Virus record (IMG/VR): IMGVR_UViG_3300045988_153303 | Length of the DNA: 18,809 nucleotides | Reading direction: 5' to 3' (one strand) | DNA from: a virus | Shown here: positions 1 to 18,809 of the stretch, one piece after another | How the letters are laid out: each line of letters begins with the position of its first letter | Numbering within the stretch: position 1 is the first letter of the stretch | Made by a program: the position numbers and the translations under genes | Notes under the pieces: model-generated | Told to the model about the DNA's origin: nothing | Database searches by the model: none | The model's input: only the letters and a program-made list of their open reading frames with translations

Positions 1-72
1 GTGTGTGGTGGTGGTGTTGTTGTTTCATTGGCTGTTTTTTTATTTTTTTTTCCGTGTTTGTGTGTTTTCGGG

Positions 73-101
73 TTGTGTTGTTGTTTTTTGTGTGGTATAT
101 T
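73..101 (+). promoter_or_regulatory. Early promoter inside the left ITR (TTGTGT - 17 nt - TGgTATATT, extended -10)
   Basis: TTGTGT at 73-78, a 17-nt spacer, then TGGTATATT at 93-101. It lies about 34 nt upstream of the ATG at 135, which has AAGGAG at 123-128. The same extended -10 pattern recurs at 2917-2925 and 13113-13121 on the minus strand. Confidence 0.55.
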
Positions 102-111
102 GTAATTACAA
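100..111. promoter_or_regulatory. Perfect 12-bp palindrome TTGTAATTACAA overlapping the -10/+1 region (operator-like)
   Basis: ttgtaattacaa at 100-111 equals its own reverse complement and overlaps the last two bases of the -10 hexamer (96-101). I found it only in the two ITR copies. Confidence 0.4.
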
Positions 112-134
112 ACCTCATTGGAAAGGAGAATGAA

Positions 135-476
135 ATGTTTGTTGCAACTTATTTTGCGGATGATGATTGTGTTGTTGCTGTGCGGCCTGTTGCGGTTAAG
201 GGTGATGTGGATTGGTCGTCTTTGTATATTGTGGATGATGTTACTGGTTATGGTATGTGGCAGCAGGATGGTGATGATAGGTGGTTTATTGATATTGCTC
301 CTGTGGGTGGTTATGATTTGTGGTGTGATTTGGATGCGTTGAAGATTACTGGTATTTATGGTTCTGATGGGGGTGGGTGGGAGTCTTGTGTGAATGATTT
401 TCTTGCGGATTATGGTTTTAGGCTTGGTCGGTTTGATGGTGTTAGGGGGGATAGGTATGAGTTGGTTGCGTTGTGA
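135..476 (+). CDS. ITR-encoded acidic 113-aa protein, unknown function (left copy)
   Basis: ORF 3..476 trimmed to the ATG at 135, which has AAGGAG 6 nt upstream. The discarded N-terminus (MWWWCCCFIGCFF...) lies upstream of and across the predicted promoter and looks non-protein-like. I count about 19 Asp, 2 Glu, 8 Arg/Lys and 5 Trp. A hairpin terminator follows at 494-523. Confidence 0.7.
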   Translation: MFVATYFADDDCVVAVRPVAVKGDVDWSSLYIVDDVTGYGMWQQDGDDRWFIDIAPVGGYDLWCDLDALKITGIYGSDGGGWESCVNDFLADYGFRLGRFDGVRGDRYELVAL

Positions 477-493
477 GGTTGGTTGGATAAGTT

Positions 494-523
494 AAACCCC
501 TAGGTTTTTTGGCCTAGGGGTTT
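494..523. terminator. Hairpin terminator between convergent genes (ITR gene and endolysin)
   Basis: aaacccctagg (494-504) pairs perfectly with cctaggggttt (513-523) around an 8-nt loop. On the + strand a T-rich tail follows (tttttgttggttgtttt). It sits between a + strand stop (476) and a - strand stop (536). Confidence 0.75.
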
Positions 524-535
524 TTGTTGGTTGTT

Positions 536-1177
536 TTATATGAGGTATTGTGTTGTGCCGTTTACGGCTTTTAGTGCGACGTATCGGGTTTTGCCTGAAC
601 CGCCTGTGTAGTGTGCCCAAATGTACCCGTCTGCGGTTGTGGTGCCGCTTGCGAGGATGACGGTTTGTCCTTTGTGGTATTGTGCTACGACTTGACTGTG
701 GATGCTTGGTGCAGAGCGTACGTTGAGTACTGGCACGTTGACTTGATAGGTGCGTGTGGTGGTGGTGTTGTTGTTGTTGCGTGGGTGGAAGTATCCTATG
801 ATGCCTTTTTTGCTGATATTGATGTATCCGGCTTTGTTGGGGTTTTGTGACATGGTGGTGAGTGTGCCGTTGCCGTTGTCTTTGATTACGATGGCGACGT
901 GGTTCATGCCGCTGCGTTTCCAGAATGCTACGTCACCGTAGGTTGGCGTGTAGTTGGCTGACTCTTTGGTGAAAGCGTTTTGCAGTGCGTGGGAGCGGTT
1001 GTATCGTGCTGTGTATACGCTTGCTGCGTATCCGTCTATGGTGTTTGTGTCGGTTTGTGGGATGCTGTATACGTGTTGTGCGTAGGAGCTCCATAGGTCC
1101 CAGCATTGTGCTCCGTATGCTCCGTCCATGTCGATGGCTTTGCCGTTGACTGTGTTGATCCATTCTTGGATGTTCAT
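536..1177 (-). CDS. Endolysin: N-terminal CHAP-type cysteine peptidase/amidase plus C-terminal SH3b-like wall-binding domain
   Basis: ORF 536..1315 trimmed to the ATG at 1175-1177, preceded by AAAGGAG with a 6-nt spacer. CHAP-like GAYGAQCWDLW (Cys) and NHVAIV (His), an NNNNTTTT linker, and an SH3b-like C-terminus (YQVNVPVLNVRSAPS...GYIWAHY). It is the last gene of a holin-containing cassette. Confidence 0.85.
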   Translation of the reverse strand: MNIQEWINTVNGKAIDMDGAYGAQCWDLWSSYAQHVYSIPQTDTNTIDGYAASVYTARYNRSHALQNAFTKESANYTPTYGDVAFWKRSGMNHVAIVIKDNGNGTLTTMSQNPNKAGYINISKKGIIGYFHPRNNNNTTTTRTYQVNVPVLNVRSAPSIHSQVVAQYHKGQTVILASGTTTADGYIWAHYTGGSGKTRYVALKAVNGTTQYLI

Positions 1178-1188
1178 TTTTTGCTCCT

Positions 1189-1365
1189 TTATATGGTTTG
1201 GGTTAGGTATAGTGTTGCTGTGAGCCATGGTGTTATGGTTATTAGCATGAGTTGGGAGGCTCCTTTTCGGTATTGGTGTCCGGTTTTGAGGTGTGATAGG
1301 CAGTATGCTGTCCATCCTATGATGGCTAGGATGGTGAGGATGTTGAATGCTAGTATTTGGTTCAT
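1189..1365 (-). CDS. Small membrane protein (58 aa), possible holin partner or antiholin
   Basis: This is the last 58 codons of the otherwise implausible ORF 1189..1875: MNQILAFNILTILAIIGWTAYCLSHLK..., with one clear hydrophobic helix. Its ATG (1363-1365) overlaps the holin stop (1362-1364) as ATGA. Its stop lies next to the endolysin SD. Confidence 0.5.
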   Translation of the reverse strand: MNQILAFNILTILAIIGWTAYCLSHLKTGHQYRKGASQLMLITITPWLTATLYLTQTI

Positions 1366-1727
1366 TTGTTGCTGTGTTTTGGTTTGGTGTTGTTTTGTTT
1401 GAAGATGTTCATGAATGGCGTATTTTCGAGTTCGGGGTTGATGGCGGTAATGTTTTCGAGGATTGAGGTGAGTTCGATGAGGCAGATGCCACTGATGGTG
1501 CAGACGAATACGTTGATGGGGAAGCCGAGGGAGACGTGTGTGTTTACCGTGTCTATAAACCATGCCGTCACCGTGAGGATGAGGTAGGTCAGTTTGTGTC
1601 CTAGTCCTGTCCGCATCTTTTGGGAGCTGAGATCGCCTTTCATGATGGCTTTTATCGTGCCGGTGATATAGTCTGTGGTAGTGAAGAAGAGCACTGCGAT
1701 GGCGCACCACATGTCTGATTCTGTCAT
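1362..1727 (-). CDS. Holin (phage_holin_4-like)
   Basis: 121 aa with several hydrophobic segments. DYITGTIKAIMKGDLSSQKMRTGLGHKL resembles the hallmark of the LL-H/A118-type holin family as I remember it. SD GAAAGGA lies upstream of the ATG at 1725-1727. The gene is immediately upstream of the endolysin. Confidence 0.8.
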   Translation of the reverse strand: MTESDMWCAIAVLFFTTTDYITGTIKAIMKGDLSSQKMRTGLGHKLTYLILTVTAWFIDTVNTHVSLGFPINVFVCTISGICLIELTSILENITAINPELENTPFMNIFKQNNTKPKHSNK

Positions 1728-1742
1728 TATTGTGTTTCCTTT

Positions 1743-2810
1743 CTATTTTCCTAGCAGATCTCCAATGATCAGAGCGAAGTCTGCTTTGACTTGGGAGTCT
1801 TCGAATCTTATCTTGCCGAGCCGATAGCCGGTGGTAAGCCGTCTGATTACGTCGTCGGATTTTTTGACGTACCATGTCTTCTCGTCGACGTGGCTGGGGT
1901 CGAGCGTGTATACGGGGCGAGTGTTTTCTTTGGGGATGCGTCGTGAAATGTATTGTGAGACGTGGCCGTCCTTTTCGGATATGGTGATCCAGATTCCGAA
2001 GAGCCCATAGTCGGTGGTGTCTAGGACGTAGGATAGGTCGCTGTCTGACGGTATTGGCGCTATTAAAGTGTCGGATTCGTCTCGGAATTGGTTGCGGATG
2101 GCGTAATCCGCATAGTCGCTGTCATACTGTTCTAGGAATCTGCCGAATTTGGATTTGGCGACTTTTGCTGAGAAGCCTCCATAGTCAGCCAGCTCGAGAC
2201 AGATGAAGCCATTGCAATATAATTTATATTGTTGTTGATTGGCTTGTTGTGTGCCGATATCAAGCCTGTATTTGGCGAAATACGGATTGGCTTTCTGGAC
2301 CGCATTGGATAGGAACAGTACTTTCGTCCTATCCTGCCAGCGGTCGACGGTATTGTAGAATTCGGAGAATGAATTGACTTCATTGCTGAGGAAGCGCAGA
2401 TTGTCGGGGAAGATCTCATCGAAGATGATGAGATGCACTTTCGGGTAGGCGACTGATTTCAGGCCGCCGGCTTGGGAGAGGGCAACGAAGTAACAGCAGG
2501 TGCGCCAATCCTTTTCATCCCACGAATTCCTGTGCAATTGGCCTTTTTCGCCGTTGACGCGAAAAGCATATTCCGGGAAGAAGCCTTGGATGTCCTTGAA
2601 AAACGTTTCCTTGCGCTTCTGTTCCACATCGGTGCGTCGTAGGTAGATGAATTCGTGCCCGTGCTTGAGATATTCTTTGATTCCGTAGCGTTTCGCGGCG
2701 AATGTCTTGCCGAGGCCGCGCGCTCCGATGATGAAATTCCACGGCGCATTGCGGGAGAGGAGGTTGTGCAGGTCGTAATAGTCGTCTTCGCTTAATGTCT
2801 GCAACACCAC
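1743..2810 (-). CDS. DNA encapsidation (packaging) ATPase, phi29 gp16-like
   Basis: Walker A NFIIGARGLGKTF and Walker B HLIIFDEIF. The N-terminal region aligns closely with phi29 gp16 as I recall it (NFVIGARGIGKSY...FIYVRR versus NFIIGARGLGKTF...FIYLRR). GTG start with GGAGGAGGAG 6 nt upstream. Confidence 0.93.
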   Translation of the reverse strand: MVLQTLSEDDYYDLHNLLSRNAPWNFIIGARGLGKTFAAKRYGIKEYLKHGHEFIYLRRTDVEQKRKETFFKDIQGFFPEYAFRVNGEKGQLHRNSWDEKDWRTCCYFVALSQAGGLKSVAYPKVHLIIFDEIFPDNLRFLSNEVNSFSEFYNTVDRWQDRTKVLFLSNAVQKANPYFAKYRLDIGTQQANQQQYKLYCNGFICLELADYGGFSAKVAKSKFGRFLEQYDSDYADYAIRNQFRDESDTLIAPIPSDSDLSYVLDTTDYGLFGIWITISEKDGHVSQYISRRIPKENTRPVYTLDPSHVDEKTWYVKKSDDVIRRLTTGYRLGKIRFEDSQVKADFALIIGDLLGK

Positions 2811-2835
2811 GATAGCTCCTCCTCCATATAAGAGA

Positions 2836-2867
2836 GGGGTGTGACGTCATGACCACCGTCACACCCC
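2836..2867 (-). terminator. 11-bp GC-rich hairpin between a promoter-like element and the ATPase SD (terminator or attenuator)
   Basis: ggggtgtgacg (2836-2846) pairs perfectly with cgtcacacccc (2857-2867) around a 10-nt loop. On the minus-strand RNA it is followed by UCUCUUAUAU and then the GGAGGAGGAG SD. Confidence 0.5.
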
Positions 2868-2916
2868 ATGCCGGCCCAAGGGAAGTTATCTATGTGTCTG
2901 GAATGCCGACGTTTCT

Positions 2917-2925
2917 ATTATACCA
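2917..2925 (-). promoter_or_regulatory. Extended -10 element TGGTATAAT (minus strand) just after the hydrolase stop
   Basis: + strand attatacca at 2917-2925 is TGGTATAAT on the minus strand. A weak -35 (GTTACA) lies at 18-nt spacing inside the upstream CDS. Confidence 0.45.
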
Positions 2926-2935
2926 CATGTCTCGG

Positions 2936-4192
2936 CTAAATGTAACGTCTGATTTCCCATGTCGCGGCGGCCTGCATGGCGGCTCCCATGCTTTTCAAAG
3001 TCGGGCCATTGCCGGGTCCGCCATGGCCAAGACAATGAGTACCGTCCCCGGTGGCCATTTCGACATGGTCGTAATTGACGTAATCATACCCCCAACATAA
3101 TAGCAGCAGGTCGCCGGTCTGTGCGTTTTTCAAGGCTTCATCCACACTCGTCCCACTGCTGGCGTAGATGCGTCGGCCTTTGCCTTTCATGGCTCCGGTC
3201 CATGTGCCGACGTCGATTCCGAGCGCATCCTGATAGGCTCGCCAGATCGTGCTCGAACAGTCGCCGTATCCGGTATGGAGCGGATCCAATCGGCCTCCGG
3301 CCTGCGAGTAGGCGAAACGTCCCTGCCATGACAGGTAGAGGTTGTACACTTTCCGCTGGTCCGAGGTGGCACTGCCGCTACTGCTCCCCCCTTCGGTCTG
3401 CCCGCCCGAGATTTCCTGACCCTTCTGTACGCTTTCGACCCAATTCTGCGCGGTGGTATGATGGAAAGTACTCACCTTACCCCCGTCATGCAGGTACATG
3501 TCATCGCCTTGTATATGTATCCACCGCGTGGCCTTCGGTTTGGATTCGATGGCCGCATCATTGCCTCCCGGCGTGACGTCGATACTGCCGGACTGTCCGA
3601 AATCCGGGGGGGCGCTCGAACCGTCCCAAGAGGACAATAGCCGGTAGACGGTATCATATCTATTGGAATATCGTCCGAGCACGGAATCATTGAGCGCGGT
3701 GGAATGGAACAGCTCCAAAGATCCCGTCGCGCTGACATTGCCCAACACCACCAGCGCACGTTGCGGCGACTGGTGATACATGCTCATGAAGAAGATACGC
3801 TCCCTGACATTGCCGGCAGGGAACCCGTAATTGTCGCAAGTGGCGGAATACGCCGCATAGTCCGACTCCCATAGGTCTTGTTCGACCTTATGGAATTCGA
3901 TGCGGTTCGCCCATGCAATGAATGCGTTACCTTCCGCACGGGTTAAGTATCGGCCGGTCCACGATATGGTGTTGGCCTCGACCTGACCGGCTAAGGTGGG
4001 CGCGTCCTGCTTGAATCGAGCCCATCCGGTCGGATCCTCCGTCCGCCCCTTGTCGAGGAGAACGTAAGCACGTGTTCCGTACCATTGCATCATACCCAAG
4101 GTTATCGGATCATGGTAGTTTACCGCGGTCCACGAATTGCCTGATTCGACCTTGCCGATCACGTACATCGCATACATGCTTTGATCGCTCAT
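2936..4192 (-). CDS. Tail-associated peptidoglycan hydrolase (phi29 gp13 position): lysozyme-like N-domain plus NlpC/P60-type cysteine peptidase C-domain
   Basis: The N-terminus VIGKVESGNSW...ITLGMMQWYG resembles the ES...G(L/M)xQW motif of the phage tail lysozyme domain (phi29 gp13 N-domain). The C-terminus YGDCSSTIWRAY...GDLLLL...YDHVEMATG has an NlpC/P60-like Cys...His pattern. A Gly/Ser linker (GGQTEGGSSSGSATS) joins them. The gene sits between the fibre genes and the ATPase, as in phi29. Confidence 0.8.
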   Translation of the reverse strand: MSDQSMYAMYVIGKVESGNSWTAVNYHDPITLGMMQWYGTRAYVLLDKGRTEDPTGWARFKQDAPTLAGQVEANTISWTGRYLTRAEGNAFIAWANRIEFHKVEQDLWESDYAAYSATCDNYGFPAGNVRERIFFMSMYHQSPQRALVVLGNVSATGSLELFHSTALNDSVLGRYSNRYDTVYRLLSSWDGSSAPPDFGQSGSIDVTPGGNDAAIESKPKATRWIHIQGDDMYLHDGGKVSTFHHTTAQNWVESVQKGQEISGGQTEGGSSSGSATSDQRKVYNLYLSWQGRFAYSQAGGRLDPLHTGYGDCSSTIWRAYQDALGIDVGTWTGAMKGKGRRIYASSGTSVDEALKNAQTGDLLLLCWGYDYVNYDHVEMATGDGTHCLGHGGPGNGPTLKSMGAAMQAAATWEIRRYI

Positions 4193-4216
4193 CGTAATGC
4201 TCTTTCGTTAAAAGTA

Positions 4217-4249
4217 ATGGCCATACCACCATTATAGTGGCATGGCCAT
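4217..4249 (-). terminator. 13-bp hairpin terminator after the tail-fibre gene
   Basis: atggccataccac (4217-4229) pairs with gtggcatggccat (4237-4249). The one non-Watson-Crick position is a G-U wobble in the minus-strand RNA but an A-C mismatch in the + strand RNA, which favours function on minus-strand transcripts. UACUUUUAAC follows. Confidence 0.65.
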
Positions 4250-4301
4250 CCTTCGTGTCTGCTTTATTTTTTACAGTTTATTGGTGATCATGCAATACCG
4301 G

Positions 4302-5768
4302 TCATGCGAGGGTCGTCGTGAAGCTCAGATAGATTTCGGTATTGTCCGAGATGGCGGTCGTGGTGCCGATGGCACAGGCGCGAATGTCAGGCTGATAGCT
4401 GAGATAGAACAGCTTGTTGAGGCTGTTCGGGATGTAATAGTTCGTCATCTTGCGTGCCGCCGCCGGCACTTGAAAGAAATTTGAGTACGCGGTGGTGTTG
4501 TTCACCGTCTTGCCTTGAATGTGGCAGGTGACGGTATTGCCATCCACTCGGAAGAACGAATTGGTCAACACGCCGTGCGCATCCTGACCCGCTACGAAAC
4601 CATCCCACGAATTACGGACGGTAGCGCCGTCCATCGCCTCGCAGATCAGTCTCAACAGCAGTTCGTTTCCGGCATCATTGGGGTGCACGTCATCGCCACT
4701 GCTCCAATCCTTGTTGCCGTTAAGCCATTCCCAAGCATAGGGCAACACTTCAACATGTCGCATGCCGCATGCCGTGATAATGCGGTCACGAGCCGTCAGC
4801 ACACCACCATCATAGAGGGATGGTGGCGTGAAACCGCAGATGGTCGGAATGACCTGAATTCTGGCGTGGGGGAAGTTGGCCCGGGCGTAATCCAGCAGCG
4901 CGAGTACGGCGGTGGTGAGCTTTGAGTCGGTGATACTGCCGTCCGATACGTGGGTCTTGTCGTTGATCCCACCGGCGATGAGGATGCGTGTCACCGCGTC
5001 CTTGTCCCCGGTATAGCTTTTCAGCTGGGCGAGAAAGGGTGTCGGTCCGTTAAGGTATCCGGCATCGTCCTTGGCGAGATTGGTAACGGTGGCGTCGCGG
5101 TATGCGCCCAATCGGTTCGCCCACGATTCCGACAGGTGGGACGCGCCGGTACCGTACGAAATGCTGTCGCCCAATACGATGATGTTTTCCGTCGCCGACC
5201 CGGATAGGATATTGACGCGCTTGGTCAGGACGTCTACATCCGTTGAAGCCTTATCCCACTTGGTTTTCGCCGCGGCGGCATTGATGGTCGTGCCCGCGCC
5301 CAATGCCGTAAGCAGGTCGAAATTGGAGTCGGCCTTGGCGTTTGCGCCGGACGCGTCGGATATGGCCTTGCTTGCGTCCGTACCGGCCTTGTCCCATCTG
5401 GTCTTCAGCATGGTGGCGTCCTTGGCCGAATCCGCGCCCAAAGCGTCGAGGATCACGGTGTTCGAGTCGGCTTTGCCTGCGGCGGCTGCGGCGGCGGCCA
5501 TCGCTCCGACGGAGTCGGCGGCGGCCTTATCCCACTTGGTCTTGGAGGTGGTGGCGGCATCCACGGTATTGTCGCCCAGCAGTGCCTTGGCCACTTCCTC
5601 GTCGTGGGTCTCGCGTGACTCCACGCCTTCGATGCGACTCAAATGCTTTTCGAGCGCGGCGTCGATGGCGCGCATGGACCCATTGTAGCCGTCCCTCAAG
5701 TCTGCGGGGTCGTTATCGCCATACAGATTAAGTCCGTAATTGTCGGTTTTCGTGTATACGGTTGCCAT
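4302..5768 (-). CDS. Tail fibre/appendage protein with SGNH (GDSL) esterase domain
   Basis: N-terminal fibre docking motif (YGLNLYGDNDPADLRDGYNGSMRAIDAAL), three 46-aa repeats, then SGNH blocks: IIVLGDSISYGTG (block I Ser), GGINDK (block III), DDVHPN (block V Asp/His). A beta-rich tail of about 100 aa ends the protein. Confidence 0.85.
   Translation of the reverse strand: MATVYTKTDNYGLNLYGDNDPADLRDGYNGSMRAIDAALEKHLSRIEGVESRETHDEEVAKALLGDNTVDAATTSKTKWDKAAADSVGAMAAAAAAAGKADSNTVILDALGADSAKDATMLKTRWDKAGTDASKAISDASGANAKADSNFDLLTALGAGTTINAAAAKTKWDKASTDVDVLTKRVNILSGSATENIIVLGDSISYGTGASHLSESWANRLGAYRDATVTNLAKDDAGYLNGPTPFLAQLKSYTGDKDAVTRILIAGGINDKTHVSDGSITDSKLTTAVLALLDYARANFPHARIQVIPTICGFTPPSLYDGGVLTARDRIITACGMRHVEVLPYAWEWLNGNKDWSSGDDVHPNDAGNELLLRLICEAMDGATVRNSWDGFVAGQDAHGVLTNSFFRVDGNTVTCHIQGKTVNNTTAYSNFFQVPAAARKMTNYYIPNSLNKLFYLSYQPDIRACAIGTTTAISDNTEIYLSFTTTLA
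5214..5588 (-). repeat. Three in-frame tandem repeats (46 aa / 138 nt) within the fibre gene
   Basis: ...LG(D/A)x8-9KT(K/R)WDKAxxD... recurs with Trp at residues 79, 125 and 171. At DNA level, cccacttggt / cccatctggt / cccacttggt sit about 138 nt apart on the + strand. Confidence 0.85.
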
Positions 5769-5774
5769 GTTATG

Positions 5775-5960
5775 TCAGTCCTTTTCTCTAATTTCGGTGT
5801 GCAACTGGGTTAAGATCTGGTCTATCATGCGCATGGCGCGGTTGTATCCGTCGCGCATGTCCATCGGTGTCGCGTCATTGTAGAGAGGTAACCCCCAGTG
5901 ACGCGTCACGTCATATGACGTCGTGTCAACCTGCGTGATCTGCGGATCGTCTGCCATCAT
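5775..5960 (-). CDS. 61-aa protein consisting only of the fibre N-terminal docking motif
   Basis: WGLPLYNDATPMDMRDGYNRAMRMIDQIL is paralogous to the N-termini of the 488-aa and 118-aa neighbours. It is tightly packed between them (stop 5775, next start 5768). Confidence 0.55.
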   Translation of the reverse strand: MMADDPQITQVDTTSYDVTRHWGLPLYNDATPMDMRDGYNRAMRMIDQILTQLHTEIREKD

Positions 5961-5963
5961 ACC

Positions 5964-6320
5964 TCACTTTCCGGAAGCGGTGGTGGCAACGAACGGAAGC
6001 CCCTCCGCGGTAACCTTAGTGTCGTTGAGGTTTTTGACCGTGTACTGTCCGCCACCACCGGTTGCCGGAACACGGTTGAGGAAATGATTAAGCGCGGTGC
6101 CGAGCGCTCCGGCGTTCGCGACAGTCAATCCGAGAGCGGTGGTGAATGCACTCAACCCTTCCGGTAGCGATTCCGGTGTCGGAATGGCGTCAATCCTATC
6201 CGACTGCGTTTTCAGCGCCGTGTCAAGGATGTCCATTGAGCGGTTGTACTCGCCTTGCAGGTTCGGCGAATCCGTCGCGTCATACTTTTCGAGATTATAA
6301 TTCGGTGTTTTCTGTGTCAC
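5964..6320 (-). CDS. 118-aa tail-fibre-like protein with the shared N-terminal docking motif
   Basis: GTG start with AGGAG 5 nt upstream. PNYNLEKYDATDSPNLQGEYNRSMDILDTAL matches the docking motif. The short C-terminal part contains a GGGG stretch. Confidence 0.65.
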   Translation of the reverse strand: MTQKTPNYNLEKYDATDSPNLQGEYNRSMDILDTALKTQSDRIDAIPTPESLPEGLSAFTTALGLTVANAGALGTALNHFLNRVPATGGGGQYTVKNLNDTKVTAEGLPFVATTASGK

Positions 6321-6329
6321 TGTCGCTCC

Positions 6330-6929
6330 TTATCGGACGGTTTTTATGAAATTGTCAACCACAACGCCATTGGCGAGATTTTCGACTGATAGCGGACTGG
6401 CTGGTTTACCATCATCCACGTGTACGTCGCGCGGCGTGATGCGTGGCTCGTCGTTATGAAAAATGGTTTTGTTGCCGAGTACCGCGAACTCAAGACACGT
6501 GTGAGCGCCGGCCATTGGAACGCTCAACTGGGCCATCTGGTTTACGCGTGCACCGAACACGGCAAGCTCACGATACATGTCGCGGTTCGTGTTTTTCGAA
6601 TCCTCGTACTTGCCGCGCGTCGGATTGTAAGTCAAGTCCGAGTCTTCGTATTGTCCGACCTGCTTTTCCAAGTCGTCCAGCGTTTTATTAATGCGAATGA
6701 ATTGCTCATTAAAACCGGCGACCAACTGTTTGATGGCTTCGATATCCGCGTTTTCATCCTTGGCGAGATTGTCGAGCTGTTCGCGCAATTGATCAAGATG
6801 TTCCGCCACTTCCTGCACATATCCAAGCACAGTAAGCGTGTCACGGTACGAGAAGGGCTGCACCGTAGTGAAGTACCGCTGCCGTGGATCGATGTCCAAT
6901 GGTGCGGCACATAGGTTAATTCCGTCCAA
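6330..6929 (-). CDS. 199-aa structural protein of unknown role (tail/appendage module), coiled-coil-like centre
   Basis: TTG start supported by a strong AGGAGG 4 nt upstream. Heptad-like acidic helix (EVAEHLDQLREQLDNLAKDENADIEAIKQLV...). It lies between the lower collar and fibre genes. I recognise no motif. Confidence 0.6.
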   Translation of the reverse strand: MDGINLCAAPLDIDPRQRYFTTVQPFSYRDTLTVLGYVQEVAEHLDQLREQLDNLAKDENADIEAIKQLVAGFNEQFIRINKTLDDLEKQVGQYEDSDLTYNPTRGKYEDSKNTNRDMYRELAVFGARVNQMAQLSVPMAGAHTCLEFAVLGNKTIFHNDEPRITPRDVHVDDGKPASPLSVENLANGVVVDNFIKTVR

Positions 6930-6960
6930 TTTTCCTCCTAACGTCTTTATCCATTATACT

Positions 6961-7773
6961 CTAATGGCCGAGATTGTAGGCGAGTGACGTGCTGCAAAGC
7001 TGTGGTACATCGGTCATCATGTCGCCACTGCCCCACACGCCCATGAAGAGATCCTCAAGCGAATTGATGACCATGAGGTCAATATTGAGCATCGTATTAC
7101 GCCAGTCGAGCAGGAGCTGAGATTGCGAGCCGCTCGTGCCGATCGTATGAGACATGCTATTGCCCTTGTCAGATGAATGCGCATAGTCGGTATTGCTTTG
7201 ACTGGTCGCGGTGGCCGTGCTGTCCTGTGACGTGCTGGTATGCGTATTGCCGGTCGAATCGGTCTGCGAGGCGCTGGTGGCGAATTTCCTGAAATCGTCG
7301 ATGCGCGTCTGCGGGAATTCCGAATTGAAGGTCATGGACGAATTGTCCGCCTTGGTGTCGGACGTGCTGTGGGCGGTGGATTCGTTCGACTGCGTGCCGC
7401 TCGACCTGCCGCTGGATTCATTCGTGCTGGTCGAATCCATTTCCTGACGAATGTCGGAAGTGATGAAAGGATCGAATTTGCGCCGGGCGGACAGATAGAG
7501 CTGGTTGAAATAGTCCATCTGTTCGCGCATGGTACGCCCTAAATAGAAGACGAACATTTGCGGCGTTTCCAGACCGATCTCACGCAATGCATAATGGGCC
7601 ACGATCTTTTCATTCAATTTCGCCCGGTATGATTCGTCGAAAATCGGATAATACTGCGGGGACAGGTGCAGTTTTTCATCCGTGTCGAATCCCATTTCGA
7701 TCAGATTGCCCAAGGTCAGCGTATAATCCGCCATACTATCCTTGACCGCATACATGCTCAAATCCTGTACCAT
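6961..7773 (-). CDS. Lower collar protein (phi29 gp11 position)
   Basis: Its ATG overlaps the connector stop by 1 nt (TAATG). It is 270 aa against 293 aa for gp11. The N-terminal region (YYPIFDESYRAKLNEKIVAHYALREIGLETPQMF) resembles lower-collar proteins of small podoviruses as I recall them. A long Ser/Thr-rich insert lies in the middle. Confidence 0.65.
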   Translation of the reverse strand: MVQDLSMYAVKDSMADYTLTLGNLIEMGFDTDEKLHLSPQYYPIFDESYRAKLNEKIVAHYALREIGLETPQMFVFYLGRTMREQMDYFNQLYLSARRKFDPFITSDIRQEMDSTSTNESSGRSSGTQSNESTAHSTSDTKADNSSMTFNSEFPQTRIDDFRKFATSASQTDSTGNTHTSTSQDSTATATSQSNTDYAHSSDKGNSMSHTIGTSGSQSQLLLDWRNTMLNIDLMVINSLEDLFMGVWGSGDMMTDVPQLCSTSLAYNLGH

Positions 7774-8711
7774 TATTCTTCCTCCTTGGTTCCTTCCACA
7801 TCCAATAGCCCGCCGGACGTCGTATCATTCCATTCGACGCCGATCGGCTTGCCCGAATCGGCCATCTGCGGCCACAGGCGATTGATCGTATCGCAAGCTT
7901 GCTGACGTGCTTTCAGATAGCTCAACCGAAAAACGTTCGTACGCGAATTGCCGGCCGTAACCTCGCTTTCCAAAAGCCTCTCCTTCTTTTCCGTCGTGCT
8001 GTTGTCGATGCCGAGATAATTGACCAACTCATTCCACACTTGGGTCTTCGTGGTGATGATCTTATCCGCCAGAAAAGGCGTGACATTCGGGAAGGTCTGG
8101 AAAAGTCCGGTAATATCCGCACTATCATAGGCGTAAATGTATGGATCGCCATCCTCGCGCGCCTTCATCAGATTCTGCGCGGTCAATTTATTGGTCTCCG
8201 ACGTGGCGATGATCAATGGTACGCTGATATTATCCAGATTGACGTCCAAGGCACGGTCCGCGATAGCCAATCGTGTCGCATAATTCCACATCACGTCGAC
8301 CATCGTGCATCTAAGCTGATTATCCCAGATAGGCACGCATTCCTTGCTTCCGATCTGCGGGTGGGAGTATCCGGTGGCGATCGGCTGGAAAAGCGTAGGA
8401 TTGTTATAATTGTTCACGCCGCCGATATTACCGGAAGTGACCATGAAACGGTGCACGCCCTCACGCTTATCCGGGAAAAACAGTGCCAAACCATTCTCGA
8501 AAAGGGTCAATTCAAGGTACCTCTCGTCAATGTATGGGGGGAGATTAACCCATTTGAAGCGTGATACGGCCAGCATTTCGATCAATTTCATGTATTGATT
8601 GATACGCAGGGATTGGCGCATCTCGGGAAGATTGAGATTGCCCCACATACTACCCAACACGGATTGATTGTCCCAATGCGAGGCCTTACGCGCGCTATTA
8701 CGCCTACTCAT
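7773..8711 (-). CDS. Head-tail connector / portal (upper collar, phi29 gp10-like)
   Basis: FKWVNLPPYIDERYLELTLFENG and VWNELVNYLGIDNSTTEKKERLLESEV align with phi29 gp10 [23 protein letters not shown] and [27 protein letters not shown] (from memory). The track ORF starts at GTG 8717. The ATG at 8711 has AGGA 8 nt upstream and is preferred. Confidence 0.9.
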   Translation of the reverse strand: MSRRNSARKASHWDNQSVLGSMWGNLNLPEMRQSLRINQYMKLIEMLAVSRFKWVNLPPYIDERYLELTLFENGLALFFPDKREGVHRFMVTSGNIGGVNNYNNPTLFQPIATGYSHPQIGSKECVPIWDNQLRCTMVDVMWNYATRLAIADRALDVNLDNISVPLIIATSETNKLTAQNLMKAREDGDPYIYAYDSADITGLFQTFPNVTPFLADKIITTKTQVWNELVNYLGIDNSTTEKKERLLESEVTAGNSRTNVFRLSYLKARQQACDTINRLWPQMADSGKPIGVEWNDTTSGGLLDVEGTKEEE

Positions 8712-8756
8712 GATCACCGTCCTAAAATAATGGAGAGAGCTTGTATTACTCCCTCC

Positions 8757-8785
8757 ATTATATGTCAGTATGAAATACCTGCCAG
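8757..8785 (-). promoter_or_regulatory. Possible internal promoter CTGGCA - 17 nt - TATAAT upstream of the connector gene
   Basis: + strand attata at 8757-8762 and tgccag at 8780-8785. It overlaps the end of the tail-knob CDS. No TG extension. Confidence 0.25.
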
Positions 8786-10996
8786 CGGCTCATTGTCCGC
8801 ATAGTCGGTGACGCCGATCCTGTCCGGATCCGTCCACACCGTCACGCCGCTTTCGAAAATGCCTTTGATGGTCAGACGGTATTCCTCCGGACATGTCGAG
8901 CTTTTTAGATATAATTCGTGGACCTTCCAATACGTGAAATTGCTCATGGCCATAAGACCTGCCGGCATGATCATAAAACGTTGAACATAATATCCGTATC
9001 TCAGCCAATACTCGCCGATCGTATGCAAGGCCGCGTCGGAGAGACGACGGAATTTCACGCATACGCCGATGATCCCATTGGCTAGATTGAAAGCATCGCC
9101 CCCTAATGCGCCGGATGTGGTCGGTGGCGCGGTCTGCGTCTGCTGGACCTGTGCATTGATGCCGGCGATCACATTCGCATAGTCGCCTTGCGCGGTGGCC
9201 TGCGCCAGCTGCCGATTCATGTCTGCGAATTGCATGTTCTGCTGATTGCTTAGATTCGTCTGCGCAAGACTGTAGGCATTGGCCTGCGATGTGGTGGCAT
9301 TATTGGTGGCCTGCGCGTTCGCTAGTTGCTGATTCGCACTCGACACGTTATTATCGTAGGTCTGCTGATTCGTCCATGCGCCGATCGCCGCTCCTGCGAC
9401 CGCTCCGGCCGCCCCACCGACATTACCGGTCGCAAGGGAGCCGATGGCACCCACGGCACCGGATCCGATGGTGTTGAGCTGGGCCATCTGATTATTGAAG
9501 CCAAGATTCTTCAACGTCAGGTCGGTAGCCATCTGCGCGGATTGATTATTGATCGCATTCATGGAATTACGATTGGACGTGCCGAGCCGATTCGCTTCGC
9601 TCGCATACTGGGCTCCCAATTGGGCTTGGGCGTAAGCATTATTGATGCCCATCTGTGTTTTCTGATACGACCAGTCTGCCGACTTTTGCGCATATTGGCG
9701 CGTGTACGCGCTGTTCGCGAGAGCGAGGGCCGACCCATTGTTGACGGCCATGAAAGTCGGGAAATTCGTGATGCCGAAAGCCGCGTCCAGCATATCACCC
9801 TTATCGAAAGGCAATCCCATACCATCCGGCAGGGGCGACCATTGGCCCGCGTATTGGGCGGCATAATTCGGTATCCAGAAATTCAGGCGAGGCTGCGGCG
9901 GCGCATACAGCCATGCTTCACGGATCGTCAGATCCTTGCTTGGGATCTGCTCCGGCGAATATTCAATGCTGGTCCCATTCAGGCAGGAGCATTGGACGAC
10001 GGCATAAGGGGCGGTCAGCAGTTTCTTCAAATGCCTGTAACGTTCGGGGATATGGAAATTGTCGCGGAAATCCTTCATTGTCATGATGTCCGAATACCTG
10101 TCTTGGCCATGGACCGTATTCTGATACAGATGGATGATCCTACCTTTCAATCCCGACAGGGTCTTCCCGAACAGTTTTGTCGTATCACCCTGATTGCGCA
10201 GCAAACCTTCCGGCAGGTGCGGCACCGCGTAAATGCCGCAAATACCCTGCGACACCCACGGATATTGCGATCCCAGCGAAAATATCACCTGAAGATCCTC
10301 CGCATGGGTCAGATAGATGAGCTGGGTGCCATTATATTGGTTTTCGAAGATGCTACCACCGGCCGTCGTCGTCTTCGGATTGGTCAGATCGCCCGGATCC
10401 ACGGTGAGATCGGTGGTGGAGGCGATGATCACGCCACAGGCCACGCGACCATTCTCTACCGTGGCGAGCGGCATGTATGCCGTGGTCGCATTGATCAACG
10501 TCTTGCCGGTATCCAATCCTTCAGGCAGGTCGAGAGTCCCACGGCCGTAATCGTCCATCTGACGTTCATTGGCTACGCCGATATGCCCCCTTTCCACATA
10601 GGCGGTACCGAAGGTCACATCATGCTGGAATGATTGCCACACGTCCAACTGAATATTAATCTGCGTGGCATTGGCATTCACATAATCGCAGGATTGGATG
10701 AAATAATACCATGAGCGCGGCGTATCGAAATCATAATCATTCGTGGCGATCAGATAATTGTATTGGCTTGCCTGCGCGAAAGGTATCGGCAGTCGTACGG
10801 GCAGACCATATTTGGCCATGGTACAGTCGGTGAATTCGACGCCCTCCAGCCGATAGAAATACTCCCGTTGAGCCTGCCTATCCCATGTGACGATATCACG
10901 ATAGCCCATATCCCATGGGACATTACATAGCTTGAAGCGGGTATTGGGCGTCCACTTCATGTAACTGAAATTGATTGGCAAATCATTCGCACTCAT
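8765..10996 (-). CDS. Tail knob / distal tube protein (phi29 gp9-like)
   Basis: ORF 8765..11041 trimmed to the ATG at 10994-10996, which has GGAGGA 4 nt upstream. The N-terminal region (YNYLIATNDYDFDTPRSWYYFIQSCDYVNANATQINIQLDVWQSF...YVERGHI) parallels phi29 gp9 ([45 protein letters not shown]...IVREHV, from memory). It lies between the capsid and connector genes, as in phi29. Confidence 0.85.
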   Translation of the reverse strand: MSANDLPINFSYMKWTPNTRFKLCNVPWDMGYRDIVTWDRQAQREYFYRLEGVEFTDCTMAKYGLPVRLPIPFAQASQYNYLIATNDYDFDTPRSWYYFIQSCDYVNANATQINIQLDVWQSFQHDVTFGTAYVERGHIGVANERQMDDYGRGTLDLPEGLDTGKTLINATTAYMPLATVENGRVACGVIIASTTDLTVDPGDLTNPKTTTAGGSIFENQYNGTQLIYLTHAEDLQVIFSLGSQYPWVSQGICGIYAVPHLPEGLLRNQGDTTKLFGKTLSGLKGRIIHLYQNTVHGQDRYSDIMTMKDFRDNFHIPERYRHLKKLLTAPYAVVQCSCLNGTSIEYSPEQIPSKDLTIREAWLYAPPQPRLNFWIPNYAAQYAGQWSPLPDGMGLPFDKGDMLDAAFGITNFPTFMAVNNGSALALANSAYTRQYAQKSADWSYQKTQMGINNAYAQAQLGAQYASEANRLGTSNRNSMNAINNQSAQMATDLTLKNLGFNNQMAQLNTIGSGAVGAIGSLATGNVGGAAGAVAGAAIGAWTNQQTYDNNVSSANQQLANAQATNNATTSQANAYSLAQTNLSNQQNMQFADMNRQLAQATAQGDYANVIAGINAQVQQTQTAPPTTSGALGGDAFNLANGIIGVCVKFRRLSDAALHTIGEYWLRYGYYVQRFMIMPAGLMAMSNFTYWKVHELYLKSSTCPEEYRLTIKGIFESGVTVWTDPDRIGVTDYADNEPLAGISY

Positions 10997-11006
10997 AGGA
11001 TCCTCC

Positions 11007-11038
11007 AAAAAAAATAGGTGCAGTATCACTACTGCACC
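11007..11038 (-). terminator. Rho-independent terminator immediately after the capsid gene
   Basis: ggtgcagta (11017-11025) pairs with tactgcacc (11030-11038) around a 4-nt loop. On the minus-strand RNA it is followed by UAUUUUUUUU (+ strand 11007-11016), which runs straight into the GGAGGA SD of the tail-knob gene. Confidence 0.8.
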
Positions 11039-11061
11039 CATTCTACCCGATTATCGAGAAA

Positions 11062-12783
11062 TCAGTCGGAGACGGTGATGGTCTTATCCGCAGTGGCTCC
11101 TGCGAATTTGACGGTCACCTTCGCACTGCCTGCACTCGTGCCGGTGACCTTACCGGTCTTGTCGATTTCGGCATGCGCATCCACGCTCCAATCGGCGAGA
11201 TTGCTGACGTCCTGCTTCGATCCGTCCGTCTTGACCGCGGTGGCGGTCAGTTTGACGGATGCGGAAGCCTTGACGGTATTCGGGCCGTCGACGGTCAGTC
11301 CGGACAGTGCGCCGACCTTGATGCCGCCGACCCAAGTGCCGACGACAGGCACGTCAAGTGCGGCGGAGACGGTCTGATCGATTTCCGGAGTGGCCGGATC
11401 GATGTAGGTCGCCTGTGCGGTGACCTTGAGGCTTTCGGCGGTCTCATCCAATCCACAGCGCAGGATCCCGTCATTGTCGATGCCGGTATACTGTGAGGTT
11501 GCACCCTCGACCTTGTATTCGATGCCTACCGGCTGGAAGGATGCGGCGGTCTTGTTGGCGCTTGCAATGGTCGCCTCCACTTGGACGAGGTCGCCGCGCG
11601 ACACGTTCTGCGGAGCGACCGCAGGCTGACCGTACTTCTTGACACGCAGGACGAATTCCGGCTTGGAGGTCGTGAGCGTGTCCGGTAGTACCACGGATTC
11701 GGTCGACCCTTCACCCGTCCAGAAGAGGACGGCATTAGCGAAAGGATTCGGCGTGATGGAGCCGCGATGCTTGTAGAAGATGTTACGCGTGCCATCGATC
11801 GGATTGACCGGCGAATTCGTGGTCTCCAGCATTTCATCCCAGCAGAAGAAGAAATCCTCGGTAGTGAGCACGGCCTGCACCTTGCCACCATTGCCGCCGA
11901 TGCCGAATAGATCCTCGGGGATGGGGATGATGCGGTACGGGACATTGGCGCGGTCGATATTGAACGCGGCGGCGAGAGCCTCTACATTTAAAGCGGCGAT
12001 GACCTGCGGCGTGGCGAACAGGATGGCCTCCGAATCACGCCACGGAGTCACCCACGACATTGCATTATATTTCGGCATGGAGGACATCGGCGACGCCTTC
12101 AGCTCGTTCGCCATCTGCTGAATGAGACGCAACAGGCCCCTCGCATCCGCATCGGTCGAATCGGCCTTGCCCACGTCCGGCGTATGCACGCGGTAGAAGC
12201 CGCCCTTGCGCGCGTATTCGGCAAAGCACTGCGTCTTCATCACGTACATATCATTACGATCCGACAAAATCGGAGCATTCATGATCTCACTGATGTAATC
12301 CGACATGCCGGATTCGCCGTCGAATGCGGTAAGGAGCGCATCCTCCGGAATGGTGACCGGATAATAGTGATCGAAGGTCAGTGGATGGAAGACGCTTGCG
12401 GTCGGCAAATTATAGCGGCCGTACACGTCATCGCCGAGATATTCCTGATTGAAATTGCGGGTGCGCGCACGGACCAAGCCGACTGCGGCCTGCTCGTAAG
12501 TAGACCCGTAGCGCTTGAGCGTACGGGGGGAGCCGACAAGCTTCAGCGGATCATCCCAGTCGGCGTGCTGGACATACAATCCGATCAAACGCTGAATCAG
12601 GACTCCGGTGAATTCGTCGCGCAAATAAGGGAAATTGCGCATGGTGTCGACGGCATTGCGAATATTGCCCTGCGTCGCCGACGGAATACGAGTCTGGAAT
12701 TGTGGTGACGTGGCGGACCTCACGGCATTGAAGATCTCGACGTCACCCTTACCTGCCAATGGTCGAATGTTAGACATATGCAC
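11062..12783 (-). CDS. Major capsid protein (phi29 gp8-like) with C-terminal Ig-like (Big_2-type) domain(s)
   Basis: EIFNAVRSA, LAAAFNIDRANV and FANAVLF match phi29 gp8 DIVNAIRNS, LAKAFNMNRTDF and FANAVAF (from memory). The C-terminus (LTVDGPNTVKASASVKLTATAVKTDGSKQDVSNLADWSV...GKVTGTSAGSAKVTVKF) is typical of Big_2. The track start is GTG 12783; the ATG at 12777 is an alternative. Confidence 0.9.
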   Translation of the reverse strand: MHMSNIRPLAGKGDVEIFNAVRSATSPQFQTRIPSATQGNIRNAVDTMRNFPYLRDEFTGVLIQRLIGLYVQHADWDDPLKLVGSPRTLKRYGSTYEQAAVGLVRARTRNFNQEYLGDDVYGRYNLPTASVFHPLTFDHYYPVTIPEDALLTAFDGESGMSDYISEIMNAPILSDRNDMYVMKTQCFAEYARKGGFYRVHTPDVGKADSTDADARGLLRLIQQMANELKASPMSSMPKYNAMSWVTPWRDSEAILFATPQVIAALNVEALAAAFNIDRANVPYRIIPIPEDLFGIGGNGGKVQAVLTTEDFFFCWDEMLETTNSPVNPIDGTRNIFYKHRGSITPNPFANAVLFWTGEGSTESVVLPDTLTTSKPEFVLRVKKYGQPAVAPQNVSRGDLVQVEATIASANKTAASFQPVGIEYKVEGATSQYTGIDNDGILRCGLDETAESLKVTAQATYIDPATPEIDQTVSAALDVPVVGTWVGGIKVGALSGLTVDGPNTVKASASVKLTATAVKTDGSKQDVSNLADWSVDAHAEIDKTGKVTGTSAGSAKVTVKFAGATADKTITVSD

Positions 12784-12797
12784 TTATCCTTCCTTTA

Positions 12798-13076
12798 TTA
12801 GTCGAATAGGTCTTCGATGGAATCGTCATCACTGACACCATCACCGTCATCATCGGTCGTGGTCGGCTCATTATAGCCAAGCGTGTCCATCATGGCTTTA
12901 AGTACGGCCAATTCCTTCTCGATGGCGTCAAGTCGTACGGATACGTCCGGCTTATCGACTTTCGGCTCCGGATCCGCCTCCGGCTTGACTCCGTCATTTA
13001 CAGTTTCGGTGTGCTGTGCTTCTTCGGTCGGCGGCGGGGTAGTGGTCTCCTTACCGTCAGTCTTCGGGTCATCCAT
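12798..13076 (-). CDS. Scaffolding protein candidate (phi29 gp7 position), highly acidic
   Basis: 92 aa against 98 aa for gp7. AAGGAG lies 6 nt upstream of the ATG. A central amphipathic helix (RLDAIEKELAVLKAMMDTLG) is flanked by acidic, Pro/Thr-rich tails. It is directly upstream of the capsid gene and downstream of a promoter. Confidence 0.55.
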   Translation of the reverse strand: MDDPKTDGKETTTPPPTEEAQHTETVNDGVKPEADPEPKVDKPDVSVRLDAIEKELAVLKAMMDTLGYNEPTTTDDDGDGVSDDDSIEDLFD

Positions 13077-13112
13077 ATAATCTCCTTGCTCTGGACGATG
13101 CTTTCACTAAAA

Positions 13113-13121
13113 ATTATATCA
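13113..13121 (-). promoter_or_regulatory. Late (structural operon) promoter: extended -10 TGATATAAT
   Basis: + strand attatatca at 13113-13121 is TGATATAAT on the minus strand. It lies about 37 nt upstream of the scaffold ATG and immediately downstream of the terminator at 13140-13165. No good -35. Confidence 0.6.
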
Positions 13122-13139
13122 TAGCGCCGAAAATACAAT

Positions 13140-13165
13140 GACCCCGCGCAATCACACGCGGGGTC
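13140..13165 (-). terminator. Terminator closing the replication operon or noncoding segment
   Basis: gaccccgcg (13140-13148) pairs with cgcggggtc (13157-13165) around an 8-nt loop. AUUGUAUUUUCGG follows on the minus-strand RNA. Confidence 0.7.
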
Positions 13166-13308
13166 CGATATCCCATGAGAGCGTGCCTTGAAATCGTAGG
13201 GCACCACCACCACGATGATGACCACCCGCAATCGGCGGCATTCTCAGCCGTGGTAATCCGATCACCGTCATTCCCAGTCGAAAATCGACGCTCCGGAGGA
13301 CACTTCAA

Positions 13309-14757
13309 TCATAGCACGACCACCGCACCGCACGCATCATGCACGCGCTCGCCATGCCGGAATTTTTCGTAAGGAACAGGTTCGACAAAAAGACTGCCCG
13401 ACATGCAGACATCGACTTCACCATCATCACGCCACCCCTGATACCTATTCACGCCGAGAATGGTGAGCCTCTCATATCGTGCGGCAACCTTCCATTTGCC
13501 AAGCTCGGTCGCATGGATGGCACACGATTTCGGCGGCTCCCAGCCAGACAAAATGCACCCGTCCGTATTCGCATACAGCAGTCTATCCGCATTGGCATGA
13601 CAGACATCCATGAGCTTACGGCGCGCATAAGCATTGACCCATACGGGCACGGGCAAATAATCGGATTTTAGATTCGACTCGTCACGCTTCATCACATCCC
13701 ATCGCAAGGTGACACCATCATCCGAAGCAGGTATCATGACAGAACCCCTCGGTAGACTTGCCATCTTACCTACCAGCGCATTCATGACCAGTTTCGCCAT
13801 CCGCCGTCTCGCACCCGTCGCCTGCTGTTTCACCGACCCCCACTCGTCAACAAAGGATTGGAACATACCTTTTGACTGACGGAATTTCCACCCGCGCACA
13901 TACCGGTAGACCGTCACATCATAATTTTCGAAAAGCAGATGCTGGTCGATGTCGGTAAGCACGCGAACGACAAATCCACGGGTGGAAGTGAGACGGTTCA
14001 GACCGTAGACGCTCCGGTTGTCAAGCAGAAAAGGATAACCACCCGGCTTTAATTCCGCGCGGAATATCATTTCGTCGCAATGCAGTGGCATGGCGTCATC
14101 CTGCTCATATTGACCTTCGTAGGCTTCCGGCTCGCCGTAAGGAAGCCACTCATCTCGCAGGATGCTCGGATACATGGAATTGCAGTCCACGTCGATAGTC
14201 TTGCCATAAGCACCTTCACGCGCCAGCATAAATCCGCCGATATAAGCGTCGTGAAGCGACGTCTTCACCTCCGGATCGCATTGGGGGAATTTGTTTGCAT
14301 ACCACGTCCAATCACCTGATACGAAAGCTTCCATACTGGCCACTCCTGCCGTGATCCTACACAATCTCTGCCTGTCATACTCGCATAGAATGTCGAAAAG
14401 CTGGTCGTCAGTCATGGTCGCGCGGCAATTCTCCCTCAAAAGATTGGAAATATCAAAAAACCTCACCGAATTCCTCTTGGAAAGGGTTACGGTAAAGCTG
14501 AAGAATTTTCCCTTATTCGACACAATGCTATTCCAACTCATGTTGGCATAATGCGTGCTATATGGCAGGCTATGCACGACATGCGCCATGAAAGGGTCAA
14601 GCGTGTGAGGGTCGGTCATGTAGACCGTAAGTCTTCCATTAGTCATGATGGAAGCCAAGAGGCTGCGAGGTGCGACGATGTCGCACAATTGAGTGCCGTC
14701 CGTAAATCGTATAATATTGTCGGCACACCATAAGCCTACACGTTTGTCGGCGATCAT
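13309..14757 (-). CDS. Protein-primed family-B DNA polymerase (phi29 gp2-like), 482 aa
   Basis: DVDCNSMYPS (motif A, DxxSLYPS), KLVMNALVGKM (motif B, Kx3NSxYG), LLYANTDGC (motif C, YxDTD). LPYGEP is identical to phi29, and RITAGVASMEAF parallels RMTAGSDSLKGF. The protein is about 90 aa shorter than phi29 gp2, mostly in the N-terminal exonuclease region. Confidence 0.92.
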   Translation of the reverse strand: MIADKRVGLWCADNIIRFTDGTQLCDIVAPRSLLASIMTNGRLTVYMTDPHTLDPFMAHVVHSLPYSTHYANMSWNSIVSNKGKFFSFTVTLSKRNSVRFFDISNLLRENCRATMTDDQLFDILCEYDRQRLCRITAGVASMEAFVSGDWTWYANKFPQCDPEVKTSLHDAYIGGFMLAREGAYGKTIDVDCNSMYPSILRDEWLPYGEPEAYEGQYEQDDAMPLHCDEMIFRAELKPGGYPFLLDNRSVYGLNRLTSTRGFVVRVLTDIDQHLLFENYDVTVYRYVRGWKFRQSKGMFQSFVDEWGSVKQQATGARRRMAKLVMNALVGKMASLPRGSVMIPASDDGVTLRWDVMKRDESNLKSDYLPVPVWVNAYARRKLMDVCHANADRLLYANTDGCILSGWEPPKSCAIHATELGKWKVAARYERLTILGVNRYQGWRDDGEVDVCMSGSLFVEPVPYEKFRHGERVHDACGAVVVL

Positions 14758-14784
14758 GATAGATAACTTCCTTTCGATCCATTG

Positions 14785-15801
14785 TCATGCGAGTGCTTGA
14801 ACCTCGGTCATCCACCGATCGAAATTGCGGCGCGCACGTTCATACCCTTCGGTATCCTGTTTGAATATCGGTCTGAATGTATGATGCGTCTCATCATAGT
14901 CGACCCAGCCAAATACAATATGTGGGGCGTCGGTCTGTTCGATGAAAGCCCTTTTCTGGGCCGCGGTCAGACTACGGAAGCGCTTGAGCCGTTTCGCGCC
15001 GAGCGAGGAGCCAATCACCTTGCCGAAAGTGTCATACCGGCTTTTAGTCATGTAGACCGGCCATTCGCCCTTGCCGTAGAGAGCTTCCGGCTTTCCGCTC
15101 TTATACTTCTTTGCAACAGTGTGCTCGCGGTTGCGCTCCGTCCTCAGCCCAAGAATTTCGGCGGCGTCATGCATTTGGGCGAGAATTTCCTTACGATGGC
15201 CGCCTTTTAGCTGGGCACGGACGAAATCCTCGTCGTCCAATATATTGGTCATTTGAAGGAAGTCGGTCAGCTTAGATGGGATGATCAGATTGCCACTGAA
15301 TCCCATGTCTCCCGTCGTACCGGTCATTTCAGCTACACGCTGGTCGTATACGCTGACTTTCGGCATAGCCTGCGCACGATTCCATTCATTGATTTTTTCT
15401 CTAGCCGAGTTGATCTTCCGTTGTTGCTGGCGGAGGAGTTTACGCCGTTTCGCCACCGGCTCGGCCGCGATCCGTGCGTCCGATATGTCGGCGCGTGAGG
15501 CGAACATGTAATCCTTTTTTGTCGGCCGTTCTATGGCGGTGGCATGATATGGCGTCGCTTTCGCTTCCACAATGGCCTGTTTCTTCTGCCTTTCCCACTC
15601 TTGGCCAAGCGTTTTAGCAATGTTGACAAGCTGTTGGTCGGCGGTCTTGGCGAGATTCGCATGCGAATAGGTGCCAAGTTGTTTGATGTTGCGGGCGGCA
15701 CGGGCTTGCGCGGCCTGCCGTGCCTTGACATGCTTCTGCTTGCGTGACACGGGACACGTCCCTTCAGATAAGGAGAGCACCCCATGTAGAGGTGCTCTCA
15801 A
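14785..15801 (-). CDS. Terminal protein candidate (phi29 gp3 position)
   Basis: Directly upstream of the polymerase in the same operon, as in phi29. Strongly basic N-terminus (RKQKHVKARQAAQARAARNIKQ). No motif-level match is claimed. The start is uncertain: the track uses TTG at 15801, and the GTG at 15750 has GAAGGGA 8 nt upstream. Confidence 0.5.
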   Translation of the reverse strand: MRAPLHGVLSLSEGTCPVSRKQKHVKARQAAQARAARNIKQLGTYSHANLAKTADQQLVNIAKTLGQEWERQKKQAIVEAKATPYHATAIERPTKKDYMFASRADISDARIAAEPVAKRRKLLRQQQRKINSAREKINEWNRAQAMPKVSVYDQRVAEMTGTTGDMGFSGNLIIPSKLTDFLQMTNILDDEDFVRAQLKGGHRKEILAQMHDAAEILGLRTERNREHTVAKKYKSGKPEALYGKGEWPVYMTKSRYDTFGKVIGSSLGAKRLKRFRSLTAAQKRAFIEQTDAPHIVFGWVDYDETHHTFRPIFKQDTEGYERARRNFDRWMTEVQALA

Positions 15802-15833
15802 CGCATGGATCCTACTTGGTGGTCACGATAGGA

Positions 15834-16277
15834 TCACTTCGCTTCTTCATCCACCGGCTCAATGCTGAAGAATTTAAAGCCACGGCGGGACCGACGTTCC
15901 ACCACCTTAATAGGGAGGGGAGCATCCCAAGTGTTAGGAGTACCGAAGATGCCGAACATTGTGTTCAACCCGGCCGCCAGAGTGGGGGAGGTGGCGGAGT
16001 ACGCCTTGCCATCGGCGGTGACGATGATGACACGCACTGTGGCGGAAATCTCTCCGGTCTGATCGTCGGTCACCTGTACGGCCTGTGCGACTGCATTCGA
16101 CATGAGCATGGTCTCGTTCAGATGTTCATCGAGCTTTTCAGCATTCTGAAGTGCGGAGTAGAGCTTGATCTTGCCTTCGCGGGTGCTAGTGTCGATGAAG
16201 TGCTGGACGGTGCCGAGCTCAGTGTTTTCGGTGTTGAATGCGACGAGTGCGGTGCTGTTGTCGTTTTCCATGGTCAT
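15834..16277 (-). CDS. Putative ssDNA-binding protein (phi29 gp5 position)
   Basis: 147 aa, located between the 105-aa gene and the terminal-protein candidate, matching the phi29 order 6-5-(4)-3-2. Short acidic C-terminal tail (EPVDEEAK). The assignment rests on position and size only. Confidence 0.35.
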   Translation of the reverse strand: MTMENDNSTALVAFNTENTELGTVQHFIDTSTREGKIKLYSALQNAEKLDEHLNETMLMSNAVAQAVQVTDDQTGEISATVRVIIVTADGKAYSATSPTLAAGLNTMFGIFGTPNTWDAPLPIKVVERRSRRGFKFFSIEPVDEEAK

Positions 16278-16335
16278 ATCCTTTTGTCTAGTTATTTGTT
16301 GTTTTTGCTAGGCTTTTGTGCCTAAATCTTTTATA

Positions 16336-16653
16336 TCACATGCCGTCATTGTTTTCAATTTCGGCATGTCGTTTTTTTTCGTGTTCTTCCGGATTCCACT
16401 TCTGCGGCTCCTCAAAAGTCGCATACTTGTAAAATGTTTCGTCATCCATCGTGACCTTCTGAGAAAAGACCTCGATAGTACGCGGCATGAAATTCGGAAA
16501 AAGCTTCTTAGCACGGACCGCATACGCACGAGCATCCTTCAAACGCCCGTCAACGACATGCTCGGTCGGCATAAAATCGCCATCCACCAATTCCATGCCT
16601 CTCAATACAGCATACACACGAGTCCGGAACACTCCCGATTTTACTCGAGCCAT
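16336..16653 (-). CDS. 105-aa protein, unknown; first gene after the consensus promoter (phi29 gp6 position)
   Basis: ATG at 16651-16653 with AAGGAAAG 9 nt upstream. The composition is protein-like, and the size matches the 104-aa phi29 p6. No sequence similarity is claimed. Confidence 0.6.
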   Translation of the reverse strand: MARVKSGVFRTRVYAVLRGMELVDGDFMPTEHVVDGRLKDARAYAVRAKKLFPNFMPRTIEVFSQKVTMDDETFYKYATFEEPQKWNPEEHEKKRHAEIENNDGM

Positions 16654-16659
16654 AATAGC

Positions 16660-17187
16660 CTACTTTCCTTGATCAAAAATCCTTGACAATTCCTTATCAT
16701 TATAACGAGTCACATCAAGTCTGTCAAAATTCTTAAAGACCGCAATAATAAGATTACGCGCCCGCACATCGTCGAAAAGAGCACAACAATCAAAGCTCGT
16801 ACCCCCCTTGACCGCACACACCGCGCACCAAGCGATCAGATTCACAGGATCCACCGTACCATCCAAATACTCCACATCGAAAGTACGAGACAGCGCCGAC
16901 TGCAAACCATCCCCCCGACTCAAAGAGCCAGCAATCCGCACGACCATGAGGACAGCCTGATCAAACCACGGATTAACCCCCTCTCGCCACAATTCACACA
17001 GCATAGCAACAGCCCGACAACACGTCTCGAAGTCACCACACCCCTCATCATAGCGGCCCAAGGAAGCCTCACGCATACGACCACACAGCGCCCTACGAAT
17101 ACGCGGCGACTCCATGATCGCATCATCAAAATCACGCATACGATAGATCGGGACCCAACCATCCCCCCGGACAAAACCCTTAGACAT
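16660..17187 (-). CDS. Early protein, about 175 aa, unknown function
   Basis: Long ORF 16660..17220. I prefer the ATG at 17185-17187 (GAGGA 8 nt upstream, 8-nt overlap with the upstream gene) over the ATG at 17220 (41-nt overlap). Helix-rich, Cys-rich sequence with no motif I recognise. Confidence 0.6.
   Translation of the reverse strand: MSKGFVRGDGWVPIYRMRDFDDAIMESPRIRRALCGRMREASLGRYDEGCGDFETCCRAVAMLCELWREGVNPWFDQAVLMVVRIAGSLSRGDGLQSALSRTFDVEYLDGTVDPVNLIAWCAVCAVKGGTSFDCCALFDDVRARNLIIAVFKNFDRLDVTRYNDKELSRIFDQGK
16699..16727 (-). promoter_or_regulatory. Consensus sigma-70-type promoter TTGACA - 17 nt - TATAAT for the replication module
   Basis: + strand attata at 16699-16704 and tgtcaa at 16722-16727, with exactly 17 nt between them. 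On the minus strand this reads TTGACA-N17-TATAAT. The -10 hexamer ends about 45 nt upstream of the ATG at 16653. The promoter lies inside the 3' end of the 16660..17187 CDS. Confidence 0.75.
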
Positions 17188-17353
17188 AATACCGATCCTC
17201 GATCCTAAAATAGGAGACATCCTTTACACGCTCCGGCCTATCAGCCCACTCACGAACTATCTTGTAACCCTCATCATACGACGACGCATAGCCGATCTCG
17301 ACAGGCTCACCACCATGACGCAAATACGCCAAAACAGTAAAAGTCTTATACAT
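17180..17353 (-). CDS. Early protein, 57 aa, unknown function (below the ORF-track size cut-off)
   Basis: Hand translation: MYKTFTVLAYLRHGGEPVEIGYASSYDEGYKIVREWADRPERVKDVSYFRIEDRYYV. AGGA lies 9 nt upstream. It fills the gap between neighbouring genes; the upstream stop at 17357 is 3 nt away. Confidence 0.45.
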   Translation of the reverse strand: MYKTFTVLAYLRHGGEPVEIGYASSYDEGYKIVREWADRPERVKDVSYFRIEDRYYV

Positions 17354-17356
17354 GAT

Positions 17357-17569
17357 TCACATTCCTAACGTTTCATACTGCTCGACACTCCAATCATGCC
17401 CACATACCCACATGTCATGCCAGACGGCAATCAGACGACGCGGACAGCGAGTCGGTGCAACAAAACGACGATTCCGATAGCCACTCCAGAAAGCACGAAG
17501 CCGCCAATACGCCTCCGCATCCGGACAATCACCACACGTGAGCGAATGAACAAAGCCACAAAAATACAT
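17357..17569 (-). CDS. Early protein, about 70 aa, Cys/Trp-rich, unknown function
   Basis: The track ORF 17357..17572 starts at GTG. The ATG at 17567-17569 shares one base with the upstream TGA (TGATG), suggesting translational coupling. Confidence 0.5.
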   Translation of the reverse strand: MYFCGFVHSLTCGDCPDAEAYWRLRAFWSGYRNRRFVAPTRCPRRLIAVWHDMWVCGHDWSVEQYETLGM

Positions 17570-17799
17570 CACCCCCTCCTTTCGACAGATTCTGCGGCAA
17601 GACTAATAGCATCCAACACCATACTCCCCATCTCACTCGGCTTCGTTACATCATAATAACAAGAAGACATCACACCACCCCCCGTACGATACCTCAACAC
17701 CAGCATCTGCTGATGCGGACAATACTCACACCCCACATTACCAGCTATATGCGGGCTATAAAACACGGCGATTTTCACATCACGCGCAGACGATTTCAT
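17569..17799 (-). CDS. Early protein, about 76 aa, unknown function
   Basis: ORF 17569..17844 trimmed to the ATG at 17797-17799, which has GAAAGGA 5 nt upstream. This removes the overlap with the upstream gene, which ends at 17814. Confidence 0.5.
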   Translation of the reverse strand: MKSSARDVKIAVFYSPHIAGNVGCEYCPHQQMLVLRYRTGGGVMSSCYYDVTKPSEMGSMVLDAISLAAESVERRG

Positions 17800-17813
17800 G
17801 ACAATCCTTTCGA

Positions 17814-18122
17814 TCAAAATTTTCCAAGAATACGATGCTCCCACGAGACATACTCATCATACCACTCGGAACATACCAGCTCATCCAAAGACAAGCCAAC
17901 AACACAGGCACGCTTACACGCCATATATCCGTCCAGCAAATCATAAGCCGTAAGCGCCAGCCACAAACGGCCGTCAGCCAGTACGAAAAACTCATGATAC
18001 GGCCGACGACACCCCGGATGCTTCCACGTCCACACGAACACAACCCTCCGCAAAGACTTCGAATCAACCAAAGTAAAATAATGATGTTGCATAACATCAT
18101 CAACACACAACACAACACTCAC
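17814..18122 (-). CDS. Early protein, 102 aa, unknown function
   Basis: GTG start overlapping the upstream stop (GTGA), with GAGG 4 nt upstream. More protein-like than the competing frame 17780..18118. 5 Trp and 5 Cys. Confidence 0.55.
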   Translation of the reverse strand: MSVVLCVDDVMQHHYFTLVDSKSLRRVVFVWTWKHPGCRRPYHEFFVLADGRLWLALTAYDLLDGYMACKRACVVGLSLDELVCSEWYDEYVSWEHRILGKF

Positions 18123-18334
18123 CTCCCCTCACACACAGGATCAAAAGCCATACAATAACGAGCCCAGCCAATAAGCTGAGCCGAAAACAACATCGCACGA
18201 TCCGCACTCACCTCAAAACGATAAACACTACCATCCAAACCAATATACGCAACGGTAGCAACACCATCCGAACGCTGAACAATACTGACACTAAAATGCT
18301 CCACAATACACTCCTTACCTACAAATACTCCCAT
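18119..18334 (-). CDS. Early protein, about 71 aa, unknown function
   Basis: The ATG at 18332-18334 shares one base with the TGA of the ITR gene (TGATG), exactly at the inner ITR boundary. Confidence 0.5.
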   Translation of the reverse strand: MGVFVGKECIVEHFSVSIVQRSDGVATVAYIGLDGSVYRFEVSADRAMLFSAQLIGWARYCMAFDPVCEGR

Positions 18335-18675
18335 CACAACGCAACCAACTCATACCTATCCCCCCTAACACCATCAAACCGACCAAGCCTAAAACCATAA
18401 TCCGCAAGAAAATCATTCACACAAGACTCCCACCCACCCCCATCAGAACCATAAATACCAGTAATCTTCAACGCATCCAAATCACACCACAAATCATAAC
18501 CACCCACAGGAGCAATATCAATAAACCACCTATCATCACCATCCTGCTGCCACATACCATAACCAGTAACATCATCCACAATATACAAAGACGACCAATC
18601 CACATCACCCTTAACCGCAACAGGCCGCACAGCAACAACACAATCATCATCCGCAAAATAAGTTGCAACAAACAT
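18334..18675 (-). CDS. ITR-encoded acidic 113-aa protein (right copy, first gene of the early operon)
   Basis: Mirror image of 135..476, with identical sequence. Confidence 0.7.
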   Translation of the reverse strand: MFVATYFADDDCVVAVRPVAVKGDVDWSSLYIVDDVTGYGMWQQDGDDRWFIDIAPVGGYDLWCDLDALKITGIYGSDGGGWESCVNDFLADYGFRLGRFDGVRGDRYELVAL

Positions 18676-18698
18676 TTCATTCTCCTTTCCAATGAGGT

Positions 18699-18710
18699 TT
18701 GTAATTACAA
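18699..18710. promoter_or_regulatory. Right-arm copy of the TTGTAATTACAA palindrome
   Basis: Mirror of 100-111 within the ITR. Confidence 0.4.
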
Positions 18711-18737
18711 TATACCACACAAAAAACAACAACACAA
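18709..18737 (-). promoter_or_regulatory. Early promoter inside the right ITR
   Basis: Mirror of 73-101. Here it would drive the whole right-arm early operon. Confidence 0.55.
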
Positions 18738-18809
18738 CCCGAAAACACACAAACACGGAAAAAAAAATAAAAAAACAGCCAATGAAACAACAACACCACC
18801 ACCACACAC

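What the first reader, a model, noticed from the sequence alone, without database searches (positions are those of the whole stretch)
1..476. 476-bp perfect ITRs that each carry a promoter, an operator-like palindrome and a whole gene, ending exactly at its stop codon
As I recall, the ITRs of phi29-group phages are a few bp long, and those of Cp-1 or tectiviruses are tens to about 200 bp. Here 476 bp are duplicated without a single mismatch, and the repeat boundary falls on the last base of the TGA stop. On the left the gene is followed by a terminator. On the right the same TGA is fused (TGATG) to the next early gene. So the genome has two identical, oppositely oriented expression units at its two tips. 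This gives a double gene dose, and the gene is present at whichever end enters the cell first. Perfect identity implies active homogenisation, for example panhandle formation of displaced single strands as known for adenovirus.
Basis: partly seen in the sequence, partly recalled or inferred. Interest (0 to 1): 0.72.

Follow-up and report, generated by a model that had tools for sequence, protein, structure and literature searches.

The report
Gene-carrying terminal repeats of a Bifidobacterium phage
A small phi29-like gut phage of Bifidobacterium really does carry the same promoter and complete early gene in an inverted repeat at both genome tips, and relatives with shorter, mosaic and longer repeats suggest the two ends copy sequence from each other; this is a new variant of a known kind of genome end, not a new principle.

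Summary
Window 1-476 and 18334-18809 are 100% complementary, and the repeat holds a conserved extended -10 promoter, an RBS and a whole 113-aa ORF (135-476) ending on the last repeat base.

It is not an assembly artefact. Four independent assemblies of the same phage from three other samples contain both junctions.

The interpretation needs corrections:
- The window tips are truncated (at least 59 nt missing), so the ITR is at least ~535 nt.
- Length and promoter content have precedents: asccphi28 577 bp, Mycoplasma phage P1 350 bp.
- The palindrome is neither conserved nor above chance.
- The TGATG junction is the native early-end arrangement. The left copy, next to the terminator, is the derived one. 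It replaces a diverged paralogue that a relative (178209) still has there.
- The boundary at the stop codon is the point where homology between the two ends stops. It is not a conserved feature, because relative 145004 has a 621-nt ITR running 104 nt further.

Homogenisation has some support: a private SNP shared by both arms in one strain, and a mosaic paralogue in 178209. However, perfect arm identity in short-read assemblies is partly forced. The gene's function is unknown; it encodes a small, acidic, fast-evolving protein under purifying selection. Verdict: a new variant of a known kind, of moderate interest.

The parts
1..476 (+). Left ('late-end') ITR arm. This is the derived copy. The true tip lies at least 59 nt beyond base 1.
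   Evidence: 100% complementary to 18334-18809. The tip extension is seen in L016 and in 145004. The 476/477 junction is confirmed in four other assemblies.
1..72 (+). G+T-rich terminal region with (GT)n, (GGT)n and (GTT)n runs and T tracts. Presumed part of the protein-primed replication origin.
   Evidence: Sequence. Alignable with the tips of 145004 and 178209. The GTT copy number differs from L016. The origin function is inferred from position only.
73..101 (+). Early promoter: weak -35 TTGTGT (73-78) and extended -10 TGgTATATT (93-101).
   Evidence: Coordinates. The block TTTTCGGG..GTGT..TG(G/T)TATnnT is conserved upstream of the first gene at both ends of the relatives. Activity has not been tested.
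101..128 (+). Conserved 5' leader, including the palindrome TGTAATTACA (101-110) and the RBS GAAAGGAG (121-128).
   Evidence: The family consensus TGTAGTTATCAaCTTCAAGGgAAGGA is not palindromic. Palindromes of this length occur at chance frequency.
135..476 (+). Gene A, left copy: 113 aa, pI 4.05, no known domain. A monocistronic unit.
   Evidence: Translation. 188 homologues, all unannotated. dN/dS 0.2-0.5. No Pfam, PHROG, PDB or fold match.
494..523 (+). Intrinsic-terminator hairpin between gene A (left copy) and the convergent lysin gene. It lies outside the ITR.
   Evidence: 13-bp stem, 6 GC pairs, T run. A homologous hairpin with compensatory changes is present at the late end of 178209, 145004, BD811P2 and BP1.
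536..1177 (-). CHAP-domain endolysin, the last gene of the late operon, convergent with the left gene A copy.
   Evidence: PF05257 on the identical product in L057-L059. 69% aa identity to the BP1 endolysin.
18334..18809 (-). Right ('early-end') ITR arm. This is the native copy: tip, promoter, leader and gene A (18675-18334) as the first cistron of the early operon.
   Evidence: The arrangement gene A - TGATGGGA - next early gene is conserved in 145004 and 178209 and is present in L016, L017 and L056.
18119..18334 (-). Second early gene. It is 71 aa from the ATG that overlaps the TGA of gene A, or 61 aa from the in-frame GTG 18304, which follows the RBS AAGGAG at 18316-18311.
   Evidence: Called as 71 aa in public assemblies. 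RBS and GTG coordinates. The RBS-GTG block is conserved in relatives.

Best explanation
What the window is: a nearly complete linear genome of a phi29-like, protein-primed podophage of human-gut Bifidobacterium.

The normal arrangement in this phage group: the ITR consists of the replication tip plus a conserved early promoter and leader, and it ends at about the start codon of whatever small acidic gene comes first at each end.

What differs here: the repeat has grown to take in the whole first early gene (gene A).

How it arose (inferred): the native copy is the right, early-end one. It was copied onto the left, late end, where it replaced a diverged paralogue of the same family. The mechanism was recombination or gene conversion between the two termini. 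That could be heteroduplex repair in a panhandle formed by a displaced single strand, or template switching during strand-displacement replication. The tract stops at the stop codon because that is where sequence similarity between the two ends stops. Beyond it lie a terminator on one side and the next early gene on the other.

Consequence: gene A is transcribed inward from both tips. On the right it is the first cistron of the early operon. On the left it is a monocistronic unit closed by the terminator it shares with the late operon.

Shown: the reality of the repeat and of both junctions, the polarity of the copying, and the graded series of ITR states in relatives.

Inferred: the molecular mechanism, ongoing homogenisation, promoter activity, and the role of gene A (an early host-takeover or anti-defence protein is only a guess).
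For: 1. The repeat is real.
- It is perfect over 476 nt.
- Both junctions are found in independent assemblies from ERZ27256442, JGI 3300029698 and ERR912041.
- The ERZ918256 contig ends 127 nt (= its k) beyond an arm-specific SNP on both sides, which is what a true inverted repeat produces.

2. Group identity. Relatives are BD811P1-3 and BP1. Pfam hits on the identical products: DNA_pol_B_2, Phi29_MCP, Phage_connector, Podovirus_Gp16 and Phi29_Phage_SSB.

3. The baseline ITR ends at the start codon. BD811P2's two ends share promoter, RBS and ATGAA and then diverge into different genes. BP1's 148-nt ITR ends just before both ATGs.

4. Polarity of the copying.
- The junction TGA|TGGGA..GTAAGGAGTGTAYTGTGGAG is shared by the early ends of the window, 145004 and 178209.
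- The left flank of the window is homologous to the late-end terminator of 178209, BD811P2 and BP1.
- 178209's early-end copy is 81% aa identical to the window's gene, while its late-end copy is only 49% identical and groups with the BD811P late-end gene.
- The family is the first early-end gene in at least 14 related contigs.

5. A graded series of ITR lengths: 137 nt in 178209, 476+ nt in the window and 621 nt in 145004.

6. Exchange between the arms.
- 178209's late-end paralogue is a mosaic. Its 5' ~27 nt and 3' ~85 nt match its own early-end copy (94-97% in the best windows), while its centre is BD811P-type and shares that type's indels.
- In ERZ918256, the private variant A382G is present in both arms.
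- The window and 145004 differ at about 10% of ITR positions, yet each assembly has identical arms.

7. The gene is functional: dN/dS 0.2-0.5.

8. Precedent. The panhandle or 'homology-restoring' model for the ITRs of adenovirus and PRD1 is summarised in PMC11886824.
Against: - No reads or long-read data were available, so arm identity further than about k nt from the junctions is not independently established. Assemblers give identical arms by construction.
- The ERZ918256 strain has one arm-specific difference (A367G), so any homogenisation is not instantaneous.
- The window and 145004 have different ITR boundaries. Their gene-bearing ITRs may therefore be two independent recent duplications rather than one old duplication kept identical, which would remove the main argument for concerted evolution.
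- The shared A382G variant is a single site.
- The paralogue-replacement step rests on 178209 (86.5% nt identity) being a fair model of the window's ancestor.
- The lysin module next to the left junction is itself a swap, BP1-like. The left end could therefore have been rebuilt by recombination with another phage rather than by intramolecular conversion.
- PMC11886824 states that direct evidence for panhandles is still lacking.
Confidence: 0.7

Rival explanations
1. Assembly artefact. The true ITR is about 134 nt (tip plus promoter), and an assembler wrongly placed the gene-bearing end on both sides, as a chimeric or fold-back join.
For: Relatives' ITRs end at the start codon. Arms of inverted repeats collapse in de Bruijn graphs. 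The window's two arms start at exactly the same truncated position, which suggests that one graph node was used twice.
Against: Both junctions lie outside any shared repeat, so each needs real reads that span it. Both are present in four other assemblies from three samples made with different assemblers and k values (k119, k127, JGI, Logan). One contig carries both junctions plus an arm-specific SNP. A related genome (145004) has a longer gene-bearing ITR.
Confidence: 0.03
2. One-off illegitimate end repair. A genome that had lost or damaged its late terminus was rescued by copying the other end, and the join fell at the stop codon by chance. Only joins that kept an intact gene and terminator survived. 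No paralogue was involved and there is no ongoing homogenisation; the arms are identical simply because the event is recent.
For: 145004's ITR ends 104 nt past the stop, inside the next gene. There is no homology between the ends at that point, so illegitimate joins do occur in this clade. All four assemblies of the window's phage are at least 99.95% identical, which fits a young lineage. The adjacent lysin module was also exchanged.
Against: The boundary coincides to the base with the end of a gene whose paralogue occupies exactly that position in 178209 and the BD811P phages. 178209's mosaic paralogue shows that homology-driven exchange between the arms happens. A382G is present in both arms of one strain.
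Confidence: 0.2
3. Adaptive duplication. Carrying gene A at both tips is selected for. It would double the early dose, or ensure the gene is on whichever end enters the cell first, or place it on the late end if that end enters first, as the right end of phi29 does. The ITR structure would then be maintained by selection, not only by replication mechanics.
For: The family recurs next to the terminal promoter at the early end, the late end or both ends in different relatives. Both ends of every examined relative carry an inward-facing promoter driving a small acidic protein. The gene is under purifying selection yet evolves faster than its neighbours. From general knowledge of phi29: the left unit is the positional analogue of the phi29 right-end promoter C2 and gene 17 unit, convergent with the late operon.
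Against: There are no functional data and no recognisable domain or fold (model pLDDT 55.7). Most relatives manage with a single copy. Ejection polarity is unknown for this group. This explanation is compatible with the best explanation and does not exclude it.
Confidence: 0.25

Closest known systems
Lactococcus phage asccphi28 (EU438902), 577-bp ITRs
   Same: A phi29-like protein-primed podophage of about 18.8 kb. Its ITR is perfect and of comparable or greater length, with annotated promoters and a terminator inside the repeat.
   Different: No annotated CDS lies inside the ITR; ORF01 starts at 614 and ORF28 ends at 18168. There is no sequence similarity to the window. Small unannotated ORFs of 39-62 codons exist inside its ITR, but they were not evaluated.
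Mycoplasma phage P1 (NC_002515, 350-bp ITR) and Streptococcus phage Cp-1 (NC_001825, 236-bp ITR)
   Same: The ITR contains an early promoter and ends at or near the first gene at each end (P1: promoter 227-260, orf1 starts at 350). This is the baseline arrangement seen here in BD811P2 and BP1.
   Different: The ITR stops before the coding sequence, and the two ends drive different genes.
Bifidobacterium phages BD811P1-3 and BP1; IMG/VR contigs 3300045988_145004 and _178209
   Same: The same phage group: about 80% nt identity for BD811P, 86-94% for the IMG/VR contigs. They share the terminal promoter/leader and the gene A family at a terminus.
   Different: BD811P has gene A at the late end only, with the ITR ending 5 nt after the ATG. 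BP1 has no family member, and its 148-nt ITR ends before the ATG. 178209 has diverged mosaic paralogues at both ends and a 137-nt perfect ITR. 145004 has a 621-nt ITR containing gene A plus 104 nt of the next gene.
ITR homology restoration (panhandle model) in adenovirus and tectivirus PRD1
   Same: Protein-primed linear genomes whose ITR arms are kept identical. The displaced single strand is proposed to self-anneal through the ITRs, allowing one arm to be repaired from the other (PMC11886824, citing Savilahti & Bamford 1993 and Wang et al. 1991).
   Different: Those ITRs are about 100-110 bp and non-coding. The mechanism is only inferred here, and PMC11886824 notes that direct evidence for panhandles is lacking even in the model systems.
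Gene-bearing terminal inverted repeats of poxviruses and of Streptomyces linear replicons (general knowledge, not tested here)
   Same: Complete genes are present in two copies in inverted orientation at both ends. Repeat boundaries shift between strains through terminal transposition or recombination.
   Different: The end structures and replication differ (hairpin telomeres, or internal origins with end patching). Their repeats are kilobases long with many genes. They have no evolutionary relationship to this phage.
phi29 right-end early unit (promoter C2, genes 17 to 16.5) (general knowledge)
   Same: An inward-facing early promoter next to one terminus, convergent with the late operon and separated from it by a terminator, like the window's left unit.
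   Different: phi29 has a 6-bp ITR, the unit is present at one end only, and its genes are unrelated to gene A.

Membership tests
phi29-like (Salasmaviridae-type) protein-primed podophages | Protein-primed family B DNA polymerase | tested here: met
   PF03175 DNA_pol_B_2 on the 482-aa product of L016/L017, which are 99.97% identical to the window.
phi29-like (Salasmaviridae-type) protein-primed podophages | phi29-type structural and packaging module (MCP, connector, gp9-like tail protein, gp16 ATPase) and phi29-type SSB | tested here: met
   PF25622, PF05352, PF20934, PF05894 and PF17427 on the products of identical loci.
phi29-like (Salasmaviridae-type) protein-primed podophages | [quoted passage not shown] | not testable with these tools
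   A 338-aa ORF lies between the SSB and polymerase genes, at the expected position, but has no Pfam hit. Covalent linkage needs virion DNA.
phi29-like (Salasmaviridae-type) protein-primed podophages | Packaging pRNA | tested here: not met
   No Rfam match at E up to 1 anywhere in the window. A divergent pRNA cannot be excluded.
Long promoter-bearing ITRs of protein-primed phages (asccphi28, P1, Cp-1 type) | Perfect or near-perfect inverted repeat of hundreds of bp at both termini | tested here: met
   476 nt at 100% in the window. Reference ITRs measured at 577, 350 and 236 nt.
Long promoter-bearing ITRs of protein-primed phages (asccphi28, P1, Cp-1 type) | Early promoter inside the ITR, reading inward | tested here: inconclusive
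   An extended -10 element at 93-101 is conserved across relatives at both ends. The generic sigma-70 scan did not call it. There are no transcript data.
Long promoter-bearing ITRs of protein-primed phages (asccphi28, P1, Cp-1 type) | ITR is non-coding and ends before the first gene | tested here: not met
   The complete 113-aa ORF 135-476 lies inside the ITR. This is the respect in which the window is a variant.
ITRs kept identical by inter-arm repair (adenovirus/PRD1 panhandle model) | A change in one arm is transferred to the other (concerted evolution of the arms) | tested here: inconclusive
   For: A382G is present in both arms of ERZ918256; 178209 has a mosaic paralogue; arms are identical within the window and within 145004 although the two genomes diverge by about 10%. 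Against or limiting: A367G is present in one arm only, arm identity is partly forced by assembly, and independent duplications are possible.
ITRs kept identical by inter-arm repair (adenovirus/PRD1 panhandle model) | Panhandle intermediate of the displaced single strand | not testable with these tools
   This needs electron microscopy or biochemical analysis of replicating DNA.
Known protein families, for gene A | Significant match to a Pfam, PHROG or PDB sequence family, or to a solved fold | tested here: not met
   No Pfam or PHROG hit for the window protein. No PDB sequence hit with the family profile. AlphaFold model pLDDT 55.7, and best Foldseek E about 1.

The most novel reading that the evidence does not exclude
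In this clade of phi29-like phages the ITR boundary is mobile. Sequence is repeatedly copied from one terminus to the other during protein-primed replication, so whole genes are captured into the repeat and then kept identical. The natural series would be 137 nt with mosaic paralogues, then 476+ nt ending at a stop codon, then 621 nt ending inside the next gene. Together with arm-specific and arm-shared SNPs, this series would give a tractable bacterial system for demonstrating the long-postulated but never directly shown panhandle or inter-arm repair intermediate. A bolder add-on is that the duplicated gene is an immediate-early anti-defence protein made independent of which end enters the cell first.
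Probability: 0.4. Interest if true: 0.55.

Novelty: new variant of a known kind. Interest (0 to 1): 0.42.

Why it matters
ITRs of protein-primed phages are usually treated as short, non-coding origin sequences. This case differs in three ways.

- A complete, selected gene sits inside the repeat.
- Close relatives show the repeat at three different lengths.
- One relative has a half-converted paralogue.

Together these give comparative evidence that the two ends of a phi29-like genome exchange sequence. That idea comes from adenovirus and PRD1 and still lacks direct proof.

There is also a practical point. Deposited genomes of this group (BD811P1-3, BP1) have truncated or misassembled termini, and public metagenome contigs cut the repeat at about k-1 nt. 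Terminal genes and ITR lengths in this group are therefore systematically under-reported. The gene itself is a fast-evolving, acidic, first-expressed protein shared with unrelated ~30 kb Bifidobacterium phages, which makes it a reasonable candidate for functional screening. None of this overturns current understanding.

Tried and rejected
- **Assembly artefact.** Rejected after both ends of three other contigs of the same phage were retrieved and the junctions checked.
- **My first polarity model.** I first took the late-end copy as ancestral and the early-end copy as derived, based on BD811P homologues at the late end. The terminal alignment and 178209 reversed this.
- **Operator-like palindrome.** Rejected. 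It is not conserved and occurs at chance frequency.
- **Function of gene A.** Pfam, PHROGs, a PDB profile search, AlphaFold on a 45-sequence alignment (pLDDT 55.7) and Foldseek against the PDB all gave nothing usable.
- **pRNA or other RNA.** No Rfam hit.
- **Exact junction search in IMG/VR.** No hit, because the same strain is not in that collection.
- The first endolysin look-up failed because the start codon was called differently. Savilahti & Bamford 1993 is not held in the library, so it is cited only through PMC11886824.
- **Not attempted.** A systematic scan of all phi29-like records for genes inside ITRs. Only asccphi28, Cp-1 and P1 were measured, and GC1 was read from its paper.
Full report
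**1. Observation**

The window has a single long inverted repeat. Arms 1-476 and 18334-18809 are 100% complementary, and identity ends exactly after base 476: TGA|GGTTGG on the left and TGA|TGGGAG on the right.

Each arm contains:
- a G+T-rich tip;
- an extended -10 element, TGgTATATT, at 93-101, with a weak -35 at 73-78;
- the palindrome TGTAATTACA at 101-110;
- the RBS GAAAGGAG at 121-128;
- a 113-codon ORF running from ATG 135 to TGA 474-476.

On the left, a strong terminator-like hairpin follows at 494-523. Every other gene is on the minus strand. On the right, the last base of the TGA is the first base of an in-frame ATG. The description in the finding is therefore accurate.

**2. What the genome is**

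Megablast finds only the Bifidobacterium podophages BD811P1-3 (about 80% identity over about 70% of the window) and BP1. Products of loci that are 99.97% identical to the window carry these Pfam domains: DNA_pol_B_2, Phi29_MCP, phi29_gp9_C, Phage_connector, Podovirus_Gp16 and Phi29_Phage_SSB. This is a phi29-like, presumably protein-primed phage of human-gut Bifidobacterium.

The right end of the window is the 'early' end, with this gene order: gene A, small early genes, SSB, a 338-aa candidate terminal protein, polymerase, and then the late genes. The left end is the 'late' end: ATPase, holin, CHAP lysin, terminator, and then the convergent gene A copy.

**3. Is the repeat real?**

The same phage (99.95-99.97% nt identity) has been assembled independently in three other samples:
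- ENA ERZ27256442 (k119, 18,487 bp);
- JGI 3300029698 (18,403 bp);
- ERR912041, assembled both as ENA ERZ918256 (k127, 18,334 bp) and as a Logan contig.

All of them contain the right junction with the whole gene or a large part of it. All of them also contain the left junction, preceded by 94, 77, 237 and 30 nt of the gene copy respectively. Truncation about k-1 nt into the repeat is what de Bruijn assemblers do with a genuine inverted repeat.

The ERZ918256 contig is the most informative, because it holds both junctions. Its two arms differ at ITR position 367, and the contig stops exactly 127 nt (= k) beyond that SNP at both ends. A chimeric or fold-back artefact is excluded.

Two caveats remain:
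- The window's tips are incomplete. L016 extends 59 nt and relative 145004 extends 43 nt beyond base 1, so the ITR is at least about 535 nt.
- Beyond about k nt from the junctions the two arms are one graph node. 'Not a single mismatch' is therefore partly an assembly product.

**4. Comparison of termini in relatives**

The deposited isolates are truncated at their tips. BD811P1 and P3 begin and end inside genes, and BD811P2 starts at the equivalent of window position ~84. In BP1, positions 1-242 are an 88% direct repeat of 662-903, and its ITR arm begins at position 380. They are still informative:
- BD811P2's two ends share the promoter, leader, RBS and ATGAA, and then diverge into two unrelated small genes.
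- BP1's 148-nt ITR ends just before the two different start codons.

The baseline ITR in this group is therefore tip plus promoter plus leader.

Two IMG/VR genomes are closer relatives.

| Genome | Identity to window | Perfect ITR | Gene A family |
|---|---|---|---|
| 3300045988_145004 | 94% nt | 621 nt | Gene A plus 104 nt of the next early gene inside the ITR |
| 3300045988_178209 | 86.5% nt | 137 nt | Diverged copies at both ends: early-end copy 81% aa identical to the window's, late-end copy 49% |

The alignment of all termini shows two things:
- The right junction (gene A, TGATGGGA, GTAAGGAGTGTAYTGTGGAG) is the conserved native early-end arrangement.
- The sequence to the left of the window's left junction is the conserved late-end terminator, which in 178209 and BD811P2 follows the diverged paralogue.

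So the early-end gene was copied onto the late end, replacing the paralogue. The repeat ends at the stop codon because that is where similarity between the two ends stops.

In a wider census, the family is the first early-end gene in at least 14 related ~18 kb contigs. It is at the late end only in BD811P1-3, at both ends as diverged copies in 178209, and at both ends as identical copies only in the window's phage and 145004.

**5. Evidence for exchange between the arms**

- 178209's late-end paralogue is a mosaic. Its first ~27 nt and last ~85 nt match its own early-end copy (94-97% in the best 30-nt windows, including a shared 9-nt insertion). Its centre is BD811P-type, shares that type's indels and is 90% identical to it over columns 211-270.
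- In ERZ918256 the private variant A382G is present in both arms. Both occurrences are within k of the junction and are therefore phased. A367G is present in one arm only.
- The window and 145004 differ at about 10% of ITR positions, more than over the rest of the genome, yet each assembly has identical arms.

These observations fit inter-arm gene conversion, as proposed for adenovirus and PRD1 (PMC11886824). They are not decisive. There is only one shared SNP. The window and 145004 have different boundaries, so they may represent independent recent duplications. Assembly also forces arm identity.

**6. The other elements in the finding**

- **Promoter and leader.** The block is strongly conserved across the group at both ends, which supports function. 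The generic promoter scan missed it because the -35 is weak.
- **Palindrome.** It is a variant of a conserved non-palindromic leader (TGTAGTTATCA). Ten-nt palindromes occur at chance frequency, 18 observed versus 18.1 expected. There is no support for an operator.
- **TGATG overlap.** Gene callers use it to start the next gene. An in-frame GTG at 18304 with the RBS AAGGAG (18316-18311) is an equally good or better start.
- **The two expression units.** They share promoter and gene but differ in context. The right copy heads a polycistronic early operon. The left copy is monocistronic and ends at a terminator shared with the late operon, much like the right-end C2 and gene 17 unit of phi29 (general knowledge).

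**7. Gene A**

The protein is 113 aa with pI 4.05 (21 Asp/Glu against 8 Lys/Arg) and five Trp residues. A profile search finds 188 homologues, all unannotated and without Pfam domains. They occur on ~18 kb podophage contigs and on ~30 kb 'Namikivirus' MAGs.

In the Namikivirus genome the gene is a lone, opposite-strand, moron-like gene between the ERF and YqaJ-like recombination genes. It has a similar leader and its own terminator.

There is no Pfam, PHROG or PDB match, the AlphaFold model is poor (pLDDT 55.7), and Foldseek gives nothing. dN/dS is 0.2-0.5, with dN at least twice that of neighbouring genes. The gene is therefore functional and fast-evolving. A role as an immediate-early host-takeover or anti-defence protein is plausible but is only a guess.

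**8. Comparison with what is known**

The deposited records show a perfect 577-bp ITR with annotated promoters and a terminator in asccphi28, a 350-bp ITR with a promoter ending at orf1 in Mycoplasma phage P1, and 236 bp in Cp-1. Tectivirus GC1 has 326 bp (PMC5795452). None of these has an annotated gene inside the repeat.

Gene-bearing terminal inverted repeats are well known in poxviruses and in Streptomyces linear replicons (general knowledge). I found no description of one for phi29-like phages in the literature I could search. The papers on the Bifidobacterium podophages do not discuss termini.

**9. Verdict**

This is a real, independently supported ITR of at least ~535 nt that contains a complete early gene. 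It most likely arose when the early-end gene was copied over a terminal paralogue. Relatives preserve shorter, mosaic and longer states.

It is a new variant of a known kind of genome end. It is of moderate interest mainly as comparative evidence, and as a possible experimental system, for inter-terminal sequence exchange in protein-primed phages.

Noticed in passing
window 1-30 and 18780-18809; L016 1-90: The window's tips are truncated inside a (GT)n/(GGT)n/(GTT)n microsatellite-like stretch. Another assembly of the same phage continues 59 nt further (TGTTTGGAGTTTTCCCGGTTGGATTTTTTTTTTATTG...) and has one GTT unit fewer. The true terminal nucleotides remain unknown.
   Followed up: partly
L004 (BP1, PQ571273) 1-379; L002 and L003 (BD811P1, BD811P3) ends; L001 (BD811P2) ends: The deposited isolate genomes have faulty termini. 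BP1 positions 1-242 are an 88% direct repeat of 662-903, placed outside the ITR arm that starts at 380. BD811P1 and P3 start and end inside terminal genes. BD811P2 lacks the tip upstream of the promoter.
   Followed up: partly
window 536-2810 versus 16001-18333: G+T richness is mirror-symmetric about the genome centre and independent of coding strand. GC skew is +0.24 and AT skew -0.30 at the left, against -0.30 and +0.19 at the right, although genes are on the minus strand in both regions. The 5'-ending (displaced) strand at each end is G+T-rich, as expected for strand-displacement replication from both ends.
   Followed up: partly
L060 6001-6318 (OP072408, 'Namikivirus tsukuho'); L010-L015: Homologues of the ITR gene (39-47% aa identity) occur in unrelated ~30 kb phage genomes. 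There the gene is a lone, opposite-strand gene between the ERF and YqaJ-like recombination genes, with a similar leader/RBS and its own terminator. This suggests a mobile moron-like cassette shared among Bifidobacterium phages.
   Followed up: partly
window 477-1374: The lysis module next to the left ITR is a swap. The CHAP lysin (536-1177) is 69% aa identical to BP1's lysin. The much closer relatives 145004 and 178209, and the BD811P phages, carry an unrelated ~294-aa lysin and show no nucleotide match in this region.
   Followed up: partly
P0009 (JGI contig of 18,550 bp): This is a short variant of the gene. The first ~35 residues are of the early-end type and are joined directly to a late-end-type C-terminus (…SSLYIAADERLADYGFKLGVFDEVGDWYELVVV). 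It looks like an internal deletion or a recombinant between the two paralogue types.
   Followed up: no
L007 518-700 (145004, late end): The 621-nt ITR of 145004 leaves a truncated copy of the second early gene at the late end. The copy runs into unrelated sequence and stops shortly before the terminator. This is an illegitimate join, unlike the window's boundary at the stop codon.
   Followed up: partly
whole window: No Rfam family matches at E up to 1. In particular there is no phi29-type pRNA, although the packaging ATPase and connector are of the phi29 type.
   Followed up: partly
window 755 and 813; ITR positions 367 and 382 in L019 and L056: Micro-variation between strains of the same phage: a 3-nt (GTG) indel and one SNP in the lysin gene, and two A-to-G changes in the Gly/Trp-rich segment of gene A (D to G and E to G). 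One of the two is present in both arms and the other in one arm only.
   Followed up: yes
L001 51-236 (BD811P2 early end); L004 528-773 and 19041-19316 (BP1): The first gene driven by the terminal promoter at either end of the relatives is a different small protein in each case. The BD811P2 and BP1 late-end examples look markedly Asp/Glu-rich, like gene A. I did not calculate their pI or charge.
   Followed up: no

What the first reader, a model, noticed from the sequence alone, without database searches (positions are those of the whole stretch)
1..1740. End-anchored strand asymmetry: the strand with its 5' end at the nearby terminus is G+T-rich and C-poor, whatever the coding direction
In bases 1-60 I count G 18, T 36, C 4, A 2. 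In 721-780 (inside the endolysin) I count G 24, T 23, C 7, A 6. In 1441-1500 (inside the holin) I count G 23, T 17, A 13, C 7. The endolysin and holin are coded on the minus strand, so their coding strand is A+C-rich; this shows up as NNNNTTTT and many Thr/Asn/Gln/His residues. The right arm (about 16660-18809) is the mirror image. There the + strand is A+C-rich (17581-17640: A 17, C 21, G 9, T 13), and the minus-strand coding sequences are G+T-rich. Samples from the centre (2461-2520, 3301-3360) are roughly balanced. The skew therefore follows distance and orientation relative to the genome ends, not transcription. This is what prolonged single-strandedness of the displaced strand in symmetric protein-primed strand-displacement replication should produce: C to U and A to hypoxanthine deamination, the accepted explanation for the G+T-rich strand of vertebrate mtDNA. 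The transitions are fairly sharp and coincide with module borders, so mosaic ancestry of the terminal modules is the alternative.
Basis: partly seen in the sequence, partly recalled or inferred. Interest (0 to 1): 0.68.

Follow-up and report, generated by a model that had tools for sequence, protein, structure and literature searches.

The report
Mirror-image strand skew at phage ends
In this small linear Bifidobacterium phage, the last 2-3 kb at each end are strongly G+T-rich on the strand whose 5' end lies at that terminus, whichever way the genes point; the bias is strongest at silent codon positions, so it looks like a mutational scar of end-initiated DNA replication.

Summary
The window is a complete 18.8-kb phi29-like podophage genome, related to Bifidobacterium phages BD811P1-3 and BP1. 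It has a perfect 476-bp inverted terminal repeat (ITR), and all genes except the left ITR copy lie on the minus strand. Outside the ITR, + strand G+T is 0.69 on the left (477-1740) and 0.32 on the right (16660-18333), against 0.51 +/- 0.03 in the centre.

The skew is strongest at fourfold-degenerate sites and changes sign between the arms although coding direction does not. It also reshapes amino-acid content. It occurs across about 58 related genomes. With the same end-relative sign it recurs in Microbacterium, Arthrobacter, Actinomyces and 'Rhizobium' phi29-like phages whose terminal genes face outward. It is absent from phi29, Cp-1, and Curtobacterium and Clostridium phages.

Polarised substitutions show excess C>T on the 5'-ended strand. 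Inward transcription from the ITR promoter is disfavoured. A mutational, end-anchored cause is well supported.

The simple displaced-strand model is only partly supported. The skew does not decline linearly to the centre: it fades within 2.5-3.7 kb, as a ramp on the left and a step on the right near a conserved promoter. I found no published description for phi29-like phages.

The parts
1..476 (+). Left inverted terminal repeat. It starts with reiterated GTGTGTGG TGG TGG TG TTG TTG TT.
   Evidence: It is 100% complementary to 18334-18809. Bases 1-105, upstream of the ITR promoter, are 90% G+T.
18334..18809 (-). Right inverted terminal repeat
91..101 (+). Extended -10-like element TGTGGTATATT of an inward-facing ITR promoter. 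The mirror copy is at 18709-18719 on the minus strand.
   Evidence: Read directly from the sequence. The similar motif TTTTTTGTGTGGTATGAT sits at the end of BD811P2. Promoter function is inferred, not tested.
135..476 (+). Inward-facing gene inside the ITR: 113 aa, acidic (net charge -13), preceded by the ribosome-binding site GAAAGGAG. An identical copy lies at 18334-18675 on the minus strand. The ITR ends exactly at its stop codon.
   Evidence: Third codon positions are A2 C0 G39 T73, i.e. 98% G/T. No Pfam or PHROG match.
494..523 (.). Bidirectional intrinsic-terminator hairpin between the left ITR gene and the convergent endolysin
   Evidence: 13-bp stem. An equivalent AAAGCCCCTAGG...CCTAGGGGCTTT hairpin (dG -17 to -32 kcal/mol) is present in 42 of 42 family genomes.
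536..1315 (-). Endolysin (CHAP + SH3_5); its coding strand is A+C-rich
   Evidence: Pfam and PHROGs matches. Fourfold-site GC/AT skew on the coding strand is -0.75/+0.66. T, N, Q, H, P and K together make up 41% of residues, against 28% in the capsid protein.
1362..1727 (-). Holin (Phage_holin_4_1)
   Evidence: Fourfold-site skew -0.53/+0.88.
1743..2810 (-). gp16-type DNA packaging ATPase; the left-arm gradient passes through it
   Evidence: Podovirus_Gp16, E = 1e-45. Fourfold-site skew -0.45/+0.59.
1..3300 (+). Left skewed zone, where the + strand (5' end at the left terminus) is G+T-rich
   Evidence: Third-position G+T per 300 nt: 0.95, 0.91, 0.85, 0.75, 0.74, 0.82, 0.66, 0.67, 0.60, 0.59, 0.50. 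Best fits are a ramp to 3.7 kb or an exponential with a 2.3-kb constant.
16400..18809 (-). Right skewed zone, where the minus strand (5' end at the right terminus) is G+T-rich. It holds small early ORFs at 16660-18337 plus the ITR.
   Evidence: Third-position G+T on the minus strand is 0.72-0.85, then drops to about 0.47. Best fit is a step at 2.4 kb from the end. Fourfold-site skews are +0.3 to +0.76 / -0.4 to -0.85.
16699..16727 (-). Perfect-consensus promoter TTGACA-17-TATAAT, conserved across the family, at the inner edge of the right skewed zone
   Evidence: In 21 of 34 family genomes the right change point lies 0-60 nt outside it, while its distance from the end ranges from 1.5 to 3.1 kb.
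15834..16277 (-). phi29-type SSB gene, with C-rich third positions that deepen the apparent step on the right
   Evidence: PF17427, E = 2e-20. Fourfold-site skew -0.48/-0.22.
14785..15801 (-). Candidate terminal protein, assigned by its position between the SSB and polymerase genes
   Evidence: Position only, by analogy with Av-1. No Pfam or PHROG match.
13309..14757 (-). Protein-primed type family B DNA polymerase
   Evidence: PF03175 DNA_pol_B_2, E = 8e-25.
13140..13165 (-). The first strong minus-strand terminator-like hairpin downstream of the early/replication genes
   Evidence: 11-bp stem with 8 G-C pairs. None was detected at the right skew boundary.

Best explanation
The skew is a mutational footprint anchored at the genome ends.

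Proposed mechanism. In this phi29-like phage, replication is inferred to start at both termini from a terminal protein. The strand whose 5' end lies at a terminus is therefore the one peeled off there. While single-stranded, its cytosines deaminate to uracil and its adenines to hypoxanthine. These are then copied as T and G. Over time that strand becomes G+T-rich and C/A-poor in the terminal 2-3 kb of each arm. Silent codon positions reach 80-98% G/T, and amino-acid content is dragged along.

What is shown:
- The end-relative sign of the skew.
- Its concentration at synonymous sites.
- Its independence from coding direction.
- Its presence across the family and in other lineages.
- Ongoing excess of C>T on the 5'-ended strand.

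What is inferred:
- That the exposed state is single-strandedness of the displaced strand.
- That the short range arises because exposure is dominated by short-range events rather than by full-length displacement. Candidates are forks that start at an end and stall. On the left they would meet late transcription head-on, giving a ramp. On the right they would meet the conserved strong promoter co-directionally, giving a step.
For: 1. Fourfold-site skew on the coding strand is -0.75/+0.66 (endolysin), -0.53/+0.88 (holin) and -0.45/+0.59 (ATPase). It is about 0 in the centre and +0.3 to +0.76 / -0.4 to -0.85 in the right-arm ORFs. All these genes are on the same strand.

2. In the window's clade, G+T of the 5'-ended strand against distance is almost the same on both arms beyond the ITRs: 0.746/0.738, 0.710/0.697, 0.670/0.664, 0.688/0.670, 0.643/0.620, 0.619/0.622 per 250 nt.

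3. Across 58 genomes, median third-position A+C on the coding strand runs endolysin 0.73 > holin 0.66 > ATPase 0.58 > centre 0.51-0.56 > p105 0.44 > p186 0.38 > ITR gene 0.21.

4. Polarised substitutions on the + strand:
- Left arm: C>T 20 against G>A 5, a rate ratio of 4.6.
- Right arm, third positions: G>A rate 0.185 against C>T 0.042, p = 0.016.
- Gene-tree parsimony, C>T/G>A: 1.1-1.5 in left-arm genes, 0.5-0.8 in central genes, 0.41-0.47 in right-arm genes.
- Gene-tree parsimony, A>G/T>C: about 2.1 in the endolysin and holin, against a typical 1.1-1.5 in the centre and 1.05-1.16 on the right. SSB is an exception at 2.6.

5. Third-position divergence from close relatives is 8-12% in the arms against 1-3% in non-recombinant central blocks.

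6. The same end-relative sign appears at third positions in PineapplePizza, Anjali, Mendel and RHph_N3_8, whose terminal genes face outward at both ends, and at the right end of Av-1. This rules out sense transcription as a general cause.

7. The untranscribed terminal 105 nt are the most skewed part, at 90% G+T.

8. The phi29 literature treats uracil from cytosine deamination in single-stranded replicative intermediates as a recognised hazard, and phi29 encodes the UDG inhibitor p56 (PMC4974454).
Against: - A linear decline to the genome centre, which symmetric strand displacement predicts, is rejected on both arms. The skew is gone by 2.5-3.7 kb of a 9.4-kb half-genome.
- The right arm is step-like. 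Its boundary follows a conserved promoter at 1.5-3.1 kb rather than a fixed distance. Part of that step is a C3-rich SSB gene just inside the promoter.
- In most of the family the right arm is about twice as skewed as the left.
- Within-gene regressions of skew on distance are weak (rho about 0.3) or absent.
- phi29, Cp-1, Athos, CI55P1, Grotle and Ayka replicate, or are presumed to replicate, the same way but lack the pattern.
- The A>G asymmetry is not significant in the close-relative counts.
- Terminal-protein linkage and the replication mode of this phage are inferred from homology only.
- The fork-stalling account of the short range is untested.
Confidence: 0.55

Rival explanations
1. 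A different end-specific source of single-strandedness. The unprotected 3' ends are chewed back by a 3'-to-5' exonuclease (the phage polymerase's own proofreading activity or a host enzyme) and then refilled. This repeatedly leaves the terminal-protein-capped 5' strand single-stranded over a kilobase-scale stretch.
For: It gives the same sign and the same symmetry as the best explanation. It naturally produces a gradient confined to a few kb from each end, which the data favour over a linear decline to the centre. It is independent of coding direction.
Against: There is no direct evidence for it. It does not by itself explain the step at the conserved promoter on the right. The phi29 family generally has strong polymerase exonuclease activity (established knowledge), yet phi29 shows no such skew.
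Confidence: 0.15
2. Transcription-coupled mutation. The ITR carries an inward-facing promoter at both ends. The non-template strand, which is the 5'-ended strand, is exposed during early transcription: sense on the right, antisense read-through over the lysis genes on the left.
For: An inward promoter-like element and an inward gene lie in the ITR. The right skewed zone coincides with the early gene block and ends near a conserved promoter whatever its distance from the end. In most of the family the left arm is weaker and shorter than the right, as expected for read-through.
Against: - A strong bidirectional terminator hairpin sits between the left ITR gene and the endolysin in 42 of 42 genomes. 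The skew crosses it undiminished: third-position G+T is 0.98 in the ITR gene and 0.95 then 0.91 in the next 600 nt. Hairpin strength does not correlate with endolysin skew.
- On the right no terminator marks the boundary. Transcription should continue, reinforced by a perfect-consensus promoter, to the hairpin at 13165-13140, yet those genes are unskewed.
- The untranscribed first 105 nt are the most skewed.
- Other phi29-like phages with outward-facing terminal genes show the same end-relative sign.
Confidence: 0.1
3. Selection rather than mutation bias. One version is avoidance of C and A on the strand that is exposed, because uracil or hypoxanthine excision in single-stranded DNA would break the genome. 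Another is selection on mRNA or codon composition of early and lysis genes.
For: The phi29 literature argues that uracil excision in single-stranded intermediates would cause loss of terminal DNA regions (PMC4974454). The skew also reaches first and second codon positions and protein composition.
Against: The effect is largest at fourfold-degenerate sites and in the non-coding terminal 105 nt, as expected for mutation pressure. Polarised substitutions show the corresponding directional changes. Codon or mRNA selection would not give opposite signs in two arms coded on the same strand, nor the same end-relative sign in phages with other gene orientations. C/A avoidance still requires the same end-anchored single-strandedness.
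Confidence: 0.1
4. Two unrelated causes that happen to mirror each other, or mosaic ancestry of the terminal modules. On this view the early-gene block and the lysis block each brought their own composition.
For: The arms are recombinationally mosaic. The window's endolysin region is 91-99% identical to L155 but only 72-79% identical to L009, which is otherwise its closest relative. The right boundary is module-linked. Some genomes carry unskewed inserts within the right arm, for example L024 at 500-1500 nt from the end.
Against: All endolysin homologues of 60% identity or more are in this same family and always terminal, so no differently skewed outside donor pool was found. The left gradient runs smoothly across three conserved core genes. 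In the window's clade the two arms match in magnitude and slope. Ongoing directional substitutions occur in place.
Confidence: 0.07

Closest known systems
Heavy-strand compositional gradient of vertebrate mitochondrial DNA (strand-displacement replication; C>T and A>G deamination scaling with time spent single-stranded)
   Same: The exposed strand is G+T-rich and C/A-poor. The effect is strongest at fourfold-degenerate sites. Both transition types contribute. It is largely independent of transcription direction. The magnitude is comparable or larger here, with fourfold-site GC skew up to 0.75.
   Different: This genome is linear, with two terminal origins, so the pattern is mirror-symmetric. 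The gradient covers only the terminal 2.5-3.7 kb instead of scaling with predicted single-stranded time over the whole replicon. One arm is step-like.
Adenovirus genomes (protein-primed, strand displacement from both termini). Grigoriev 1999, Virus Research 60:1, reported GC skew changing linearly across the linear genome. This is recalled from my own knowledge; the paper is not in the held library.
   Same: The replication logic and the expected sign are the same: an end-anchored strand asymmetry that reverses between the two halves.
   Different: As I recall it, the adenovirus skew is modest and linear across the whole genome. Here it is extreme, confined to the ends and flat in the central 13 kb.
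Leading/lagging-strand GC skew of bacterial chromosomes, and transcription-associated skew of phages such as phi29 itself
   Same: It is a strand compositional asymmetry visible in cumulative skew plots.
   Different: Bacterial skew is weak and switches at an internal origin and terminus. In phi29 and Athos the skew follows coding direction. Here it is opposite to coding direction in the left arm.

Membership tests
phi29-like protein-primed podophage (genome type) | Family B DNA polymerase of the protein-primed type (DNA_pol_B_2) | tested here: met
   PF03175, E = 8e-25, for 13309-14757
phi29-like protein-primed podophage (genome type) | Terminal protein gene and covalent protein at the 5' ends | tested here: inconclusive
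   The 338-aa ORF at 14785-15801 sits between the SSB and polymerase genes, as the terminal protein does in Av-1. It has no Pfam or PHROG match. Covalent linkage cannot be tested from sequence.
phi29-like protein-primed podophage (genome type) | Linear genome with inverted terminal repeats and reiterated terminal bases | tested here: met
   476-bp perfect ITR. The ends begin GTGTGTGG....
phi29-like protein-primed podophage (genome type) | phi29-type SSB, connector, major capsid protein and gp16 packaging ATPase | tested here: met
   PF17427, PF05352, PF25622 and PF05894
phi29-like protein-primed podophage (genome type) | Packaging RNA (pRNA) | tested here: not met
   No Rfam match at E <= 1 anywhere in the window. 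pRNAs diverge fast, so this does not exclude one.
Replication-associated deamination skew of a displaced single strand (mtDNA/adenovirus type) | Skew concentrated at synonymous (fourfold-degenerate) sites | tested here: met
Replication-associated deamination skew of a displaced single strand (mtDNA/adenovirus type) | Sign set by orientation relative to the origin (here the termini), not by coding direction | tested here: met
Replication-associated deamination skew of a displaced single strand (mtDNA/adenovirus type) | Both C>T and A>G excess on the exposed strand | tested here: inconclusive
   Composition shows both. The C>T excess is significant in polarised counts. The A>G excess appears only in the family-wide parsimony counts, and parsimony is biased when composition is skewed.
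Replication-associated deamination skew of a displaced single strand (mtDNA/adenovirus type) | Magnitude proportional to predicted time spent single-stranded (linear decline from each end to the centre) | tested here: not met
   The linear-to-centre model is worse by delta AIC 31-94 than a ramp, exponential or step reaching baseline at 2.4-3.7 kb.
Replication-associated deamination skew of a displaced single strand (mtDNA/adenovirus type) | Physical single-strandedness of the 5'-ended strand during replication | not testable with these tools
   Needs ssDNA mapping in infected cells.
Transcription-coupled strand asymmetry | The skewed zone coincides with a transcription unit, with the non-template strand G+T-rich | tested here: not met
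   In the left arm the skew is opposite to sense transcription and crosses a conserved bidirectional terminator. On the right the transcription unit continues beyond the skew boundary.

The most novel reading that the evidence does not exclude
The terminal 2-3 kb of these genomes may be zones of chronic single-strandedness. Forks launched from the ends would repeatedly stall against RNA polymerase: head-on against late transcription on the left, and at a conserved consensus promoter on the right. Base composition would then be a fossil map of replication-transcription conflict in a protein-primed replicon. The size of the effect may be set by whether uracil and hypoxanthine repair is blocked in a given phage-host pair. 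If so, terminal skew would be a sequence-only readout of replication-intermediate structure and repair evasion across the roughly 2,000 known phi29-like genomes (count from PMC11476376).
Probability: 0.2. Interest if true: 0.75.

Novelty: new variant of a known kind. Interest (0 to 1): 0.6.

Why it matters
Strand asymmetry from single-stranded replication intermediates is textbook for mitochondria, and I recall it being noted for adenovirus. I found no description of it for phi29-like phages in the held literature.

Here it is extreme. Third codon positions reach 98% G/T, and the amino-acid content of terminal genes is shifted. It is confined to the ends and recurs in several actinobacterial lineages but not in Firmicute ones.

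If the mutational reading is right, it has four consequences:
- It gives a sequence-only test for terminal, protein-primed replication in uncultured phages.
- It shows that the simple phi29 kinetic model does not describe where DNA is exposed in these phages.
- It explains why terminal genes of these phages evolve fast and look compositionally foreign.
- It warns that gene calling and codon-usage-based host prediction will misbehave in such arms, because stop-poor frames produce long spurious ORFs.

Tried and rejected
- Non-terminal homologues. I scanned IMG/VR and the metagenome collection with the endolysin.
- Regression of per-gene skew on distance from the end across 58 genomes. Correlations were weak for p186 and p105 (rho about 0.3) and absent on the left, where distances vary little and contig ends are often truncated.
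- Close-relative triplet polarisation. It was informative for C>T. Counts were too small for A>G, and parsimony is biased against the skew-producing changes when composition is skewed.
- Gene-tree Fitch counts. The directions are consistent but the magnitudes are muted.
- Promoter and terminator scan. The total number of hits is not above the shuffled expectation. Only the perfect consensus promoter, the ITR elements and the two strong hairpins were used.
- Rfam search for a pRNA or any other RNA: nothing found.
- Pfam and PHROGs on the ITR gene, the terminal-protein candidate, p105, the 418-aa, 488-aa and 92-aa ORFs, and the right-arm early ORFs: no matches.
- Literature searches for prior reports: none found. 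The Grigoriev 1999 and Elias-Arnanz & Salas papers are not held.
- Terminator strength against endolysin skew: no correlation.
- Assembly artefact was rejected. The pattern is present in cultured isolates and in dozens of independent assemblies.
Full report
**What the window is.** The 18,809-bp window is a complete linear phi29-like podophage genome.
- Its closest cultured relatives are Bifidobacterium phages BD811P1/2/3, about 80% identical over the central 70%, and BP1.
- It has a perfect 476-bp inverted terminal repeat, 1-476 and 18334-18809.
- It encodes a protein-primed-type family B polymerase, a phi29-type SSB, connector, phi29-type capsid protein and gp16 packaging ATPase.
- A CHAP+SH3_5 endolysin (536-1315) and a holin (1362-1727) are also present.
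- All genes lie on the minus strand except the left copy of a small gene carried inside the ITR.
- The terminal protein is assigned only by position (14785-15801). No pRNA was detected.

**Check of the observation.**
- Over 1-1750, sliding-window GC skew is +0.35 to +0.64 and AT skew -0.33 to -0.50. Over 16500-18809 the values are the mirror image. The central 13 kb are near zero.
- The ITR makes the outer 476 bp mirror-symmetric by construction, so I tested the arms without it. G+T is 0.687 for 477-1740 and 0.317 for 16660-18333. Central windows of the same size give 0.514 +/- 0.029, range 0.431-0.563. Chi-square p values are 3e-31 and 2e-56.
- With the ITR excluded, the 200-nt G+T profiles of the two 5'-ended strands correlate at r = 0.66 out to the centre.

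**The skew is at silent sites and ignores coding direction.** Fourfold-site GC/AT skews, expressed on the coding strand:

| Gene(s) | GC skew / AT skew |
|---|---|
| endolysin | -0.75 / +0.66 |
| holin | -0.53 / +0.88 |
| ATPase | -0.45 / +0.59 |
| central genes | mostly within +/-0.25 |
| right-arm ORFs | +0.3 to +0.76 / -0.4 to -0.85 |

- All these genes share one strand, so the sign follows the nearer end.
- The ITR gene has third positions A2 C0 G39 T73.
- Protein composition follows. T, N, Q, H, P and K make up 41% of the endolysin, against 28% of the capsid protein. F, V, G, W, C and L make up 30-50% of the early proteins, against 28%.

**Shape of the skew.** Third-position G+T on the + strand, per 300 nt, falls smoothly on the left: 0.95, 0.91, 0.85, 0.75, 0.74, 0.82, 0.66, 0.67, 0.60, 0.59, 0.50. 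This runs through the ATPase into the next gene. On the right, minus-strand G+T holds at 0.72-0.85 and then drops to about 0.47 near 16.4-16.5 kb.

| Binomial model | Left arm AIC | Right arm AIC |
|---|---|---|
| Exponential | 3662 (2.3-kb constant) | 3805 |
| Ramp to baseline | 3665 (3.7 kb) | 3787 (3.0 kb) |
| Step | 3688 | 3755 (2.4 kb) |
| Linear decline to centre | 3697 | 3849 |

So a linear decline to the genome centre is rejected on both arms.

**Relatives.**
- I retrieved 80 related contigs from IMG/VR with the tail protein. More came from endolysin scans of IMG/VR and the metagenome collection.
- The cultured relatives show the same mirror pattern, more weakly.
- Across 58 genomes, median third-position A+C on the coding strand runs endolysin 0.73, holin 0.66, ATPase 0.58, central genes 0.51-0.56, p105 0.44, p186 0.38, ITR gene 0.21. 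This is a gradient by gene order on both arms.
- In the window's own clade (window, L009, L010, L015) the two arms are almost superimposable as a function of distance out to 2 kb.
- In the rest of the family, the right arm's excess over baseline is about twice the left arm's and extends further.

**Ongoing mutation.**
- L155 is 91-99% identical to the window over 400-4800. Using it with outgroups, the left arm shows C>T 20 against G>A 5 on the + strand, a per-base rate ratio of 4.6.
- Using L008/L009 with outgroups, right-arm third positions show the reverse: G>A rate 0.185 against C>T 0.042, p = 0.016.
- Fitch counts on gene trees of 70-104 sequences give C>T/G>A of 1.48, 1.13 and 1.17 in left-arm genes, 0.46-0.79 in central genes, and 0.47 and 0.41 in right-arm genes.
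- The same counts give A>G/T>C of 2.17, 2.06 and 1.33 on the left, mostly 1.1-1.5 in the centre (SSB 2.6), and 1.16 and 1.05 on the right.
- Parsimony under skewed composition under-counts exactly the skew-producing changes, so these are conservative figures.
- Third-position divergence from close relatives is 8-12% in the arms against 1-3% in non-recombinant central blocks. This fits a locally raised mutation rate, although recombination cannot be excluded.

**The transcription rival.** The ITR carries an inward promoter-like element (TGTGGTATATT at 91-101) and an inward gene with a good ribosome-binding site (135-476). Inward transcription could therefore expose the same strand at both ends. 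Four results argue against it:
- A bidirectional terminator hairpin lies between that gene and the convergent endolysin in 42 of 42 genomes. The skew crosses it undiminished, and hairpin strength does not predict endolysin skew.
- On the right there is no terminator at the skew boundary. Transcription should continue to the hairpin at 13165-13140, reinforced by a perfect TTGACA-17-TATAAT promoter at 16727-16699. Yet those genes are unskewed.
- Bases 1-105, upstream of the ITR promoter, are 90% G+T.
- Other phi29-like phages with outward-facing terminal genes show the same end-relative sign.

**Other phi29-like phages.** Third-position G+T on the record's + strand:

| Phage (host) | Left end | Centre | Right end |
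|---|---|---|---|
| PineapplePizza (Microbacterium) | 0.75, 0.68 | about 0.5 | 0.14-0.42 |
| Anjali, Mendel (Arthrobacter) | 0.57-0.91 | about 0.4 | 0.17-0.42 |
| RHph_N3_8 (recorded host Rhizobium) | 0.79-0.52 | about 0.5 | 0.48-0.34 |
| Av-1 (Actinomyces) | 0.55-0.75 over most of the genome | | 0.31-0.54 |

- The first three groups have outward-facing genes at both ends.
- BadAargau2 shows the same sign weakly.
- Grotle, Ayka, CI55P1 and Cp-1 are flat.
- phi29 and Athos follow coding direction, with a weakly opposite end-relative sign.
- The phenomenon is therefore recurrent but not universal. In this small sample it is found in phages of mid- to high-GC hosts.

**What does not fit.**
- Symmetric or asynchronous strand displacement both predict a net asymmetry that is linear across the genome. 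The observed range is 2.5-3.7 kb.
- In 21 of 34 family genomes the right-arm change point lies 0-60 nt outside the conserved promoter TTGACAGACTGGACACGACACGnTATAAT. The distance of that promoter from the end ranges from 1.5 to 3.1 kb (r = 0.75). The right boundary is therefore module-linked.
- Part of the step is created by the C3-rich SSB gene just inside the promoter.
- Some genomes have unskewed segments inside the right arm, such as L024.

A variant that would account for the short range, for the ramp on the left and for the step on the right is stalling of end-launched forks. On the left they would stall head-on against late transcription. On the right they would stall at the promoter-bound polymerase. 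phi29 fork-RNAP collisions have been studied (Elias-Arnanz & Salas 1997 and 1999; seen only as references, content recalled from memory). Resection and refilling of the unprotected 3' ends is an alternative source of kilobase-scale exposure. Neither variant is tested here.

**Comparison with what is known.** The closest analogues are the heavy-strand gradient of vertebrate mtDNA and the linear GC skew of adenovirus genomes (Grigoriev 1999, recalled from memory; not in the held library). The Salas-laboratory review notes that cytosine deamination in phi29 single-stranded intermediates is a hazard, and that phi29 blocks UDG with p56 (PMC4974454). That supplies the route by which such lesions would become fixed as C>T. 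I found no report of end-anchored skew in phi29-like phages. A 2024 review of about 2,100 such genomes does not contain the word 'skew'.

**Verdict.** A mutational origin anchored at the ends is well supported. Attribution to displaced-strand deamination is the best available mechanism but is only partly supported, because the spatial profile contradicts the simple model. It is a new variant of a known kind of signal.

Noticed in passing
window 121-476 (mirror 18334-18689): The ITR is not just an origin. It contains a complete inward-facing gene (RBS GAAAGGAG, ATG 135, TGA 476), and the repeat ends exactly at the stop codon, so the gene is present and expressible at both ends. The product is 113 aa and very acidic (D19 E2 K2 R6, net -13), with no Pfam or PHROG match. 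Small acidic early proteins in phages are often DNA mimics, such as the UDG inhibitor p56 or anti-restriction proteins. That is speculation here. tblastn finds it in only 10 of the family genomes.
   Followed up: partly
window 494-523; equivalent sites in L016, L017, L034, L037, L045 and others: A bidirectional terminator hairpin (AAAGCCCCTAGG-loop-CCTAGGGGCTTT, flanked by an A-tract and a T-tract) is conserved in 42 of 42 family genomes between the left inward gene and the endolysin stop.
   Followed up: yes
window 16699-16727 (minus strand): A perfect sigma-70 consensus promoter (TTGACA-17-TATAAT) lies inside the 3' end of the 186-aa ORF. It is conserved almost base for base across the family (TTGACAGACTGGACACGACACGnTATAAT). 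It presumably drives the p105-SSB-TP-polymerase block.
   Followed up: partly
window 1-25 and 62-86: The termini begin with reiterated short units (GTGTGTGG TGG TGG TG TTG TTG TT, repeated imperfectly at 62-86). This is the kind of terminal reiteration that protein-primed systems use for sliding-back or jumping-back. phi29, Cp-1 and Av-1 ends are instead C-rich on the 5' strand.
   Followed up: no
window 4200-6000, 7800-9000, 11400-13200, and 1-1800, compared with L009: The closest full-length relative (L009) is 97-99% identical in most blocks but only 50-85% identical at third positions in these blocks. This indicates recent recombinational replacement of the tail-fibre, portal/tail and capsid C-terminal regions and of the left arm.
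   Followed up: partly
window 15834-16277: The SSB gene has the opposite bias to its neighbours. Its third positions are C-rich (fourfold GC skew -0.48 on the coding strand), and this holds family-wide (third-position A+C 0.60). It probably reflects codon selection in a highly expressed gene. It exaggerates the apparent step at the right skew boundary.
   Followed up: partly
window 3-476 (+), 611-1587 (+), 17780-18122 (-): Because the skewed strands are poor in A (or T), stop codons are rare and long spurious ORFs appear in several frames. Examples are 3-476 from a GTG start, and the overlapping pair 17780-18118 / 17814-18122. Gene calls in the arms are therefore unreliable without homology.
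   Followed up: no
L016, L017, L021, L022, L034, L043 and others (IMG/VR contigs): Many contigs have 'ITRs' of exactly 119, 99, 141 or 77 nt. These look like assembler k-mer lengths, so the true ITRs are probably longer and the contig ends truncated. This limits any analysis based on distance from the end.
   Followed up: no
L195 (Anjali) and L197 (Mendel), whole genomes: In the Arthrobacter phages, third-position G+T on the + strand drifts from about 0.45 near 2-5 kb to about 0.23 at the right end. This looks closer to a genome-wide gradient than to the end-confined pattern of the window.
   Followed up: no
whole window: No Rfam family, including phi29 pRNA, matches at E <= 1. If this phage uses a packaging RNA, it is too divergent to be recognised.
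   Followed up: partly

What the first reader, a model, noticed from the sequence alone, without database searches (positions are those of the whole stretch)
135..476. The duplicated ITR gene encodes a strongly acidic, Asp/Trp-rich 113-aa protein: DNA-mimic or anti-defence candidate
By my count the protein has about 21 acidic and 8 basic residues, a net charge near -13, and 5 Trp. Its acidic residues are almost all Asp, in runs such as DDD, VDD and GDD. It is the promoter-proximal gene at both tips of the genome, so it should be among the first products made. Small, very acidic early phage proteins are typically DNA mimics. Examples are Ocr and ArdA against restriction enzymes, and phi29 p56 against host uracil-DNA glycosylase, which matters for phages that replicate through long ssDNA intermediates. 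I recognise no family signature, so it may be a new member of this functional class.
Basis: inference. Interest (0 to 1): 0.62.

Follow-up and report, generated by a model that had tools for sequence, protein, structure and literature searches.

The report
Acidic early protein in phage ITRs
A small, very acidic protein of unknown fold is encoded behind a promoter at both ends of a Bifidobacterium phage genome. It belongs to a gene family that moves between unrelated Bifidobacterium phages, which makes it a reasonable but untested candidate for a host-defence blocker, not a proven DNA mimic.

Summary
Window 135-476 (+) and its exact copy at 18675-18334 (-) encode a 113-aa protein with 19 Asp, 2 Glu, 2 Lys, 6 Arg and 5 Trp (net -13, pI 4.05). 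The gene is real: about 100 homologous clusters, dN/dS 0.06-0.5, and family-wide acidity (mean net -15.7) with about 20 conserved acidic positions. Random ORFs of the same extreme G+T composition explain the Trp content but not the Asp content or the charge.

The window is a complete phi29-like Bifidobacterium podophage, about 80% identical to BD811P1-3. Its ITR carries a conserved promoter and ribosome-binding site. In relatives this promoter drives different small acidic proteins at either end.

The same gene, at 87% nucleotide identity, sits as a self-promoted, self-terminated cassette between exo and erf in 30-kb siphophages. It is multi-copy in large unidentified elements.

A confident AlphaFold model (pLDDT 84, pTM 0.77; beta-rich) matches nothing in PDB or BFVD. 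Profile comparisons with Ocr, p56, Gam, p17 and p6 are null.

My best reading is a mobile early accessory inhibitor of a host factor, probably anti-defence (about 0.4). True DNA mimicry stays unproven (about 0.2). The main rival is a positional analogue of phi29 p17, which is equally acidic.

The parts
1..476 (+). Left inverted terminal repeat. It holds the promoter, palindrome, RBS and the whole gene, and ends on the last base of the stop codon.
   Evidence: arms 1-476 and 18334-18809 are 100% complementary. Sequence read.
93..101 (+). Extended -10 promoter element TGgTATATT. This is inferred, not shown by transcript data.
   Evidence: Read. The motif GTGTGGTAT(G/A)nT / GTGTTATAGT is conserved at the ends of relatives and of BP1 and BD811P2. 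The generic sigma-70 scan did not flag it because there is no -35 match.
100..111 (+). Perfect 12-bp palindrome TTGTAATTACAA overlapping the likely transcript start. It is operator-like.
   Evidence: Read. It is imperfectly conserved in relatives (TGTAGTTACAA, TATAGTTATCAA).
123..128 (+). Shine-Dalgarno sequence AAGGAG, 6 nt upstream of the ATG.
   Evidence: An equivalent GGAAGGA/GGAAAGGA is found in all relatives.
135..476 (+). Left copy of the acidic-protein gene (113 aa, P0001). It is a stand-alone unit convergent with the lysis and late genes.
494..533 (.). Hairpin terminator (13-bp stem plus a T run) between the left copy and the minus-strand endolysin gene. It lies outside the repeat.
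18334..18675 (-). Right copy of the gene. It is the first gene of the minus-strand early gene row. Its TGA overlaps the GTG start of the next gene (GTGA).
   Evidence: The overlap is read from the mirrored sequence 473-476.
18119..18337 (-). 72-aa early gene that follows the right copy. Homologues follow the family gene at the early end of relatives.
18334..18809 (-). Right inverted terminal repeat, with mirrored promoter, palindrome and RBS.

Best explanation
The gene is a mobile, self-promoted early accessory cassette. A host-type promoter inside the terminal repeat transcribes it as soon as either genome end enters the cell. At the left end a terminator makes it a one-gene unit. At the right end it is translationally coupled (GTGA overlap) to the early gene row.

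The product is a small, soluble, beta-rich protein of a fold with no known relative. Its many negative charges sit at conserved positions, most notably a D-E-[DE]-E patch at the start of its single helix.

I infer that it acts alone, as a stoichiometric binder or decoy that blocks a host (Bifidobacterium) protein. The most likely target is a DNA-binding defence enzyme such as a restriction or other nuclease, reached through an electronegative surface.

Shown here: the gene is real, selected and acidic, it occupies the first-gene position, it is a cassette that has been exchanged horizontally, and its fold is new.

Inferred: early expression, the host target, and the inhibitory mode of action.
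For: - Real and selected. 9 close and about 100 wider homologous clusters, all about 105-113 aa. dN/dS is 0.06-0.5.
- Acidity is conserved. Mean net charge is -15.7 and only 1 of 57 members has a pI above 5. About 20 alignment columns are >=60% Asp/Glu. The acidity is far above what the base composition gives.
- First gene behind a conserved terminal promoter and RBS.
- The slot is variable. The family gene is at the late end only in BD811P1-3, at the early end only in three contigs (L006-8), and at both ends in the window and two contigs. Unrelated small acidic proteins occupy terminal slots elsewhere: at BD811P2's early end, opposite its family copy, gp01 is 61 aa (net -14), and at BP1's late end gp1 is 81 aa (net -11).
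- The function is independent of phage type. In six 30-kb siphophage contigs (tape measure, amidase, DnaC, dUTPase) the gene lies between exo and erf on the opposite strand. In the one examined in detail (L012) it has its own promoter and terminator.
- The siphophage copy is 87% identical in nucleotides to the BD811P1 end, while nothing else in the 2.7-kb stretch searched (gene, exo and erf) matches.
- 2-3 paralogues per locus occur in large elements.
- On contig L010 it sits in an array of same-promoter cassettes next to a pentapeptide-repeat protein. That class includes known DNA mimics, which I state from general knowledge. The Pfam E-value is 2e-37.
- The AlphaFold model is confident (pLDDT 83.7, pTM 0.77).
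Against: - There is no functional data of any kind.
- There is no structural or sequence link to any known inhibitor or mimic.
- The charge distribution on the model could not be inspected.
- Acidity alone is a weak predictor here, because phi29 p17 and p6 are as acidic without being mimics.
- The window's own protein has lost three of the four residues of the family's most conserved acidic patch (D-G-G-G).
- The antisense, self-terminated placement in siphophages would also fit a gene expressed from a prophage for another purpose.
Confidence: 0.4

Rival explanations
1. It is a functional analogue of phi29 p17. That protein is the first product made from the first-entering genome end. It helps pull the rest of the linear, terminal-protein-capped genome into the cell and helps start replication at low copy number. 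Placing the gene in both repeats would make this work whichever end enters first.
For: - In phi29 the terminal inward promoter C2 drives gene 17 as first gene. It is convergent with the late operon and separated from it by bidirectional terminators. The window's left end has the same layout.
- p17 is equally acidic: -21 over 166 aa, or -0.127 per residue, against -0.115 here.
- p17's roles in DNA entry and first-round replication are described in PMC2771126 and PMC11476376.
Against: - There is no sequence similarity to p17 (hhalign probability 0.07%).
- Close homologues sit inside 30-kb siphophages that have Erf, DnaC and O-like replication modules and no sign of protein priming. They are also multi-copy in large elements.
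- The related podophage BP1 lacks the family altogether.
- The gene is at the early end in some relatives and at the late end in others.
Confidence: 0.12
2. It is a host-takeover inhibitor aimed at a non-defence host protein, such as RNA polymerase or sigma factor, gyrase, a nucleoid protein, or the host recombination nuclease (a Gam/Abc2-like role).
For: - It has the same early, accessory, acidic and mobile features as the best explanation.
- In six siphophage contigs the gene lies exactly between the exonuclease and the Erf annealing protein. This is the neighbourhood where lambda keeps gam.
- In L014 it is co-directional with Erf and upstream of it.
Against: - There is no similarity to Gam or to any solved inhibitor.
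- In most siphophage contigs it is on the opposite strand to exo and erf. In L012, the one read in detail, it has its own promoter and terminator, so it is not part of that operon.
- Terminal-protein-capped ends should not need protection from end-dependent nucleases. This point is general knowledge, not tested here.
Confidence: 0.2
3. It is specifically a uracil-DNA glycosylase inhibitor, a functional analogue of phi29 p56 or of Ugi. It would protect uracil-containing single-stranded replication intermediates.
For: - The phage is phi29-like and protein-primed.
- At each end, the strand whose 5' end lies at that terminus is extremely C-poor and T-rich over about 2 kb, whatever the coding direction. 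This fits heavy cytosine deamination on a displaced single strand (inference).
- The charge density, -0.115 per residue, is close to that of p56 at -0.125.
Against: - hhalign against p56 gives a probability of 0.2%.
- No Foldseek match appears to any PDB chain, and the library includes UDG-inhibitor complexes.
- At 113 aa the protein is twice the size of p56.
- Homologues occur in siphophages that carry a dUTPase and replicate differently.
Confidence: 0.07
4. It is a spurious ORF: an open frame left by chance in stop-poor, G+T-rich repeat DNA.
For: The repeat is 78% G+T, so stop codons are rare. The frame is open from base 3. The Trp, Gly and Val content follows the base composition.
Against: - Homologues occur in DNA of ordinary composition (for example L012).
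- dN/dS is well below 1.
- There are conserved columns and a confident fold.
- The RBS is strong.
- Only 17 of 5000 shuffles give an ORF this long.
Confidence: 0.01

Closest known systems
T7 Ocr (gp0.3), an anti-restriction DNA mimic
   Same: Both are small (117 vs 113 aa), very acidic and lack enzymatic motifs. Both are encoded as the first gene behind host-recognised promoters at the genome end that enters the cell. For T7 this is established knowledge. For the window it is inferred from position.
   Different: There is no homology (hhalign probability 0.3%). Ocr is all-helical (general knowledge), whereas this model has nine strands and one helix, with no Foldseek match. The charge density is half that of Ocr: -0.115 against -0.239 per residue.
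phi29 p56, a UDG inhibitor
   Same: Both are acidic early proteins of a protein-primed podophage, with similar charge density.
   Different: There is no homology. This protein is twice the length. It is encoded in the terminal repeat rather than at the distal end of the left early operon. Homologues occur outside protein-primed phages.
phi29 p17, a DNA-entry and early replication protein
   Same: The genome position is the same: first gene behind a terminal inward promoter, convergent with the late genes across a terminator. The acidity is also the same.
   Different: There is no homology. p17 has 166 aa. This family is an exchangeable accessory gene that is also found in siphophages and in large elements.
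Lambda Gam, a RecBCD inhibitor
   Same: The siphophage homologues lie beside the exonuclease and annealing-protein pair, as gam does.
   Different: There is no homology. The gene is on the opposite strand with its own promoter and terminator. Gam is only mildly acidic at -8 over 138 aa.

Membership tests
Ocr (T7 gp0.3) family | Sequence or profile homology to Ocr | tested here: not met
   No Pfam hit at E<=10. hhalign of the family profile against T7 Ocr gives probability 0.3%.
Ocr (T7 gp0.3) family | Helical fold that copies bent B-form DNA | tested here: not met
   The model is beta-rich, with 9 strands and 1 helix. No PDB chain matches at E<0.7.
ArdA anti-restriction family | Homology to ArdA, by Pfam model or solved structure | tested here: not met
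   No Pfam, PHROG or NCBIfam hit. The family HMM against all PDB sequences finds only 1z0p at E=0.5. No Foldseek match.
phi29 p56 / Ugi UDG inhibitors | Homology or fold similarity to p56 or Ugi | tested here: not met
   hhalign against p56 gives probability 0.2%. Ugi and p56 complexes are in the PDB library searched and were not recovered.
phi29 p56 / Ugi UDG inhibitors | Binds and inhibits uracil-DNA glycosylase | not testable with these tools
   This needs a biochemical assay.
DNA-mimic proteins (functional class) | Strong net negative charge in a small protein | tested here: met
   Net charge is -13 over 113 aa with pI 4.05. The family mean is -15.7. About 20 columns are conserved as acidic.
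DNA-mimic proteins (functional class) | Surface carboxylates spaced like DNA phosphates, and competition with DNA for a DNA-binding protein | not testable with these tools
phi29 p17 | First gene behind a terminal inward early promoter, convergent with the late operon | tested here: met
   phi29 annotation compared with the window's left end.
phi29 p17 | Sequence homology to p17 | tested here: not met
   hhalign probability 0.07%.
Lambda Gam | Homology to Gam | tested here: not met
   hhalign probability 0.08%. No PDB match.
Pfam DUF6630 | Score above the Pfam gathering threshold (27 bits) | tested here: not met
   12 of 45 family members give weak hits (best E=0.019, about 13 bits), and the window's protein gives none. 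The family is uncharacterised anyway, and no paper mentions it.

The most novel reading that the evidence does not exclude
This is the founding member of a new-fold family of DNA-mimic or anti-defence proteins. The family spreads as promoter-bearing cassettes among unrelated Bifidobacterium phages. In phi29-like podophages it occupies a variable 'first-in' slot driven by a promoter inside the terminal repeat. The counter-defence protein is therefore made whichever genome end enters first.
Probability: 0.2. Interest if true: 0.7.

Novelty: new member of a known kind. Interest (0 to 1): 0.42.

Why it matters
Bifidobacterium phages are barely studied. Bifidobacteria are, from general knowledge, rich in restriction-modification systems that hamper both phage work and genetic manipulation.

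A small protein that disarms such a barrier would be a practical tool and a new structural solution. The comparative picture found here is a concrete shortlist for counter-defence discovery:
- a conserved terminal promoter driving interchangeable small acidic proteins;
- the same cassette shared with siphophages.

If the protein instead proves to be a p17-like entry factor, it would show that this function can be supplied by exchangeable genes.

Tried and rejected
- **Family libraries.** Pfam, PHROGs and NCBIfam gave nothing for the protein.
- **DUF6630.** Weak hits appeared in 12 of 45 members. I followed them up, but they stay below threshold, the family is uncharacterised, and no paper mentions it.
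- **1z0p.** The only PDB sequence hit (SPy1572, E=0.5 over 28 residues) was not backed by Foldseek, so I treat it as chance.
- **Bacterial genomes.** With the narrow one it found no relative in 185,579 species genomes, so there is no evidence for prophage copies in representative genomes.
- **Own assembly.** The window's own assembly is not held.
- **Large contigs.** I could not identify the 167-495-kb contigs that carry paralogues. There was no plasmid or phage match, and no PHROG or Pfam hit for their neighbours apart from an ADP-ribosyltransferase.
- **Spurious ORF.** I considered and rejected this reading (see rivals).
- **'Trp-rich' as a meaningful feature.** I rejected this because the Trp count is compositional, although W42, W50 and W82 are conserved family-wide.

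Full report
**What the window is.** The 18,809-bp window is a complete linear phage genome with perfect 476-bp inverted terminal repeats. Over 67-73% of its length it is about 80% identical in nucleotides to the Bifidobacterium dentium podophages BD811P1-3. These carry a phi29-type DNA polymerase, portal, capsid and packaging genes. All long ORFs are on the minus strand, except the left copy of the gene in question.

**Check of the observation.**
- Bases 135-476 translate to 113 residues plus a stop.
- The counts are D19, E2, K2, R6 and W5, with net charge -13.5 and pI 4.05.
- The identical copy lies at 18675-18334 on the minus strand, and the repeat ends on the last base of the TGA.
- Upstream I read an extended -10 element TGgTATATT (93-101), a perfect palindrome TTGTAATTACAA (100-111) and AAGGAG (123-128), 6 nt before the ATG.
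- A 13-bp-stem terminator follows at 494-523, outside the repeat.
- At the right end there is no such terminator. The stop overlaps the GTG start of a 72-aa gene (GTGA), so there the gene heads the early gene row.

**Composition versus selection.**
- The repeat is extremely G+T-rich: G 35%, T 43%, A 15%, C 7%.
- Third codon positions of the gene are T 65%, G 35%, A 1% and C 0%.
- This bias belongs to the strand whose 5' end is at the nearby terminus. It holds whatever the coding direction, because the minus-strand lysis genes at the left end are A+C-rich on their coding strand.
- Random stop-free ORFs of the same base composition give on average D 3.2, E 3.4, K+R 8.1 and W 6.6.
- None of 5000 reaches 19 Asp, one reaches net -13, and 79% have at least 5 Trp.
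- The Trp richness is therefore compositional. The acidity is maintained against mutation pressure.

**Is the gene real?**
- A search of 5.8 billion proteins found 8 relatives at 41-83% identity, on contigs of 17.5-18.9 kb.
- An exhaustive HMMER search of 1.8 billion representatives found 35 clusters.
- A profile search found 99 proteins, nearly all 103-114 aa. None has a name beyond 'hypothetical protein'.
- Pairwise dN/dS is 0.06-0.5.
- The C-terminal motif LADYGF(K/R)LGxFDxxxGDRYELV is almost invariant.
- Across 57 members the mean net charge is -15.7, and only one member has a pI above 5.
- About 20 columns are at least 60% Asp/Glu. They include a D-E-[DE]-E patch at the start of the only helix.
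- The family uses Asp and Glu at about 3:2, so the near-exclusive Asp here is local.
- In the window's protein that most conserved acidic patch reads D-G-G-G.

**Structure.**
- AlphaFold2 with a 45-sequence alignment gave a confident model (mean pLDDT 83.7, pTM 0.77) with nine strands and one helix.
- Foldseek found nothing in the PDB (best E=0.75) or in BFVD (best E=0.31).
- The family HMM against all PDB sequences found only 1z0p, at E=0.5 over 28 residues.
- hhalign of the family profile against T7 Ocr, phi29 p56, lambda Gam, phi29 p17 and phi29 p6 gave probabilities of 0.07-0.3%.
- The protein is therefore not a member of any known mimic family, and its fold has no detectable relative.
- I could not inspect the electrostatic surface, because model coordinates are not exposed.

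**Context in the podophage group.**
- The terminal repeat carries a conserved promoter and ribosome-binding site in all relatives. The consensus is roughly TTTGTGTGGTATnnTGTAGTTAnCAACTTCAAGGGAAGGAA.
- What follows it varies:
  - In BD811P1-3 the family gene is present once, at the late (lysis) end.
  - The other end of BD811P2 drives an unrelated 61-aa protein of net charge -14.
  - In three metagenomic genomes (L006-8) the family gene is at the early end only.
  - In contig 178209 the two ends carry paralogues that are 81% and 49% identical to the window's protein, behind a 137-bp repeat.
  - In contig 145004 and in the window both ends are identical, with repeats of 621 and 476 bp.
  - BP1 lacks the family. 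It has a different 81-aa protein of net -11 in the late-end slot.
- The repeat promoter therefore drives a variable slot, mostly filled by small acidic proteins.
- I infer that the 476-bp repeat arose by gene conversion between terminal paralogues. This would explain why it stops exactly where the homology stops, at the stop codon.

**Context outside the group.**
- Six viral contigs of 28-31 kb are siphophages, with tape measure, amidase, RecE-like exonuclease, Erf, DnaC-like loader, O-like initiator, dUTPase and Ant.
- In them the gene lies between exo and erf on the opposite strand. In L012, which I read in detail, it has its own TGaTATTAT promoter, RBS and terminator.
- The L012 copy is 87% identical in nucleotides to the first 319 bases of BD811P1. 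Nothing else in the 2.7-kb stretch I searched (gene, exo and erf) matches. This points to recent transfer of a cassette between unrelated phages, presumably of the same host genus.
- In L014 the gene is co-directional with Erf and upstream of it.
- On the 6-kb contig L010 it lies in a row of cassettes, three of them headed by the same early promoter motif. The row holds a pentapeptide-repeat plus DUF5758 protein (Pfam E=2e-37), an acidic 97-aa protein, the family member, and a homologue of BP1 gp1.
- Pentapeptide-repeat proteins include known DNA mimics. This is my own knowledge. The association rests on a single contig and is only suggestive.
- Metagenome contigs of 167-495 kb (57% G+C) carry two or three paralogues within 5 kb, near an ADP-ribosyltransferase.
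- I could not identify these large elements.
- No relative was found in 185,579 representative bacterial genomes using the family's most conserved motif.

**Interpretation.**
- A function tied to protein-primed replication or to the repeat itself is hard to reconcile with three facts. The gene is present in siphophages and large elements. It is absent from BP1. It moves between genome ends.
- The features fit an accessory protein directed at the host (or a competitor) that works alone. It has its own promoter, takes the first-gene position, is exchanged horizontally and forms paralogue arrays. Its evolution is moderately fast and its negative charges are conserved.
- I therefore favour a stoichiometric inhibitor or decoy of a host DNA-binding defence enzyme (confidence about 0.4). 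True DNA mimicry is a subset of that (about 0.2).

**The strongest caution.**
- It comes from phi29 itself. The terminal promoter C2 there drives gene 17 in the same layout.
- p17 is as acidic as this protein, and so is p6.
- p17 serves DNA entry and first-round replication (PMC2771126 and PMC11476376).
- In this phage group, 'acidic and early' does not by itself imply mimicry.
- The UDG-inhibitor idea draws some colour from the extreme C depletion of the terminal 5'-ended strands. It has no direct support.

**Verdict.**
- This is a new, uncharacterised protein family with a new predicted fold, and a good experimental candidate.
- Its function is untested, and small acidic early phage proteins of unknown role are common, so I score interest as moderate.
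- An earlier first-stage note of this scan had already described the same repeat with its promoter, palindrome and whole gene.

Noticed in passing
window 1-2000 and 16700-18809: The strand whose 5' end lies at the nearby terminus is strongly G+T-rich and C-poor over about 2 kb at both ends, whatever the coding direction. The minus-strand lysis genes at the left end are A+C-rich on their coding strand. This fits deamination of a long-lived displaced single strand during protein-primed replication (inference).
   Followed up: partly
window 366-377 (codons 78-81 of the gene): The family's most conserved acidic patch (D-E-[DE]-E at the start of the helix) reads D-G-G-G in this genome. Close relatives have DEDD, DGDD or DGGE. 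A GAx-to-GGx change is the direction of the local mutation bias.
   Followed up: partly
window 100-111 and 18699-18710: A perfect 12-bp palindrome, TTGTAATTACAA, overlaps the -10 element and the likely transcript start of the repeat promoter. Relatives keep an imperfect version. It could be an operator for shut-off of the terminal promoters.
   Followed up: no
L010 3900-5900 (IMG/VR contig 3300031853_002308): A row of early cassettes, three of them headed by one promoter motif (GTAATATCATAGTTATCAACCAAAC...GGAAAGGAA). It contains a pentapeptide-repeat plus DUF5758 protein, an acidic 97-aa protein, the family member and a homologue of BP1 gp1. It looks like an island of small acidic early proteins.
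   Followed up: partly
L019, L020, L021 (ENA metagenome scaffolds of 167-495 kb, 57% G+C): Two or three paralogues of the family lie within 5 kb, a few kb from a 492-aa ADP-ribosyltransferase-domain protein. Gene calls are sparse. Neighbours have no Pfam or PHROG match, and there is no plasmid or phage match. The nature of these large elements is unknown.
   Followed up: partly
L023 1-300 (GenBank PQ571273, Bifidobacterium phage BP1): The first ~300 bases of the deposited record hold a duplicated fragment of gp1 followed by sequence that looks like an Illumina adapter (...ACACTCTTTCCCTACACGACGCTCTTCCGATCT). The true genome end probably starts just after it. The record therefore shows no perfect terminal repeat as deposited.
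   Followed up: no
L003 and L009 (IMG/VR contig 3300045988_178209, both ends): The two ends carry diverged paralogues of the family gene behind an identical 137-bp repeat. The late-end copy looks mosaic, with the N- and C-termini like the window type and the middle like another subfamily. It may represent the state that preceded the extended 476-bp repeat.
   Followed up: partly

Follow-up and report, generated by a model that had tools for sequence, protein, structure and literature searches.

A small Bifidobacterium phage encodes a phi29-type DNA polymerase with a reduced exonuclease domain and most likely no proofreading

The exonuclease domain is generally regarded as a constant of protein-primed family B DNA polymerases, and amplification and sequencing chemistries now depend on engineered D12A/D66A mutants of the phi29 enzyme. 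A recent survey described this domain as conserved in all family B polymerases except the mavirus-type enzymes (PMC11161782). In phi29, the exonuclease domain forms, together with TPR2, the palm, and the fingers, the downstream-template tunnel that gives strand displacement; T189 is a ligand of this tunnel, and mutating the exonuclease metal ligands impairs strand displacement too (PMC6351526). Literature searches returned no prior description of phi29-like phage polymerases with a dead exonuclease. The phi29 DNA polymerase (gp2; PDB 1XHX, 2PYJ, and 2EX3) shares with the enzyme described here its fold, the TPR1, TPR2, palm, and fingers regions, the catalytic Asp of motifs A and C, and the Y101 and T189 equivalents. 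The setting is also the same, namely a linear genome with genes for a single-stranded DNA-binding protein (SSB), a terminal protein (a candidate in our case), and the polymerase.

The window, meaning the whole stretch of DNA analysed, is a complete linear phage genome of 18,809 bp with the following features:

1..476, left inverted terminal repeat, 476 nt, 100% complementary to 18334-18809
13309..14757, minus strand, DNA polymerase of family B, protein-primed, 482 aa (PF03175, phmmer, AlphaFold2 model, Foldseek)
14785..15801, minus strand, candidate terminal protein, 338 aa, assigned from position only
15834..16277, minus strand, phi29-type single-stranded DNA-binding protein (PF17427, E 2e-20; phrog_6243)
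18334..18809, right inverted terminal repeat, partner of 1..476

The nearest cultured relatives are Bifidobacterium phages BP1 and BD811P1-3, with 70-75% identity. The order SSB, ORF of approximately 300-340 aa, polymerase is common to Av-1, BP1, and distant members of the clade described below, and this synteny underlies the candidate terminal protein. The 338-aa ORF itself had no family match in Pfam or PHROGs, and homology to the Av-1 terminal protein was rejected on a negative BLASTP result. The ORF at 13309-14757 is the sole polymerase gene in the genome. Searches of Pfam and PHROGs matched none of the ten early ORFs to an exonuclease or any other family and found no helicase gene in this genome; no exonuclease was recognisable in two distant clade genomes either. 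The phage is a small tailed Bifidobacterium phage with a linear genome predicted to be copied by a phi29-type protein-primed polymerase.

Pfam analysis matched the polymerase to PF03175 with 88.1 bits (cut-off 25.8), the alignment covering profile positions 197-437 only and leaving the exonuclease part of the profile unaligned. phmmer comparison with the phi29 polymerase (1xhx), the only strong sequence match in PDB, gave an E value of 2e-40, and phi29 residues 178-496 aligned continuously, spanning TPR1 and TPR2. The AlphaFold2 (AF2) model, with a pLDDT of 93.6, contains a TPR2-like hairpin at residues 339-357 and showed full-length Foldseek TM values of 0.82-0.83 to phi29 polymerase chains, compared with at most 0.43 to other family B structures. 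On these sequence and model comparisons, the 482-aa protein is a protein-primed family B polymerase, and initiation from a protein hydroxyl is predicted.

The preliminary description of this DNA had singled out 14359-14757 (minus strand), which encodes residues 1-133 of the 482-aa ORF, and had reported about 60 aa missing before motif A. The motif A Asp is D191, compared with D249 in phi29, giving a deficit of 58 residues, 53 of which precede the conserved T-x-G (T136 versus T189). The affected region comprises the following features:

14353..14757, minus strand, shrunken exonuclease-fold domain without the catalytic set, residues 1-135 (hhalign, DSSP, dN/dS)
14713..14745, minus strand, Exo I position, residues 5-15 (KRVGLWCADNI), strand b1 and the next turn (AF2 model, P0175, clade alignment)
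14584..14625, minus strand, Exo II position, residues 45-58 (VYMTDPHTLDPFMA), end of b4 and start of helix aB (secondary-structure anchoring on P0175)
14434..14454, minus strand, loop residues 102-108 (DISNLLR), in place of the phi29 D121-S122-L123 (S/T)Lx2h loop (clade conservation, hhalign)
14371..14427, minus strand, Exo III position, residues 111-129 (CRATMTDDQLFDILCEYDR), from a gapless count back from T136=T189
14344..14352, minus strand, T136-A-G, whose Thr is invariant in the exo-pol linker (phi29 T189) and occurs in 18/18 clusters of the short clade and in 118/119 canonical sequences

Profile-profile and structure comparison were the only approaches that detected the N-terminal domain, which spans 135 residues versus approximately 189 in phi29. 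hhalign against a canonical exonuclease-domain profile gave a probability of 98.5% (E 1.7e-15), and the full-length Foldseek alignment extends across the phi29 exonuclease domain; an HMM-to-sequence search with the domain against phi29 was insignificant (5.9 bits). The DSSP order in the AF2 model, b1-b2-b3-aA-b4-aB-b-b-b5-aC, is that of the canonical proxy P0175, an RNase H-like fold. Profiles and predicted structure identify residues 1-135 as genuinely homologous to the 3'-5' exonuclease domain, though reduced.

Mapping of the catalytic positions differed in certainty between motifs. In the AF2 model, strand b1 (residues 5-10) is acid-free and D13 lies in the turn, whereas in P0175 the D and E of Exo I are both within b1. 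The clade alignment placed D12 at A12 and E14 at N14, leaving no D-x-E, in agreement with the hand alignment of the preliminary description. An alternative hhalign solution put residues 4-10 on phi29 strand b2, where the AF2 model shows strand b1; a missing b1 is unlikely, given three modelled strands ahead of aA and an 'h-h-x-D-G' strand end resembling D12 in many clade members. Exo I is nevertheless the least certain part of the residue map. For Exo II, secondary-structure anchoring on P0175 paired N62 with D49 and D66 with L53, with D54 adjacent, while hhalign and hmmsearch selected the same helix but put D66 at T52; positions 52-54 are not conserved as acids across the clade. The earlier Exo II assignment had equated LDPFMAHV with LDEFMAWV upstream of the phi29 motif and taken YANMSWNSIV as Exo II. 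This anchor was rejected: MAFFT, hhalign, and hmmsearch all pair LDPFMAHV with FDGAFIINW, and it lies in helix 50-63 after strand 42-47. This helix corresponds to that of Exo II (alpha-B) rather than to an upstream one, so that YANMSWNSIV falls in the loop and strand after it. The Exo III alignment held, with D169 kept as D117 and Y165 lost to A113. Before Exo III, the Lys143-bearing loop (about 25-35 residues) is deleted, the hhalign gap at this point being 35 residues. hhalign also paired FFDISNLL with IYDSLKKL, and Ile103 stands at the S122 position; in the same loop, N105 is found in 18/18 and R108 in 14/18 short-clade clusters.

Among D12, E14, N62, D66, Y165, D169, Kx2h, and (S/T)Lx2h, only the D169 equivalent (D117) is in place, and the DEDDy carboxylate set (D, E, D, D) with the Exo III Tyr is incomplete. 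Each catalytic exonuclease residue is kept in 104-110 of 119 canonical relatives. An alignment-free scan of residues 1-140 found no D-x-[DE], no N-x3-D, and no [YFH]-x3-D, and the first Glu of the polymerase is residue 109. As far as the sequence can tell, the exonuclease active site is gone whatever alignment is used. The claim that three of four carboxylates are lost survives as a strict positional count, but D13, D54, and D117 sit on, or one residue away from, three of the canonical four, and only the loss of Glu14 is beyond dispute. These aspartates are present in 119/120, 110/120, and 119/120 close relatives, respectively; about half of the N-terminal positions are as conserved in this set, and specific conservation of the three was rejected as not above background. 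Because the metal-binding and catalytic residues appear to be lost, the polymerase most likely lacks intrinsic proofreading, and replication in the phage and its entire lineage of relatives probably proceeds with no built-in error correction. This reading of the shrunken domain, already put forward in the preliminary description, is supported by profile-profile alignment, predicted structures of the enzyme and a canonical relative, Foldseek, motif checks, and the clade-wide loss of acidic columns. Its proposed connection to the terminal base skew found no support. Seen from the two ends, the skew is mirror-symmetric, even though the genes there share one strand; such a pattern suggests strand-asymmetric replication or the exposure of single strands, not an effect of polymerase fidelity.

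The polymerisation motifs map as follows:

14164..14193, minus strand, motif A DVDCNSMYPS, residues 189-198; D191 is the phi29 catalytic D249
13765..13794, minus strand, motif B KLVMNALVGK, residues 322-331; Lys, Asn, and Gly kept, Tyr replaced by Val329
13555..13575, minus strand, motif C YANTDGC, residues 395-401; D399 (phi29 D458) kept, D456 replaced by Asn397

All three strings had been recognised before and called intact; the strings are present, but the motifs are not fully intact. D191 and D399 are conserved in 18/18 clade clusters and 119/119 canonical relatives. In motif B (Kx3NSxYG), K322, N326, and G330 are present and Val329 occupies the position of phi29 Y390, whose role has been described (PMC1976434); this Tyr occurs in 0/20 short-clade sequences versus 99/119 canonical ones. 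In motif C (YxDTDS), 118/119 canonical sequences have Asp at the first Asp position, which Asn397 occupies here; all 120 close relatives carry NTDG, as does approximately half of the short clade.

Comparison with relatives revealed that the loss is common to a clade of approximately 18 clusters with polymerases of 454-496 aa, monophyletic as judged on the polymerase domain, whose phages have similar genomes of 17-20 kb. No N-terminal column in this short clade exceeds approximately 60% D/E, compared with 18/18 for the catalytic Asp of motifs A and C, and the number of members with the complete four-carboxylate set is 0. Sister lineages within the clade mostly have Gly at position 13 and vary at position 54. 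Among close relatives, 67/120 have Asn at position 49, matching the canonical motif. The condition is unusual for this polymerase class, as had been suggested, but not unique: among relatives of normal length, a dozen or more further clusters also have degenerate Exo motifs. Two candidates for additional cultured cases of a dead exonuclease, Eggerthella phage LE1-1 and Hungatella phage CH17P1, were rejected because both are canonical.

We weighed four other explanations against these data. An artefact in which a mis-called start, frameshift, or assembly error removed a canonical N-terminus had nothing in its favour and is effectively refuted: an in-frame stop lies 10 codons upstream (TGA at 14787-14785), leaving only 9 codons (QWIERKLSI) before the ATG and no room for an extension restoring a DxE, and the ribosome-binding-like GGAAAGGAAG lies in the 27 nt that separate the ORF from the upstream gene. 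Approximately 120 metagenomic homologues from independent samples share the 482-484 aa length and the same N-terminus, which excludes a sequencing error, four cultured phages agree with them, and the domain is modelled confidently, with pLDDT above 90 from residue 11. It is also very improbable that the protein is not an active replicase. The residues substituted in motif B (Tyr to Val) and motif C (first Asp to Asn) are conserved in 99/119 and 118/119 canonical relatives, which would favour inactivity, but neither D191 and D399 nor the Lys and Asn of motif B vary, and purifying selection acts strongly on the polymerase domain. The genome, which has inverted terminal repeats, an SSB, and a terminal-protein-sized gene, contains no other polymerase gene, and the same NTDG and VG motifs occur in cultured phages, which propagate.

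The two remaining explanations concern fidelity and are unlikely rather than negligible. The N-terminal domain might be a weak or non-canonical exonuclease, in which, within the BP1-like subfamily, D13, D54, and D117 with D49/N49 form a reduced metal site replacing DEDDy. The three Asp at or within one residue of canonical positions in 110-119/120 close relatives, the canonical-like Asn at position 49 in 67/120, and purifying selection on the domain would fit such a site. However, in the phi29 mutagenesis literature, substituting any one of the four carboxylates cuts exonuclease activity by orders of magnitude, and here no alignment supplies a Glu or second acid for Exo I, the Exo III Tyr, Lys143 loop, and S122 position are gone, the three Asp are not kept in sister lineages, and half of the domain positions are equally conserved among close relatives. 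Slightly less probable still is that a separate exonuclease, from the host or the phage, proofreads in trans, which would leave fidelity unreduced and could go together with a dead domain. Bacterial replicases do have trans-acting proofreading subunits, and several small early ORFs at 16336-18337 have no assigned function; against this stand the early ORFs (0/10 matching an exonuclease in Pfam/PHROGs) and the two distant clade genomes, likewise without a recognisable one. Moreover, phi29-type polymerases form a closed ring on DNA and are processive without accessory subunits (PMC6351526), which would leave little access for an external editor.

Our preferred explanation, to which we assign a probability of roughly 0.8, is that the first ~135 residues descend from a 3'-5' exonuclease domain whose fold was retained in reduced form while its metal-binding and catalytic residues were lost, so that the enzyme would lack intrinsic proofreading, and that this loss is ancestral to the whole clade of 454-496-aa polymerases. 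The N-terminal domain is under purifying selection, with dN/dS of 0.10-0.16 compared with 0.09-0.10 for the remaining protein, and the tunnel residues F86 (phi29 Tyr101) and T136 (phi29 Thr189) are kept. Because of this selection and these residues, we read the domain as a structural part of the polymerase, contributing to the template tunnel and packing against the linker to the polymerase domain. Residues ascribed a tunnel role (F86, T136, and the clade-specific invariant Asn105/Arg108 loop) are conserved, and the catalytic positions drift. A purely structural role would need compensating changes, since metal-ligand mutations in phi29 also impair strand displacement. Fidelity would be left to nucleotide selection alone, itself altered by the Val replacing the motif B Tyr, and an 18.8-kb genome could plausibly tolerate this.

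A broader reading joins these observations: a lineage including the cultured phages BP1, BD811P1-3, and BadAztec would carry a naturally proofreading-dead, miniaturised polymerase without the motif B Tyr and have a markedly raised mutation rate, and other phage protein-primed polymerase lineages would have undergone repeated independent inactivation, often with loss of the motif B Tyr. We hold this tentatively, at a little under even odds. If true, it would suggest that very small tailed phages have evolved towards low-fidelity replication more than once by this route. With its cultured members and a folded, selected, but catalytically empty domain, the clade could serve as a natural system for assessing the share of proofreading in phage mutation rate and gut evolvability, and could show which parts of the exonuclease domain serve only strand displacement and processivity. 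A smaller, naturally exo-minus strand-displacing polymerase may also be of use in amplification and sequencing chemistries.

Among described phages, BP1 and BD811P1-3 (70-75% identity) and BadAztec and BadAargau (approximately 32%) belong to the same clade and share polymerases of 470-483 aa with the same degenerate N-terminal domain and gene order; in the BadAztec lineage, even the first ~18 residues (b1/b2) are missing in the alignment. Their records annotate these polymerases merely as 'DNA polymerase' or 'hypothetical protein', and literature searches found no published comment on the exonuclease domain of these Bifidobacterium phage enzymes. Compared with phi29, the polymerase described here is 93 residues shorter and has an exonuclease domain of 135 versus 189 residues, without the D12/E14/D66/Y165 signature, the K143 loop, and the S122 motif; Val and Asn replace the motif B Tyr and first motif C Asp, the C-terminal thumb region is shorter, and the inverted terminal repeats measure 476 bp versus 6 bp.

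Loss of proofreading is known from more distant polymerases. In the eukaryotic family B enzymes Pol alpha and Pol zeta, the exonuclease fold was likewise kept structurally after catalytic loss, the inactivated domain of Pol zeta being mentioned in PMC7544198, but these are RNA/DNA-primed, multi-subunit, cellular enzymes of another family B branch, and the losses are independent. Among protein-primed members of family B, proofreading has been lost in the pPolB of mavirus-like virophages and in pPolB-S1H, which polinton-like viruses carry (PMC11161782). In these enzymes of eukaryotic Varidnaviria elements, the exonuclease domain is mostly or wholly deleted and a helicase was gained, whereas in the tailed phage studied here the domain is folded and selected and no helicase gene accompanies it. 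In divPolA1 of Caudoviricetes, a family A polymerase, all exonuclease aspartates are replaced and polymerase activity is predicted to be kept (PMC11348598); it is thus also a phage polymerase with an inactivated exonuclease domain, but of family A and not protein-primed.

Translation of the minus-strand ORF at 13309-14757 gave a 482-aa protein containing the polymerase motif strings quoted in the preliminary description, which had focused on residues 1-133 (14359-14757). Pfam PF03175 aligned with residues 156-387 only, through positions 197-437 of its 468, which left the exonuclease half of that profile unaligned. A phmmer search against PDB sequences matched phi29 polymerase with an E-value of 2e-40, placing residues 125-435 on phi29 178-496, and the motif A Asp is D191, compared with D249 in phi29. 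The short N-terminus is real, since only nine in-frame codons precede the ATG before a TGA is reached, the 27-nt spacer contains the Shine-Dalgarno-like GGAAAGGAAG, and homologues have the same length: a search of 5.8 billion proteins found 172, and the 120 of these that were listed show 72-98% identity and are nearly all 482-484 aa long.

Perfect inverted terminal repeats (ITRs) of 476 bp bound the 18,809 bases, a complete linear genome in which the minus strand carries nearly all long ORFs. The features discussed are as follows.

Features of the window
3-476 (+) and 18334-18807 (-), identical inward-reading ORF in each ITR
496-525 (approximate), hairpin and T-run just outside the ITR
1-2000 and 16800-18809, ends with extreme base skew
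13309-14757 (-), polymerase
13309-13500 (-), polymerase thumb/C-terminal region
13555-13575 (-), polymerase motif C
13765-13794 (-), polymerase motif B
14758-14787 (-), junction of polymerase and terminal-protein candidate
14785-15801 (-), presumed terminal protein, 338 aa, assigned by gene order alone

Among cultured phages, tblastn with the polymerase ORF matched Bifidobacterium phages BP1 (75% identity) and BD811P1-3 (70-73%), then the honeybee Bifidobacterium phages BadAargau/BadAztec (~32%), followed in order by Actinomyces phage Av-1, Curtobacterium phages, and the Bacillus phi29 group. The gene order of BP1 is that of the window: SSB, an ORF of ~350 aa, polymerase, major capsid, tail, and portal. 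A phi29-type SSB (PF17427, E-value 2e-20) also lies upstream of the window polymerase. The 338-aa ORF had no Pfam or PHROG match, and BLASTP revealed no similarity to the annotated terminal protein of phage Av-1. It shares a reading frame with the polymerase, one TGA and nine codons apart; because the two genes sit in different frames in BP1, this is probably coincidence, not a read-through fusion. The ORF identical in each ITR is thus a gene in two copies; translation probably begins at the ATG at 135, which follows GGAAAGGAG, for a product of ~113 aa, and the gene had no family match. The thumb/C-terminal region of the polymerase is also reduced, with ~35 residues fewer than phi29; it lacks the insertion between the last palm strands and the C-terminal hairpin, and ends in GAVVVL.

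The absence of the proofreading signature can be read without an alignment. A scan of residues 1-140 found no D-x-[DE], no N-x3-D, and no [YFH]-x3-D, and the first Glu is residue 109, so a canonical DEDDy site cannot be assembled however the protein is aligned. In the 119 canonical relatives of 520-640 aa, the residues equivalent to phi29 D12, E14, N62, D66, Y165, D169, K143, and S122 each occur in 104-110 sequences.

This pattern extends across a clade. An HMMER search of 1.84 billion representatives (50% identity clusters) returned 1,644 relatives, of which the top ~20, three fragments and a 549-aa protein excepted, are 454-496 aa long and share 29-41% identity with the query; those ranking lower are mostly 520-640 aa. 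In a neighbour-joining (NJ) tree built from the polymerase domain, all short proteins grouped in one clade with a 510-aa sister that likewise lacks the motifs. Among 18 non-redundant clade members, the catalytic Asp residues of motifs A and C were present in all, none had acids at all four carboxylate positions, and every N-terminal column was at most ~60% acidic. Two distant members belong to phi29-like genomes of 17-20 kb with the same order of SSB, terminal-protein-sized ORF, polymerase, and capsid, and neither genome contains a recognisable exonuclease gene. In the honeybee phage lineage (BadAargau2 polymerase, record L003, 1312-2724; proteins P0132 and P0139) the N-terminus is shorter still, with no aligned equivalents of residues 1-18 (strands b1 and b2), and judging from this alignment its exonuclease-type fold may be incomplete.

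Sequence-to-profile methods barely indicate exonuclease homology of the N-terminal region, the clade profile scoring only 5.9 bits against phi29 residues 29-105. Profile-profile comparison of the N-terminal 160 clade columns with the N-terminal 210 of the 119 canonical relatives gave a probability of 98.5% (E-value 1.7e-15). An AlphaFold2 model built with 97 sequences reached a pLDDT of 93.6 and a pTM of 0.91, with N-terminal blocks above 90 after residue 10, and Foldseek matched it, along the full target length, to every phi29 polymerase chain (TM 0.78-0.83), compared with 0.43 or less for other family B polymerases.

Residues were mapped by anchoring on the secondary-structure elements of this model and of the predicted structure of P0175, a canonical relative of 577 aa that is colinear with phi29 at 51% identity (pLDDT 97.3).

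Exonuclease elements in P0175 and the window polymerase
P0175 strand b1, 2-10: D7 and E9 correspond to phi29 D12 and E14
P0175 strand b4, ending at 55, then N57: phi29 N62
P0175 helix aB, starting at 58, fourth residue D61: phi29 D66
P0175 loop 132-154 with K138: phi29 K143
P0175 helix aC, 155-177, with Y160 and D164: phi29 Y165 and D169
P0175 linker Thr, T183: phi29 T189
Window model, first part: b1 5-10, 5-residue turn, b2 16-18, b3 23-24, aA 30-39
Window model, middle: b4 42-47, aB 50-63, strands 74-80, 85-91, and 97-102
Window model, last part: short helices 103-106 and 111-114, aC 117-129, T136
phi29 N62: window D49
phi29 D66: window L53, adjoined by D54 (T52 by hhalign and hmmsearch)
phi29 S122 and L123: window I103 and S104
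phi29 K143 loop: absent from the window polymerase
phi29 Y165: window A113
phi29 D169: window D117, by gapless count back from T136

Strand b1 (KRVGLW) has no acidic residue, and D13 lies in the turn. Where many clade members have the Exo I Asp in the alignment, the window has A12, and it has N14 in the Glu14 column, in agreement with the hand alignment of the preliminary description; its Exo III alignment was also reproduced. Its Exo II alignment failed, as the LDPFMAHV it used as an upstream anchor is helix aB itself.

The N-terminal domain is not decaying and is under nearly as much constraint as the polymerase proper: codon comparison of the window gene with three relatives available as DNA gave dN/dS values of 0.10-0.16 over residues 1-135, compared with 0.09-0.10 over residues 136-482. 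Within the clade domain, Gly21 is conserved, Asn105 and Thr136 are invariant, Arg108 is found in 14 of 18 members, and position 86 is aromatic or Ile. Positions 86 and 136 are the counterparts of phi29 Tyr101 and Thr189, which line the downstream-template tunnel (PMC6351526); in phi29, the 121-125 loop packs against the 183-189 linker (PMC6351526). Conservation might instead reflect a reduced site of three Asp residues, as D13, D54, and D117 are kept in 119, 110, and 119 of the 120 close relatives listed. We give this low, though non-zero, weight, because 51% of N-terminal positions are at least 90% conserved among close relatives and the three positions vary in sister lineages. From sequence comparison and the predicted model, we consider it probable (roughly 0.8) that the window polymerase lacks intrinsic proofreading.

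The polymerisation motifs, previously described as intact, are altered in part. The motif B Tyr (phi29 Y390), called invariant in family B and determining insertion/extension preference (PMC1976434), is Val329; Tyr is found here in 0/20 short-clade sequences vs 99/119 canonical ones. Motif C has Asn397 in place of its first Asp (phi29 D456); Asn occupies this position in all 120 listed close relatives and in roughly half of the clade, compared with Asp in 118/119 canonical relatives. Both catalytic Asp residues are invariant, as are the Lys and Asn of motif B. The enzyme evidently works, since cultured phages share these substitutions.

Within the first 500 bases, the GC skew is as high as +0.64 and the AT skew -0.47; the other end mirrors these values, and the skew fades by about 2 kb, far past the ITR. 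Read inward from either 5' end, the strand is rich in G+T, its first 26 bases being G and T only. Genes at both ends lie on the same strand, so the skew tracks distance from the end, not coding strand, as would be consistent with replication proceeding asymmetrically from the two termini or with exposure of single strands. The suggested connection with lost proofreading is unsupported. The skew is weaker in the deposited sequence of BP1, which has the same polymerase type.

The enzyme would start synthesis on the protein encoded upstream and copy the genome by processive strand displacement, like phi29, its N-terminal domain serving as a template-tunnel wall and partner of TPR2 and the linker. 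With proofreading presumably absent, fidelity would rest on nucleotide selection, by an active site also lacking the motif B Tyr. Exonuclease metal-ligand mutations in phi29 weaken strand displacement too (PMC6351526); the clade would have had to compensate for this. The shrunken, catalytically empty proofreading domain of the preliminary description is well supported computationally and stands, without its Exo II details, intact motifs, or skew link.

The polymerase family is already in GenBank as 'DNA polymerase'. Our literature search found no description of exonuclease-dead polymerases in phi29-like phages, and a review of the group mentions these Bifidobacterium phages but is silent on exonuclease loss. 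Outside the clade, at least 12 clusters (50% identity) of normal-length metagenomic relatives (520-590 aa) have degenerate Exo motifs in otherwise good alignments: P0223, P0181, P0235, P0199, P0248, P0236, P0153, P0210, P0229, P0142, P0177, and P0194. In place of DFETT, P0223 has YFLTT (with L and S replacing the Exo III Tyr and Asp), P0181 has DFLTT, and P0235 has DFQTV; several of the twelve also lack the motif B Tyr. As these clusters are scattered over the NJ tree, their sequences suggest repeated independent loss of proofreading. The Exo motifs are canonical in the cultured Eggerthella and Hungatella phages checked. Protein-primed polymerases without proofreading occur in mavirus-type virophages and polinton-like viruses, where the exonuclease domain was largely deleted and a helicase gained (PMC11161782). 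Inactivated exonuclease domains are also found in a phage family A polymerase (PMC11348598) and in Pol zeta, which retains the domain (PMC7544198).
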